Shown here: in pieces, positions 1 through 64,000 of the stretch
How positions within the stretch are numbered: the first letter of the stretch is position 1
Layout of the letters: each line of letters starts with the position of its first letter
Origin: Candidatus Cloacimonadota bacterium
GTDB lineage: Bacteria > Cloacimonadota > Cloacimonadia > JGIOTU-2
DNA: 64,000 nucleotides
Direction: 5' to 3'
Assembly (NCBI GenBank): GCA_023129415.1
Contig: JAGMCF010000058.1
Coordinates: 22,336-86,335, forward strand
The notes under the pieces: model-generated
What the model saw: the letters and a program-made list of their open reading frames with translations, nothing else
Database searches by the model: none
What the model was told of the DNA's origin: nothing
Made by a program: the position numbers and the translations under genes

Positions 1-392
1 ATTTCATTCAACTTTTGGCAGACGAAGTTATAAAAATTAATCCTAAAGAGAAAAAAATAGATATCAATATTTTAAAAAATGTAATTAGAAATTTTTATAA
101 ACAGGATGAATTTGGATTAGAAGAATTCCATAACAGGTTAAAAAAATATTTAAAAGATGAAAATTTAGAAAAACCTGCAAGAATAATATTAAGTCATCTT
201 TCAACAGATGCAATGACTTTTGATGATTTATATCCTTATGTTGATGATTTAATAAGTAAAGAAAAACTAAATGAACTCTTGAATAGACTTATTGATGAAG
301 CTTATGTAAAAAAAGCAGATGATAAATATACTTTCCTTTCAAAATTATTAGCTGGATGGTGGAAAGAGAAAAAGCATTTTGATAGGAGATAA
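1..392 (+). CDS. 3' part of a predicted ATPase gene (archaeal-ATPase/DUF234-like) ending in a winged-helix-like tail; the 5' end lies outside the window
   Basis: The frame is open from the window edge to TAA 390-392. The tail ...YTFLSKLLAGWWKEKK parallels the tail of the ATPase at 36284-37414 (...YFVTDVFFKEWIRRKI). The next CDS starts 2 nt later. Confidence 0.4.
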   Translation, partial: FIQLLADEVIKINPKEKKIDINILKNVIRNFYKQDEFGLEEFHNRLKKYLKDENLEKPARIILSHLSTDAMTFDDLYPYVDDLISKEKLNELLNRLIDEAYVKKADDKYTFLSKLLAGWWKEKKHFDRR

Positions 393-394
393 AA

Positions 395-3300
395 ATGTAT
401 GCTTATGACCCAAGATTAAAAAGTAAAGAAGAGCTGGAAGCAACTGAATTTTTATCACAAAAAACAATTGATGAAATAATTAAGAGTTTAACTCCTGATA
501 GTAAAGGAAACTTAACAAACCAATCATGGCTTATCTATGGTTCAAGAGGAATGGGCAAATCTCATATCCTAATCTTAACATATCATAAAATAAAAGATGA
601 TAAAAAATTATCTAAAGGATGGCTACCAATTCTTTGTCCAGAAGAACTTTATACAGTAAATAGTCTTTATCGTCTTTTTAAAGAATTTGGAACATTGATT
701 TTAAATGAAGTAGAAAAGCAATATGATATAAAAGTGGTTAGGAAATTTCAGGAAAAAATAAATGAGATTAATAAAATAAGAATTTTGGGAAATGCAAAAG
801 AGAGAAAGGAAAAAGAAAGAGAATTAACCAATCAATATCTTGAAATATTTATAGAAATCAACAAAACATTAAAGAGGAAATTCATATTTTTTATAGAAAA
901 TTTGCAGGAGGTTTTCAGTAAACAGATAAATGAAGATGAACAGAAGTATTTAAGAGATATTTTCTATCAATATCCAGAATTGATGATATGGCTTGCTTCT
1001 GCTGTTCAAATACCTGGAAAGCTAATGGATTATGGAATGCCATTTTATCACTTTTTTAGAATCAGAAAACTGGAGGGAATGAGTAGTGAAGAAATTATTA
1101 ATATGCTTTTTAAATTTTGCAAATTAGATGAAAATTATAAACTGCAAAGAAATTTAAAAGAAATGGAATCTGATATTAGTGTATTTGGGTTGCTCTCTGG
1201 TGGGAATCCCAGATTGATTGTTCTTTTATATAAGTTTCTGGAAAATGGAGAAGTAAAAGGTGTTAAAGAAATGATGAAAGTCTTTATTTCTGATTTAACA
1301 CCTTATTTCCAAAGAGAAACAGAAACCTTAACAAACCAACAAAAATTAGTTATAGATTCCCTTTCATTAAATGTTTTTCCATTGCTTACTATTAAAGATA
1401 TTACCTATGATTCTAATTTACCAGAGCCAATTGTCAGTTCACAGGTAAATAAACTGAGAACAACTCATTGGCTGAGGACAGAAAAGGTCGCAACTTTAAA
1501 AAGCGAACTTTTTATATTAAGCGAATACATTTATCGTGTCTGGTATCAAATGAGAATGGGGGGAATATACCAGGAAAATGCAAGATGGACTGCTGAATTT
1601 CTTAGCTTTATATTTCCCATTAGAAAAATTAGAGAAAAAGTAGGTGAATTAGAAAAATTAATATCTGAAACAAATATTAAGGATAATATACAAGAAAGAG
1701 ATTTTCTAAGGTCTGAACTTGGAACATATAAAATGGCTTTAGCTTGGCAAGAAGATAAAGAGGTTAAAAGATACCTTAAAATATTGAAAAAGACAGAAGA
1801 AAAACCTGATGTTGAAATGGAGAAAGTGCTTGAATTAATAAAAAGCAAAAAGTATGAAGAAGCAATACTTACTTTGGATAAGTTGATTGATAAAAATCCA
1901 ATGTATATATATTATGATATTAGAGGTTACACTCAAGCAGTTTTTTTAGGACAATATGATAAAGCAATAACAGATTATACAAAAGCAATAGAATTAAATC
2001 CTGAATATGCCTCAGCTTATTACAATAGAGGAACTACTTATTCATCTTTAAAAGAATATGACAAAGCAATCACTGATTTTACAAAAGCAATAGAATTAAA
2101 TCCTGAATATGCTTTAGCTTATTACAATAGAGGAACTACTTATTCATCTTTAAAAGAATATGACAAAGCAATCACTGATTTTACAAAAGCAATAGAATTA
2201 AATCCTGAAGATGCTTTAGATTATAACAATAGAGGAACTACTTATTCATCTTTAAAAGAATATGACAAAGCAATCACTGATTTTACAAAAGCAATAGAAT
2301 TAAATCCTGAATATGCTAGAGCTTATAACAATAGAGGAAATTCTTATTCATCTTTAAGAGAATATGACAAAGCAATAACAGATTATACAAAAGCAATAGA
2401 ATTAAATCCTGAATATGCCTTAGCTTATTACAATAGAGGAACTACTTATTCATCTTTAAGAGAATATGACAAAGCAATCACTGATTTTACAAAAGCAATA
2501 GAATTAAATCCTGAAGATGCCTTAGCTTATAACAATAGAGGAAATACTTATTCATCTTTAAAAGAATATGACAAAGCGACCAAAGATTTTACAAAAGCAA
2601 TAGAATTAAATCCTGAATATGCCATTGCTTATAACAATAGAGGAATTAGTTATTCAGATTTAAAAGAATACGACAAAGCTATAAAGGACTATACAAAGGC
2701 AATAGAATTAAATCCTGAAGATGCTAGAGCTTATAACAATAGAGGAAATACTTATTCATCTTTAAAAGAATATGACAAAGCAATCACTGATTTTACAAAA
2801 GCAATAGAATTAAATCCTGAATTGATTTTAACATATAAAAATAGAATATCATCTAATATAAAATTAGACAATTTTGAGAAATGTATAGATGATTTTATGA
2901 TTATTATACAAAAAACAGGTTTTATTATTTATATGCAAGATGCATCTAATTTAATATCAAAGTATATTGATAATAAATATAAAGTAACTTCATCTATACA
3001 GAATTTATTTGAAAAAGACAAGTCTGATGACAAGATATTGAAGCATATTATTATTCTTCTGCATTTCAAACAAAATGATATTATAAAAACATATTTTTCT
3101 GAAAATGGGTATAAAATCTTGAAAAATTCAAAAAGTTCATATCCTTTTATTATCTCTTTTACAGCTCTTTTTAATCTTATTGAGTTAGTAAAATCTGGAA
3201 ATCCACGATATAAGGAACTGGCAAAACTATGGATTAATATAACAAAAAATATTGAATTTTATGATGATGAAGAAAAAGAAAATATCTTCAATAAATCCTT

Positions 3301-3529
3301 GATGTTGATTTATACATTGGCTGTTAAAGATGAAAAAAGTGTTGAGTTGGCTAAGGATGTTTTACATATAATAAACAGTGAATATCATTCTATTGCAGAA
3401 TCACATTTTTATATTCCTAAAGCCTTAGTTAATGCGAAAACCCCAGAAGTTGAAAAATTGATGAAAGAAACAATTTTCAAAAATACATTAGAAAAAATAA
3501 AGTTGCAGAGAGAATTATTAGAAAAATGA
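395..3529 (+). CDS. STAND-like P-loop NTPase with a C-terminal TPR array (1044 aa)
   Basis: Walker A GSRGMGKSH and a Walker-B-like FIFFIENLQ are followed by at least 9 consecutive 34-aa TPR units (YDKAITDFTKAIELNPEYALAYYNRGTTYSSLKE) and an unassigned ~230-aa C-terminal region. Confidence 0.8.
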   Translation: MYAYDPRLKSKEELEATEFLSQKTIDEIIKSLTPDSKGNLTNQSWLIYGSRGMGKSHILILTYHKIKDDKKLSKGWLPILCPEELYTVNSLYRLFKEFGTLILNEVEKQYDIKVVRKFQEKINEINKIRILGNAKERKEKERELTNQYLEIFIEINKTLKRKFIFFIENLQEVFSKQINEDEQKYLRDIFYQYPELMIWLASAVQIPGKLMDYGMPFYHFFRIRKLEGMSSEEIINMLFKFCKLDENYKLQRNLKEMESDISVFGLLSGGNPRLIVLLYKFLENGEVKGVKEMMKVFISDLTPYFQRETETLTNQQKLVIDSLSLNVFPLLTIKDITYDSNLPEPIVSSQVNKLRTTHWLRTEKVATLKSELFILSEYIYRVWYQMRMGGIYQENARWTAEFLSFIFPIRKIREKVGELEKLISETNIKDNIQERDFLRSELGTYKMALAWQEDKEVKRYLKILKKTEEKPDVEMEKVLELIKSKKYEEAILTLDKLIDKNPMYIYYDIRGYTQAVFLGQYDKAITDYTKAIELNPEYASAYYNRGTTYSSLKEYDKAITDFTKAIELNPEYALAYYNRGTTYSSLKEYDKAITDFTKAIELNPEDALDYNNRGTTYSSLKEYDKAITDFTKAIELNPEYARAYNNRGNSYSSLREYDKAITDYTKAIELNPEYALAYYNRGTTYSSLREYDKAITDFTKAIELNPEDALAYNNRGNTYSSLKEYDKATKDFTKAIELNPEYAIAYNNRGISYSDLKEYDKAIKDYTKAIELNPEDARAYNNRGNTYSSLKEYDKAITDFTKAIELNPELILTYKNRISSNIKLDNFEKCIDDFMIIIQKTGFIIYMQDASNLISKYIDNKYKVTSSIQNLFEKDKSDDKILKHIIILLHFKQNDIIKTYFSENGYKILKNSKSSYPFIISFTALFNLIELVKSGNPRYKELAKLWINITKNIEFYDDEEKENIFNKSLMLIYTLAVKDEKSVELAKDVLHIINSEYHSIAESHFYIPKALVNAKTPEVEKLMKETIFKNTLEKIKLQRELLEK
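1955..2822 (+). repeat. 102-bp tandem coding repeat (8.5 units) encoding the TPR array
   Basis: Units such as tatgacaaagcaatcactgattttacaaaagcaatagaattaaatcctgaatatgc recur every 102 nt with only a few substitutions. Confidence 0.9.
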
Positions 3530-5076
3530 TCTCTTTTAATAAAATTAAATATATTAAAAAACTAAAAAAGCTTGGCTCAAAAAATCTTATTAAGGCATTT
3601 GAAATTGTTTTGGAAATCGCTAAGGCTGTTAAAGAAGCTGGTGGCAAAGCATTACTTGTTGGCGGATGTGTAAGAGATATGGTTTTGGGGCAGATTTCAA
3701 AAGATTTTGATCTGGAAGTATATAAATTACAGCCTCAAGAAGTTGAAAAAATTGTTAAACAATTTGGTAAAATTTCAAATGTTGGAAAGTCGTTCGGGGT
3801 ACTTAAATTATCCTTCCGTCTGGGCGCCGAGACCGATGGTGAAGGAATAGAAATTGATGTATCCTTACCTCGCACAGATTCAAAAATTGGTGCTGGTCAT
3901 AAGGGATTTGATGTGAATACTGACCCTTATATGAATCTTAATGAAGCTGCAAGCCGTCGTGATTTTACAATTAATTCTATGGCTTATGACCCCTTGACTA
4001 ATGAACTTTATGACCCTTTTAATGGACTGAAGGATTTGAATAAAAAGATATTAAGGGTGACAAATTCTGAAACATTTAGTGATGATCCTTTGCGAGTTTT
4101 ACGAGCTTTACAATTTGTAGCTCGATTTGAATTAGAAATAGAGCAGGAAAGTAAGAAAATTATTCAAGGAATGCTTCCTCAATTAAAAGAATTACCAAAG
4201 GAAAGAATTCTTGAGGAGTGGAAGAAATTACTTCTGAAATCAGAAAAGCCATCTTTAGGACTTTCTTCAGGAATGGAATTAGGTGTGTTTAAAGAACTTC
4301 ATCCAGAGTTTCTTCTGCTCCCACAAACTCCACAAGATTCCGAATCACATCCAGAAGGAGATGTCTGGTCTCATACTATGAAATGTGTTGATGGAGCAGC
4401 AAAGATTATTCGTAGAGAAAATTTAGGAGAAAAAATTGCTTTTTGTATTATGTTATCCATCCTTTGTCACGACCTCGGCAAGCCTTTTACCAAACAAGTT
4501 AGAAATGGATTGTATGTTTATCCAGATCATGATAAGGCAGCACATGAACCAACAAGAAAATTTTTATCTAAGATAGGAGCTGATAAAAACATAACAGTTA
4601 AAGCATTGAAATTGGTTACGAATCACATGGCTCCATTGAACTTATATTTAAAAGAAATAAAAAAAGACAAAAAAGTTTCAGATGGAGAAATTAGGAGATT
4701 GGCAACCATAATATACCCCGCAACAATTCATGAATTGGGTTTATTAGCAGATGCAGATTATTGGGGCACGATAATTTCTTCAAATCAAATTGATTCTGAA
4801 AAATCTAAATTTCCGGGATGGTCTCCGGCTGGAAAATGGCTATTAAGACGAGCACAGGTTCTTCATGTAGATAAAAGTAAACCAGCAGATTTAATCACAG
4901 GTAAAGATTTGATTGATTTGGGATTAAAACCCAGCCTAAAATTTGGAGTAATTATTAAGCTTGCGAATCAACTGAGGGATGATAGAAATTATACTAAAAT
5001 GAAAATCGTACAGCTTCTTACAGAAACAAAAAGTGAGACTGAAGCTATTGATAAGCTTAAGTCTTTTCTATCATAA
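3526..5076 (+). CDS. cca: class II CCA-adding tRNA nucleotidyltransferase with HD domain
   Basis: Head-domain motifs are present: GGCVRDMVLG..DFDLEV, RRDFTINSMAYD, DPFNGLKDL..KILR and FSDDPLRVLRALQFVARF. HD motifs SHPEGDVWSHT and LCHDLGKP are also present. The ATGA start/stop overlaps the upstream CDS. Confidence 0.8.
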   Translation: MISFNKIKYIKKLKKLGSKNLIKAFEIVLEIAKAVKEAGGKALLVGGCVRDMVLGQISKDFDLEVYKLQPQEVEKIVKQFGKISNVGKSFGVLKLSFRLGAETDGEGIEIDVSLPRTDSKIGAGHKGFDVNTDPYMNLNEAASRRDFTINSMAYDPLTNELYDPFNGLKDLNKKILRVTNSETFSDDPLRVLRALQFVARFELEIEQESKKIIQGMLPQLKELPKERILEEWKKLLLKSEKPSLGLSSGMELGVFKELHPEFLLLPQTPQDSESHPEGDVWSHTMKCVDGAAKIIRRENLGEKIAFCIMLSILCHDLGKPFTKQVRNGLYVYPDHDKAAHEPTRKFLSKIGADKNITVKALKLVTNHMAPLNLYLKEIKKDKKVSDGEIRRLATIIYPATIHELGLLADADYWGTIISSNQIDSEKSKFPGWSPAGKWLLRRAQVLHVDKSKPADLITGKDLIDLGLKPSLKFGVIIKLANQLRDDRNYTKMKIVQLLTETKSETEAIDKLKSFLS

Positions 5077-5159
5077 AAATTATGATAAAGAGGGAGAAAG
5101 GTCTGCCATGTTGTCATAGACCATTCCATAACAGAACAAAAGGAAATCTTTGAGGATAA

Positions 5160-5648
5160 GTGAGGAAAGAGAAAGCACCACTAACCGATCCAATCGGGTA
5201 TGATTCATACCTTAACCAAATCAAAACAGTATGTAAAAGTAGAATATCACTAAATGATAAATTAAAAAAAATTTGTGAGTTGCTTAAGGAAAATATTCCT
5301 TATTACGATTGGGTTGGATTCTACTTTGTAAATAAATCTAAGAGAGATGAACTTATTTTAGGACCTTTTGTTGGAGAACAAACCGAGCATGTAAGAATAT
5401 CTTTTGGTCAGGGGATCTGTGGGCAAGTAGCGGAACAGAGGAAAACTTTCATTATACAGGATGTTACAAAAGAGACAAATTATCTTTCCTGCAGCTTAAA
5501 AGTAAAATCTGAAATTGTAGTCCCAATTTTCAAAAACAGGAAGATTATTGGAGAAATTGATATTGATTCACATTCTGTTTCTCCCTTCACAAATGATGAT
5601 AAGATATTTCTTGAAGATGTATCAATAGTGGTTGCTGATTTATTCTAA
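5160..5648 (+). CDS. GAF domain protein (YebR / free methionine-(R)-sulfoxide reductase-like)
   Basis: GTG start. Motifs DWVGFYF, GPFVGEQTEHVRISFGQGICGQVA and VVPIF..GEIDIDS are typical of single-GAF YebR-like proteins. Confidence 0.6.
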   Translation: MRKEKAPLTDPIGYDSYLNQIKTVCKSRISLNDKLKKICELLKENIPYYDWVGFYFVNKSKRDELILGPFVGEQTEHVRISFGQGICGQVAEQRKTFIIQDVTKETNYLSCSLKVKSEIVVPIFKNRKIIGEIDIDSHSVSPFTNDDKIFLEDVSIVVADLF

Positions 5649-5658
5649 TTAAATATAT

Positions 5659-6534
5659 TTATGAAAGCTTCTTTAATAATATCTCATAATCCTCATCAAT
5701 TTTTTTCTGAATAAATTCAACTTCATCATCTTTAAGATGTTTGAATCTACCCTGATATTTGAAATATTCAGTTATTGGTTTTCTTTGTTTTACTTTTATG
5801 TTTTGGATATATCTTATTCCATCTTCAACTTCATAAATAGGAAATATATTTGTTTGTACTGCTAATTTTGCAAGTTTAACAGTATACTTCGGTTCTGCTT
5901 TCCATCCAGTTGGACAGGGTGCCAGAACATGTATTAATTTAAATCCTCTGGTTTCTTTGGCTTTTGTTAGTTTTTTTATAAAATCCTCAGGATATCCGAT
6001 AGATGCAGTAGTAGTATATGGCACACGGTGAGCAGCTATTATTTCCACCATATTTTTCTTTGGACCTCTTTTATAGTGTTTAACTGGTGTAGTTGTTGTC
6101 CATGCACCATGAGGAGTTGCTGAACTTCGCTGAATGCCAGTATTCATGTACGCCTCATTATCATATACAATATATGTAATATCATCGTTTCTTTCTGCGG
6201 CACCGGAAATTGCTGCCATTCCAATATCAAAAGTACCTCCATCGCCTGCCCATGCTACAACATTAGTGGAAGTTTTACCGAGAGCATCAAAACCTGCTTT
6301 TATGCCAGAGGCCATTATTGCAGCGGTTTCAAAAGCAGTGTGAAAAAGTGGAACATTCACAGCCGTATAAGGGAAAGGACCATCAATAACTGCCCAGCAG
6401 CATGCAGGAATTGTCAAAACCGTATCTCTGTCAAAAACCTTCAATGCATACCTCATTGCCATAGTTGCACCACAACCTTGACAGGCAAGATGTCCGGGCT
6501 TCATTATTTCTTGTTCAGGAATTGTTAATCTCAT
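5659..6534 (-). CDS. porB: 2-oxoacid (pyruvate-type):ferredoxin oxidoreductase, beta (TPP-binding) subunit
   Basis: N-terminal GHLACQGCG, TPP motif GDGGTFDIG..NNEAYMNTG, and a 4-nt overlap with the alpha subunit gene. Confidence 0.85.
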   Translation of the reverse strand: MRLTIPEQEIMKPGHLACQGCGATMAMRYALKVFDRDTVLTIPACCWAVIDGPFPYTAVNVPLFHTAFETAAIMASGIKAGFDALGKTSTNVVAWAGDGGTFDIGMAAISGAAERNDDITYIVYDNEAYMNTGIQRSSATPHGAWTTTTPVKHYKRGPKKNMVEIIAAHRVPYTTTASIGYPEDFIKKLTKAKETRGFKLIHVLAPCPTGWKAEPKYTVKLAKLAVQTNIFPIYEVEDGIRYIQNIKVKQRKPITEYFKYQGRFKHLKDDEVEFIQKKIDEDYEILLKKLS

Positions 6535-7679
6535 AATTTAACTCCTTTCCAGATTAAATCTTCTGGTGTATCACTCTTGAGTGTATCATCTGCAATCTCT
6601 TTAATGTTCTCAATTTTTACATCTCTTCCACCAATTCCTGCAATATAACCCCAGACAGGAATATCCGTTTCATTATAAAGAGCGGATTTTAATTCCTGTG
6701 CGAAAATGCCATGATAACCACAAGAAATATTACGGTCAATCACAGCAATTTTCTTACAATTTTTTATCACATTAAGTATATCCTGTTTAGGATATGGACG
6801 GATTATTCTTATCTTTAGATTACCAACTTTTTTACCCTCGTCTCTTAGCTCATCAACGGCAACATTGGTTGTTTCTGCAATCGTTCCTGATGTAACCAAG
6901 ATTAAATCTGCATCCTCACATCTGTATGGATGGATCAAATCATAATAACGACCTGTCAATTTCTCAAATTCTTTACCCTCTTTTTTGATTATATCAATAG
7001 CTTGGTCCATTGCTACTTGCATTTTATATCTGAATTCGTAGTAGTGTTCTTCACTGGTAAGAGCACCAAAAGAGCGTGGATCATTCACATCAAGCTTATA
7101 TTCTGGATTATATGGAGGAAGGAATTTATCAACATCTTCAATTGGTGGCATATCCACTACTTCTACTGTATGTGAAAGGAAGAATGCATCAAAAGAAATT
7201 AATGTTGGCAGAAGCACCTGCTCACTCACTTTATAGCCGAGAATGGTTGAATCCAGAATATCCTGCGAACTGGAAGCGAATATGTGCATCAAACCAGTAT
7301 CTCGTTGTGATAAACTATCATTCTGGTCAGCCCAAATGGACCATCCGGGAGCCATTGCACGATTAACATTTGTCAATACAATTGGTAGACGAGCCAGAGC
7401 TGCCCAATGTAACATCTCATGCATTAGTGCTAATCCCTGGGCACTTGTTGCAGTATAGGCTCTTGCACCAGCAGCAGAAGCACCGATACATCCAGACATT
7501 GCGGAATGTTCTGATTCTACTTTAATAAATTCTGCATCAAGATCACCATCTGCTACAATCTCTGATAATTTTTCGACAATTAATGTCTGGGGTGTAATTG
7601 GATATGCGGCAATTACCTGAACTCTCGCAAGTTGCGCTCCCCAGGAAGCAGCATAATTTCCCATCATTGTTTTTTTCAT
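6531..7679 (-). CDS. porA: 2-oxoacid:ferredoxin oxidoreductase, alpha subunit
   Basis: MKKTMMGNYAASWGAQLARVQVIAAYPITPQT is a typical POR alpha N-terminus. The start was moved to ATG 7679, which overlaps the porD stop (ATGA). The 20 upstream codons in the ORF track are probably not translated. Confidence 0.85.
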   Translation of the reverse strand: MKKTMMGNYAASWGAQLARVQVIAAYPITPQTLIVEKLSEIVADGDLDAEFIKVESEHSAMSGCIGASAAGARAYTATSAQGLALMHEMLHWAALARLPIVLTNVNRAMAPGWSIWADQNDSLSQRDTGLMHIFASSSQDILDSTILGYKVSEQVLLPTLISFDAFFLSHTVEVVDMPPIEDVDKFLPPYNPEYKLDVNDPRSFGALTSEEHYYEFRYKMQVAMDQAIDIIKKEGKEFEKLTGRYYDLIHPYRCEDADLILVTSGTIAETTNVAVDELRDEGKKVGNLKIRIIRPYPKQDILNVIKNCKKIAVIDRNISCGYHGIFAQELKSALYNETDIPVWGYIAGIGGRDVKIENIKEIADDTLKSDTPEDLIWKGVKL

Positions 7680-7981
7680 TTTCCCTCCACTTCTGTACTG
7701 ATAGCATCCTTTGGACATTCTTCTGCACATAACATACAACCCTTACAATAATCATAATCAATGACAGGTCTTTCATCAACAATAAGGATGGCTGGTTCGG
7801 GGCAGAATTTCCAACATATAAAACAATCAATACATTTATCATAATCAATCACAGGACGGAGATTCCGCCAACTTCCTGTTTTGTTCCAGGTCATAAGACC
7901 AAGAGAAGCTGCCATAGGTGGCATATCCTTTTCCCCGACGATCTTAACCTCTTTACCATCAGTTCTAAATTTTATAACCAT
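7676..7981 (-). CDS. porD: 2-oxoacid:ferredoxin oxidoreductase, delta subunit (2x[4Fe-4S] ferredoxin)
   Basis: Two cluster motifs are present: CIDCFICWKFCP and CKGCMLCAEECP. Confidence 0.85.
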   Translation of the reverse strand: MVIKFRTDGKEVKIVGEKDMPPMAASLGLMTWNKTGSWRNLRPVIDYDKCIDCFICWKFCPEPAILIVDERPVIDYDYCKGCMLCAEECPKDAISTEVEGK

Positions 7982-8009
7982 TTTGACTTCCTTTCTTTAA
8001 ATTTATTTA

Positions 8010-8108
8010 GGGGGTGGAATAAAATAACATATTAACATCTAATACATAAATAGCTGCTTAATAGTAATATGTGAAAAACAAATATACACCTTATTCTATT
8101 CCACCCTC
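8010..8108. repeat. inverted-repeat element in the porD-porG spacer (18-nt arms, 16/18 complementary)
   Basis: gggggtggaataaaataa (8010-8027) is complementary to ttattctattccaccctc (8091-8108). Confidence 0.7.
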
Positions 8109-8160
8109 TTAACCGCGAATTTACGCAAAAGGACGCGAATAATTGATAAAAATCTGAATT

Positions 8161-8190
8161 ATTAGCGAATATTAGCGTCTATTAGCGGTT
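8161..8190. repeat. 10-bp tandem repeat x3 (attagcgNNN)
   Basis: The sequence reads attagcgaat attagcgtct attagcggtt. It is flanked by aaccgc (8111-8116) and gcggtt (8185-8190). Confidence 0.75.
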
Positions 8191-8203
8191 ATTTTTCCAT
8201 AAA

Positions 8204-8752
8204 CTATTTGTGAATAGAATCATACGCCTGGCGAGCAGCTTTTTTGTTTTCTTCTTTCATTCTTGGGATAGCAGAATCAATTCCCTTTTCAACATCATCC
8301 ATTTCAACCAATCCAGTGATTTTTGCAAAAGCGCCTACTATGGCAGTATTTACAATTGGTGCTGCTCGTGAGCCAAGATGATTTACAATTGCTATATTTG
8401 TAGCATCTATTGTATGGACTTTATAATCTGCACCGAAATCGTAATCCTCTGGTTTTTTATCAGAATTGATTAATATCCAACCCCCTTTTTTCAGTCCTTT
8501 TGTGACATCAACCACTTCAATTAAAGTCGGGTCTAACACAATTACGCCATCTGGATAGTAGATTTGAGACCGAATCTGCACAGGTTTGTCATCAATTCTT
8601 GTGAATGCTTCTACTGGTGCCCCTCTTCTTTCAACACCGAATCTTGGAAATGCCTGAACATATTTACCCCCCTGAAATGCCGCTTCTGCTAAAACTATTG
8701 AAGCTTTTACAGCTCCCTGACCTCCACGACCATGCATACGGATTTCTATCAT
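8204..8752 (-). CDS. porG: 2-oxoacid:ferredoxin oxidoreductase, gamma subunit
   Basis: MIEIRMHGRGGQGAVKASIVLAEAAF is the canonical gamma-subunit N-terminus, and the gene order is gamma-delta-alpha-beta. Confidence 0.85.
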   Translation of the reverse strand: MIEIRMHGRGGQGAVKASIVLAEAAFQGGKYVQAFPRFGVERRGAPVEAFTRIDDKPVQIRSQIYYPDGVIVLDPTLIEVVDVTKGLKKGGWILINSDKKPEDYDFGADYKVHTIDATNIAIVNHLGSRAAPIVNTAIVGAFAKITGLVEMDDVEKGIDSAIPRMKEENKKAARQAYDSIHK

Positions 8753-8775
8753 ATCTTCTCCATTATTTTAAAATT

Positions 8776-8872
8776 ATATGAGATCTGCAAAATAAGTAAT
8801 TTCACTTCATTTCTGACTATGGCTTGCTTCGCAATGACAAGTTAGGTGAATTTCCCATATTTTGCAGAACGC
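8776..8872. mobile_element. MITE-like element, short form (terminal inverted repeats gatctgcaaaat / attttgcaga)
   Basis: It shares both ends (tatatgagatctgcaaaat ... aatgacaagttaggtgaatttNccatattttgcagaa) with the 261-bp copy at 47780-48040. It sits ~25 nt upstream of the porG start. Confidence 0.65.
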
Positions 8873-9060
8873 ATTTTGTTAAAATTAAGAGGATGCATAA
8901 ATGACCATATTTCACCTTTTACTTCTTGGTGTACTTTCACATCTTTTCCTATAAATATTTTGATAGTGAAAGACAATTTAATAAAAATTCTTTGTCAATA
9001 ATTTTGACAAATATTTTATATGTTTGATTATTCAGAATATAATATTCGGAAAGAGAAATT

Positions 9061-17896: not shown

Positions 17897-19318
17897 ATGA
17901 AATCACTAAAAAACATCCTGAGAGGATTTCAAAAATTTATTAAACAAAAGAATTTAATCCAATGGGATGATAAGATTATTATTGCAGTCTCTGGAGGAAT
18001 AGATTCCACTATCTTACTCTATCTTATAAAAAAAATCTCTGCTGAATATAATCTAACTACTCTGGCTGTTCATATTAATTATAATCTTCGTGGAGAAGAA
18101 TCTGACGAAAATGAAAAATTTGTAAAAAATCTTTGTTATAAATGGGGGATCCCGCTCGTTACCCATCATGTAGAAATTAATGAGAAATCCAATTTAGAAA
18201 ACAAAGCAAGAAACATTCGGATTAGTATTTTCAGAGATCTTTTACAAAAATATGAATTTCAAAAAATCGCATTAGGTCATAATAAAAATGATCAAGCAGA
18301 AACTCTTCTTCTCAATCTCTTTCGTGGTTGTGGAGTTGGTGGAATGAAGGGTATAATCCCAAAATCAAAGGATATTATTCGCCCTTTACTAATTTTCACA
18401 AGAAATGAAATTACTGAATTCGCAAACCAGAATAATATCGAATTCTCAGAAGATTCTTCTAATTTAAACCTTATTTTTGACCGTAACAAAATCCGACATC
18501 AAATTATCCCTGAAATTGAAAAATCATTAAATCCAAAAGTTGTAGAAAAAATGTCTGAAAGTGCCAATATTTTCCAACAAACAGATTCATTTCTGCAAGC
18601 ATATTGCGAAGAAGTATTCCCAGAAATAGTAAAAAAAACAGATAAAGATCATTTTATCCTGAATTTAGACAAACTAAAAAACAAAAATATTATTCTTTTT
18701 TATATAGCAAGAAAGATTTTTGGATTTATAACAGGTTCAGAACAAGATTTTTTCTCAGTTCATTTTGATGCAATTTCCAATTTAATAAGAAGTACTGAAG
18801 GTAAATATATTCAATTACCCAAAGGAATCTTTGCAATAAAAGACAAACAATTTCTAACATTCTCCAAATCTCCTCCTGTCTTTGAATTTAATGATTATAG
18901 CAGACAAATTAATAGAACATCACGCAGAATTCTTTTTAAGGACCATTATATTTCTATCTCAGAACTGAAATCGATTCCGATTCATGGCTATAAATTTACA
19001 CAAAAAAATACATGCTATGTTGATTTAGATAAATTGAAGTTTCCACTTACAATTAGATATCGTCAACCAGGTGATAGATTTACACCGTTAGGTATGCACA
19101 ATCTAAAAAAACTTAAAACCTTTTTCATTGATTCGAAAATACCAAGATTTGAAAGAGATAAAATTATCATCGTTGAAGATCAAAATCAAATTATATGGGT
19201 AGCTGGTATCCGAATTAGTGAGAATGTAAAATTCACATCGCAAACGAAACGAGTTTTAAGAATTAAAAGTATGAAAAGGTTGAAAGACTATCGAAAAGCA
19301 AAAAGAATTAACAAATAA
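17897..19318 (+). CDS. tilS: tRNA(Ile)-lysidine synthetase
   Basis: PP-loop SGGIDS and the conserved tilS-hpt-ftsH gene order. ATG 17897 is preferred over TTG 17858, which lies in an 11-bp tandem repeat. Confidence 0.85.
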   Translation: MKSLKNILRGFQKFIKQKNLIQWDDKIIIAVSGGIDSTILLYLIKKISAEYNLTTLAVHINYNLRGEESDENEKFVKNLCYKWGIPLVTHHVEINEKSNLENKARNIRISIFRDLLQKYEFQKIALGHNKNDQAETLLLNLFRGCGVGGMKGIIPKSKDIIRPLLIFTRNEITEFANQNNIEFSEDSSNLNLIFDRNKIRHQIIPEIEKSLNPKVVEKMSESANIFQQTDSFLQAYCEEVFPEIVKKTDKDHFILNLDKLKNKNIILFYIARKIFGFITGSEQDFFSVHFDAISNLIRSTEGKYIQLPKGIFAIKDKQFLTFSKSPPVFEFNDYSRQINRTSRRILFKDHYISISELKSIPIHGYKFTQKNTCYVDLDKLKFPLTIRYRQPGDRFTPLGMHNLKKLKTFFIDSKIPRFERDKIIIVEDQNQIIWVAGIRISENVKFTSQTKRVLRIKSMKRLKDYRKAKRINK

Positions 19319-19387
19319 GGTTTGACAAATAATATTTAGGATTATATTCTAACAATAGAAGTTGATGAGAAAACTTTTGAGGAAAAC

Positions 19388-19924
19388 ATGAGAAATGATA
19401 TTGAAAAAATTCTAATTTCAAAAGATACTATACAGAAGAAAATAAAAGAATTAGGTGCTCAAATCTCAAGAGATTACAAAGGAAAAGTGCCTATTCTAAT
19501 TAGTATTCTTAAAGGTGGAGTGATCTTTCTTGTAGATTTAATGCACAATATTAATATTCCAATAGAGATAGAATTCCTTGGTGTTGCAAGCTATGGAAGT
19601 TCTACCAAAAGCTCAGGTATTATCAAATTAACAAAAGATTGTAATTATGACATTTCTGGTAGAGATATTATTTTAGTTGAAGATATTATTGATACAGGTC
19701 TTTCACTTAAATATATTATGAATTTATTAAAAAATAAAAATCCTAATTCAATAAAAATTTGTGTACTTCTTGATAAAGCTGAAGCTCATAAACAAGATAT
19801 AAAAATTGACTATAAAGGATTTACTGTGCCAAATGAATTTATTGTTGGATATGGTCTTGATTATAAAGAAAAGTATAGAAACTTACCTTTTATTGGTATT
19901 TTGAAAAAGGAGGTTTACCAATAA
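19388..19924 (+). CDS. hpt: hypoxanthine phosphoribosyltransferase
   Basis: PRPP-binding motif ILVEDIIDTGLSL and FIVGYGLDYKEKYRNLPFIG. Confidence 0.9.
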   Translation: MRNDIEKILISKDTIQKKIKELGAQISRDYKGKVPILISILKGGVIFLVDLMHNINIPIEIEFLGVASYGSSTKSSGIIKLTKDCNYDISGRDIILVEDIIDTGLSLKYIMNLLKNKNPNSIKICVLLDKAEAHKQDIKIDYKGFTVPNEFIVGYGLDYKEKYRNLPFIGILKKEVYQ

Positions 19925-21801
19925 TGAATAACAGAAATCCTCAAAAAAGAGACGAAAAAAAAAATAAATTCCCATTTAAACCTCCGAAGGGTGGTTCGTT
20001 ATTAGTCTGGCTAATTATAATACTTGCGGTTGTTGCCTTTTTCCAATTTTTTTCCGGTGGCGGTCAGATCCTTGATGTATCTTACTCAGAATTTATGAAA
20101 GATATAGAATCTGGTGCTGTTAATGAAATCATATTTAGCGGTAAGGATATAAATTATACAATTGGAAATATTAAAAGACGGACAAATATACCTTTTGAAG
20201 ATCCAGATTTAGTTAAGGAAATTGCCGAAAAACATAAAGAAATTATGATAATTTCGAAAAAACCTTCAATCTTTTCTACTTTATTGTCCTACTGGTTACC
20301 ATTCATTCTATTTATAGGTTTCTGGATATTTATAATGAGATCAATGCAAGGAGGTGCCGGCAAAGTATTTAGTTTTGGAAAAAGTCGTGCAAAATTGCTT
20401 ACTGGAAATCGTTCAAATGTTACATTCAAAGATGTTGCTGGAGTTGATGAAGCCAAAGAAGAATTAGAAGAAATTATAGACTTCCTGAAAGAGCCTAAAA
20501 AATTTCAAAAACTTGGTGGTAGAATTCCCAAAGGAGTTATACTTCTTGGTCCTCCGGGAACAGGAAAAACTCTACTTGCAAAAGCTGTAGCAGGTGAAGC
20601 AAAAGTTCCTTTCTTCAATATAAGTGGTTCGGACTTTGTTGAAATGTTTGTAGGTGTTGGTGCATCCCGTGTCAGAGACCTCTTCAATCAAGGTAAAAAA
20701 AATGCACCTTCTATTATCTTTATAGATGAACTCGATGCAGTTGGCAGACATCGTGGAGCAGGTTTTGGTGGCGGTCATGACGAAAGAGAACAGACATTAA
20801 ATCAACTTTTAGTAGAAATGGATGGGTTCGAACCAAATGAAAGTGTTATTATTATTGCCGCCACAAATCGTCCAGATATTCTTGATCCAGCCCTTCTTCG
20901 TCCGGGAAGATTTGATAGACAGGTTGTTGTTGATAGACCAGACTTGAGAGGTAGAGAAGGAATATTAAAAGTTCATGTCAGAAAAGTTCCTCTTGACAAA
21001 AAGGTAGACTTATCAGTAATTGCTAAAAGTACTCCTGGATTTTCTGGTGCAGACTTAGCTAATTTAGTTAATGAAGCATGCTTGTGGGGAGCTCGTATAG
21101 GACATAAGGCAGTTCAAATGGATGATTTTGAAAATGCTAAAGATAAAGTTATTATGGGTAAAGAAAGAAGAAGTCTCATGCTTACTGAGACAGAAAAAAG
21201 AAATTCCGCATTTCATGAATCCGGACATGTCTTGGTCGCTAAATTTATCCCAGGTAGTGATCCAATACACAAAGTTACAATTATACCTCGTGGACGCTCA
21301 CTTGGTTCCACACATCTCCTGCCAATTGATGACCGTCATACCTACTCAAAAAGTTATTGCCAGACAAAAATTGCACATCTGTTAGGAGGAAGAGCTGCAG
21401 ATGAAATTTCTGGAGGTGAACCTACTACAGGTGCAGGAGATGATCTCAAAAAAGTCACTGAACTTGCAAGAAAAATGGTTTGTGAATGGGGTATGAGTGA
21501 TAAAATTGGACCTATGACCGTTGGCGAAAGAGAAGAAAGTATTTTCCTTGGCAAGGAATTCGGCAGGCAAGAAAACTACAGCGAAAATATTGCAAACCTT
21601 ATTGACCAAGAAATAAAAAAATTTATTGAAGAGGGTTATCAGTTATGTAAAAAAATCTTAACTGAAAATAAAAATTTATTAAATATTTTAGCTGAAGCTT
21701 TGCTTCAGAAAGAAACTTTAAGTGGACAAGAAGTTGATAAAATCTACAAAAAATACTTAAAAGAAAAACAAAAAGAAAACAAGGCAAACCAAAATGATTA
21801 A
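19924..21801 (+). CDS. ftsH: ATP-dependent zinc metalloprotease FtsH
   Basis: Two TM segments, AAA Walker [12 protein letters not shown] region, and zinc motif HESGH. Confidence 0.95.
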
Positions 21802-22321
21802 AGGAACGAGTATTATAGGAGTGAAAAAAGGAAATAAAGTAGCAATTGGTGGAGATGGACAGATAACACATGGAGAGACGATATTCAAATCTCATGCACA
21901 TAAAGTACGGACTTTATATGATGGAAAAGTAATTGCTGGCTTTGCTGGTGCAACTGCTGATGCTTTAACTCTTTTTGAAAGATTTGAAGTTAAACTAAAA
22001 CAATTTAAGGGTAATTTGATGCGTTCAGCAGTAGAATTGGCAAAAGATTGGAGAACTGATAAAATATTAAGACGTCTCGAAGCTATGATAATTGTTGGCG
22101 ATAAAAAAAATCTGCTTATAATCTCCGGAAATGGTGATGTTATTGAACCAGATAACAATATTGCTGCTATTGGTTCAGGTGGTCCTTATGCAAAAGCTGC
22201 AGCATTAGTGCTAATCAAAAATAAAAATCTTTCACCAAAAGAAATAGTAGAAAAATCACTAGAAATTGCAGCAAATATTTGTATCTACACCAATACTAAT
22301 AGAGTTATTGAGGAACTATAA
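21794..22321 (+). CDS. hslV: ATP-dependent protease subunit HslV
   Basis: [21 protein letters not shown] and GSGGPYA. It overlaps the ftsH 3' end by 8 nt. Confidence 0.9.
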
Positions 22322-22323
22322 TT

Positions 22324-23709
22324 ATGGAAATGAAAGAACTTACACCTAAACAAATTGTAAAAGAACTAAACAAATATATCATTAGTCAGGATAAAGCCAA
22401 AAAAGCAGTTGCAATAGCTCTTCGTAATCGCTGGCGACGACAAAATGTTCCTGAAGATTTACGTGATGAAATCTTACCTAACAATATCATTCTAATTGGA
22501 CCTACAGGTGTTGGCAAAACAGAAATTTCAAGACGACTTTCAAACCTTGTAAATGCTCCATTCATCAAAATTGAGGCATCAAAGTTTACAGAAGTGGGTT
22601 ATGTTGGCAGAGATGTAGAATCAATCATCCGTGAACTTGTTAACCTTGCAGTAAGTCAAGTAAGAGAAGAGATGATTAGTGCTGTAGAAGAGCAAGCAAA
22701 AAAACGGGCTGAAGAAAGAGTGCTTGACCTCCTGTTTCCACCTATCAAAAGAAGAAGAAAAGCAAACCTAACATACGAACAGAAGCGTCAAGAAAGATTG
22801 GAATATGAAGAGGTAAAAAGTAAACAAAATCAAACCAGAGAAAAACTCCGAAAAATGCTTCATAAAGGCTCTCTGGATGAAAGGATTGTAGAAGTTAAAA
22901 TTGATGAATTGCCTGAACCAAGAGTTGAAATCTTCTCAAGCATGGGATTGGACAGTTTTGACATAAATATGGGTGAAATATTAGCAGGATTTATGCCCGG
23001 GCAGATAGGTAAACGAAAAGAGATGAAAGTAAACGAAGCTTTAGATTTCCTATTCTATAATGAATCCAGAAAATTGGTTGATATGAACGAAGTAAAAGAA
23101 ACTGCTATTAACAGAGTTGAGGAAAATGGAATTGTTTTTCTCGATGAGATTGATAAAATAGCTGGCGAAAAATCAAAATCAGGTCCTGATGTTTCCAGAG
23201 AAGGCGTGCAAAGAGACCTCCTGCCTATTATTGAAGGAACAAATGTGCCTACTAAATATGGAATGGTAGACACTACACATGTTCTTTTTATAGCTTCAGG
23301 AGCCTTTCATGTCTCTAAACCTTCTGACCTGATACCTGAACTGCAAGGAAGATTTCCAATAAGAGTAGAATTACAAAGTCTTACAAAAGAGGATTTTGCA
23401 AAAATTTTAATATTGCCTAAAAATGCACTTATAAAACAATATACTGCTTTGATGAAAACTGAAGGTGTGGATATAACTTTTACTAAAGGTGCAATCAAAG
23501 AAATTTCAAATTATGCTGCAATGGCAAATACTAAAATGGAAGATATAGGAGCTCGAAGACTCCATACAATTATGACAATTCTTCTCGAAAAATACCTATA
23601 TGAACTTCCTGACCCTGAATGCAATAAAATAAAAGTTACTAAAGAGGATGTAAGTAAAATTCTACAAAAAATTATTACCGACGAGGATTTAACAAAATAT
23701 ATTCTTTAA
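22324..23709 (+). CDS. hslU: ATP-dependent protease ATPase subunit HslU
   Basis: LTPKQIVKELNKYIISQDKAKKAVAIALRNRWRR, Walker A GPTGVGKT, and IVFLDEIDKI. Confidence 0.95.
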   Translation: MEMKELTPKQIVKELNKYIISQDKAKKAVAIALRNRWRRQNVPEDLRDEILPNNIILIGPTGVGKTEISRRLSNLVNAPFIKIEASKFTEVGYVGRDVESIIRELVNLAVSQVREEMISAVEEQAKKRAEERVLDLLFPPIKRRRKANLTYEQKRQERLEYEEVKSKQNQTREKLRKMLHKGSLDERIVEVKIDELPEPRVEIFSSMGLDSFDINMGEILAGFMPGQIGKRKEMKVNEALDFLFYNESRKLVDMNEVKETAINRVEENGIVFLDEIDKIAGEKSKSGPDVSREGVQRDLLPIIEGTNVPTKYGMVDTTHVLFIASGAFHVSKPSDLIPELQGRFPIRVELQSLTKEDFAKILILPKNALIKQYTALMKTEGVDITFTKGAIKEISNYAAMANTKMEDIGARRLHTIMTILLEKYLYELPDPECNKIKVTKEDVSKILQKIITDEDLTKYIL

Positions 23710-23771
23710 TAAAAACCAATTAATGAAAATATTATACTAGTTTATATTGTAACTTACTCCTAATCTGGACA

Positions 23772-23843
23772 AGCCCGTTCTCCGTAGTAGCCTACTCCGC
23801 CGAAGTAGCTTTGGCTACGAAGGCTGGACTACGAAGGGTGAAC
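23772..23843. repeat. cccgttctccgtag ... ctacgaagggtgaa hairpin-type module (long form)
   Basis: The outer arms match the module at 11753-11775 (cccgttctccgtagcactgcgaagggtgaa). They are the reverse complement of the ttcatccttcg...cggagaatgg arms of the 68-bp module. Confidence 0.65.
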
Positions 23844-23886
23844 CAGAACCAAAAAGGAAAATATTAGGCAATGATAAAGCCAAGAA

Positions 23887-24024
23887 TTCCAAAAAACAAA
23901 TTCCAAAAAACAAATAAATTACAAATACAAATAATGAAATAACAAACGATCTAATGCTTCGATTTGTTTTGAATTTGAAATTTTGATCATTGTTTTTTAT
24001 TTGTAATTTGTGTTTTGGATTTTG
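23887..24024. repeat. about 140-nt AT-rich imperfect palindrome
   Basis: The left arm ttccaaaaaacaaat...acaaataatgaaataacaaacgatc is largely complementary to the right arm gatttgttttgaatt...ttatttgtaatttgtgttttgga. Confidence 0.55.
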
Positions 24025-24043
24025 ATATTTTATTAGAAATTAG

Positions 24044-24128
24044 TCCCGATAGGTCGGGAGTAATTAGTCATTTAATTAAATAATTTCACGACAACTTGTT
24101 GGTAAGTTTCATTTTTTAAGTGCCTAAT
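24044..24128 (+). repeat. 85-nt conserved intergenic element, copy 1
   Basis: tcccgataggtcgggagtaattagtcatttaattaaataatttcacgacaacttgttggtaagttt... is about 80% identical to 31788-31872. Confidence 0.8.
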
Positions 24129-24331
24129 AATTATTATAAGAATTTTCACATTTATTCTATCCTTATTAAAACAATATATTCTAAATTTTAAACTCACTAC
24201 ATTCCCAAAATTCTTTACAAAAAAAATATCTCTTTAAGTTTTCATATCTGACAAGGAGCAAATATGCAAAATAATCCAATTTGTTTTTGGGGAACTTGCA
24301 TCCCATGATGCAGAAAAATAAGTTTTAAAAA

Positions 24332-24640
24332 ATGAGTAAATCTTTTTACCAAAGAGTAATAGATATTATAAAAAACATCCCTGAAGGCAAAGTGGCTACC
24401 TACGGACAGATTGCATCTTATGCAGGTAATTCCTATGCATCTCGTCAGGTTGCTTATATATTACATTCATCTTCTCGTAAAGAAAATCTTCCCTGGCACA
24501 GAGTTGTAAACAGCAAAGGCAGTATTTCATTGAAACTTGGTTATGGATATGAACTTCAAAAAGAAATGTTAAAAGATGAAGGAATAATCTTTAACAAAAA
24601 TGGTCGTATAGATTTAAAACGCTTTCTCTGGCTTCCTTAA
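24332..24640 (+). CDS. alkyltransferase-like (ATL) protein: MGMT DNA-binding fold lacking the acceptor cysteine
   Basis: It is 102 aa. GKVATYGQIA matches the MGMT fold, and the active-site PCHRV is replaced by PWHRVV, as in Atl1-type proteins. Confidence 0.7.
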   Translation: MSKSFYQRVIDIIKNIPEGKVATYGQIASYAGNSYASRQVAYILHSSSRKENLPWHRVVNSKGSISLKLGYGYELQKEMLKDEGIIFNKNGRIDLKRFLWLP

Positions 24641-24829
24641 GAAAAAGAATCAGAAATGGATTAGGCTTTCGCTTGTTTCGTAAAGATATTCTATACACAT
24701 TATAATTTATGTGAAAAAATATTCATCTATAAGGATGTATATCTGAAAATAATTTGGAAGCAATCTTAATATAGAGGGATATGCACAAGTAACCGTGGAT
24801 ATAAACGAGGTACATGCAATTATTCTTAG

Positions 24830-25813
24830 ATGAGAAAAATGACAAAAAAATTGGTCTTAAACAAGAAGATTTCTATCATCTTAGTTCCAGAAGCACCATA
24901 TAATTTTGATGCTAATTTTCATAAGTCATCTCATTTCCCATCTTCTGATAATGTTTGGGAAAAAGGAAGATACTGGATAACAATGATCTGGAAAAGCAAA
25001 AAGTTAGGATTAATATTTGAAAATACTGGAACAGTAGACGAACCCAAAATTAAGGTTAATATCTATTTTCAAAAAGAGTTATCAAAAGATTATATAGATA
25101 GTCTAATTCCTGAAATTCGGTGGAGATTTAATTTTGACCAGGATATATCAGAATTTTGTAAGAGATTCAAAAACGATAATATTCTTGGTCCGATTATTAA
25201 AAAATGGAGAGGAATGAAACCAATCGCTGCAAATTCTCTTTATGAAACTCTAATTATTTACCTTGTGCTGCAAAATGCGACTGTAAGAAGAAGCGTTCAA
25301 ATGCTTGAGAACCTATTTGATAGATTTGGGGGAAAAGTAAAATTTGATGGACGAATTCTTTCAACTTTTTGGCAACCCAAAGATATGGCAAAATCTACAG
25401 AACAAGAATTAAAAGATTTAAAAGTTGGATATAGAGCGAAGTTCTTTACGAAAATTACAGAGCAGTTTGTAAATAAAAAAATTAATGAATTCACTTTAAG
25501 AAAAACACCTAAAGAAATAATAAAAAAAGAAATGTTAAAGCTCTATGGAATTGGTCCCGCTTCTATTGAATATTTGCTTTTCGATGATTTCTACTTTCTT
25601 GATAGTTTAGAAACAATTCCACCCTGGGAACAAAAGATAATGTCAAGGATAATATTTAATGAAAAATTAATCCCTGTAAAAGAAATATTGGAATTTTTTA
25701 AGAAGCGATATACAGGATGGGAAAAATTAGCGTTTCATTACATCTGGGAAGATATTTTTTGGAAGAGAAAACATCAACATATTGAATGGTTAGAAAAAGA
25801 GATAAGATTATAG
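24830..25813 (+). CDS. HhH-GPD superfamily base-excision glycosylase (AlkA/3-methyladenine glycosylase II-like)
   Basis: LYETLIIYLVLQNATVRRS, LKVGYRAKF, and helix-hairpin-helix LYGIGPASIEYLLF. The residue at the usual catalytic Asp position is unclear (..PPWEQK..). Confidence 0.55.
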   Translation: MRKMTKKLVLNKKISIILVPEAPYNFDANFHKSSHFPSSDNVWEKGRYWITMIWKSKKLGLIFENTGTVDEPKIKVNIYFQKELSKDYIDSLIPEIRWRFNFDQDISEFCKRFKNDNILGPIIKKWRGMKPIAANSLYETLIIYLVLQNATVRRSVQMLENLFDRFGGKVKFDGRILSTFWQPKDMAKSTEQELKDLKVGYRAKFFTKITEQFVNKKINEFTLRKTPKEIIKKEMLKLYGIGPASIEYLLFDDFYFLDSLETIPPWEQKIMSRIIFNEKLIPVKEILEFFKKRYTGWEKLAFHYIWEDIFWKRKHQHIEWLEKEIRL

Positions 25814-26160
25814 GTATGCCGTATCAAGTGTGCCAGCGACTTCGTACAACAGCGTGTTTGCGACGCTTCGCTAAATCCCTTCGAGACTTTGCAAACGCTC
25901 GGAATGCTATCCGAAATTTTTTATATTTAATGTCACTGGTGTCGCATTAAAGTGTCATTAAATCCTTATAACTTCTGCTATTTTGCGAAGTTAAGTGCTA
26001 TGAAAAAATTAATCGATTTTGACTTTAAATTTTTACTTGCCCTTATGTGTTATCCAAATCCCGTAAGAAATTTTATTTCTTTTGTTATTCCTCAAGACAA
26101 GCGCGAAAAACGCAAAAACAACTTATTTAAATTCAATATTGTCCGTTTGCCTTTGCGCAG

Positions 26161-26290
26161 CCTGTCCGCCGTAATACTATGGAAGGCGGGCCTGTCCGCC
26201 GTAATACTATGGAAGGCGGGCCTGTCCGCCGTAATACTATGGAAGGCGGGCCTGTCCGCCGTATCCCGAAGATTCGGGAGGAAGGCGGGC
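26161..26290. repeat. tandem array of a 30-bp hairpin unit (3 perfect copies plus 1 copy carrying a nested tcccgaagattcggga hairpin)
   Basis: cctgtccgccgtaatactatggaaggcggg occurs three times (26161-26250), followed by cctgtccgccgta[tcccgaagattcggga]ggaaggcgggc. Confidence 0.9.
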
Positions 26291-26390
26291 TACGACGAAA
26301 CAAGGTATTTCTTTTTCGTGTTTTTCGTGGGAAAGAGTTTTTAGAGTGAACCCATGTATATTTTAAAATTAGTAAAATTTAGAAGGAATA

Positions 26391-27194
26391 ATGATAAAAT
26401 CTTTAGGGAATAATAAATGGATAATGGATTATCACATACATACAACTCTTTCTGATGGCAAAGGCAATCATAAGGATTATATAAAAACGGCTCAAAAAAG
26501 AAAAATAGATGAAATTGGATTCTCCGACCATTTATGTTTAAAGAAAGTGAGTTGGGCAATGGAACTTTCGCATATCTCTTCTATGATAGAAACAATTAAT
26601 CATCTGAAAGAAAATTCAAAGGCCGTTATCAAATTAGGCATAGAAATGGATTACTTTCTTGGTTATGAGGATAATATTAAAGAAATCATTGATAGCATTC
26701 CTTTTGATTATGTGATTGGTTCCGTTCATTTTATAAATGATTGGACAGTTGATCACCCTGATAATATTTCAGAATATGATAAATGGGATATAGATGAATT
26801 ATACAAAGTTTACTTTAATTTAGTCCAAATGGCAGCTAAATCTAAATTGTTTGATATTATTGGTCATCCTGATGTTATAAAAAAATTTGGTTTCAAACCT
26901 AAAAGAGATATAAGTATTTTATTAGAAGAAACTGCTGAGGTTTTTAAAAATAGTGGAATTTGTGTTGAAATTAATACAAGTGGATTAACAAAACCTTGTA
27001 AAGAGATTTATCCAGGTAAAAAACTTATAAAAATGTGTTTTGATAAAGGAGTTCCTGTTATACTTGGTTCTGATGCGCATAGACCAAAAGATATCGGACA
27101 GTATTTTGATAAAGCATTAAAATTGCTTAAAGATGTTGGATATACAGAAATTGTTCAATTCACAAAAAGGAAAAGAAAATTTATAAGAATATGA
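26391..27194 (+). CDS. PHP-family phosphatase (histidinol-phosphatase HisJ-like)
   Basis: Metal-ligand motifs DYHIHT, GFSDH, GSVHF, IGHPD, EINTSG and GSDAH. An alternative start is ATG 26424. Confidence 0.7.
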   Translation: MIKSLGNNKWIMDYHIHTTLSDGKGNHKDYIKTAQKRKIDEIGFSDHLCLKKVSWAMELSHISSMIETINHLKENSKAVIKLGIEMDYFLGYEDNIKEIIDSIPFDYVIGSVHFINDWTVDHPDNISEYDKWDIDELYKVYFNLVQMAAKSKLFDIIGHPDVIKKFGFKPKRDISILLEETAEVFKNSGICVEINTSGLTKPCKEIYPGKKLIKMCFDKGVPVILGSDAHRPKDIGQYFDKALKLLKDVGYTEIVQFTKRKRKFIRI

Positions 27195-27739
27195 AGGAAG
27201 GAAAAAATGTAATGAAAACCGAAATAAAAATTTATAAACAAGGGTTAGAAGAATACACTAAAGTAGGCATATTTTTGGGCAATCTTCTGATGCTCCTGTG
27301 GATTGCTCTGGGAACTATTGGATGTTGGTTCTTGTTTCCGCTGGCAGCCTGGATTTATCTTGCTTTTGCTATTATAATGGTTGGGATTATGTTAAGAAAA
27401 TTACTTTGCATAAATTGTTATTATTACAACAAATGGTGCTGTATGGGTTGGGGTAAACTTTCTGCTCTATTTTTTAAAAAAGGCAATATTGAAAAATTCA
27501 ATACAAGTATTGGCCAAAAACTTGCTCCCATTACTTACGGAATTTTAACACTTCTTCCTCTTGTTTTAATTGTTATTTCAATCATTCAAAAATTTGCTGT
27601 CTCTAAAATAGTTGTGTTATTGCTTCTGCTTTTGATCACATTTTACAGTGGAGCAATCAGCAGGAAAAGAACCTGTGCAAAATGTAAGATGAGATTAATA
27701 TGTCCGGGAAGTGCTGTTCGTCCCCACACAAATGGATAG
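27191..27739 (+). CDS. Cys-rich polytopic membrane protein, function unknown
   Basis: About 4 hydrophobic helices, with CINCYYYNKWCC and a C-terminal [14 protein letters not shown]. The last 44 nt of this motif recur at 31674-31717. Confidence 0.5.
   Translation: MKEGKNVMKTEIKIYKQGLEEYTKVGIFLGNLLMLLWIALGTIGCWFLFPLAAWIYLAFAIIMVGIMLRKLLCINCYYYNKWCCMGWGKLSALFFKKGNIEKFNTSIGQKLAPITYGILTLLPLVLIVISIIQKFAVSKIVVLLLLLLITFYSGAISRKRTCAKCKMRLICPGSAVRPHTNG
27672..27715 (+). repeat. 44-bp direct repeat, left copy (3' end of the membrane-protein gene / 5' end of the GIY-YIG ORF)
   Basis: cctgtgcaaaatgtaagatgagattaatatgtccgggaagtgct matches 31674-31717 at 43 of 44 positions. Confidence 0.9.
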
Positions 27740-28002
27740 ATGTTATATTTTATGTATATGTTTTAAAAAGTAAAAAGGATAGGAATCTTTACATTGGCTC
27801 AACTAATGATCTTAGACGAAGAATGAGGGAACATAACACAGGTCGAGTATTTTCTACGAAATCCCGCAGACCTTTTGAGTTAATTTATTATGAAGCCTAT
27901 AAAACTGAAAAGGATGCAAGGAAAAGAGAAAAAGCACTGAAGTTAAGGTCGCGTGCTTTTGCTCAATTAAGGAAGCGTATTAATGAAAGTTTATCATCGT
28001 AA
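27700..28002 (+). CDS. GIY-YIG nuclease family protein (YhbQ/UPF0213-like)
   Basis: FYVYVLKS..NLYIGSTNDLRRRMREHN....PFELIYYEAY..EKDARKREKALK. The only canonical start (ATG 27700) overlaps the upstream gene by 40 nt in another frame. Confidence 0.75.
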   Translation: MSGKCCSSPHKWIDVIFYVYVLKSKKDRNLYIGSTNDLRRRMREHNTGRVFSTKSRRPFELIYYEAYKTEKDARKREKALKLRSRAFAQLRKRINESLSS

Positions 28003-28014
28003 TGTTGTTGGTTC

Positions 28015-28123
28015 ACCCCCACACCAATATATCGTTTTGTATAATATAAACACTAAAGTTCACAAAGAAAACAAAGTTTTTTTCATCAGCCTTATTTCTT
28101 AAGGTTTATATTGGTGTGGGGGT
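28015..28123. repeat. 109-bp element bounded by perfect 17-bp inverted repeats
   Basis: acccccacaccaatata (28015-28031) is complementary to tatattggtgtgggggt (28107-28123). The right arm ends 3 nt before the DUF3795 start codon. Confidence 0.85.
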
Positions 28124-28126
28124 AAA

Positions 28127-28657
28127 ATGAACGCGAAAGATAAAAGTTTAGTTGGCTGTTGCGGCATATACTGCGGTTTATGTACGAAATACCAGTCAAA
28201 AGCACCGAGCAGATGTATTGGTTGTAGAATAGGTGAACAGCACGATTGGTGCAGCATCTACAGATGTTGTGCAAAGAAAAAGGGCTTTATTACCTGCATA
28301 GAATGCGCTGAATATCCCTGTGAAAGATATGTAAGAAGAAAATGGGGAACCGACTATTGGAGCAGAAAAGCAATGCAAAACCTGGACGAAATTAAAAAGT
28401 CAGGATTGGATAGCTGGTTAAAGGATCAAAGAGAAAGAAGGGTATTGGTAGAAAATCTACTTGATAATTACAACGAGGGGAGGTCAATGAGTTTTTATTG
28501 TAAGGTATGTATAGTATTGCCAGTTGAGGTAATCAACAATGCAATAGGAAAAGCAAGAGAAACATTTATGAGCGATAAAATATCTGATTCAGATATGAAA
28601 TCAAAGGCAAAAATCTTGAAAACGATTATACAAGAAATGTCACTAAATTTTCATTGA
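28127..28657 (+). CDS. DUF3795-like Cys-rich protein
   Basis: CGIYCGLCTKY..CIGC....WCSIYRCC..KGFITCIECAEYPC matches the DUF3795 pattern. Confidence 0.6.
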   Translation: MNAKDKSLVGCCGIYCGLCTKYQSKAPSRCIGCRIGEQHDWCSIYRCCAKKKGFITCIECAEYPCERYVRRKWGTDYWSRKAMQNLDEIKKSGLDSWLKDQRERRVLVENLLDNYNEGRSMSFYCKVCIVLPVEVINNAIGKARETFMSDKISDSDMKSKAKILKTIIQEMSLNFH

Positions 28658-28953
28658 TGTAGACTGTCCGCCAGTTGGCGGATGATTTAAACTGATTAGA
28701 AAGTTAGCCAATTTTAAATCATTTCTTCAGTCTAAATCAATTTTTATCAGTCTAAATCAATGATGTATTTGTAGTTTATGATTCAAATCTTAGCTATATC
28801 AAAACTGTTCAAAAAATTTTGCTTGTCACAACTTATCAAACTCCTTAATGGAAAAAATTAAACTTTTCTTTCTATCTTATATCTAATATCAAAAAATTAT
28901 AAGGAAGTTAAGATATTAATTATGCACAATACAAAAAAAGAAAGGAGTTTCAA

Positions 28954-29868
28954 ATGAAACAGTTTCTTAAACTTTCAGGTTTATTATTAGTGATTCTTGG
29001 ACTTTCATTATGGGGTTGTAGTGAAAAAACTACTGAACCAGGACCTGAAACTGATATGGAGGCAATTCAGTTTCTTATGGAAGAAAACGCCTCATATTTC
29101 AATACTCAAAATCATTATGGTGACGAGGATACAACAGGTGGTAAATTCGGAAGTCGTTCTCCTATTAATACCTTCTTCTGGTTTAGGCAAATTTTGTCTA
29201 ACCCAATCATCCTTATTGACATTTATATAGTTGGAGATTCTGCTTTTGTTTCATGGTCAGGAACATTCAAAGGAATTTTACATCTCTTTTCATCTGAAAC
29301 CGATTCAGTCCCTCCAGATACTATCCTTCATTATACAAAGGATTTCACAGATTACGCGAAAAGATATGCGATTTTCAAAAGAGTTTGTTCACCAAGTGAA
29401 GACCCACAGGATAGAAGAGGGTGGAGATTAGTAGAATTATCAGGTGCAGAAGTAACTTCAGAGAATAATACAGTACAGATTGACAGTGTAAGACTTAACT
29501 GTTCAAGTTATCCTGATACACTTCTTAATGATCCACTTGCCCTATTTGCAAAGGAGGATATAATAACACTCATCCCTGAAGAAGAATGTACACTCACAGT
29601 CTATACAAACTATGCAGTTGGTGATAGCCATTATGTTTTTCTCCATTCCTGGAGAAGACATATAGAGCATCATAGACGCATATTTAATTATATAGGCAAT
29701 GGTGTTTTCACAGGTGTATGGTTTGCCCCGTCAAATCTTTCTGGAGCAATTAATGTGGTTCATCATTGTGCTTTTGATATGATTAGTAGAGAGACACTTA
29801 AAGATGACACTTTGTCTTACAATGCCAATTCCTGGCTTTTTCCTTATAAAGTAACATTATCAGATTAA
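28954..29868 (+). CDS. hypothetical lipoprotein
   Basis: Signal peptide with lipobox LSLWGC. An SD-like AAAGGAG lies 8 nt upstream. I recognised no domain. Confidence 0.5.
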   Translation: MKQFLKLSGLLLVILGLSLWGCSEKTTEPGPETDMEAIQFLMEENASYFNTQNHYGDEDTTGGKFGSRSPINTFFWFRQILSNPIILIDIYIVGDSAFVSWSGTFKGILHLFSSETDSVPPDTILHYTKDFTDYAKRYAIFKRVCSPSEDPQDRRGWRLVELSGAEVTSENNTVQIDSVRLNCSSYPDTLLNDPLALFAKEDIITLIPEEECTLTVYTNYAVGDSHYVFLHSWRRHIEHHRRIFNYIGNGVFTGVWFAPSNLSGAINVVHHCAFDMISRETLKDDTLSYNANSWLFPYKVTLSD

Positions 29869-29979
29869 AAGTAGTGCTAATGATTGAACACATAAAGTAA
29901 CAGTTCTAATCTTTTATTAAAGATATAAACTTATCCTTCAGACGCAGACTAAATGCTCCAACATATTTGTGGAGGAAAA

Positions 29980-30297
29980 ATGCAATTAATGAAAAGAATT
30001 AAAAAACTATATAAAATTATTTTGTTGATTGTTACTTTTGCTTTCTTGGAAGCATGTGCATTTCATCCAATTTATGTTCCGCATCCACCACCAGAATTGA
30101 TTGTAGAGATTAAACCTGTACGACCCTACTTTAATGCGGTTTGGATTACTGGGCACTGGAGATGGAGTCGCACAAAATATTGTTATGTATGGACTCCTGG
30201 CTGTTGGAAAAAAGCTCCTGTAGTTCGTATATGGATAAGTGGCTACTGGCAAAACACCCCACATGGATGGATCTGGATAAAAGGATATTGGAAATAA
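29980..30297 (+). CDS. small lipoprotein with YXWGXW/W-rich repeats
   Basis: GGAGG lies 4 nt before ATG 29980, the lipobox is FLEAC, and the repeats are GHWRWS..YVWTPGCW..ISGYWQ..WIKGYW. Confidence 0.5.
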   Translation: MQLMKRIKKLYKIILLIVTFAFLEACAFHPIYVPHPPPELIVEIKPVRPYFNAVWITGHWRWSRTKYCYVWTPGCWKKAPVVRIWISGYWQNTPHGWIWIKGYWK

Positions 30298-30399
30298 CTT
30301 ATTTCTGTCTAATATGAATGGTCTCAATTATTGAAAAGTTTGACGTGTTATTTCCCTGATATTTTTATATGCAATAAAAATATGGAGGAAAGAACCACA

Positions 30400-30591
30400 A
30401 TGATTAAAATAAGTGATTTTAATTGGATTAACCTCAACTTTATTCGTGAGATTGAGTTGTGTTCTGGTGAGAGTTTACAAAAATTTTCTTTTGTATTTCA
30501 TTCTCAAGACGGCAGCAACAGATATACTAGTAAAATATTTGGCTCAAAAGATGAAGCTGAAAATTGGCTAAATAATAATCTGCACAACTAA
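30400..30591 (+). CDS. hypothetical small protein (63 aa)
   Basis: The ORF has a GGAGG 11 nt upstream of ATG 30400. Alternative starts are at 30382 and 30331. No recognisable motif. Confidence 0.25.
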   Translation: MIKISDFNWINLNFIREIELCSGESLQKFSFVFHSQDGSNRYTSKIFGSKDEAENWLNNNLHN

Positions 30592-30921
30592 ACAATTAAA
30601 TATTATAATTATATTTTCATATCTTATTAACAAATTCACAAGACTGGTCTGAATTTTGTACTTCGAAAAATATATTATTTTTTTTCTTATTCAGAATTAG
30701 TTACATAATTTATACATGTTATAGTTGCTGCTAGCATGCTTATGTTATTTTGCTTTCTATATAAGGAGAGGTAAATCCAATTGTAGAAGGCATCAGATTA
30801 ACAATCTTTTTTTACAAAACAGCAAATTGCTAATTTAACCAATTTAGTGCTTGACAATTATTTATTAATTCTATAAAAGAATAGTTTCTATAAAATTAAA
30901 ATTTTGCAGTATATATTTACT

Positions 30922-31731
30922 ATGAAAAAAAATATCATTATTAAAGGCGCTTGTGAGCATAATCTAAAAAACATTGATGTAACACTTCCACGCAATAAAT
31001 TTATCGTGTTCACAGGAGTTAGTGGCTCTGGCAAATCATCTTTGGCTTTCGATACACTTTATGCAGAAGGACAGCGAAGATATATTGAATCACTCTCTTC
31101 TTATGCTCGTCAGTTTTTGGGTCAGATGGAAAAGCCCAAAGTTGATTACATTGAAGGGCTTTCACCAGCAGTATCCATTGAGCAAAAAGCAGCAAGTCAT
31201 AACCCGCGTTCTACTGTCGGCACTATTACTGAAATATACGATTATCTCCGTGTATTATATGCAAGAGTTGGAACTCAATACTGCTATAAATGTGGTGCAC
31301 AAGTTAGCTCACAGTCTGCAGATCAGATGATAAATTATTTGCTTGGTTTACCTGAAGGAACGCGTATTCAAATTTTAGCTCCTCTTGTTCGGGAAAGAAA
31401 GGGTGAACATAAGGATGTATTTGAACGGATTAAAAGAGATGGATTTGTTCGTGTTAGAGTTAATGGAATCATTCGCGATATTAATGAAAACATCGTTCTT
31501 GATAAAAAAAGTAAGCACAATATTGAGGTTGTGGTTGATAGATTAATAATCAAAAAAGGAATTCAAAGCAGACTTGCTGATTCTATGGAAATTGCTTTAG
31601 AACTCGCAAACGGAATTGTAATGATTGACTATCCAAAGGAGAAGAAAACCCAGCTTTTCAGTAAAACGAATGCCTGTGCAAAATGTAAAATGAGATTAAT
31701 ATGTCCGGGAAGTGCTATAAAAAGTTCGTAA
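30922..31731 (+). pseudogene. truncated duplicate of the uvrA 5' end (about 255 codons) fused in frame to a 15-codon tail homologous to the 3' end of the membrane-protein gene at 27672-27715
   Basis: It is collinear with uvrA 33185-33950. It keeps Walker [10 protein letters not shown] but ends ...[20 protein letters not shown], where real UvrA continues NACPKCNISYPEL. Confidence 0.8.
31674..31717 (+). repeat. 44-bp direct repeat, right copy (tail of the truncated uvrA copy)
   Basis: cctgtgcaaaatgtaaaatgagattaatatgtccgggaagtgct. Confidence 0.9.
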
Positions 31732-31787
31732 AGCCAATATTATAAAAATGAAAGAACTAAGAAGGAAATAAAGACAAAAAAAATTCA

Positions 31788-31872
31788 TCTCGACAGGTCA
31801 GGAGTAATTAGTCATTTAATCAATTAATTTTGCGACAACTTGTTGGTAAGTTTAACTCATTAAGCGACTAAT
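31788..31872 (+). repeat. 85-nt conserved intergenic element, copy 2
   Basis: tctcgacaggtcaggagtaattagtcatttaatcaattaattttgcgacaacttgttggtaagttt... has the same orientation as copy 1 and lies 106 nt upstream of the AAA/DUF4143 gene. Confidence 0.8.
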
Positions 31873-31977
31873 GTGCCCCAGAAAAATTTAAAATAAATTA
31901 CTAACAAAATTCTTGACAAGACTGAGTAGCTTATACAGATTGTACCCATAACTTCCAAAATGTAAAAAGGAGATTCG

Positions 31978-33150
31978 GTGATTAAAAGAACTATGCAGAA
32001 CATTCTGCTGGAAATGTTTCACTCTTTTCCAGTAGTTACAATTACAGGACCTCGTCAATCTGGGAAAACAACACTTGTAAAAATGACTTTCCCTGATATG
32101 GCTTATATCTCTTTAGAAGATTTGGATATGCGCCAATTTGCAGAAGATGACCCACGAGGATTGCTTTCACAATATGAAAACGGTCTTATTATAGATGAAG
32201 TTCAGCATGTGCCAGAACTTTTATCTTACATCCAGACAGTTGTGGATAAAAAGAGTAAACCCGGTTTATTTATCCTTACAGGTAGCAATCAATTTGAATA
32301 TATGCATTCTATCACCCAATCCCTTGCTGGCAGAACAGGTATATTGAAACTACTCCCCTTCTCCTTTGCGGAACTTTATGGCAAAAATACATCAGTCTAT
32401 TTAGAAGAAGTTATGTTCAAAGGATTTTATCCACGAATTTTTGACCAGAACATCAGACCGCAATTATTTCTTTCCAGCTATATGGAAAGTTATTTGGAAA
32501 GAGATGTCCGTTCTCTTCTTAATATACGAAACCTCCATCAATTCCATCGTTTTTTACAGATTTGTGCAGGTAGGACAGGACAAATATTAAATATGAGCGG
32601 TCTTGGAAATGAGATTGGGGTTTCTCATAAGACAATAAGAGAGTGGATCTCTGTACTGGAAGCAAGTTATATCATCTTTCTATTAAAACCATTTCATAGA
32701 AATTATAATAAAAGGATTATTAAATCGCCAAAACTTTATTTTATTGATGTTGGACTGTCTTCACACTTGCTTGGTATTGAAAATTTCAATCAATTGAAAA
32801 CACATCCACTTCGTGGAGAACTATTTGAAACTTTTGTTGTTATTGAATTTCTTAAGTATCGCTTTAATTGGGGATTGCGAAATAATTTGTATTATTTTAG
32901 AGATAATATTGGAAACGAGGTAGACTTAATTATTGAAACTGGAGATGGGCTATCCCCAGTAGAAATAAAATCCGGTAAGACAATTAACTCCCAATTTTTT
33001 AAAGGATTGCAATATTTCAAAAAATTAGATACAAAAAATGTTAAAACCCCTGCTTTAATTATCGGGGATATTGTAAAACAAAAAAGAACCGAATGTTTTG
33101 TTTACGGATATCCTTTTGTTGAAGATTTAAGCGAAAAATTAATGGGATGA
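31978..33150 (+). CDS. AAA-family ATPase with DUF4143-like C-terminal domain
   Basis: GTG start 5 nt after AAAGGAG. Walker A GPRQSGKTT and Walker B GLIIDEVQ match the typical AAA_14 + DUF4143 architecture by eye. Confidence 0.75.
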   Translation: MIKRTMQNILLEMFHSFPVVTITGPRQSGKTTLVKMTFPDMAYISLEDLDMRQFAEDDPRGLLSQYENGLIIDEVQHVPELLSYIQTVVDKKSKPGLFILTGSNQFEYMHSITQSLAGRTGILKLLPFSFAELYGKNTSVYLEEVMFKGFYPRIFDQNIRPQLFLSSYMESYLERDVRSLLNIRNLHQFHRFLQICAGRTGQILNMSGLGNEIGVSHKTIREWISVLEASYIIFLLKPFHRNYNKRIIKSPKLYFIDVGLSSHLLGIENFNQLKTHPLRGELFETFVVIEFLKYRFNWGLRNNLYYFRDNIGNEVDLIIETGDGLSPVEIKSGKTINSQFFKGLQYFKKLDTKNVKTPALIIGDIVKQKRTECFVYGYPFVEDLSEKLMG

Positions 33151-33184
33151 AAAACTTACATTATATATTGGCTATTAGTATAAA

Positions 33185-36010
33185 ATGAAAAAAAATATCA
33201 TCATTAAAGGCGCTTGTGAGCATAATCTAAAAAACATTGATGTAACACTTCCACGCAATAAATTTATCGTGTTCACAGGAGTTAGTGGCTCTGGCAAATC
33301 ATCTTTGGCTTTCGATACACTTTATGCCGAAGGACAGCGAAGATATATTGAATCACTCTCTTCTTATGCTCGTCAGTTTTTGGGTCAGATGGAAAAGCCG
33401 AAAGTAGATTACATTGAAGGGCTTTCTCCGGCTGTATCAATTGAACAAAAAGCAGCAAGTCATAACCCGCGTTCTACTGTCGGTACTGTTACTGAAATAT
33501 ATGATTACCTGCGAGTATTATATGCAAGAGTTGGGACTCAATACTGCTATAAATGTGGTGCACAAGTTAGCTCACAGTCTGCAGATCAGATGATACATTA
33601 TTTACTTGGGTTACCTGAAGGAACGCGTATTCAAATTTTAGCTCCTCTTGTTCGGGAAAGAAAAGGTGAGCATAAGGATGTGTTTGAACGGATTAAAAGA
33701 GATGGTTTTGTTCGTGTTAGAGTTAATGGAATAATCCGTGATATTAATGAAAATATAGTCCTTGATAAAAAGAGCAAGCACAATATTGAAGTAGTAGTGG
33801 ATAGATTAATAATCAAAAAAGGAATTCAAAGCAGATTGGCTGACTCTATGGAAATTGCTCTGGAACTTGCAAATGGAATCGTGATGATTGATTATCCAAA
33901 AGAGAAGAAAACACAACTGATCAGCAAAAAGAACGCCTGCCCAAAATGTAATATCAGTTATCCAGAATTAACGCCACAAATGTTTTCTTTCAACAGTCCT
34001 CTTGGCATGTGCAAAACCTGTAACGGACTTGGTACACGGATGGAATTAGATATTGATAAACTTATTCCAGATAAAACAAAATCAATTCTGGATGGTGCTA
34101 TTGCTTATTGGGGTGAAATGGGTATGAAAAGAAGGTCCTGGAGATATAGCATTCTTCGCCAGCTTGCTGACGATTTTGAATTCTCACTCTCTACACAGTG
34201 GAAAAATTTAAGCGAGACTGCAAAGGATGTAATTCTCTACGGCTCACGAGGGAAAAAGTTCAGAATTGACTGGGATGGTGAGATAAGTTCCGGACATTTT
34301 ATGACACCTTTTGAGGGCTTAATACCAACAATAGGGAGACGCTTTAGAGAAACAAAATCGGATGCAATGCGAAGGATGTATCTCAATTACTACAGCGAGA
34401 AACCCTGTGCTGATTGCGGAGGGGCAAAACTCCGCATTGAAAGTAGATATGTGAAAATCAATAGCAAATCAATAGTTGAACTTTCTAAGATGTCAATAAG
34501 AGAGATATTAAAATTTATGATAAATCTTCACCTTACTGGAAATCAACAGATTATTGCTGAAGAATTAATTAAAGAGATAAAAGCTCGTCTAAAATTTATG
34601 ATAAATGTAGGATTGCATTATCTTACACTAAATAGAAGTGCACCAAGTCTTTCAGGTGGAGAATCTGAAAGAATAAGGTTAGCAAGCCAAATTGGCAGCG
34701 GTCTTGTTGGAGTAATGTATATTCTTGATGAGCCAACTATTGGTCTTCATCAAAGAGATAACCATCGCTTGATAGACATGTTAATCGGTTTAAAAAATCT
34801 CGGCAACACTGTCATAGTAGTTGAGCACGATGCTAAAATGATACAAAGTGCAGATTATATTCTTGATTTCGGACCACTTGGTGGGATTTATGGTGGAGAA
34901 ATCGTTGCTTCTGGTTCTTTAGAAGATATCATCAAGAATGAAAATTCTCTTACTGGCAAATACTTGAGCAATCAGCTTTCCATCCCATCTCCAAAAAAAT
35001 ATCGGGAAAACAACGGAGACTTTCTTAAGATTACTAAAGTAGCTCAGAATAATCTGAAACATATAGATGTAAAAATTCCTCTTGGACTTTTTACATGTAT
35101 TACAGGAGTTTCAGGTTCAGGAAAAAGCTCTTTAGTCAACCAAACCTTGTATCCTGCTCTTGCGAATCGGCTGTATAGGGGTTCACATAAAGAAGGAAAA
35201 TATCAAGATGTAAAACACTATTACAAAATTGATAAAATCATCAACATCACTCAAGACCCGATTGGACGCACTCCCCGCTCAAATCCTGCCACATACACAA
35301 AAGTATTGGATGATATTCGGCAGATATTTGCAAGCACTCCTGCTGCAAAAGTTCGTGGTTATAAACCAGGTCGTTTTAGCTTTAATGTTCCAGGCGGGAG
35401 ATGTGAATCCTGCAGCGGAAGCGGAGTTAAACAAATTGAAATGCACTTTCTCCCTGATGTGTTCATTACCTGCGAAGTATGCAAAGGAAAACGGTTCAAT
35501 AAGGAAACTTTACAGATTAAATATAAAGGAAAAAACATAGATGATGTGCTTAGTATGGATGTGCAGGAAGCATTGAAATTCTTTGAAAATATTCCCTCAT
35601 TAAGACGAAAACTACAAACATTATGTGAAGTAGGACTCGATTATATCAAACTTGGCCAGCCATCTCCCACTCTTTCGGGCGGAGAAGCTCAACGGGTAAA
35701 ACTATCTCGTGAATTAAGCAAAACAAGTACTGGAAAAACTCTTTATATCTTAGATGAACCTACGACAGGCTTACACTTTCATGACATAAAAAAATTAATT
35801 GCAGTTCTAAACAGTCTTGTGGATAAGGGTAACACTGTAGTTGTTATTGAACATAATCTTGATGTGATAAAGTGTGCAGATTATATTATTGATTTGGGCC
35901 CAGAGGGTGGAGATGAAGGAGGAAAAATTGTAACTACTGGCACGCCAAAGGAAGTGGCATTAAACAAGAAGTCTTATACTGGACAATATTTGAGAAAGGT
36001 TGTAGAATAA
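33185..36010 (+). CDS. uvrA: excinuclease ABC subunit A
   Basis: It is 941 aa, with two ABC modules (GVSGSGKSS twice, LSGGE twice) and zinc-finger Cys pairs. Confidence 0.97.
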   Translation: MKKNIIIKGACEHNLKNIDVTLPRNKFIVFTGVSGSGKSSLAFDTLYAEGQRRYIESLSSYARQFLGQMEKPKVDYIEGLSPAVSIEQKAASHNPRSTVGTVTEIYDYLRVLYARVGTQYCYKCGAQVSSQSADQMIHYLLGLPEGTRIQILAPLVRERKGEHKDVFERIKRDGFVRVRVNGIIRDINENIVLDKKSKHNIEVVVDRLIIKKGIQSRLADSMEIALELANGIVMIDYPKEKKTQLISKKNACPKCNISYPELTPQMFSFNSPLGMCKTCNGLGTRMELDIDKLIPDKTKSILDGAIAYWGEMGMKRRSWRYSILRQLADDFEFSLSTQWKNLSETAKDVILYGSRGKKFRIDWDGEISSGHFMTPFEGLIPTIGRRFRETKSDAMRRMYLNYYSEKPCADCGGAKLRIESRYVKINSKSIVELSKMSIREILKFMINLHLTGNQQIIAEELIKEIKARLKFMINVGLHYLTLNRSAPSLSGGESERIRLASQIGSGLVGVMYILDEPTIGLHQRDNHRLIDMLIGLKNLGNTVIVVEHDAKMIQSADYILDFGPLGGIYGGEIVASGSLEDIIKNENSLTGKYLSNQLSIPSPKKYRENNGDFLKITKVAQNNLKHIDVKIPLGLFTCITGVSGSGKSSLVNQTLYPALANRLYRGSHKEGKYQDVKHYYKIDKIINITQDPIGRTPRSNPATYTKVLDDIRQIFASTPAAKVRGYKPGRFSFNVPGGRCESCSGSGVKQIEMHFLPDVFITCEVCKGKRFNKETLQIKYKGKNIDDVLSMDVQEALKFFENIPSLRRKLQTLCEVGLDYIKLGQPSPTLSGGEAQRVKLSRELSKTSTGKTLYILDEPTTGLHFHDIKKLIAVLNSLVDKGNTVVVIEHNLDVIKCADYIIDLGPEGGDEGGKIVTTGTPKEVALNKKSYTGQYLRKVVE

Positions 36011-36283
36011 AAAGTTGATATAAATTTTAATAATTCTTTTTAACAACACCTTGGGTTCTTACGGGTACTAAAATAGAAAAAGAGAGTTTATGAGATCAGA
36101 ATTCACTTGAATTTTATGTATATCTACATTATGTATATTGACATAATTTAATAAGAAATAAAATAATGCTTATCAAAAGGATGTTTGTTAATATAATAAA
36201 TCTTCTTCGTACCTTTTCATCCTTTTCATTTTTCGGAGAATGGACGAAGAACGGGTGAGCATTCGTGGTAGAGGAGTTTTTAA

Positions 36284-37414
36284 ATGAAAAATCCATTCGT
36301 ATATGGTGAAGCAGTTACTGGAGAAAATTTTTCAAATCGTAAAGAAGAACTTTGTGAAATTACCCGAGATCTTGAGGATTGCGAACGCATCTTCCTTATT
36401 TCTCCCAGACGATATGGGAAAACCTCTCTTATTATGAATGCTTTAGAGAATTTGAGAACTAAAGGATTATATACAGTTTACATTGATCTCTATAAGGCTA
36501 CTTCTATACAAAAACTGCTTGAAATTTATGCTTCTGAGATTGTTAGGGCTGTGGAATCTAAACTTGAGAGGATGTTCAATTTCTTGAAAAAGACTCTACC
36601 TGGCTTACGACCGAAAATTACAATTCAACCTGATGGTTCTGCAACTATTGGGATAGAACATTTTCCCACAGAAAGTGATACATTGAGATTTCTTGATGAA
36701 ATCTATGAACTTCCACAGAAATTAGCTGAGAAAAAGAATAAAAATTTTATTATTGTTTTTGACGAATTTCAAGAGATAAGAAACTTCAACGGAGAATCTA
36801 TAGAAAAGGCAATGCGAGCGAGTTTTCAACATCATAGCAAAGTTGGTTATCTTTTCGCTGGCTCAAAAAGGCATATCCTCTATGACATGGTTGCCAATCC
36901 CAGTAAGGCATTTTATAAGATGGGAAGAGTCATTACATTAAATAAAATACCCAGACTTGAGTTTAGCGAATTTCTGAGACAAGCTTTTGAAAGGACAGAA
37001 TTTACTCTGGAGGAAGGAGCTGTTCATAAAATATTAGACCTTGTCAATGATTGCCCATATAATGCTCAGTTTCTCTGCCATAAGCTCTGGGATGTCTATT
37101 TTGATGTGAAGAAAATAAGGACTAATGACATTGAACCAACACTGAATCTTATTCTCACTGAAAATACGCCATTCTACCTGTCTATATGGGATGGATTATC
37201 CATGCATCAGCGACGATTACTACATTCTATTGCTAATCTTGGTGGAGATCATATATTTTCTCAAGAGTTCATTGCCTCTGGTGATTTAGGAAGTTCTTCC
37301 ACTATTCAAACATCCCTGCGACTTTTAATAAAAAAACAGGTGTTGGACAAAGAAAAAGATATTTACTTTGTTACCGATGTCTTCTTTAAAGAGTGGATAA
37401 GGAGGAAGATTTAA
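36284..37414 (+). CDS. ATPase of the archaeal-ATPase (ATPase_2/DUF234) family
   Basis: NPFVYGEAVTGENFSNRKEEL, Walker A SPRRYGKTS, Walker B IIVFDEFQE, and a C-terminal winged-helix-like tail. Confidence 0.7.
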   Translation: MKNPFVYGEAVTGENFSNRKEELCEITRDLEDCERIFLISPRRYGKTSLIMNALENLRTKGLYTVYIDLYKATSIQKLLEIYASEIVRAVESKLERMFNFLKKTLPGLRPKITIQPDGSATIGIEHFPTESDTLRFLDEIYELPQKLAEKKNKNFIIVFDEFQEIRNFNGESIEKAMRASFQHHSKVGYLFAGSKRHILYDMVANPSKAFYKMGRVITLNKIPRLEFSEFLRQAFERTEFTLEEGAVHKILDLVNDCPYNAQFLCHKLWDVYFDVKKIRTNDIEPTLNLILTENTPFYLSIWDGLSMHQRRLLHSIANLGGDHIFSQEFIASGDLGSSSTIQTSLRLLIKKQVLDKEKDIYFVTDVFFKEWIRRKI

Positions 37415-37440
37415 GGATGGAATATATTCTTCTAAGAATA

Positions 37441-37497
37441 AAACAAAAAAACCTTCTTGAGAACGATGAGGTCAGGAAATCCTTTTTGGAGGGATAG
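37441..37497 (+). pseudogene. last ~19 codons of a LivF-like ABC ATPase gene (remnant)
   Basis: It translates to KNLLENDEVRKSFLEG* and is homologous to the end of the longer remnant at 39842-40000. Confidence 0.4.
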
Positions 37498-37606
37498 AAA
37501 AGCAAATTAATTAAGAAGCAAAATAAAATACATTTGGAGGCTTACAATGAAAAAAATCTTCGCTTTATTATTAGTCTTAATACCATTAAGTTTATTCGCT
37601 CAAAAG
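37447..37606 (+). repeat. 160-bp direct repeat, copy 1: livF-like tail + 5'UTR/SD + signal-peptide codons
   Basis: It aligns with 39950-40109 at a constant offset of 2503 nt. The core (ggatagaaaagcaaattaattaagaagcaaaataaaatacatttggaggcttacaatgaaaaaaatcttcgc) is identical. Confidence 0.9.
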
Positions 37607-39631
37607 ATTCATGATTCTCATAGAGATTTCATCCCTATTTCAGGACTTGAAAGAGGGACAATAATATTACCCTATACCGATGCGGTGTTTACAGGTGCTA
37701 TAGATTACGAATTTGTCGTTGAACCAACAACTGTTATGACATCTTATTATGATTATATACCGGGCGGATTTTCTGGTTTTCCAATAGAGAAACAGATTTT
37801 TAACGGAAATGGAACCTATCTCACATTTTGCGCCAAGGAAACACCTGATGCATCCCGACGCCAGTATTATGCATACTTTAATGAGTCTGGAAACTTAGTT
37901 GACTATGGTCCTATTTCAGTTTATGATGTATTGCAGGGATTTGGTGATATCGTCTTGCATCCAGCAACAGGAAACTGCATTGCATCGTGGCATGAAATTT
38001 CCACTGGAGAACATAATGCTTGTACACTTACGTACGATGATTATAATCTTCTTGGACTCCCAGGTTTTTGGTCCACTGTTACTATAATAAACCCAACTCT
38101 ACCTGATGAGTATATATGGCCAAGATTATACATAGGCACTTCTCCAGAAGGTGATGATTGGGTTAGAATATATCATATTTCTCAAAACAGTGCTCTTGAT
38201 CCGTATGATTATCCCTGTGAAGATGTGAGGATTATGTATATGGATATAGAAAATACATTAACAGCTGACCTCACTCAAATTTTGAATCTTAGTAATTGGA
38301 CTACTATTACTCCAATGTATTATTGGAGAGATAAATCCTGCAGACCGCTTTCCCTTTCCTTTGCAGTTGATAAATACAATCCTGGGAAAGTAGGTCTCAT
38401 TGGGTATTGCGTCTGGAATGAAGGCGATCTTGGGAATATGCCGACTAATCCGGGACTTTTCGTGTGGGAATCCTTTGATTATGGTGAAACATGGAATACA
38501 GCAAATCTTCATAGCCACAGTCAAACTTCAAGCACAACTTTATATCAAGTTGAAAATAAACCTCAATTCCAATTTAATGGTGTGATTCCTGATGAACTTG
38601 ATGTTGAGGTATTCGGATTTAATAATTCAGCCTACTATTATTATGGAAATCTTGTCATGACCTATTTGCAAAGTTATACATACACAAATCCCCAAACTCA
38701 TGAAACTTATTATTTAAATCACTTTATTCCACAAGCAGAAGCGATATGGGATAGTTATTATTCGGAATTTATATTTCAAGAAGTGCCGCACCTTCCAGGG
38801 TATGATTTGTTATCAGGACAAAGTGTTCCATGGAAAATTGTTGATAATGATACGATACTATACATCGTTGTAGCTTACCCTGCAAGCGACTATGGTGATT
38901 TACAGAAAAATGCGATTTCTTACTGGGGAGAGTATGAACCAAGAATTCAGATCTGGTCTGATGCAACATATCTTACTATGGCTCAGTTAGGATATCACCA
39001 ATATGATGAATATCTTGAACACCCGATTATAAATATTGCGTTCTCATACCTACTTATGCTTACTACTGAGTGGATGCCAGATTGGATATCTATGATAGAA
39101 CTTACCGATATTAATAATCCTTTATTTAATTTTTCTGATCAGATTACCATATTTCCTTATGTAGATAATTTTATTCATTACATAGGTTACTCTGATGATG
39201 GCTGGAGCGGTTGGAATGAAATATATTTGTATTACTTTGATGATAATTCTTTTGGTCATTATGTGCCAGGTCCTAATCCAGGTGGACAGATAAAATACTG
39301 TGTTGTTAAATTCAGAGTATATCAATGGAGTATTGACCAACAATATTCAAAATTACTTTTTTCCATCAACAAGCCAAATCCATTTTCGAGTAGTACAGAT
39401 ATTTATTTTTCTTCTACAAAACCCATCAAAGAAGCAAAAGTGAAAATTTATAATACAAAAGGGCAGCTTATCAATACTCTCAATGTAAATAATGGTGCGA
39501 CTTCCACAGAGGGTTATGCTGTTTGGAATGGTAAAGACATGAATGGAAATGATGTCGCAAATGGTATTTATCTCTACAAAATTGTAACACCAGAAGCTTC
39601 TCAGACTGGGAAAATGTTATTAACTAGATAA
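37547..39631 (+). CDS. secreted protein with T9SS-type C-terminal sorting domain, function unknown
   Basis: Signal peptide MKKIFALLLVLIPLSLFAQ. The last ~85 aa (NKPNPFSSSTDIYF...VKIYNTKGQLI...NGIYLYKIV...KMLLTR) resemble a Por secretion-tail CTD. Confidence 0.7.
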   Translation: MKKIFALLLVLIPLSLFAQKIHDSHRDFIPISGLERGTIILPYTDAVFTGAIDYEFVVEPTTVMTSYYDYIPGGFSGFPIEKQIFNGNGTYLTFCAKETPDASRRQYYAYFNESGNLVDYGPISVYDVLQGFGDIVLHPATGNCIASWHEISTGEHNACTLTYDDYNLLGLPGFWSTVTIINPTLPDEYIWPRLYIGTSPEGDDWVRIYHISQNSALDPYDYPCEDVRIMYMDIENTLTADLTQILNLSNWTTITPMYYWRDKSCRPLSLSFAVDKYNPGKVGLIGYCVWNEGDLGNMPTNPGLFVWESFDYGETWNTANLHSHSQTSSTTLYQVENKPQFQFNGVIPDELDVEVFGFNNSAYYYYGNLVMTYLQSYTYTNPQTHETYYLNHFIPQAEAIWDSYYSEFIFQEVPHLPGYDLLSGQSVPWKIVDNDTILYIVVAYPASDYGDLQKNAISYWGEYEPRIQIWSDATYLTMAQLGYHQYDEYLEHPIINIAFSYLLMLTTEWMPDWISMIELTDINNPLFNFSDQITIFPYVDNFIHYIGYSDDGWSGWNEIYLYYFDDNSFGHYVPGPNPGGQIKYCVVKFRVYQWSIDQQYSKLLFSINKPNPFSSSTDIYFSSTKPIKEAKVKIYNTKGQLINTLNVNNGATSTEGYAVWNGKDMNGNDVANGIYLYKIVTPEASQTGKMLLTR

Positions 39632-39649
39632 TATCAAAGAAATATTTCA

Positions 39650-40000
39650 AGAAAAATCAGTATTGCCCAAACAAGAAGCCAGAAAATATAGAAAAAAGAT
39701 ACTCAAGATTAGAGAGCAATGTCCTTTCTGAGGAGTGAGAAGAATGATTGAGAAACTGGAATTAAACTATTCCCATACTACTGTTCATAAGAAGATAAAA
39801 CAAGCTTGTCAGATTAAGAAGAAGAAAAAGATATAAATAGAGACGGGACTACTATTCTGCTGGTTGAGCAGAATGCAAGAATGGCTTTGGAATATGCAGA
39901 CTGATGTTATGTTTTTGAAATTGGTAAAATTGCATTTAAAGATGAAGCAAAAAACCTTCTTGAGAATGATGAGGTCAGGAAATCATTCTTGGGTGGATAG
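39650..40000 (+). pseudogene. decayed remnant of a LivF/LivG-like branched-chain amino acid ABC transporter ATPase gene
   Basis: Positions 39842-40000 translate to DGTTILLVEQNARMALEYAD*CYVFEIGKIAFKDEAKNLLENDEVRKSFLGG*, with an in-frame TGA at 39902. Upstream there are only frameshifted traces of an LSGGE-like signature. Confidence 0.5.
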
Positions 40001-40109
40001 AAAAGCAAATTAATTAAGAAGCAAAATAAAATACATTTGGAGGCTTACAATGAAAAAAATCTTCGCATTATTATTAATCATAATACCATTTAGTTTATTT
40101 GCACAAGGT
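39950..40109 (+). repeat. 160-bp direct repeat, copy 2
   Basis: See copy 1. Similarity stops after codon 20 (signal peptide ...SLFAQ) of both downstream genes. Confidence 0.9.
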
Positions 40110-42434
40110 ATTGACTACTCACCATTCTCGGTTGCAACCACAGACAATTTTCTTGCAACAAAAGTAAATCCTGCAGCACTTGGATTTGGAAATGCTGGTG
40201 GCTTGGGATATGTGCAATATTTTGAAGAAGGAAAATTTCAAAGAAATTACTCGCTATTCTTTAACATGAAAAACCTTGGCTATTGCTTTGAAAATATTCA
40301 GGATAATCTAAGTATTCATACTCTTGCAAATGGTTTTAATGGTGGAATAGAAAATATGTATCTGGGTTGGGATTATACCTGGGAAAATAGTAAATTCAAA
40401 AAGGGTAATTGGAGATTATCTCTATTGTATAGACCATTTGACTTTTTATCCTTTGGTGCTGTAGGAAGCAAGTTAACAAATGATAACAGATATGGAAAAA
40501 TAGGTTTTGCTCTAAGACCAATTTCTATTAAAGACAAATTTTGGGATAGATTAACTTTTAACTGTGACTTCCAATATGAAAATAACAAATGGAGAAAACC
40601 AATTTTGGGCTTAGAAACTGAACTTTTTAATGGCATTCAACTTGGTGGTTCTTATAATATTGATGAAGAAACCTTCTCAGCGAATTTCAGCATAAACTTT
40701 TCCAAAATCAATGTTGGAACAAGTATTACTTCTAATGATAATAATCACGGTTTATGCTATGCCAATATTTCAAATAAGAATTTCAGAACAATTTTGAAAA
40801 AGAAGCCACCAAGGAAATTTTACGATTATAAACTAAAAGGTCTTATCCTTGATCAAAAGTCAAAGCAAAAAATTGGTCCATTTCAAATAGTAACCACTAA
40901 AGGGCATACAATATCTGAAATACTTAAAACAATTAAAGAACTAAAAGAAAATGATGAAGTTAAAGGAATAGTTTTCAAATCCGGAAATATTGCTGCAAGT
41001 GTTGCAAAATATGAAGAAATTAAAGATGCATTACTGGATTTCAAATCTGCTGATAAAAAAATTGTTTATTACTTCGAAGACATTGGGAATATGAATTATG
41101 TTATGGCAGCAGCGGTTGGCGATAAAATTTATCTCAATCCATCCGGATGGATTGACCTCTCTGGTTTCTCTTTATCAATGCCTTATCTCAAAGACCTATT
41201 GGATACTCTGGGCATACAAGTCATAAGTTTCCGCAGCCATGACTATAAAACTGCTGGTAATATCCTGTCAGAAAATGAGATGACTGAAGCAGAAAAAGAA
41301 ATGTTAACCTACTACCTTGAAGGAATATATGATGCAATGGTTTCTATGATTGCACAAGGAAGAGAAATAAACAAAGAAAAAGTAAAAGAATTAATTGATG
41401 AAGGTCCATACTTTATTGCCAAAGATGCCTTAAATGCTGGTTTGATAGATGGGATCATATATGAAGATGAACTTGAGGATAAAATAAAAAATGAATTTGA
41501 TGATGCAAAAATTGTTAAAAAACACAAAAAGGATATGTTCAGATATGATTGGAGTAATGAATATAAACCCAAAATTGCAGTAATTTACGCTACAGGATTT
41601 ATTCATTCAGGAAAAGGACAACAAGGTAGGTCTATCGGCTCAGAGACAATGGCAAAAGCAATAAAATCCGCAAGAGAAAATATATCAATCAAAGGGATTG
41701 TTTTTAGAATAGACAGCGGAGGAGGTTCCGCGCTTGCTTCTGATATTATATGCAGAGAAATATCTCTTTGTAAAGAAGGCAAAAATGCAAAGCCTGTTGT
41801 CGTTTCAATGTCTGGTGTAGCTGGCTCAGGGGGATATTACATTGCTTGCAAAGCTGATAAAATTGTAGCAGAACCAAGCACTGTAACTGGCTCTATTGGA
41901 GTTATTGGAGTATTATTTAATCTGGAAAGGCTTTATGAAAAGATTCATGTCAATATAGAAACAGTAAAAAGGGGAAAACATGCTGACATTGGTTCCACAA
42001 GCAGAAAGATGACTGAGGAAGAGATTAAAATAATTGAGAATGCAATTGAAAGTTGTTATTGGGATTTTATAGATAAAGTTGCTGAAGGACGAGGAATGAC
42101 AAGAGAAGAGATTCATGAAATTGCTCAAGGTAGAATCTGGACTGGTAGGCAAGCTCAGGATAGAGGATTGATTGATGAATTAGGTGGAATGAATAAAGCT
42201 ATTGATATATTAAAGAATTTAGCAAATATTGATAAAGATGTTGAGGTTGTAGTTTATCCAAAAACAAAACCCAGTTTTACTATTTCACTTGATTCTGATC
42301 TGCCAGGAATGAAAACTGATGCTTTACCGGAAGAGGTTAGAAATATAGTGGAAATAATTAAAGATGCAAATTTCTATATAGATGAAAAAATTCTGTATTT
42401 GATACCGTATAAATTTTCAGAAAAGATGAGGTAA
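40050..42434 (+). CDS. sppA: signal peptide peptidase SppA (two S49 domains) with an extra ~235-aa N-terminal domain
   Basis: Two ClpP/S49-like halves (IKGIVFKSGN...; IKGIVFRIDSGGGSALASD...GVAGSGGYYIA) are preceded by a cleavable-looking signal peptide and an unassigned domain. Confidence 0.8.
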   Translation: MKKIFALLLIIIPFSLFAQGIDYSPFSVATTDNFLATKVNPAALGFGNAGGLGYVQYFEEGKFQRNYSLFFNMKNLGYCFENIQDNLSIHTLANGFNGGIENMYLGWDYTWENSKFKKGNWRLSLLYRPFDFLSFGAVGSKLTNDNRYGKIGFALRPISIKDKFWDRLTFNCDFQYENNKWRKPILGLETELFNGIQLGGSYNIDEETFSANFSINFSKINVGTSITSNDNNHGLCYANISNKNFRTILKKKPPRKFYDYKLKGLILDQKSKQKIGPFQIVTTKGHTISEILKTIKELKENDEVKGIVFKSGNIAASVAKYEEIKDALLDFKSADKKIVYYFEDIGNMNYVMAAAVGDKIYLNPSGWIDLSGFSLSMPYLKDLLDTLGIQVISFRSHDYKTAGNILSENEMTEAEKEMLTYYLEGIYDAMVSMIAQGREINKEKVKELIDEGPYFIAKDALNAGLIDGIIYEDELEDKIKNEFDDAKIVKKHKKDMFRYDWSNEYKPKIAVIYATGFIHSGKGQQGRSIGSETMAKAIKSARENISIKGIVFRIDSGGGSALASDIICREISLCKEGKNAKPVVVSMSGVAGSGGYYIACKADKIVAEPSTVTGSIGVIGVLFNLERLYEKIHVNIETVKRGKHADIGSTSRKMTEEEIKIIENAIESCYWDFIDKVAEGRGMTREEIHEIAQGRIWTGRQAQDRGLIDELGGMNKAIDILKNLANIDKDVEVVVYPKTKPSFTISLDSDLPGMKTDALPEEVRNIVEIIKDANFYIDEKILYLIPYKFSEKMR

Positions 42435-42443
42435 AAGGAATAT

Positions 42444-42485
42444 TTGAAACTTGAAACTTGATACTTGATACTTGATACTTGAAAC
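42444..42485. repeat. 7-bp tandem repeat x6 (ttgaWac) between the convergent sppA and yjbQ genes
   Basis: The sequence reads ttgaaac ttgaaac ttgatac ttgatac ttgatac ttgaaac. Confidence 0.85.
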
Positions 42486-42504
42486 CTCTAACTTCTAACT
42501 CATA

Positions 42505-42900
42505 TTACTTTCCAATTATTTTAACAAACACTTTCCTATTCCTTGGTCCATCAAACTCGCAGAAGAAAATCGCCTGCCAGGTTCCTAAAACCAAAGAACC
42601 ATTCTCAATTATTACAGATTCAGAACAACCAATAATACTAGATTTAATATGAGCTGCAGAATTCCCTTCCAGATGTTGATAATTATCCCTAAGTGGAATA
42701 ACCTTATCCAGTTCATACAAAAGGTCTTTGACAACAGATGGGTCTGCTCCTTCATTAATTGTAATTGCTGCTGTTGTATGTGGACAATAGATTGTTACAA
42801 TCCCATCTTTCACACCTGAATCTTTTATCAGTTTCTGGACCTGTGAAGTGATATTAATACATTCAAACTGTTTATGGCTTCTTACCTGTAAAGTCCGCAA
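42505..42900 (-). CDS. YjbQ/UPF0047 family protein (secondary thiamine-phosphate synthase-like)
   Basis: TTG start. INITSQV, VTIYCPHTTAAITINEGADP and HIKSSIIG are typical of the YjbQ family. Confidence 0.75.
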   Translation of the reverse strand: MRTLQVRSHKQFECINITSQVQKLIKDSGVKDGIVTIYCPHTTAAITINEGADPSVVKDLLYELDKVIPLRDNYQHLEGNSAAHIKSSIIGCSESVIIENGSLVLGTWQAIFFCEFDGPRNRKVFVKIIGK

Positions 42901-43037
42901 GTCAACGCCTCATTTCGTCAAAATTTGTATATAAAAATATAGAATAATCTCTATATGAAATTTAACAACATTTGTTTGTTTATTCTATATGTTTTACCTG
43001 GTTAAAACTAATCCGTAGTTTCTTCTACTTCTACTTT

Positions 43038-43664
43038 TTACCTGTCTGGGCGCAAAGCCTGATAGATTAATAACATATAAGGTGCAGAATCTAAATTGGA
43101 TTTCACTTGCCATTTATAGCAATACTTATCCTTAATCTTTTGTACTTTTATTTTTGAATTATGTTTAACAACATTTGAATTAGTTATTATTTCAAATTCA
43201 CCTTCTATTTTTAAGTTAAACTGTTCCATTTGGGCTAAAAATTCTTTATCTAATTGAAATCCGGAAATTTCTATTGTATCGTTCTTACTATAAACAATTG
43301 AAAAGAAGCAGCATTGTTCGTCAAAGAAGTAAAAAGATTCACCTGGTTTTCCTGTCTTCTCATACAAAACTTCAAATTGTCCTTTGCCAATGTAATTTAC
43401 TTTCTTAAACTCAGGTTCTTCTTTAAACTCATTTTCATATTCCTTCATCTCCGCTTCATCCTCTTCAGAAAGAGGTGCTTCAATAGCAGCTGCTCGAGCA
43501 AATAAATATGTTAAAATACCATCATAAATAAAAGAATAAGAACCATCATTATTTACTTCAATTTTTACAGTAAATTCTTCAGGAATAAAGCATGAAACTA
43601 ATATCAAAACCATTGTAAATACTAATAGATATCTAAAACATAAATTAATATTTTTCTTTTTCAT
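43038..43664 (-). CDS. hypothetical lipoprotein
   Basis: The start was set at ATG 43664 (MKKKNINL...), and the lipobox is LVSC. The 23 upstream codons in the ORF track are repeat-element sequence. Confidence 0.5.
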   Translation of the reverse strand: MKKKNINLCFRYLLVFTMVLILVSCFIPEEFTVKIEVNNDGSYSFIYDGILTYLFARAAAIEAPLSEEDEAEMKEYENEFKEEPEFKKVNYIGKGQFEVLYEKTGKPGESFYFFDEQCCFFSIVYSKNDTIEISGFQLDKEFLAQMEQFNLKIEGEFEIITNSNVVKHNSKIKVQKIKDKYCYKWQVKSNLDSAPYMLLIYQALRPDR

Positions 43665-43850
43665 CTGAAAATCCCTTCGCCACAAAGGTTCATCCTTCGC
43701 AGTAGCAGTCCTACTGCTACGGAGAATGGACACAAAGACACAAAGAAAAAAATTAAAAACATGATTAATTCAACAACTCTAATGTAATTTTCGTGCTCCT
43801 TTGTGTCAGTTCGCTGACATGAGTGTTTCATCTGAAAATCCTTTGCCACA
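43665..43850 (-). repeat. start-codon-abutting repeat element, copy B (with the 68-bp module nested) plus the 3' end of a second unit
   Basis: The reverse complement reads ...tgtggcaaaggattttcag|atgaaacactcatgtc-hairpin-acaaaggagcacgaaaattacattagagttgttgaattaatcatgtttttaattttttt ctttgtgtctttgtg[68-bp module]tttgtggcgaagggattttcag|ATG. Confidence 0.85.
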
Positions 43851-43933
43851 GACCTGCCCGCCGCTTAGCTTTGGCAGGCGGGGACACAGAGAACACAGAC
43901 CTGCCCGCCGCACAAGGCTTTGGCAGGCGGGGA
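43851..43933. repeat. two near-identical GC-rich hairpins (gacctgcccgcc-loop-ggcaggcgggga)
   Basis: They lie at 43851-43884 and 43898-43933 and are related to the ctgtccgcc...ggcgg units at 26161-26290 and 28667-28690. Confidence 0.8.
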
Positions 43934-44066
43934 TAATTTCTATTTCTTTTTTTATTATATGATGTTTCTGTCTCTGCAGATAATTTTCATACTCCTTTGT
44001 CCGCCAGCTCTCCCGATATATCGGGAATATATCGGGGATAGAATCGGGTCTGACGGAAGGAGTGTT

Positions 44067-46256
44067 TTATTTTAACTCTGGTCTAAGTACAGAGGATGGG
44101 ATAATTTCAAATTTACTTAAACCTGGGGGCTGCCATAATAAGAAACAAGAAGCATAGCCTGTTTTTTCAAATATTTCCAATTTAATGTCATGCCATTTAT
44201 CGCCATCTAAAAATACAGAACCTGTGGTCTTCTCTGGTTCCCAATTAAAGTCATGAACCCATTCATCTAAAACTATCTTACCATCAAACAATAATCTAAA
44301 TCCAATATCAGTATCTTTACCAACATAATCGTCATCACCAGGCCATCTCCAACCCCAGGACTGTTTATTTCTGCCTTTCCAGAGACCTTCTTTATAACCA
44401 CCTATGCAGAATTTATAAGTGCCCAATACTGAAGTATGGATTTTCCCAGTCCAGCGAACATAAAAATAATCAGCAGTTACATCGGGAGCTGGGATTCTCT
44501 CTCCCCAACGGAAAGCGATTCTTGAGTCAATCTGAACGGTTGTTGGATTAAATTCTGGAACTTTTTCTGGACCTTCTTTATCTTCCCAGGGAGAAAGATT
44601 AAAATATTCACCTTTTAAGCCATGTTCGCTAGTTGGTATAATTGGCTCCTCTTTTTCAGAAATCCGACTCAAAGCAAACGCAAATATGTTCTCCTGGTCT
44701 TCGTTAACTTCAATAATTTGTATCAAATCTTCAAATTCAGGTTTGCTAAGATAAATTTCATAATGACCCGGAGTAAGAGAAATTTCTGTATTTGAATATC
44801 CATAATCTTGCCTATTAATCAGGATTTTAGCATTATCAGGAGTAGATTTTATCATAACTGGTATCGGATTACCGGTTGAAGCGGCATAAAGTCCCGCCTT
44901 TGAAATTGCATCCTCTGCTTCTGCTAACATTTCTACAAAATCTTTCCTATTAATTGTTAATTTATTGTAGGATGCTTCTATTGCTTTTTTCTCGCTTTTT
45001 GGGCTGACTCCTTTTCCTGAAGCAGAAAAACTACTTACCTCTTCACCTGTGGATTTTACAACCATGAAAAGGGTCAATTCAGAATTAGCTATAAATTGCT
45101 TTCCTTTAAACCCTTCAATTTCTTGTGTGTCAACAACTGAAACCTTTCCTTGTAATAGCAATCCTGCTTGATTTGAAACAGTATGACCTGATTTTTCAAC
45201 TGATTTAGCAATTTTATCTTCAACTTTTGGTAAGGGATTTCCTTTCTCATCTCTAATAGAAATAGAAAATGAAGTTGGAGTTACTTCAGAAATATTATAT
45301 TGCGCGATTGCTTCTGCATTAATAAGATACTTTTTATATAAAGTTGGTAAACGAGTCAAATTGGGTTTGATAATAACTTTGCCATGACCTGGAGTTGTTG
45401 AAATTGCAGTTACCCAACACTCAGCTTGGCCATCTTCATCAGTAGTAGTTTTTCCAATTAAAGTTTTATCTTCATATTTAATTGATAAAGGCATTTTGGG
45501 AATGGGTATTTTCTCATAAGCACCTGGATCCTTGTAGGTTGCAGTAAAAACAATCGGATCGGGCAAAAGAGTTCCTTCTTTTGCTGTTTGATTATTGCCA
45601 GAAATAATATTAATTTGAATGCCTGTTAATACCCTACGAATTTCGGATGTTAATCCAGCAAGTGTTATATCTTCTGTAATAATATATGGATTTGGTGATA
45701 TTGCATCATGGAATGCTTTTTTAGTATAAAAGGGTGTTACTAATTCTTGAGCATCAATATAATTTTCTAATCCTGCAAAAATTTTACCTTCTTTAATTAA
45801 ACTTCTTCCATCCTGAACTAACTTAGATATTCCACCCCACATTTTATCCAATTCTGCTCTTATGCCTGCTACATATTGACCTTTATCCAAAACAGCAAAT
45901 ACATAAAATTTGTTACCAACCTTCTCATGATTAACAATTCCAATTCCTTGAACTATCTCATTAACAGTTAAATTAATTGAAGATTTAAACAAATCAATAT
46001 ATGAAACACGGTCATCTACTTCTAATTCTTGGGTAAAGGATTCAACCTGAGATTCAATTGTAACATTAATTTGTGAAGCTATTTGAGCTGAAGCTTTAGA
46101 TTGTGCTTCTTCGTAACTTACACCTTCACCTACACCAATAAAATATGATTTAACAGGATAATCGGGAAGTTCACCTGTTGTATACCATTTTGGTGCTTTG
46201 GCAAAGGCTGATACTGCCAGTATCATAAAAATCGATATAAGTATTATTTTTTTCAT
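44067..46256 (-). CDS. exported multidomain protein: LPP20-like N-terminal domain, PEGA-like domain, C-terminal PA14-like domain
   Basis: Signal peptide, then PKWYTTG...YFIGVGEGVSYEEAQSKASAQIASQI (LPP20-like), IKSTPDNAKILINRQDYG..TPGHYEIYLSKPEFED (PEGA-like), and GLKGEYFN...YFYVRWTGKIH..GTYKF...DDY..LLFDGKIVLDEW (PA14-like). The start was set at ATG 46256. Confidence 0.6.
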   Translation of the reverse strand: MKKIILISIFMILAVSAFAKAPKWYTTGELPDYPVKSYFIGVGEGVSYEEAQSKASAQIASQINVTIESQVESFTQELEVDDRVSYIDLFKSSINLTVNEIVQGIGIVNHEKVGNKFYVFAVLDKGQYVAGIRAELDKMWGGISKLVQDGRSLIKEGKIFAGLENYIDAQELVTPFYTKKAFHDAISPNPYIITEDITLAGLTSEIRRVLTGIQINIISGNNQTAKEGTLLPDPIVFTATYKDPGAYEKIPIPKMPLSIKYEDKTLIGKTTTDEDGQAECWVTAISTTPGHGKVIIKPNLTRLPTLYKKYLINAEAIAQYNISEVTPTSFSISIRDEKGNPLPKVEDKIAKSVEKSGHTVSNQAGLLLQGKVSVVDTQEIEGFKGKQFIANSELTLFMVVKSTGEEVSSFSASGKGVSPKSEKKAIEASYNKLTINRKDFVEMLAEAEDAISKAGLYAASTGNPIPVMIKSTPDNAKILINRQDYGYSNTEISLTPGHYEIYLSKPEFEDLIQIIEVNEDQENIFAFALSRISEKEEPIIPTSEHGLKGEYFNLSPWEDKEGPEKVPEFNPTTVQIDSRIAFRWGERIPAPDVTADYFYVRWTGKIHTSVLGTYKFCIGGYKEGLWKGRNKQSWGWRWPGDDDYVGKDTDIGFRLLFDGKIVLDEWVHDFNWEPEKTTGSVFLDGDKWHDIKLEIFEKTGYASCFLLWQPPGLSKFEIIPSSVLRPELK

Positions 46257-46437
46257 CTGAAAATCCTTTCGCCACAAAGGCACAAAGACACAAAGTAAAT
46301 AAATAAAAACATGATAAATTCACCAAATCTTACACGCTCATTCCCAAGCCCTACCGAATTTAATTGGGTATTGGGAATGCCTGCAAATTTTCATGCTCCT
46401 TTGTATCCCGATTTTTCGGGGGACATGTATGTTTCAT
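46257..46437 (-). repeat. start-codon-abutting repeat element, copy C (variable region replaced by a cattcccaa...ttgggaatg hairpin)
   Basis: The reverse complement reads atgaaacatacatgtc-ccccgaaaaatcggg-atacaaaggagcatgaaaattt...atcatgtttttatttatttactttgtgtctttgtgcctttgtggcgaaaggattttcag|ATG. Confidence 0.85.
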
Positions 46438-46469
46438 AATTATATCCCCAGAAATTTGTAAGATATTAG

Positions 46470-47753
46470 CTATTCATAAACAACTTTTAGCAATATTAAT
46501 TTACGATTGACATTAATCTTCTTGAGAATACCCTCAACTCCCTGATCATTAAAAGATGTTTTAAGATAACGATAAACTTTGGAGCTCTTATCATATTTTT
46601 CCGGATCACACCAGAGCAAATAATCAATAGTTTGACTGGTCACAATATTTTCCTTTGACTTTTTTGCAACTTCATCTACAGCATCCATAAATGCAAATTG
46701 AATATCTTCTACCTCTTCTTCATCAAAATCAGTAGAAATACTGACAATCAGTTTATACTGCATCCCTCTTTTAAGATCATCTTTCCAATAATTCATAATT
46801 CTTGATAGCACATTATTGATAGCATCACTCGTTGCTTCTTCAATTGAGACCATGATCTCGCCTTGTCTTGCTTGGCTATAACCTGTTTCAGCTCCAAGCA
46901 GTCGAGCAGTTGTGGTTTCAAAGGCTCGGACATTCATAGAGTATTTTTCAGTTCCATATCCCGTACTTTCAACAGCTCCACTAAATGTGATATAAACATC
47001 ACTTCCAATAGAAAGAGCCAATTGATATGCATAATCTTCTTCCTGGTCCCCGAGCATTTGTTGGGCTGCAGTTAATTCATCTAAATTGGCTTGCTGCTCT
47101 GGAACAATGATATCGTATTTCCGTGCAGTCAGGTAGCTTTCAATAACTGCAGCAGCATGCTTAACTTTAACATTATCCTGCAGAAGTTCAATGGGATTTT
47201 CTCCTTTTTTTGTTTCAGGAATGACCATAATAAAAGGATTGCCAATAATATCTACAAGGTCTGCTTTGGCTACCAGTATGCCTTGTGATACCAGGTCATT
47301 TGTTATTATTTCCTTATTGACCTTAAATTGCTTGGTGATTTTAATTCCTCTCCCATCATCAAATTTCACCTTTTTCAGAATCTGAGTTCCTTCCCATGAG
47401 ATATATCTGCTGACATTGGTCATATCAAAAAAGAAAGAAGCATTTTTCTCAAATTTTTCTCTTTCTTCAGGTGTACTTATTAATGGATCAGTTCCTCCAA
47501 GAAGAATAAGATAAACAGCGGTTTTCTTTGCATCCTGTATTGCTCTTTTCACACCATTTTTCTTGACATCCTTTTGTGCTTTCTTTTTCTTCTTTTCAGT
47601 TGATTTGTAAATCCCTGTTGCTTCTATTAACACCTCTGAAGATGAAACTGTCTCGATAAATGTGGCTTGTTTGGATTCCGGATATTGTGCAAACAAATCT
47701 GTTGAAAGAAAGCACACGAGAATCAGACATATTAGTTTTAGGTAAATTTTCAT
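46470..47753 (-). CDS. exported protein of unknown function (N-terminal region LPP20-like)
   Basis: Signal peptide ...STDLFAQ. The segment ATGIYKS..KKAQKDVKKNGVKRAIQDAKKTAVYLIL resembles the Ala/Lys helix of LPP20-type domains. It lies on the same strand as the flanking envelope genes. Confidence 0.45.
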   Translation of the reverse strand: MKIYLKLICLILVCFLSTDLFAQYPESKQATFIETVSSSEVLIEATGIYKSTEKKKKKAQKDVKKNGVKRAIQDAKKTAVYLILLGGTDPLISTPEEREKFEKNASFFFDMTNVSRYISWEGTQILKKVKFDDGRGIKITKQFKVNKEIITNDLVSQGILVAKADLVDIIGNPFIMVIPETKKGENPIELLQDNVKVKHAAAVIESYLTARKYDIIVPEQQANLDELTAAQQMLGDQEEDYAYQLALSIGSDVYITFSGAVESTGYGTEKYSMNVRAFETTTARLLGAETGYSQARQGEIMVSIEEATSDAINNVLSRIMNYWKDDLKRGMQYKLIVSISTDFDEEEVEDIQFAFMDAVDEVAKKSKENIVTSQTIDYLLWCDPEKYDKSSKVYRYLKTSFNDQGVEGILKKINVNRKLILLKVVYE

Positions 47754-47779
47754 ATTAGCTCCTTATTATATTAATTATT

Positions 47780-48040
47780 TATATGAGATCTGCAAAATTG
47801 CATTCTCATGTCATTCCAACCTGGCTACGGCTTGCCTGTCTCGGCTTGGCCGAGCCAAGACGGGCTTCGCCAAGACGAGACACTCACAGATGTCATTCCC
47901 GACCCCGATCGGGAATCCATATAGAGGGAAGACGCAGTAAAAGACAGGTTGTAAGGAATGGATTTTCACTGGAGTTTACACTCAACTTGATTGAGTGTGG
48001 GAATGACAAGTTAGGTGAATTTTCCATATTTTGCAGAATC
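47780..48040. mobile_element. MITE-like element, long form (261 bp) with nested GC-rich hairpins
   Basis: The ends match the 8776-8872 copy. Internal hairpins include attcccgaccccgatcgggaat. It lies ~25 nt upstream of the start of CDS 46470-47753. Confidence 0.7.
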
Positions 48041-48099
48041 CATTATTAATTATTTAGAAAAAGACCAGAGGAGTAATTCCTCTGATCTTTGTAAATTTT

Positions 48100-49797
48100 T
48101 TAATGTTTCTTTAACGGATCTAAAAATCCAAATAAATTAAATGGTAATGAACCAAGAGAATAATTTATTCCTGCACTAACTTTAAGCCCACCGAGGTTTA
48201 AATCAGGGAACAAGTCTTCAACCTCTGATCCGGTATGGGAGGTTTTAGATCCATTCCATTCATAAGTCACCTCTCTTGGTGTAAATCCGAGTTTATAGTT
48301 TGCCCCAAAATTAAAACTTAAATCTGGATTTATTAGATATTCAAAATCAGCACCAAAGTTAACTCCAAAAGCATTAACGGAATATTTATAATCATTTTCT
48401 GACCATTGCCCCGATAAATCAAACATATCAAACCCACCTGCAGCACTGATTCCAAGATTGCTTCTGCCAAACCATAATTTTTTAGTAAATCCTAAATATA
48501 TTTCAAAAATATATGCAGTTCCTTTTATATCCTCTTCAAATTCAGGTAAACCTACTCCAAGACCAATATCAAAATCTAAGAATGTTTGGCTAACCCCAAT
48601 AATTGGTGCAATGTTATAAGCAAAAGTAAGATTAGCTTCCGCGGCTGTTGTAAGATCCTCTTTAAGAATATTTTGATTTGCATAACTCAAATATGTATAA
48701 TCTTTGGGAATACTAATCTCTGTAATATAACCGAGTTTAATTCGCATATCTATACCTAATCTTGGATGCTCCATAACCACACCGCCAATATCCTGTCTTC
48801 CACCAAGCAATTGAACAGCTATTGTGTAATTTGTTGGATCTTCAATATTTTTACCAGTTTTTATTACACGAACGAAACCAACCCGTTTTGCAATTTCATT
48901 TCCTTCTTTATCTTCTTCAAATTCCATAAGATTGAAACCATCATCCAGATACACTCCTTCAAGAAATCCCAATGGGAATGAATATTTTCTGCCAATAACC
49001 TCAACAACTTGAGCCTGCAGTTTGAAAGCATTAATCTCTTTGGTCTTTACACCAAGGTTTTTTGCCCATACAAGGACTGCATCATACTGGGCATATTGGT
49101 CCTCTGTTGTTTCAAATACTTCCTTACCAAACTGAAATTTCCTGCTGCTTTTTGCTCCAATTGTTGCAGAACCAATTCCTTTAGTTTTTACACCAATCTC
49201 TTTCTTAACGGAAACATTGCCATCTTTATCTACTTTGACCTGATACCACAAAAGACCTCCATTAATATTTACAGAGATAGTCTTTTCCTTAACCTTTTTT
49301 TTCATAGAAGTTATATAGGGCAGGTAAATATAAGCTGAATTCATTAATGCTTCTAATTCTTTAACAGTCAGACCAATAGATTTTGCCTTTGTTGCTGCAA
49401 AGGTTTTCCATGCTGCTTCATCCTTAAGAGCTAATCCTCTATTTTTCTTCACATCAGGTGAATTAAGAATATCAATTATCTCTTTCACGACTGTATTTTC
49501 AAGAATCGCACCTATCTTATCAGGAGTAATTTCAGTTAAAGCTTTAGCTTGTTCATGAAAACTGGTCAGCAAATTGTCTGGTAATACATTATAATCAAAT
49601 CTTTCCACCTCAATATAATGTTCTACCATTATGTCAAAAAACTCATAATCGAATTTTACACCACCCTGTAAAGCACCAGGTTTAATCCAGACCGTCTCTA
49701 CTGAGCTGATAGATTTTCTTTGATATTTACCCTGTTGGGCAAAAAGAGTTGTAATGGATAATAAAATTAAAACCATACATAAAACAGACTTTTTCAT
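48100..49797 (-). CDS. exported protein with C-terminal beta-barrel-like region (putative outer-membrane protein)
   Basis: Signal peptide ...TLFAQQ. The C-terminal ~200 aa show alternating hydrophobic/Gly-rich strands (GISAAGGFDMFDL..FGVNFGADFEYLI..FNFGANYKLGF..GLKVSAGINYSL). Confidence 0.5.
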   Translation of the reverse strand: MKKSVLCMVLILLSITTLFAQQGKYQRKSISSVETVWIKPGALQGGVKFDYEFFDIMVEHYIEVERFDYNVLPDNLLTSFHEQAKALTEITPDKIGAILENTVVKEIIDILNSPDVKKNRGLALKDEAAWKTFAATKAKSIGLTVKELEALMNSAYIYLPYITSMKKKVKEKTISVNINGGLLWYQVKVDKDGNVSVKKEIGVKTKGIGSATIGAKSSRKFQFGKEVFETTEDQYAQYDAVLVWAKNLGVKTKEINAFKLQAQVVEVIGRKYSFPLGFLEGVYLDDGFNLMEFEEDKEGNEIAKRVGFVRVIKTGKNIEDPTNYTIAVQLLGGRQDIGGVVMEHPRLGIDMRIKLGYITEISIPKDYTYLSYANQNILKEDLTTAAEANLTFAYNIAPIIGVSQTFLDFDIGLGVGLPEFEEDIKGTAYIFEIYLGFTKKLWFGRSNLGISAAGGFDMFDLSGQWSENDYKYSVNAFGVNFGADFEYLINPDLSFNFGANYKLGFTPREVTYEWNGSKTSHTGSEVEDLFPDLNLGGLKVSAGINYSLGSLPFNLFGFLDPLKKH

Positions 49798-50145
49798 TTT
49801 ATCCTCCAGATTATTTTTGTTCGTGTCTGTCCGTAAAGTTGCCTTTCAGATCAACCATTGCGAAGGTCTTTAACCATTCGTAAGGTTTTGAGTTTACAGA
49901 CAAACTCTAATTAGATACTCATCTTTAGCATAAATAAATATTATACTGTCAAGGATTTTGATAATTTAGATTTCTAAAACTCCGAACCAAGTTTTACAAC
50001 CCGAAACTGGTTTCAACTTCTGTTACATTTCTACTTCCACCATTAATGAGCAGAGTTCCAGCTATATTGCCTTTATTAAATACTGTAATATAACCCACTC
50101 ATGCTCTTCACCTGTGTAATGAAATTCAATATTGCAATCGTTTTA

Positions 50146-51066
50146 TTAAAAATTAATCTGCACCCCAAATCTGTTAGTTGCTTCTGATTCTAATATGTCT
50201 TGAGAGAAAGCATAGTCTATTTGAAAACCTGTTATTCTAAAAGAAGCACCAAAATTTATATCTTCATCATTTATTCCAACTCGTAAGGCGAGAATATTAA
50301 ATAGCCATTTCTCAATTCCTGCATGGAAAATCATTTTTTCATTAGTTGTCTGAGAAATATCAAATGTAATAAGTAATGGATTATTCTTAATTTTTAATTC
50401 CAAAGCACTTCCAATTCTCATAGTTATCGGGATGTCCTCTTTAGTTGATGAATCTGTATTCCATTTAATATTTGAATCTATATCTTGAGCCATGAAACCA
50501 AGACGAATTGAATTCAATAAATTATTATTAAATCCAAACTTAATGAGAATACCTGCATCATATCCTAAACCTGTTGCTGTTCCATTTTGCAATGAATGTC
50601 GTAAATATTTTACCGTAAATCCTAAACCAAGAAATTTTCCAATACTTTTACATACTGCTAATGAAATTGCTGATTCAGAATCATCATATTTTTCAGTGAA
50701 ATTACCACATTCGTCCCTACCATAAATATCAAAAATTCCAAATTGATTTCCACTTATCGCAAATGTTACAATAGATTTTACAGGAATAATTAAACTTGCA
50801 TAATTGTGTATTCTATCTTGAGACATAAGAGAATACATTCCACCCAAAGTGAATGATTTTATCTGAAATAAACCACCTGGATTCCAATAAAGAGCGGAAA
50901 TATCATCTGCAACAGCTGTAAAAGAATTACCCAAACCTGCTGCACGAGCTCCAACAGGAATTCTTAAAAAAGCTCCAGCTTGCCCACCACTATAATCATC
51001 GGCAAATAAACTTCCAGACAGAATCCCTATTATAAATAATATAGTTAACAATTTATATTTCATCAT
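50146..51066 (-). CDS. PorV/PorQ-like (UPF0164-like) outer-membrane protein
   Basis: Signal peptide followed by GGQAGAFLRIPVGARAAGLGNSFTAVADDISALYWNPGGL, the hallmark N-terminal motif of this family. It lies 10 nt downstream of the giant T9SS-CTD gene. Confidence 0.6.
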   Translation of the reverse strand: MMKYKLLTILFIIGILSGSLFADDYSGGQAGAFLRIPVGARAAGLGNSFTAVADDISALYWNPGGLFQIKSFTLGGMYSLMSQDRIHNYASLIIPVKSIVTFAISGNQFGIFDIYGRDECGNFTEKYDDSESAISLAVCKSIGKFLGLGFTVKYLRHSLQNGTATGLGYDAGILIKFGFNNNLLNSIRLGFMAQDIDSNIKWNTDSSTKEDIPITMRIGSALELKIKNNPLLITFDISQTTNEKMIFHAGIEKWLFNILALRVGINDEDINFGASFRITGFQIDYAFSQDILESEATNRFGVQINF

Positions 51067-51076
51067 ACTCTCCTTT

Positions 51077-54000
51077 TTATCTTAAAATAGAAAATTTGTT
51101 AATATAATTTTCATTAGAATCTGATTTAACTACATAAAAATAAGTACCATTGGCAATATCCTTGCCACTTGCATTCTTCCCGTCCCAATTAATTTCAAAA
51201 ATTTCATTAGCTGTTTGAGAACCGCAATTAAGTTCAATAACAATTTGATTGGAAACATCATAGATTGTAATCGTATAATTTCCTGAAGTCTTTGGTGTAT
51301 AGTGAAAAGTACCATCATCTACCGATTCAGGATTATAGGGATTGGGATAGAAGCAGTTTTCAATTTCATAAGATGAAACTGTAATATAATCCATCTTTGT
51401 TTCGGTATCTGTAGAATCATTTTCATCGGTAACTATTAATGAAACTGTATGTGCTCCAGGATTCTGATATATATATGTTGGATTTTGATCATATGAATCG
51501 ATAGTACCATCATTCTGGAAATCCCATTGCCATTCAATAATTGATACTGTTCCGGGTATTGATAGGTCTGTAAAATTGACAGTGAGTGGCGCATTACCTG
51601 AGGTTGGGGTTGCTACAAAATCAGCAGTAGGGTTAGTTGTTGAGATTACAGTTATATAGTCCGTCTTTATTTCAGTATCTGTAGAATCATTTTCATCTGT
51701 AACTGTTAGTGATACTGTATATGTTCCAGGACTCTGATATATATGAATAGGATTTTGCACAGAGGAGCTATCTTCATCACCAAAATACCATTTCCATTCT
51801 ATAATTGCGCCTATTCCTTGAATAGATTGGTCCGTAAAATTAACTGTTAATGGAGCATATCCGGATGTTGTATCTGCTACAAAATTAGCAGTGGGGTTAG
51901 TTGTTGAGATTACAGTTATATAGTCTGTCTTTATTTCAGTATCCGTAGAATCGTATTCATCAGTAACTGTTAATGAAACTATATAAATTCCAGGATTCTG
52001 AAATATATGAATAGGATTTTGCACAGAGGAGCTATCTTCATCACCAAAATACCATTTCCATTCTATAATTGCGCTTGTTCCTTGAGTAGATTGGTCTGTA
52101 AAATTAACTGTTAACGGAGCATATCCAGATGTTGTGTCTGCTACAAAATTAGCAGTGGGAGTTATTGGATCTATAGTAATATAATCAATTTTGGTTTCAG
52201 TATCTGTAGAATCATGTTCATCAGTAACTATTAACGACACTGTATAAGTTCCAGGATTCTGATATATATAGGTTGGATTTTGATCATATGAATCGATAGT
52301 ACCATCGTTCTGGAAATCCCATTGCCATTCAATAATTGATACTGTTCCGGGTATTGATAGGTCTGTAAAATTGACAATGAGTGGTGAATTGCCTAAGGTT
52401 GGTATTGCTATAAAATTAGCAGTGGGGTTAGTTGTTGAGATTACAGTTATATAGTCTGTTTTTATTTCAGTATCAGTGGAATTGTATTCATCAATTACTG
52501 TTAATGAGACTGTATAAGTTCCTGGAATCTGATATATATAAGTAGGATTTTGCACAGATGAACTATCTCCATCACCGAAATACCATTTCCATTCTATAAT
52601 TGCGCCTGTTCCTTGAGTAGATTGGTCTGTAAAATTAACTGTTAACGGAGCATATCCGGAGGTTGTGTCTGCTACAAAATTAGCAGTGGGAGGTATTGGA
52701 TCTACAGTAATATAATCAATTTTTATTTCAGTATCTGTAGAATCATTTTCATCTGTAACTGTTAGTGATACTGTATATGTTCCAGGACTCTGATATATAT
52801 GAGTAGGACTTTGAACAGATGAACTATCACTATCACCAAAATACCACTTCCATTCTATAATTGCACCTGTTCCTTGAATAGATTGGTCTGTAAAATTAAC
52901 TGTTAATGGAGCATATCCAGATGTTGTGTCTGCTACAAAATTAGCAGTGGGGTTAGTTGTTGAGATTACAGTTATATAGTCTGTTTTTATTTCAGTATCT
53001 GTAGAATCATTTTCATCTGTAACTGTTAGTGAAACTGTATAAGTTCCAGGACTCTGATATATATGAGTGGGACTTTGAACAGATGAACTATCACTATCAC
53101 CGAAATACCACTTCCATTCTATAATTGCACCTGTTCCTTGAATAGATTGGTCTGTAAAATTGACTGTTAATGGAGCATATCCAGATGTTGTGTCTGCTAC
53201 AAAATTAGCAGTGGGGTTAGCTGTTGAGATTACAGTTATATAGTCTGTTTTTATTTCAGTATCAGTAGAATCATATTCATCAGTAACTGTTAATGATACT
53301 GTATATATTCCAGGATTATCATATATATGAGTAGGATTTTGGACAGATGAACTATCTCCATCACCGAAATACCATTTCCATTCTACAATTATGCCTGTTC
53401 CTTGAGTAGATTGGTCTGTAAAATTAACTGTTAATGGAGCATATCCAGATGTTGTATCTGCTACAAAATTAGCAGTGGGGTTAGTTATTGAGATTACAGT
53501 TATATAGTCTGTTTTTATTTCAGTATCTGTAGAATCATTTTCATCAGTAACTGTTAATGATACTGTATATATTCCAGGATTATCATATATATGAGTAGGA
53601 TTTTGAACAGATGAACTATCACTATCACCAAAATACCATTTCCATTCAATAATTGCTCCTGTTCCTTGAGTAGATTGGTCTGTAAAATTGACCGTTAGTG
53701 GTGCATATCCGGATGTTGTGTCTGCTACAAAATCAGCAGTGGGATTAGTTATTGAGATTACAGTTATATAGTCTGTTTTTATTTCAGTATCAGTAGAATC
53801 ATGTTCATCGGTAACTATTAATGAAACTGTATATATTCCAGGATTATCATATATATGAGTAGGATTTTGAACAGATGAACTATCACTATCACCAAAATAC
53901 CATTTCCATTCTACTATTGCACCTGTTCCTTGTGAAGATTGGTCTGTAAAATTAACTGTTAACGGAGCATTACCTGAAACAGGAGTAGCTGAGAAATTGG

Positions 54001-57000
54001 CATGTAAAGGAATTACATAGGGCCAATCCGTTGCAATCCAGGTTGGATCATTGACATCAGTATTTGGGGTTGAACCCAATTGTCCATCATTGCCATTTCC
54101 CGATAAATCAAAAGCTGTTTGTCCGATGCCTTCGTTCATGCGGTAATAGGCAACTAAGCTGTCTTCTGTACCTATCAGGTAAGTTTGCATGTTTGTCTGG
54201 ATTTCTGCTTGGGTGCGGGTAATGTTCCAAACACGAACTTCGTCGACAAGTCCACTAAAATAAAAACCGTCTCCTAATTCGTCACCCGTATCCAATTTCG
54301 TATGATTAATCATAGCGCCTATTGCATCATCGTTGATATGTTCAGAAATATCTACTGAAATAGGTGAATCTAATATAAAGTTTCCATCATAGTACATTTT
54401 GAAAAGGTGCGTATCCTGATTATCAAAAACACAGGAGACATGATGCCACTCATCTGGAGTTGTTGATGTACTTAACCAGATACCATCGAAACCATTGGTT
54501 TCTGACCAGGCACCCACCCAAATTTGCGAATCTCTAATGTAGATGTTTAGACCGTTAATGGGACCGCCCTCCTCATAGAGCATTTGAGTATCTTCCACGA
54601 TAGTAGCTTTATACCACAACTCCACCGTCCTTTCGCTGAATCCGTCATCAAAGGTCGGATTATTTCCCGTTATCGGATCGTCAAGGTAAACATAATCATC
54701 TGTGCCGTCAAACTGCAAGGCACGAGAGGTTTCTTCGCCTAAAACAGTTATATAGTCTGTTTTTATTTCAGTATCAGTAGAATCATTTTCATCAGTAACT
54801 GTTAATGATACTGTATATGTTCCAGGATTATCGTATATATGAGTAGGATTTTGAACAGATGAATCAATAGTGCCATCGTTCTGAAAATCCCATTGCCATT
54901 CAATAATTGATACTGTTCCTTGTATAGATTGGTCTGTAAAATTGACGCTGAGTGGTGCATTACCTGAGGTTGGGCTTGCGCTAAATTCTGCAACAAGAAC
55001 ATCGGCCAACCATGGTTCAAATAGAACTTCACCTTTTGCCGGATTTTCATCATCATCATAAATATGAGCATCAATGCTGTCTGCAATAGTATATTCCCAG
55101 ATATTATAAAAAGCATTGATAGTATTAGCAGTATTATTATATACTTGGAAATTTCCATCATCATTATTCTGAATAGTATTTAATCCCTTATCTGCAGGGT
55201 CATTAGCTCCAAGATCAGGAATACTATTGCTACCTGTTAAATATATTCCAGCGTCCGCATTATTTTCAATGAAACTTCCACGGATGATGGGTGAGGAATT
55301 ATTACAATATATACCCTCGCTACTATTCCTGAATGTGCTGTTATTAATATCAGGTGAACAATCTGTGGTCTTAAGAGCAGGATCATGAGAGTATTCACTA
55401 ATGCTGTTAATAAAATGGCCTGAGGTTGAATAATTAAAATGCACATTTGTCCGTGCATAACCCAAATATTTACCACCATAGCGGATAAGACACCAATCAA
55501 ATTCACCTATACCCTGGTTGTCAACGCCATAACCATCTAATTTAATTCCATCCCAATTCCCCGGAGCCGGAGTTGTGGCTGATCCATCGTTGTTTGTGTC
55601 TCCGCCATGTGTGTCATCCTTTAATGAAGTAAAAACCACATTATTACCAGAAGTTCCATTAACATCTAAAGTGCCATATACAGTGAGCCCTTGATTACTA
55701 CCAAATTTCATAACTGTTCCTTCTGCAATTGTTAAAGTATTATTCGCAGTCACAGTAATCCAATCATGAATAACATAAGGAAAATCTATTAAGTTTGTAA
55801 ATACGAAGCTTGTGTTTATTGTGCCTGATAGGGCAATGGCATTATAAGTGTTTCCGATACCTGTGTTTCCGGGTAAGGAAGTAAGATGGAGATTATTTAG
55901 ATATACGCCATAACCATCGTTATTGTTGAAAGTGTTGTATGTAATGGTCGGTGTGCAATCGCCTGTAATGTATAGTCCATCATCTCCGTTATCAGAAAAA
56001 GTGTTTTGAGTTATGGTGTCTGAATAGGTATTACAATATATACCCTGGCTGTTACTATTCCTGAATGTGCTGTTATTAATATCAGGTGAACAATGTGTGG
56101 TTTTAAGTGCAGAATAATTAGCGTATTCACTAATGCTGTTAATAAAATGACCTGAGTTTGAATAATTAAAATGCACATTTGTCCGTGCATAACCCAAATA
56201 TTTACCACCATAGCGGATAAGACACCAATCAAATTCACCTATACCCTGGTTGTCAACATGATAACCATCTAATGTAATTCCATCCCAATTCCCCGGAGCC
56301 GGAGTTGTGGCTGATCCATCGTTGTTTGTGTCTCCGCCATGTGTGTCATCTTTTAATGAAGTAAAGACCACCGGATCCGTTTCTGTTCCATTTAAATCTA
56401 AAGTGCCATATACAGTGAGCCCTTGGTTACTGCCAAATTTAATAATTGTCCCTTCAGCAATTGTTAAAGTATTATTCGCAGTCACAGTAATCCAATCATG
56501 AATAACATAAGGAAAATCTATTAAGTTTGTAAATTCAAAACTTGTATCTATTGTACCTGATAGGGCAATGGCATTATAGGTGTTTCCGATACCTGTGTTT
56601 CCGGGTAAGGAAGTAAGATGGAGATTATTTAGATATACGCCATAACCATCGTTATTGTTGAAAGTGTTGTATGTAATGGTCGGTGTGCAGTCGCCTGTAA
56701 TATATAATCCATCATCTCCGTTATCAGAAAAAGTGTTTTGAGTTATGGTGTCTGAATAGGTATTACAATATATACCCTGGCTGTTACTATTCCTGAATGT
56801 GCTGTTATTAATATCAGGTGAACAAAGTGTGGTTTTAAGTGCAGAATAATTAGCGTATTCACTAATGCTGTTAATAAAATGGCCTGAGGTTGAATAATTA
56901 AAATGCACATTTGTCCGTGCATAACCCAAATATTTACCACCATAGCGGATAAGACACCAATCAAATTCACCTATACCCTGGTTGACAACGCCATAACCAT

Positions 57001-59551
57001 CTAATTTAATTCCATCCCAATTCCCCGGAGCCGGAGTTGTGGCTGATCCATCGTTGTTTGTGTCTCCGCCATAAGCGTCATCTTTTAATGAAGTAAAGAC
57101 CACCGGATCCGTTTCTGTTCCATTTAAATCTAAAGTGCCATATACAGTGAGCCCTTGGTTACTGCCAAATTTAATAATTGTCCCTTCAGCAATTGTTAAA
57201 GTATTATTCGCAGTCACAGTAATCCAATCATGAATAACATAAGGAAAATCTATTAAGTTTGTAAATTCGAAACTTGTATCTATTGTACCTGATAGGGCAA
57301 TGGCATTATAAGTGTTTCCGATACCTGTGTTTCCGGGTAAGGAAGTAATAGTTAGATTATTTAGATATGCTCCATAACCATCGTTATTGTTAAAAGTGTT
57401 GTTTGTAATGGTCGGTGTGCAGTCGCCTGTTATATATAATCCATGATTTCCGTTGTCGGAAAAAGTGTTTTCAGTTATGGTGTCTGAATAGGTATTGCAA
57501 GATACACCATGGTTGTTACTATTCCTGAAGGTGCTGTTATTAATATCAGGTGAACAATGTGTGGTTTTAAGTGCAGAATAATTAGCGTATTCACTAATGC
57601 TGTTAATAAAATGACCTGAGGTTGAATAATTAAAATGCACATTTGTCCGTGCATAACCCAAATATTTACCACCATAGCGGATAAGACACCAATCAAATTC
57701 ACCAATACCCTGGTTGTCAACGCCAGAACCATATAAATTAATTCCATCCCAATCCCCAGGATAAGGAAAAGTAGCTGTACTATCACCGTTGGTATCACCA
57801 CCATATTCATCATCCTTTAATGAAGTGAAAATCACATTATTATCAGAAGTGCCATTTACATCTAAAGTGCCATATACCTTGAGCCCTATACCACTACCAA
57901 ATTTCATAACTGTTCCTTCTGCAATTGTTAAAGTATTATTTGTATTCAAAGTGAGCCAACCACGAATAACATAAGGAAAATCTATTAAGTTTGTAAATAC
58001 GAAGTTTGTGTTTATTGTACCTGATAGGGCAATGGCATTATAAGTGTTTCCAATACCTGTGTTTCCAGGTAAAGAAGTAATAGTTAGATTATTTAGATAT
58101 GCTCCATAACCATCATTATTGTTGAAAGTGTTGTATGTAATGGTCGGTGTGCAGTCGCCTGTTATATATAGTCCATGATCTCCGTTATCAGAAAAAGTGT
58201 TTTGAGTTATGGTGGATGAGTAGGTATTGCAAGATACACCATGGTTGTTACTATTCCTGAAGGTGCTGTTATTAATATCAGGTGAACAATGTGTGGTTTT
58301 AAGTGCAGAATAATTAGCGTATTCACTAATGCTGTTAATAAAATGACCTGAGGTTGAATAATTAAAATGCACATTTGTCCGTGCATTACCCAAATATTTA
58401 CCACCATAGCGAATAAGACACCAATCAAATTCACCTATACCCTGGTTTTCAACGCCAGGACCATATAAATTAATTCCATCCCAATCTCCAGGATAAGGAG
58501 AAGTAGCTGTACTATCACCGTTGGTATCACCACCATATTCATCATCTCTGAATGAAGTGAAAATCACATTATTATCAGAAGTGCCATTTACATCCAATGT
58601 GCCATAAACTTTGAGACCATCCCCACTATCAAATTTCATAACTGTTCCTTCTGCAATCGTTAAAGTATTATTCGTAGTCACAGTGAGCCAACCATGAATA
58701 ACATAAGGAAAACCGATTAAGTTTGTAAATTCAAAACTTGTATCTATTGTGCCGGACAGGGCAATGCCATTATAAGTGTTTCCAATACCTGTGTTTCCAG
58801 GTAACGAAGTAATATTGATATTATTTAGATATGCTCCATAACCATCGTTATTGTTGAAAATGTTGTTGGTGATGGTCGGTGTGCAATCGCCTGTTATATA
58901 TAGTCCATGATCTCCGTTATCAGAAAAAGTGTTTTGAGTTATGGTGGATGAGTAGGTATTGCAAGATACACCATGGTTGTTACTATTCCTGAAGGTGCTG
59001 TTATTAATTTCAGGTGAACAATCTGTGGTTTTAAGAGCAGAATAATAAGAGTATTCACTAATACTGTTAATAAAATGACCTGAGGTTGAATAATTAAAAT
59101 GCACATTTGTCCGTGCATAACCCAAATATTTACCACCATAGCGGATAAGACACCAATCAAATTCACCTATACCCTGGTTGTCAACGCCATAACCATCTAA
59201 TTTAATTCCATCCCAATCTCCAGGATAAGGGTTACCGTCAGACCCTGGGATAATTTCACCATTATTATCGTCGTCTTTAGATGTAAAAATTACATTATTT
59301 CCGTTTGCTCCATTTACATCTAAGGTGCCATATACTTTCAGAGACTTGCCGTGTTGAAATTTTATCACAGAACCCTCTTGAATTGTCAGACTTGAATTAG
59401 TATTAACCCAGATATTATCTGACACATAATAGGTTTCCGCTGTCCATGTCTCTCCAGAAACATCGCCACTCTTTTCAATGTAGGCAAATAAAGGCGAAGT
59501 CACCAGCACAAAGCTGGCTAAAAATATAAGCAAATAGGTCTTTGTCTTCAT
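51077..59551 (-). CDS. giant secreted adhesin-like protein (2824 aa): six ~244-aa beta-helix-type modules, PKD, LamG-like domain, 10 tandem PKD domains, T9SS/FlgD-Ig-like CTD
   Basis: Signal peptide. The motif GIGEFDWCLIRYGGKYLG...NSTFRNSNNHGVSCNTY...DNGDHGLYITGDCTPTITNN is repeated six times. LQFDGTDDYVYLDD...LVDEVRVWN is LamG-like. There are 11 PKD units (PLTVNFTDQS..WKWYFGD...YTVSLTVTD). The CTD reads ITIYDVSNQ..WDGKNASGKDIANGTYFYVV..FSILR. Confidence 0.85.
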   Translation of the reverse strand: MKTKTYLLIFLASFVLVTSPLFAYIEKSGDVSGETWTAETYYVSDNIWVNTNSSLTIQEGSVIKFQHGKSLKVYGTLDVNGANGNNVIFTSKDDDNNGEIIPGSDGNPYPGDWDGIKLDGYGVDNQGIGEFDWCLIRYGGKYLGYARTNVHFNYSTSGHFINSISEYSYYSALKTTDCSPEINNSTFRNSNNHGVSCNTYSSTITQNTFSDNGDHGLYITGDCTPTITNNIFNNNDGYGAYLNNINITSLPGNTGIGNTYNGIALSGTIDTSFEFTNLIGFPYVIHGWLTVTTNNTLTIAEGTVMKFDSGDGLKVYGTLDVNGTSDNNVIFTSFRDDEYGGDTNGDSTATSPYPGDWDGINLYGPGVENQGIGEFDWCLIRYGGKYLGNARTNVHFNYSTSGHFINSISEYANYSALKTTHCSPDINNSTFRNSNNHGVSCNTYSSTITQNTFSDNGDHGLYITGDCTPTITYNTFNNNDGYGAYLNNLTITSLPGNTGIGNTYNAIALSGTINTNFVFTNLIDFPYVIRGWLTLNTNNTLTIAEGTVMKFGSGIGLKVYGTLDVNGTSDNNVIFTSLKDDEYGGDTNGDSTATFPYPGDWDGINLYGSGVDNQGIGEFDWCLIRYGGKYLGYARTNVHFNYSTSGHFINSISEYANYSALKTTHCSPDINNSTFRNSNNHGVSCNTYSDTITENTFSDNGNHGLYITGDCTPTITNNTFNNNDGYGAYLNNLTITSLPGNTGIGNTYNAIALSGTIDTSFEFTNLIDFPYVIHDWITVTANNTLTIAEGTIIKFGSNQGLTVYGTLDLNGTETDPVVFTSLKDDAYGGDTNNDGSATTPAPGNWDGIKLDGYGVVNQGIGEFDWCLIRYGGKYLGYARTNVHFNYSTSGHFINSISEYANYSALKTTLCSPDINNSTFRNSNSQGIYCNTYSDTITQNTFSDNGDDGLYITGDCTPTITYNTFNNNDGYGVYLNNLHLTSLPGNTGIGNTYNAIALSGTIDTSFEFTNLIDFPYVIHDWITVTANNTLTIAEGTIIKFGSNQGLTVYGTLDLNGTETDPVVFTSLKDDTHGGDTNNDGSATTPAPGNWDGITLDGYHVDNQGIGEFDWCLIRYGGKYLGYARTNVHFNYSNSGHFINSISEYANYSALKTTHCSPDINNSTFRNSNSQGIYCNTYSDTITQNTFSDNGDDGLYITGDCTPTITYNTFNNNDGYGVYLNNLHLTSLPGNTGIGNTYNAIALSGTINTSFVFTNLIDFPYVIHDWITVTANNTLTIAEGTVMKFGSNQGLTVYGTLDVNGTSGNNVVFTSLKDDTHGGDTNNDGSATTPAPGNWDGIKLDGYGVDNQGIGEFDWCLIRYGGKYLGYARTNVHFNYSTSGHFINSISEYSHDPALKTTDCSPDINNSTFRNSSEGIYCNNSSPIIRGSFIENNADAGIYLTGSNSIPDLGANDPADKGLNTIQNNDDGNFQVYNNTANTINAFYNIWEYTIADSIDAHIYDDDENPAKGEVLFEPWLADVLVAEFSASPTSGNAPLSVNFTDQSIQGTVSIIEWQWDFQNDGTIDSSVQNPTHIYDNPGTYTVSLTVTDENDSTDTEIKTDYITVLGEETSRALQFDGTDDYVYLDDPITGNNPTFDDGFSERTVELWYKATIVEDTQMLYEEGGPINGLNIYIRDSQIWVGAWSETNGFDGIWLSTSTTPDEWHHVSCVFDNQDTHLFKMYYDGNFILDSPISVDISEHINDDAIGAMINHTKLDTGDELGDGFYFSGLVDEVRVWNITRTQAEIQTNMQTYLIGTEDSLVAYYRMNEGIGQTAFDLSGNGNDGQLGSTPNTDVNDPTWIATDWPYVIPLHANFSATPVSGNAPLTVNFTDQSSQGTGAIVEWKWYFGDSDSSSVQNPTHIYDNPGIYTVSLIVTDEHDSTDTEIKTDYITVISITNPTADFVADTTSGYAPLTVNFTDQSTQGTGAIIEWKWYFGDSDSSSVQNPTHIYDNPGIYTVSLTVTDENDSTDTEIKTDYITVISITNPTANFVADTTSGYAPLTVNFTDQSTQGTGIIVEWKWYFGDGDSSSVQNPTHIYDNPGIYTVSLTVTDEYDSTDTEIKTDYITVISTANPTANFVADTTSGYAPLTVNFTDQSIQGTGAIIEWKWYFGDSDSSSVQSPTHIYQSPGTYTVSLTVTDENDSTDTEIKTDYITVISTTNPTANFVADTTSGYAPLTVNFTDQSIQGTGAIIEWKWYFGDSDSSSVQSPTHIYQSPGTYTVSLTVTDENDSTDTEIKIDYITVDPIPPTANFVADTTSGYAPLTVNFTDQSTQGTGAIIEWKWYFGDGDSSSVQNPTYIYQIPGTYTVSLTVIDEYNSTDTEIKTDYITVISTTNPTANFIAIPTLGNSPLIVNFTDLSIPGTVSIIEWQWDFQNDGTIDSYDQNPTYIYQNPGTYTVSLIVTDEHDSTDTETKIDYITIDPITPTANFVADTTSGYAPLTVNFTDQSTQGTSAIIEWKWYFGDEDSSSVQNPIHIFQNPGIYIVSLTVTDEYDSTDTEIKTDYITVISTTNPTANFVADTTSGYAPLTVNFTDQSIQGIGAIIEWKWYFGDEDSSSVQNPIHIYQSPGTYTVSLTVTDENDSTDTEIKTDYITVISTTNPTADFVATPTSGNAPLTVNFTDLSIPGTVSIIEWQWDFQNDGTIDSYDQNPTYIYQNPGAHTVSLIVTDENDSTDTETKMDYITVSSYEIENCFYPNPYNPESVDDGTFHYTPKTSGNYTITIYDVSNQIVIELNCGSQTANEIFEINWDGKNASGKDIANGTYFYVVKSDSNENYINKFSILR
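51378..54003 (-). repeat. about 264-bp tandem coding repeat x10 (PKD domains)
   Basis: The motif ...gtaaaattaactgttaatggagcatatccagatgttgt... recurs periodically, and the translated units are 85-100% identical. Confidence 0.9.
55200..59330 (-). repeat. 732-bp tandem coding repeat, about 5.6 units (beta-helix-type modules)
   Basis: Shadow ORFs at 58939, 58207, 57475, 56743 and 56011 are spaced exactly 732 nt apart, with near-identical sequence. Confidence 0.9.
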
Positions 59552-59567
59552 AGTTTACTCCTTTTTT

Positions 59568-59650
59568 TAGCCACTAAGAACACCCCGATACAGTTTACCC
59601 CGTTGGATTTTTTTTATCCAACTGGGGTCATACTTCCTTACGGGGCAAGC
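59568..59650 (-). repeat. copy of the 49-nt iorB-upstream module with a 33-nt nested hairpin (59595-59627), upstream of the giant gene
   Basis: The reverse complement reads gcttgccccgtaaggaagtatga[ccccagttggataaaaaaaatccaacggggtaa]actgtatcggggtgttcttagtggcta. Confidence 0.8.
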
Positions 59651-59848
59651 GAAGTAACACTAATTATTTCCTTAGTTAATCTTCGTGATCTTTGTGGCAA
59701 TTTTATCTCCTTTGTTTTCAAGTTTTTCATTCAGTTTTTTTCTTTAGTCTTTTTCTTTTATTAATAGCTTTGTTTTGGTTAAATCTTTACTTATTTATTA
59801 AAGTTTCCATTAATCTTTCATCATTTAAAATTTCATTTCACGGGATCA

Positions 59849-61120
59849 TTAAAGAGAAAGAACGCAACGGAACCCGATGAAGCTGCTACTGTCGCTTGGA
59901 TAGTAGCTGTAGCGATACCATGATAGTAGGTAGGAGGTGCTGACATACCAACTACCACCGCGTACAACACGGTAGGAAGATATATCACTCCAGAAACTAT
60001 CAGTCCAATCATATACATTTCCAGCCATATCATAGGCACCAAAGGGAGAAGGACTGTCTGTGGTCTGAAAACCCTGATAAATCTGACCATTGTAAAAACC
60101 AACCGGGGTTGTGCCATTATCAAATGGGTCTCCACTATATCTATAATTTGCTCTGCTTGCATCTATATTATCTCCCCACGGGTAATCCCAACCTGTATTT
60201 CCGCGGGCTGCTTTTTCCCATTCATGTTCTGTTGGCAGCCTAAGTCCATAATGTTCCGCAAGTGACCAGGCACCAAACCAGCTTACATATACAACAGGGT
60301 GGTCATCAAAATCACCAGGATTATATCCAGATGGGACATTTATAATAAATGAGTTTCCATCCCAGGAAATTTTGGCATAATTATCATCAGAAGGTGTTCC
60401 TAACTCGTAATAATCGTAGTATCCAGCACTCCATTGTGAATCACCTTCATAATATCCAACAACAAAATCTCCATCAATCCAAATATCACCTGCTGTCAAT
60501 GCTTGCTCTAAGTATGTTACATATTGAACATTTGTTACTTCGTATTTCATGATCTGGTAATCATAATCTATTGTCTTAATTGTATCTCCTTCTCCGTATG
60601 TATATTCACCTGTTGAGACATTGCACCATTCAAAATCATCTATATCAGGCACCAAATCCATCTCTATTTCAACTATTATTGTTTGATCAGGATCTAAATA
60701 AATATCACAATGACCTTCCCAATTATCTCCATTAATTAATGCTGTAACGGTTAAATCTAATTGTTTTTCAACAGGTATTTCTACTACCTCAACGGCTCTA
60801 TATATAGAATCAGAAGGATTGTATATTATTGTTAAATCCTTTTCAATATTATCAATATCATCTCCTTCTATTACTATATGTGCAGGAAATTCATCGGGCC
60901 AATTTGTTTTAGTTTTATTTGTAACAAATTTTATTTCAATGCTTCCTAATGCTTTGAATTTCAATATTCCTTGTTTATCACAACCAAGTATTAATAAAAT
61001 TATTACAAATAAAATTATGCTTAATTTTTTCCCCGATAGTAATCCCCGAATTAAACGGGGCAGGCGGGATTTCCCCGACAAATCGGGATTAAACACAGTT
61101 TTTAACACTTCGTTCAACAT
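59849..61120 (-). CDS. SUMF1/formylglycine-generating-enzyme-fold family lipoprotein
   Basis: Lipobox LILGC. Motifs: YEVTNVQYVTYL, HPVVYVSWFGAWSLAEHYGLRLPTEHEWEKAARG, GNVYDWT, RVVRGGSW and GFRCV. The exact start is uncertain because hairpin repeats occupy the first ~30 codons. Confidence 0.75.
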   Translation of the reverse strand: MLNEVLKTVFNPDLSGKSRLPRLIRGLLSGKKLSIILFVIILLILGCDKQGILKFKALGSIEIKFVTNKTKTNWPDEFPAHIVIEGDDIDNIEKDLTIIYNPSDSIYRAVEVVEIPVEKQLDLTVTALINGDNWEGHCDIYLDPDQTIIVEIEMDLVPDIDDFEWCNVSTGEYTYGEGDTIKTIDYDYQIMKYEVTNVQYVTYLEQALTAGDIWIDGDFVVGYYEGDSQWSAGYYDYYELGTPSDDNYAKISWDGNSFIINVPSGYNPGDFDDHPVVYVSWFGAWSLAEHYGLRLPTEHEWEKAARGNTGWDYPWGDNIDASRANYRYSGDPFDNGTTPVGFYNGQIYQGFQTTDSPSPFGAYDMAGNVYDWTDSFWSDISSYRVVRGGSWYVSTSYLLSWYRYSYYPSDSSSFIGFRCVLSL

Positions 61121-61180
61121 GATTATCTCCTTCTTTTATTACTCGTTCCTCCCGATATATCGGGATTTGGAAACGGGATT

Positions 61181-62218
61181 CTAAAAGTCAAAACTTGTTT
61201 CGATCTTAAAAGAGATAGTAATTTCTCTATCACCTTCAGTATTCTCTTCATTCCTTTTTGTATAAATAGGTAACTTTGCCATTAATATCATATCCATTTT
61301 CGGTAATTGATAAGAAATCGTAGGAATAAAATCTACTAATGTCATATCTTGTTTATTAGATACACCCTTTTCTTCTTCATCAGGAATTCCCCAACTATAA
61401 GAATGTTTAATGTCGGATGAACCTTCGCCAGTATTTGTGTAAACCACAACACCGCCTATAGTCAATCTTCTTGCAAGATAATAATCTAACATTCCACTTA
61501 AAATAATCATATTACCATTTTTTATTTCATATTTAACTGTCTCTATACTATCCGGATTATCAAAATATTCAATTTCTGCAATTTTTTTACTGATTCCATT
61601 CTGTTTGAAAATAACATTCCAGGATATATAGGCATTTTTAAATCTTCTTGCAGTCATTAATTTGATAGCAAAATCTGTTGAACCTGTACCTAATGGTACG
61701 AGATAACCATCAACCATATTTTCATCATCGCCTGTTGGCAATTTCATAAAAAGACTAAAATCATAAGTATTTTTGAGGGTTCTTTTGCTAAGTCCGAGAT
61801 TGAAAGAAACATCTCCTAAACCTGAACTCTTCTTTGTCGTTACGACATAACTCATTTGTCTTTTGTAGATATAAGGAATTGAAACACCTAAATTCAGATT
61901 TTTGTAGGAGTAACTCAGAGGTAATTTGATGTTTTTTGTTGGACCGGTTACAACCATTTCAACACCAACTTTAATGATAGATGCTTTTTGGATTTCAGCT
62001 TCCGTATCTTCTGCAGACTCAGGAGTAATAATATCATCAACAAATGGGTCGGTGATGATAAGTTCTGTGCTCTCAATAACGCTTTCAACACCTTCCGGAG
62101 TGAGTGTAATTTGAATTCCTTGTTGAGCAAAAATGGGTGTAACAGACAGTAAGAACAAAACTACACATAAAATAAACTTTTTCCACGAATGATTGGTGTC
62201 TAAAATTTGTTTCAGCAT
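61181..62218 (-). CDS. putative outer-membrane beta-barrel protein (possibly MetA-pathway/transporter-type OMP)
   Basis: Signal peptide ...PIFAQQ, alternating beta-strand pattern, KLPTGDDEN...PLGTGSTDF motif, and a C-terminal ...ETSFDF. Confidence 0.45.
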   Translation of the reverse strand: MLKQILDTNHSWKKFILCVVLFLLSVTPIFAQQGIQITLTPEGVESVIESTELIITDPFVDDIITPESAEDTEAEIQKASIIKVGVEMVVTGPTKNIKLPLSYSYKNLNLGVSIPYIYKRQMSYVVTTKKSSGLGDVSFNLGLSKRTLKNTYDFSLFMKLPTGDDENMVDGYLVPLGTGSTDFAIKLMTARRFKNAYISWNVIFKQNGISKKIAEIEYFDNPDSIETVKYEIKNGNMIILSGMLDYYLARRLTIGGVVVYTNTGEGSSDIKHSYSWGIPDEEEKGVSNKQDMTLVDFIPTISYQLPKMDMILMAKLPIYTKRNEENTEGDREITISFKIETSFDF

Positions 62219-62556
62219 TTCTCCTCCAAATAAATTATTTTTAATAATTTAGTTTACTTAAAATTAATACATTGTTGTCAAGAAAATTTATTTTTTATTA
62301 ATATATATCTTCTCGAAATACTATTATTAGATTTTTAACAATTAATCAGGAATGGCTAAAGACAAAGCTAATGGTATAAAGATATAATCAATTCAATCAT
62401 AAAATATATATTGTATTATCTTATAATAAATGACATCTAATTTCTTACTCAAATATTAAAAAGATTTCAAAATAAATTGAATAATTCTTGACAACCCTTT
62501 TGATTTTTTTTATTTTACAACTTGTCTTTTAATATTAAAAATGAAAGGAGCAAACC

Positions 62557-63105
62557 ATGAGAAAGACAATAAGTGCAATTATTATAATAAGTATAATTGC
62601 ATTCGTATTTGGTTGTGCATCAACAGGCAAACCAGGTGGTCCAAAAAAAGTATGGTATCCTGATTGGTATGGCTTACAATCAGAAGCAGGTGATTATGTA
62701 TATGCCTATGGAGAAGCACAAAAAACTAATCAGACTATGGCATTTGAATCTGCAAAAGCTGCTGCTTATAATGAAGCAGCTCAATATGTAGAAAGTTATG
62801 TAAAAGCAATGACCAAGGATTTCATAAGAGAATCTGGTGTTGAAAATCCACAAGTTCTTGAATTAACAGAAAGAACTGTAAAATTGGTCTCAAAAACTAA
62901 GTTCTCTGGAGTTACAGTATCAAAAAGAGAAACAGTCCAGGAAGAGGGTAAATTTAGATCATTCGTCAGATTAAGTATTCCCGGTAAAGAAGTAAAGAAC
63001 ACACTGCTCAATACTATTAAAAATGAGGAAGCCTTATACAATGAATTTAAGGCAACACAATCGTTTAATGAGCTTGAAAAAGAAATGGGAAAATTTAACG
63101 AATAA
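62557..63105 (+). CDS. LPP20-like lipoprotein
   Basis: Lipobox FVFGC, then PDWYGL....YVYAYGEAQKTNQTMAFESAKAAAYNEAAQYVESYV, which is an LPP20/FlgP-type pattern. Confidence 0.55.
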   Translation: MRKTISAIIIISIIAFVFGCASTGKPGGPKKVWYPDWYGLQSEAGDYVYAYGEAQKTNQTMAFESAKAAAYNEAAQYVESYVKAMTKDFIRESGVENPQVLELTERTVKLVSKTKFSGVTVSKRETVQEEGKFRSFVRLSIPGKEVKNTLLNTIKNEEALYNEFKATQSFNELEKEMGKFNE

Positions 63106-63325
63106 GAAGTTGGGGTAGTAGATAAATATATTTTGAATATTGATTCTTGTTCACCCTCTTCAAGGGAGAATATCTTTAAATTAAAGAATGCAGGTAAAGT
63201 CTTTGTGATTTTGCCTGCTTATTCTTTTATTCTCTTTAAAAACAAAAAACATATTCTCACTTTTGTAATATAAATTAGCTCATATTTATTCACAACATCT
63301 TTTTAAAAAATATTGGGAGTATATA

Positions 63326-64000
63326 GTGAAAAAAATAGACATATTTTTATGTCCTCTACTTATTATTATGGTTCAATGCTCCCAGAGCAATAAATACCAG
63401 GAATTGCATTCTATTGTAGAAGTTGACAATCAAATAACTGATGAGTTTTCAACATCCCAATTAAATCTAGATGATACTTACTTTCCTAAATGGTTTTTAC
63501 AAATGCCTTATGGACAAGATGTATATTTTGCAATAGGTGCTGCTCAATATACAAAAATGGATACTCTTTATAAACATTCTGCCAAAGAGATGGCAACTGT
63601 AACTATCTCCAGATTGATAGCATCGTATGTAGTAAAAAAACAAGGCAAATCAAGATATGATGATGATGTTGATTATCGAGAACAAAATATTGGCTTTGCA
63701 GTTTGTGTGTCTGCTTATCCAGATACAATGAAGTATATTTATAACAATATCTCCTTACTCCACAGCTTCAGTTTTGATAATCATTTTCATGGTTTATATT
63801 GCTGGCCCCAAGGTTCAATTGATATTGATTCTACAAAAATTAATTTTGATAACACAATACCGAATTGGTATAAAGATATTGATGAATTTAATGAAACTTA
63901 CTATATTGCATATGGAAAAGGAAGAGCATTAAATCCTGCAGATGCCTGGCTAAATGCTCGGGATAATGCTATGTATAGATTATCACAAATATCAGAAATA
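63326..64000 (+). CDS. lipoprotein with two LPP20-like segments; the 3' end lies outside the window
   Basis: GTG start after GGGAG, lipobox IMVQC, and a frame open to the window end. Segments: PKWFLQMP...YFAIGAAQ...HSAKEMATVTISRLIA and PNWYKD...YIAYGKGRALNPADAWLNARDNAMYRLSQ. It is not in the ORF track because no stop lies in the window. Confidence 0.45.
   Translation, partial: MKKIDIFLCPLLIIMVQCSQSNKYQELHSIVEVDNQITDEFSTSQLNLDDTYFPKWFLQMPYGQDVYFAIGAAQYTKMDTLYKHSAKEMATVTISRLIASYVVKKQGKSRYDDDVDYREQNIGFAVCVSAYPDTMKYIYNNISLLHSFSFDNHFHGLYCWPQGSIDIDSTKINFDNTIPNWYKDIDEFNETYYIAYGKGRALNPADAWLNARDNAMYRLSQISEI

Follow-up and report, generated by a model that had tools for sequence, protein, structure and literature searches.

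How a chromosome comes to carry the start of uvrA twice, on either side of an ATPase gene, is the question raised by this locus, which lies in a 64,000-nt stretch of Cloacimonadota DNA (hereafter the window). Nucleotides 1-750 of the intact gene (copy B) align without gaps with a displaced segment (copy A) at an offset of 2263 nt and with 53 differences, forming a direct repeat of the homologous segment around the insert (30922-31671 and 33185-33934; Table 1). The duplication of the uvrA 5′ end around the ATPase gene is real and is positioned as in the preliminary description, which had extended collinearity across 30922-31688. This holds as far as 31671-31676, where uvrA homology in copy A stops, and fails beyond, where a patch of another gene begins; the last ~16 nt credited to uvrA are not uvrA, and an alignment run past the true uvrA part yields 57 differences across 771 nt.

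Table 1. Features of the duplicated uvrA start and its surroundings (positions in the window).
Feature	Start	End	Strand	Description
Patch source	27672	27715	+	3′ end of the 182-aa ORF 27191-27739, 4 kb upstream; overlaps the start of the GIY-YIG ORF 27700-28002
Native uvrA upstream region (up1)	30247	30921	+	Small ORF 30331-30591 and intergenic region
Copy A, displaced truncated uvrA 5′ end	30922	31671	+	uvrA nt 1-750, codons 1-250
Fusion ORF, 269 aa	30922	31731	+	UvrA 1-251, 14 codons from gene 27191-27739, IKSS, stop
Junction J1, GCCTG microhomology between uvrA and patch source	31672	31676	+	Seen when both copies are aligned with 27649-27739
Templated patch, 44 nt	31673	31716	+	43/44 identity to 27672-27715
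Filler, 64 nt	31717	31780	+	Sequence read directly
Structured repeat element, 85-92 nt	31781	31872	+	84% identical to a second copy at 24037-24128
ATPase upstream region common to type II contigs	31874	31977	+	Alignment of the window, L093 and the other element copy
ATPase gene (AAA_14 + DUF4143), 390 aa	31978	33150	+	GTG start preceded by AAAGGAG
Spacer between ATPase stop and uvrA start, 34 nt	33151	33184	+	Identical in type II contigs
Intact uvrA, 941 aa	33185	36010	+	Copy B is 33185-33934

The 53 differences comprise 48 synonymous and 5 non-synonymous changes, with a dN/dS of 0.023 between the copies, so the earlier impression that they are overwhelmingly synonymous was correct. This value indicates divergence between functional alleles rather than pseudogene decay. 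Where about five amino-acid changes had been estimated, we counted six (I102V, N138H, F246I, T249K, A253P and K256N), but those at A253 and K256 fall in the sequence taken from another gene (the 27672-27715 patch) and not in uvrA.

By its profile matches above the curated cut-off (NCBIfam PRK00349, 1475 bits, cut-off 1147; TIGR00630, 1410 bits), the intact copy is predicted to encode full-length UvrA (excinuclease ABC subunit A), with the Pfam domains UvrA_inter, UvrA_DNA-bind and ABC_tran. Copy A carries the Walker A motif and the UvrB-interaction domain (Pfam UvrA_inter at residues 131-237), and the exact 269-aa fusion protein that it opens is also recorded in GCA_030629245.1. As the preliminary description had proposed, this truncated copy sits behind the native upstream region of uvrA: up1 is ~94% identical to positions 645-1319 of contig L002, where full-length uvrA comes directly next. 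By eye, up1 contains TTGACA at 30851-30856 and TATAAA at 30872-30877. A promoter scan of the region returned nothing above chance. An RNA contig from run X9 starts at 30857, continues through uvrA nt 767 and runs on into an uninterrupted, intact uvrA.

The gene between the two copies encodes an N-terminal AAA_14 P-loop domain (PF13173, 100 bits, cut-off 27) followed by DUF4143 (PF13635, 175 bits, cut-off 28), and it matches the PADLOC family PDC-S01 (model PDLC04790) over residues 1-354 with an E-value of 5e-103. On these matches the ATPase is a member of a candidate phage-defence family, and its anti-phage role is a candidate one. Like other PDC-S01/COG1373 AAA_14-DUF4143 ATPases, it matches the family models over its full length; DUF4143 is listed in a survey of the PD-(D/E)XK superfamily (PMC3424549). 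Variable regions can hold several such ATPase genes; L087, another Cloacimonadota contig, has four within 12 kb. Unlike these relatives, the gene studied here adjoins uvrA, an arrangement found in none of 80 other genomes searched for a DUF4143 ATPase beside uvrA, and the spacing of 34 nt originally given for the intact uvrA was confirmed. It is the sole gene of the 1.5-kb insert, in which we found no integrase, recombinase or replication gene. RNA fragments from run X9 cover 31930-32050 and 32506-32656 in the ATPase region, and a TTGACA can be seen by eye upstream of the gene at 31913-31918.

Comparison with related contigs revealed three arrangements. In type I, represented by L002, uvrA comes immediately after the small ORF and the native upstream region; the X9 RNA contig, which passes from that region into intact uvrA, is also of this type. 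In type II, the DUF4143/PDC-S01 ATPase lies 34 nt before uvrA in a far more divergent background; L093 and L083 share the order WXXGXW gene, two hairpins, ATPase, 34 nt and uvrA, and are identical in order from 31898 on. Type III, the arrangement of the window, joins the other two. In it, the terminator-like hairpin upstream of the ATPase lacks its right arm. The locus is a real structural variant in an uncultured cold-seep Cloacimonadota population. Run X4 contains type II and has zero depth over the type III filler; a contig from this run that continues into the native upstream region matches copy A over the uvrA start. The ATPase is 98.7-99.7% identical across type II and type III contigs, with the next relatives at ≤69%. 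The suggestion that foreign DNA was involved is supported by L093, in which the ATPase and uvrA nt 1-229 are 99.2% identical to the window and the left flank just 74%.

The left joint of the insert is composite. Around J1, the agreement extends to 15 of 17 positions, since a C-x-K-C motif is encoded in either gene. The patch that follows is not expected by chance (no such match in 100 shuffles), and a source allele with the sequence ...AAAGCCTGTGC is seen at loose Logan contig ends in runs X1 and X7. For the filler, no match was found elsewhere within the window. The hexamer GTTCGT occurs 7 nt past the end of the patch and, in the source, directly after 27715. The structured repeat element has fold z-scores of -3.2 (copy at 24037) and -1.9 (copy at 31781) and no Rfam match; other left flanks in runs X1 and X2 point to more copies of it. 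Type II homology picks up again at ~31874, just past the element.

On the basis of these observations, we favour, at a probability of about 0.6, a reading in which ATPase-uvrA DNA was imported and then fixed in two different ways, through homologous recombination at its right end and an illegitimate join at its left, linking two uvrA upstream arrangements already present in the population. The incoming segment, derived from type II and reaching from the ATPase promoter region through the ATPase gene at least into the start of uvrA, would have entered a type I chromosome. Its right side would have recombined homologously inside or beyond uvrA, and its left side was joined illegitimately to the resident uvrA at nt ~755, as can be read from a joint built of a 5-nt microhomology, the 44-nt patch, 64 nt of filler and a copy of the short repeat. 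This joint falls within sequence that has homology to the incoming DNA, which is why the resident 5′ end escaped replacement; it would have stayed behind the native promoter region as a truncated in-frame fusion ORF (251 + 18 codons), while the working uvrA would have acquired an imported upstream context. The working gene is probably co-transcribed with the ATPase gene or expressed from a point inside it. Bacteria are known to integrate linear DNA in this one-sided manner, homologous at one end and illegitimate at the other (PMC3240628). The intact uvrA differs from L002 at 13-32 positions per 100 nt over nt 1201-2100 and at 0-3 per 100 nt past nt 2400; this drop after nt ~2400 is only suggestive of a right-hand crossover.

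We also examined the divergence along the repeat. The 2 differences reported for the first 200 nt lie at positions 18 and 144, and in the last 250 nt, where ~33 had been estimated by eye, we counted ~35. Differences are spaced non-uniformly (maximum chi-square 23.7, reached in 0 of 2000 permutations), and dS rises from 0.044 (nt 1-213) to 0.31 (nt 214-549) and 1.62 (nt 550-750). The gradient previously described is thus significant as non-uniformity but consists of steps rather than a smooth slope. Of the seven alleles compared, copy B carries 17 private substitutions (nt 216-750), against 2 in copy A; the latter differs from L097, a contig with the native upstream region, at 19 positions in 742 nt. 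The common local allele is thus that of copy A, with copy B the unusual one, and the idea that the truncated copy evolved in another lineage and then arrived here is not supported. In the first 215 nt, copy A, copy B, L093 and L097 show at most 4 differences from one another, and the same stretch shows 16-34 differences from L001 and L002. Copy B is a block common to the population up to nt 215 and a divergent allele from nt 216 on, and gene conversion within this genome, previously invoked for the near-identity at the 5′ end, is not required.

In the reading that we favour, the copies are functional alleles drawn from a population that recombines freely, which is why they differ almost purely synonymously, and the steps along the repeat (215 nt of near-identity, then dS 0.3, then 1.6) reflect the allelic mosaic of that population. 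Mosaic distances between alleles are seen throughout. Gene conversion between the copies may have contributed in some strains: in L082, the part of copy B identical to copy A reaches nt 412, as against nt 215 in the window, and this longer stretch does fit a conversion tract. L093, a type II contig, shows copy-A states at nt 216 and 222, which would be unexpected if copy B were wholly derived from type II, unless type II alleles are themselves mosaic.

The structure might instead have arisen in situ, by template switching or break repair (FoSTeS/MMBIR-like) in one genome, with divergent uvrA alleles later overwriting most of copy B; we regard this as unlikely. The joint contains several short templated pieces with microhomologies, one of them from 4 kb away, and the patch and filler could equally be the sign of a replicative template-switch event. 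Crossovers would be confined to uvrA homology, leaving the insert-proximal part of copy B in its original state, and the switch-point does differ between the window and L082, yet the ATPase, the filler and 4 kb downstream are identical; the population is also strongly mosaic. However, the ATPase cassette would already have had to be in the same cell, and the type II adjacency of ATPase, 34 nt and uvrA, so nearly identical beside so divergent a flank, points most simply to transfer between lineages. A strain-chimeric contig could, moreover, account for the switch-point at nt 412 in L082, as copies A and B share identical stretches of 71-125 nt.

Campbell-type integration, the mechanism offered in the preliminary description, appears improbable. 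A non-replicating circle of ~2.26 kb carrying uvrA nt -34 to 755, the filler and the ATPase would have integrated by a single crossover in the uvrA 5′ end, followed by conversion of the first ~215 nt. The A-Z-B layout, a direct repeat of the homologous segment around inserted DNA, formally equals the product of such a crossover, and circularisation of linear DNA by ligation followed by single-crossover integration is documented in E. coli (PMC3240628). The L082 switch-point is compatible with the conversion step, and the copy-A states in L093 also favour this route. However, its closing joint would need the 44-nt patch of a resident gene from 4 kb upstream as well as the repeat element, and a clean Campbell circle leaves unexplained the resident-genome sequence and the filler at that junction. 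The truncated copy is, in addition, the common local allele with its 5′ end linked to the native upstream region (X4 contig), whereas for nt 216-755 the reverse would be expected of a type II circle. Apart from the copy-A states in L093, this distribution argues against the reciprocal allele pattern of a single crossover, in which the 3′ part of the truncated copy and the insert would be of donor origin and the 3′ part of the intact copy resident. Type II and type I alleles both have the 5′ identity block, making post-integration conversion unnecessary, and the insert carries no recombinase or replication gene of its own. No pre-existing circle or element of this kind was found in any collection searched.

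The preliminary description had also raised the collapse of strain variants during assembly. The type III structure recurs in at least five assemblies or samples produced by different assemblers: L081, from another assembly, is 99.99% identical over 13.4 kb, and L082, L092 and L094, from other samples or assemblers, cross the inner junctions. In run X1, a single junction-spanning contig of 1634 nt covers 31599-33232 with 0 differences at a depth of ~50; depth is 49-62 on the unique segments and doubles to 100 on the shared 5′ block. That co-occurring uvrA variants were mis-joined, with no genome holding both copies, is scarcely credible: the samples do contain several strains and arrangements and relatives' contigs break around uvrA, but k-mer overlap could not have produced the junction sequences, which are unique, recur across assemblers and, in X1, have the same depth as the other unique segments.

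Among known systems, homology-facilitated illegitimate recombination (HFIR) of imported linear DNA, described in Acinetobacter baylyi, Streptococcus pneumoniae, Pseudomonas stutzeri and E. coli conjugation (PMC3240628), shares several features with the locus. In both, foreign DNA is joined at a microhomology (here GCCTG) at one end, which places a heterologous gene (the ATPase) beside a conserved one; the homologous anchor that HFIR has at the opposite end would here be uvrA. Classical HFIR usually deletes or replaces recipient DNA next to the anchor; here, by contrast, the illegitimate joint lies within the donor-homologous region, resident uvrA nt 1-755 are duplicated rather than deleted, and both a repeat element and templated filler, the 44-nt patch with its source 4 kb upstream, sit in the joint.

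Rhs/CDI orphan toxin modules are displaced fragments left by module replacement. In Vibrio cholerae, one report describes orphan fragments arising in this way in T6SS effector/immunity arrays (PMC5361080). As in these orphans, an incoming module probably recombined through a conserved part of a gene and the truncated old part remains as a scar with a homologous stretch; unlike them, the locus involves a housekeeping repair gene, the 5′ end was displaced rather than the 3′ toxin end, and there is one fragment and no array. SXT/R391 integrative conjugative elements sit in the 5′ end of prfC, and SXT integrates at a short att core by means of a tyrosine integrase. As with prfC, the core gene is kept intact and receives a new 5′ end and upstream region from the inserted DNA, but the 2.26-kb insert lacks a recombinase and its repeat consists of ~750 nt of diverged homologous sequence.

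Two bolder readings can be offered. One would see the highly conserved uvrA 5′ end as a portable homology arm with which a PDC-S01 defence-candidate ATPase gene hops between Cloacimonadota lineages whose flanks are only ~74% identical, the duplicated uvrA start being a recurrent footprint. The other would have the in-frame UvrA 1-251 fragment, with its Walker A motif, UvrB-binding domain and native promoter, kept to modulate nucleotide-excision repair or the neighbouring ATPase. We consider these proposals a long shot; the locus is a well-documented but ordinary scar of gene transfer. As such, it offers a clean natural case, from uncultured bacteria, of a candidate defence gene crossing between diverged lineages by riding beside a conserved core gene, and of the scar that results: a microhomology joint, templated filler from a few kb off and a displaced gene start. 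Annotation should count one uvrA here and not two, since the 269-aa 'UvrA' ORF is a fusion remnant. The locus also calls for caution, in that mostly synonymous, graded divergence between repeat copies need not mean an ancient duplication followed by gene conversion; where a population recombines, such a pattern may be no more than the allelic mosaic of both parents.

The start of the 941-aa uvrA occurs twice in the window, with positions 30922-31694 aligning without gaps to 33185-33957, and the two copies bracket non-coding DNA and an ATPase gene (see table). The intact gene scored 1475 bits against NCBIfam PRK00349 (cut-off 1147). This duplication, as given in the preliminary description, was confirmed by independent data. 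A 13.4-kb contig from a separate assembly (L081; GCA_030629245.1) is 99.99% identical over the entire duplication, the inner junctions are covered by contigs from other samples and assemblers (L082, L094 and L092), and in sequencing run X1 one 1634-nt Logan contig spans 31599-33232 with 0 differences. Depth in X1 was 49-62 on unique segments versus 100 on the block common to both copies, matching what two copies in each genome should give. Together, these data rule out an assembly artefact. By its UvrA relatives, the window belongs to Candidatus Cloacimonadota, and its DNA occurs across many cold-seep metagenome runs.

Coordinates (window positions) of the duplication and of other features
Feature	Position	Details
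Copy A, truncated uvrA	30922-31671	
Copy B, start of intact uvrA	33185-33934	intact gene 33185-36010
DNA between the copies		~280 nt non-coding, including the 85-92-nt repeat
ATPase gene between the copies	31978-33150	AAA_14 + DUF4143, 390 aa
Spacer, ATPase to uvrA		34 nt
85-92-nt repeat	24037-24128; 31781-31872	two copies, 84% identical; fold z-scores -3.2 and -1.9
ogt-like methyltransferase gene	24332-24640	
ogg-like glycosylase gene	24830-25813	
Perfect tandem repeat	26160-26263	3.5 x 30-nt GC-rich unit (GCCTGTCCGCCGTAATACTATGGAAGGCGG), hairpin potential; between ogg-like and PHP-phosphatase genes
GIY-YIG nuclease-family ORF	27700-28002	small, stand-alone; overlaps the end of ORF 27191-27739; first 16 nt within the 44-nt segment copied to the uvrA junction
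Second orphan ATPase gene	36284-37414	Pfam ATPase_2 / AAA_16, weak PDC-S01 hits; directly 3' of uvrA
158-nt direct repeat	37446-37603; 39949-40106	93% identical; opens each of two neighbouring genes; product of the first: 694 aa, type IX secretion C-terminal sorting domain
Short dispersed motif family (CACAAAGACACAAAG...)	43731-43780; 46273-46330	also reversed at L001 259-428, upstream of uvrA (blastn 71-77% identity)
Long in-frame-looking tandem repeats	1843-2958; 51376-54997; 55321-59341	periods 102, 264, 732 nt; units 65-97% identical; probably giant repetitive surface proteins

Over 750 nt of genuine uvrA, copies A and B differ at 53 positions, 48 synonymous and 5 non-synonymous (dN/dS = 0.023), in line with the mostly synonymous divergence first reported. 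The earlier counts also held: the copies disagree at 2 of the first 200 nt, at ~35 of the final 250 nt and at 6 amino-acid residues. The differences are distributed significantly non-uniformly along the repeat (observed maximum chi-square reached in 0/2000 permutations), but the gradient described previously proceeds in steps rather than smoothly, with dS values of 0.044 (nt 1-213), 0.31 (nt 214-549) and 1.62 (nt 550-750). Two of the 6 aligned amino-acid differences, A253 and K256, are residues of a patch and not of uvrA.

This patch marks the left joint, which is illegitimate and microhomology-based, with templated filler. The final ~16 nt of copy A that resemble diverged uvrA are not uvrA; instead, 31673-31716 matches 27672-27715 at 43/44 positions. 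This source segment, 4 kb upstream in the window, ends the 182-aa ORF 27191-27739 on its 3' side, and a source allele matching at 44/44 is present on Logan contigs of runs X1 and X7. The switch from uvrA to the patch falls inside GCCTG (31672-31676), and the surrounding stretch matches at 15/17 positions, since uvrA and the source gene alike code for a C-x-K-C motif. The patch is followed by 64 nt without assigned origin, the 85-92-nt repeat and, from ~31874, the ATPase upstream region as seen on other contigs. Owing to this patchwork, the truncated ORF is an in-frame fusion of UvrA 1-251 with 18 foreign codons. That a break at the GIY-YIG ORF, which overlaps the patch source, seeded the patch is pure speculation.

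Contigs from other assemblies and runs revealed two further arrangements. In type I, the native upstream region leads straight into uvrA: contig L002 carries a homologue of window 30247-30921 (~94% identity) with full-length uvrA directly after it, and a contig of the metatranscriptome X9 runs from 30857 past nt 767, continuing as intact uvrA. In type II, found on contigs L093 and L083, a WXXGXW-repeat gene and two hairpins precede the ATPase, the same 34-nt spacer and uvrA. The window itself (type III) is type I on the left as far as uvrA nt ~755 and type II on the right, with the patchwork in between. Run X4 contains types I and II, with zero depth on the type III filler. The left flank of type II shares just 74% identity with the window, as against 99.2% over the ATPase and uvrA nt 1-229; other ATPase relatives reach 69% identity at most; and a DUF4143 ATPase adjoined uvrA in 0/80 other uvrA neighbourhoods fetched. 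These observations point to a recent shift of the ATPase-uvrA block between diverged backgrounds. A general DUF4143 ATPase-uvrA association was rejected on the same 0/80 count.

Comparison of seven alleles (copy A, copy B, copy B of contig L082 from sample SAMN18200504, L002, L001, L097 and L093) pointed the opposite way to the earlier view that the truncated copy had evolved elsewhere. Private substitutions number 2 in copy A, synonymous in both cases, and 17 in copy B, all but one synonymous, and L097, which has the native upstream region, is close to copy A. On this basis, copy A looks like an ordinary local allele, with the unusual allele in the intact gene. Every allele comparison was mosaic; at nt 676-750, for example, copy A differs from L002 at 4 positions and copy B at 16. 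Across nt 1-215, copy A, copy B, L097 and the type II contig L093 show ≤4 differences among themselves, and 16-34 positions differ from L001 and L002. This segment is therefore population-wide, and the later gene conversion first suggested by the 5' near-identity is not needed in this genome. L082 is identical to the window over the ATPase, the filler and a further 4 kb downstream, and its copy B has the copy-A state at 15/15 differing sites in nt 216-412, a pattern that fits an A-to-B conversion tract. It is also possible that this contig was threaded through a co-occurring strain, as the copies have identical stretches of 71-125 nt in common. Logan contigs extend over 55-270 nt of the informative region and do not phase copy-A and copy-B alleles to arrangement types.

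The ATPase and the uvrA start are foreign in origin, and truncated and intact uvrA both survive. The recipient would have been a type I chromosome, and the right side was probably settled by homologous recombination within or past uvrA, as suggested by divergence from L002 that drops to near zero beyond uvrA nt 2400. Overall, imported DNA would have integrated by homology on one side and by illegitimate joining on the other. Such a course would correspond to HFIR, in which one end of the incoming DNA recombines by homology and the other is joined illegitimately (PMC3240628). Unusual in the window is the position of the joint within the stretch of homology, which gave a duplication instead of a deletion. 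A replicative template switch followed by allelic replacement is a serious rival to such an integration. Campbell integration of a circle, as originally proposed, is formally compatible with the layout but is disfavoured, since resident-genome filler sits at the would-be closing joint and the allele distribution speaks against it. Rfam (gathering thresholds) and tRNA scans of the entire window gave no matches, so the window has no tRNA/att-type integration site. The preliminary interpretation is partly supported: the entry of foreign DNA by recombination is borne out, the truncated copy as newcomer is not, and a clean Campbell circle is not favoured.

The 269-aa fusion ORF retains the Walker A motif and UvrB-interaction domain and is most simply a young remnant. 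With the truncated UvrA as query, a protein search gave solely partial UvrA proteins of ≤74% identity. Two short pieces of the UvrA N-terminus, on Mb-scale contigs (P0233 and P0149), were rejected as recurrent duplications; they are frameshift artefacts, as their assemblies contain many split genes (uvrB, ligA and uvrA in pieces). Intact uvrA is presumably expressed as in type II organisms, where the upstream context is the same; a promoter and terminator scan of 30500-33300 gave nothing above shuffled expectation.

The ATPase matches PDC-S01, which PADLOC lists as a candidate defence family (E 5e-103), and DUF4143 is included in a survey of the PD-(D/E)XK superfamily (PMC3424549). RNA fragments in X9 are identical to the gene. 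Exact look-up found a 378-aa form of the protein and no record of the 390-aa form, reflecting other start codons chosen by gene callers, and a JGI metagenome scan with the ATPase returned 3 distant loci only. Its nearest relatives lie in paralogue clusters (four DUF4143-type ATPase genes within 12 kb on L087, another Cloacimonadota contig) or beside a UvrD-like helicase (contig L091), with no flanking gene-fragment repeats in either. At L091 91-7251, the closest non-identical relative (69%) directly abuts a gene for a UvrD-helicase / PDDEXK_1 protein of >2000 aa, and the pair may form a two-gene defence module.

The hairpin core of the 85-92-nt repeat is conserved (the first copy reads TCCCGAtagGTCGGGA), and an exact 20-mer is common to both copies (GACAACTTGTTGGTAAGTTT). 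It matched no known RNA family in Rfam at gathering thresholds, and Logan contigs of runs X1 and X2 carry more copies with different left flanks. An ncRNA or a small dispersed element would be possible identities. The ogt-like and ogg-like genes, 6-9 kb upstream of uvrA, form a loose DNA-repair gene cluster. Relatives' contigs L001, L002 and L081 all stop at or just before the uvrA 3' end, L002 and L081 at one window position (35843), which, together with the second orphan ATPase, places uvrA between two strain-variable slots.

Of moderate to low general interest, the locus is a documented case of a known event: horizontal acquisition through homologous and illegitimate recombination that left a displaced gene fragment behind.
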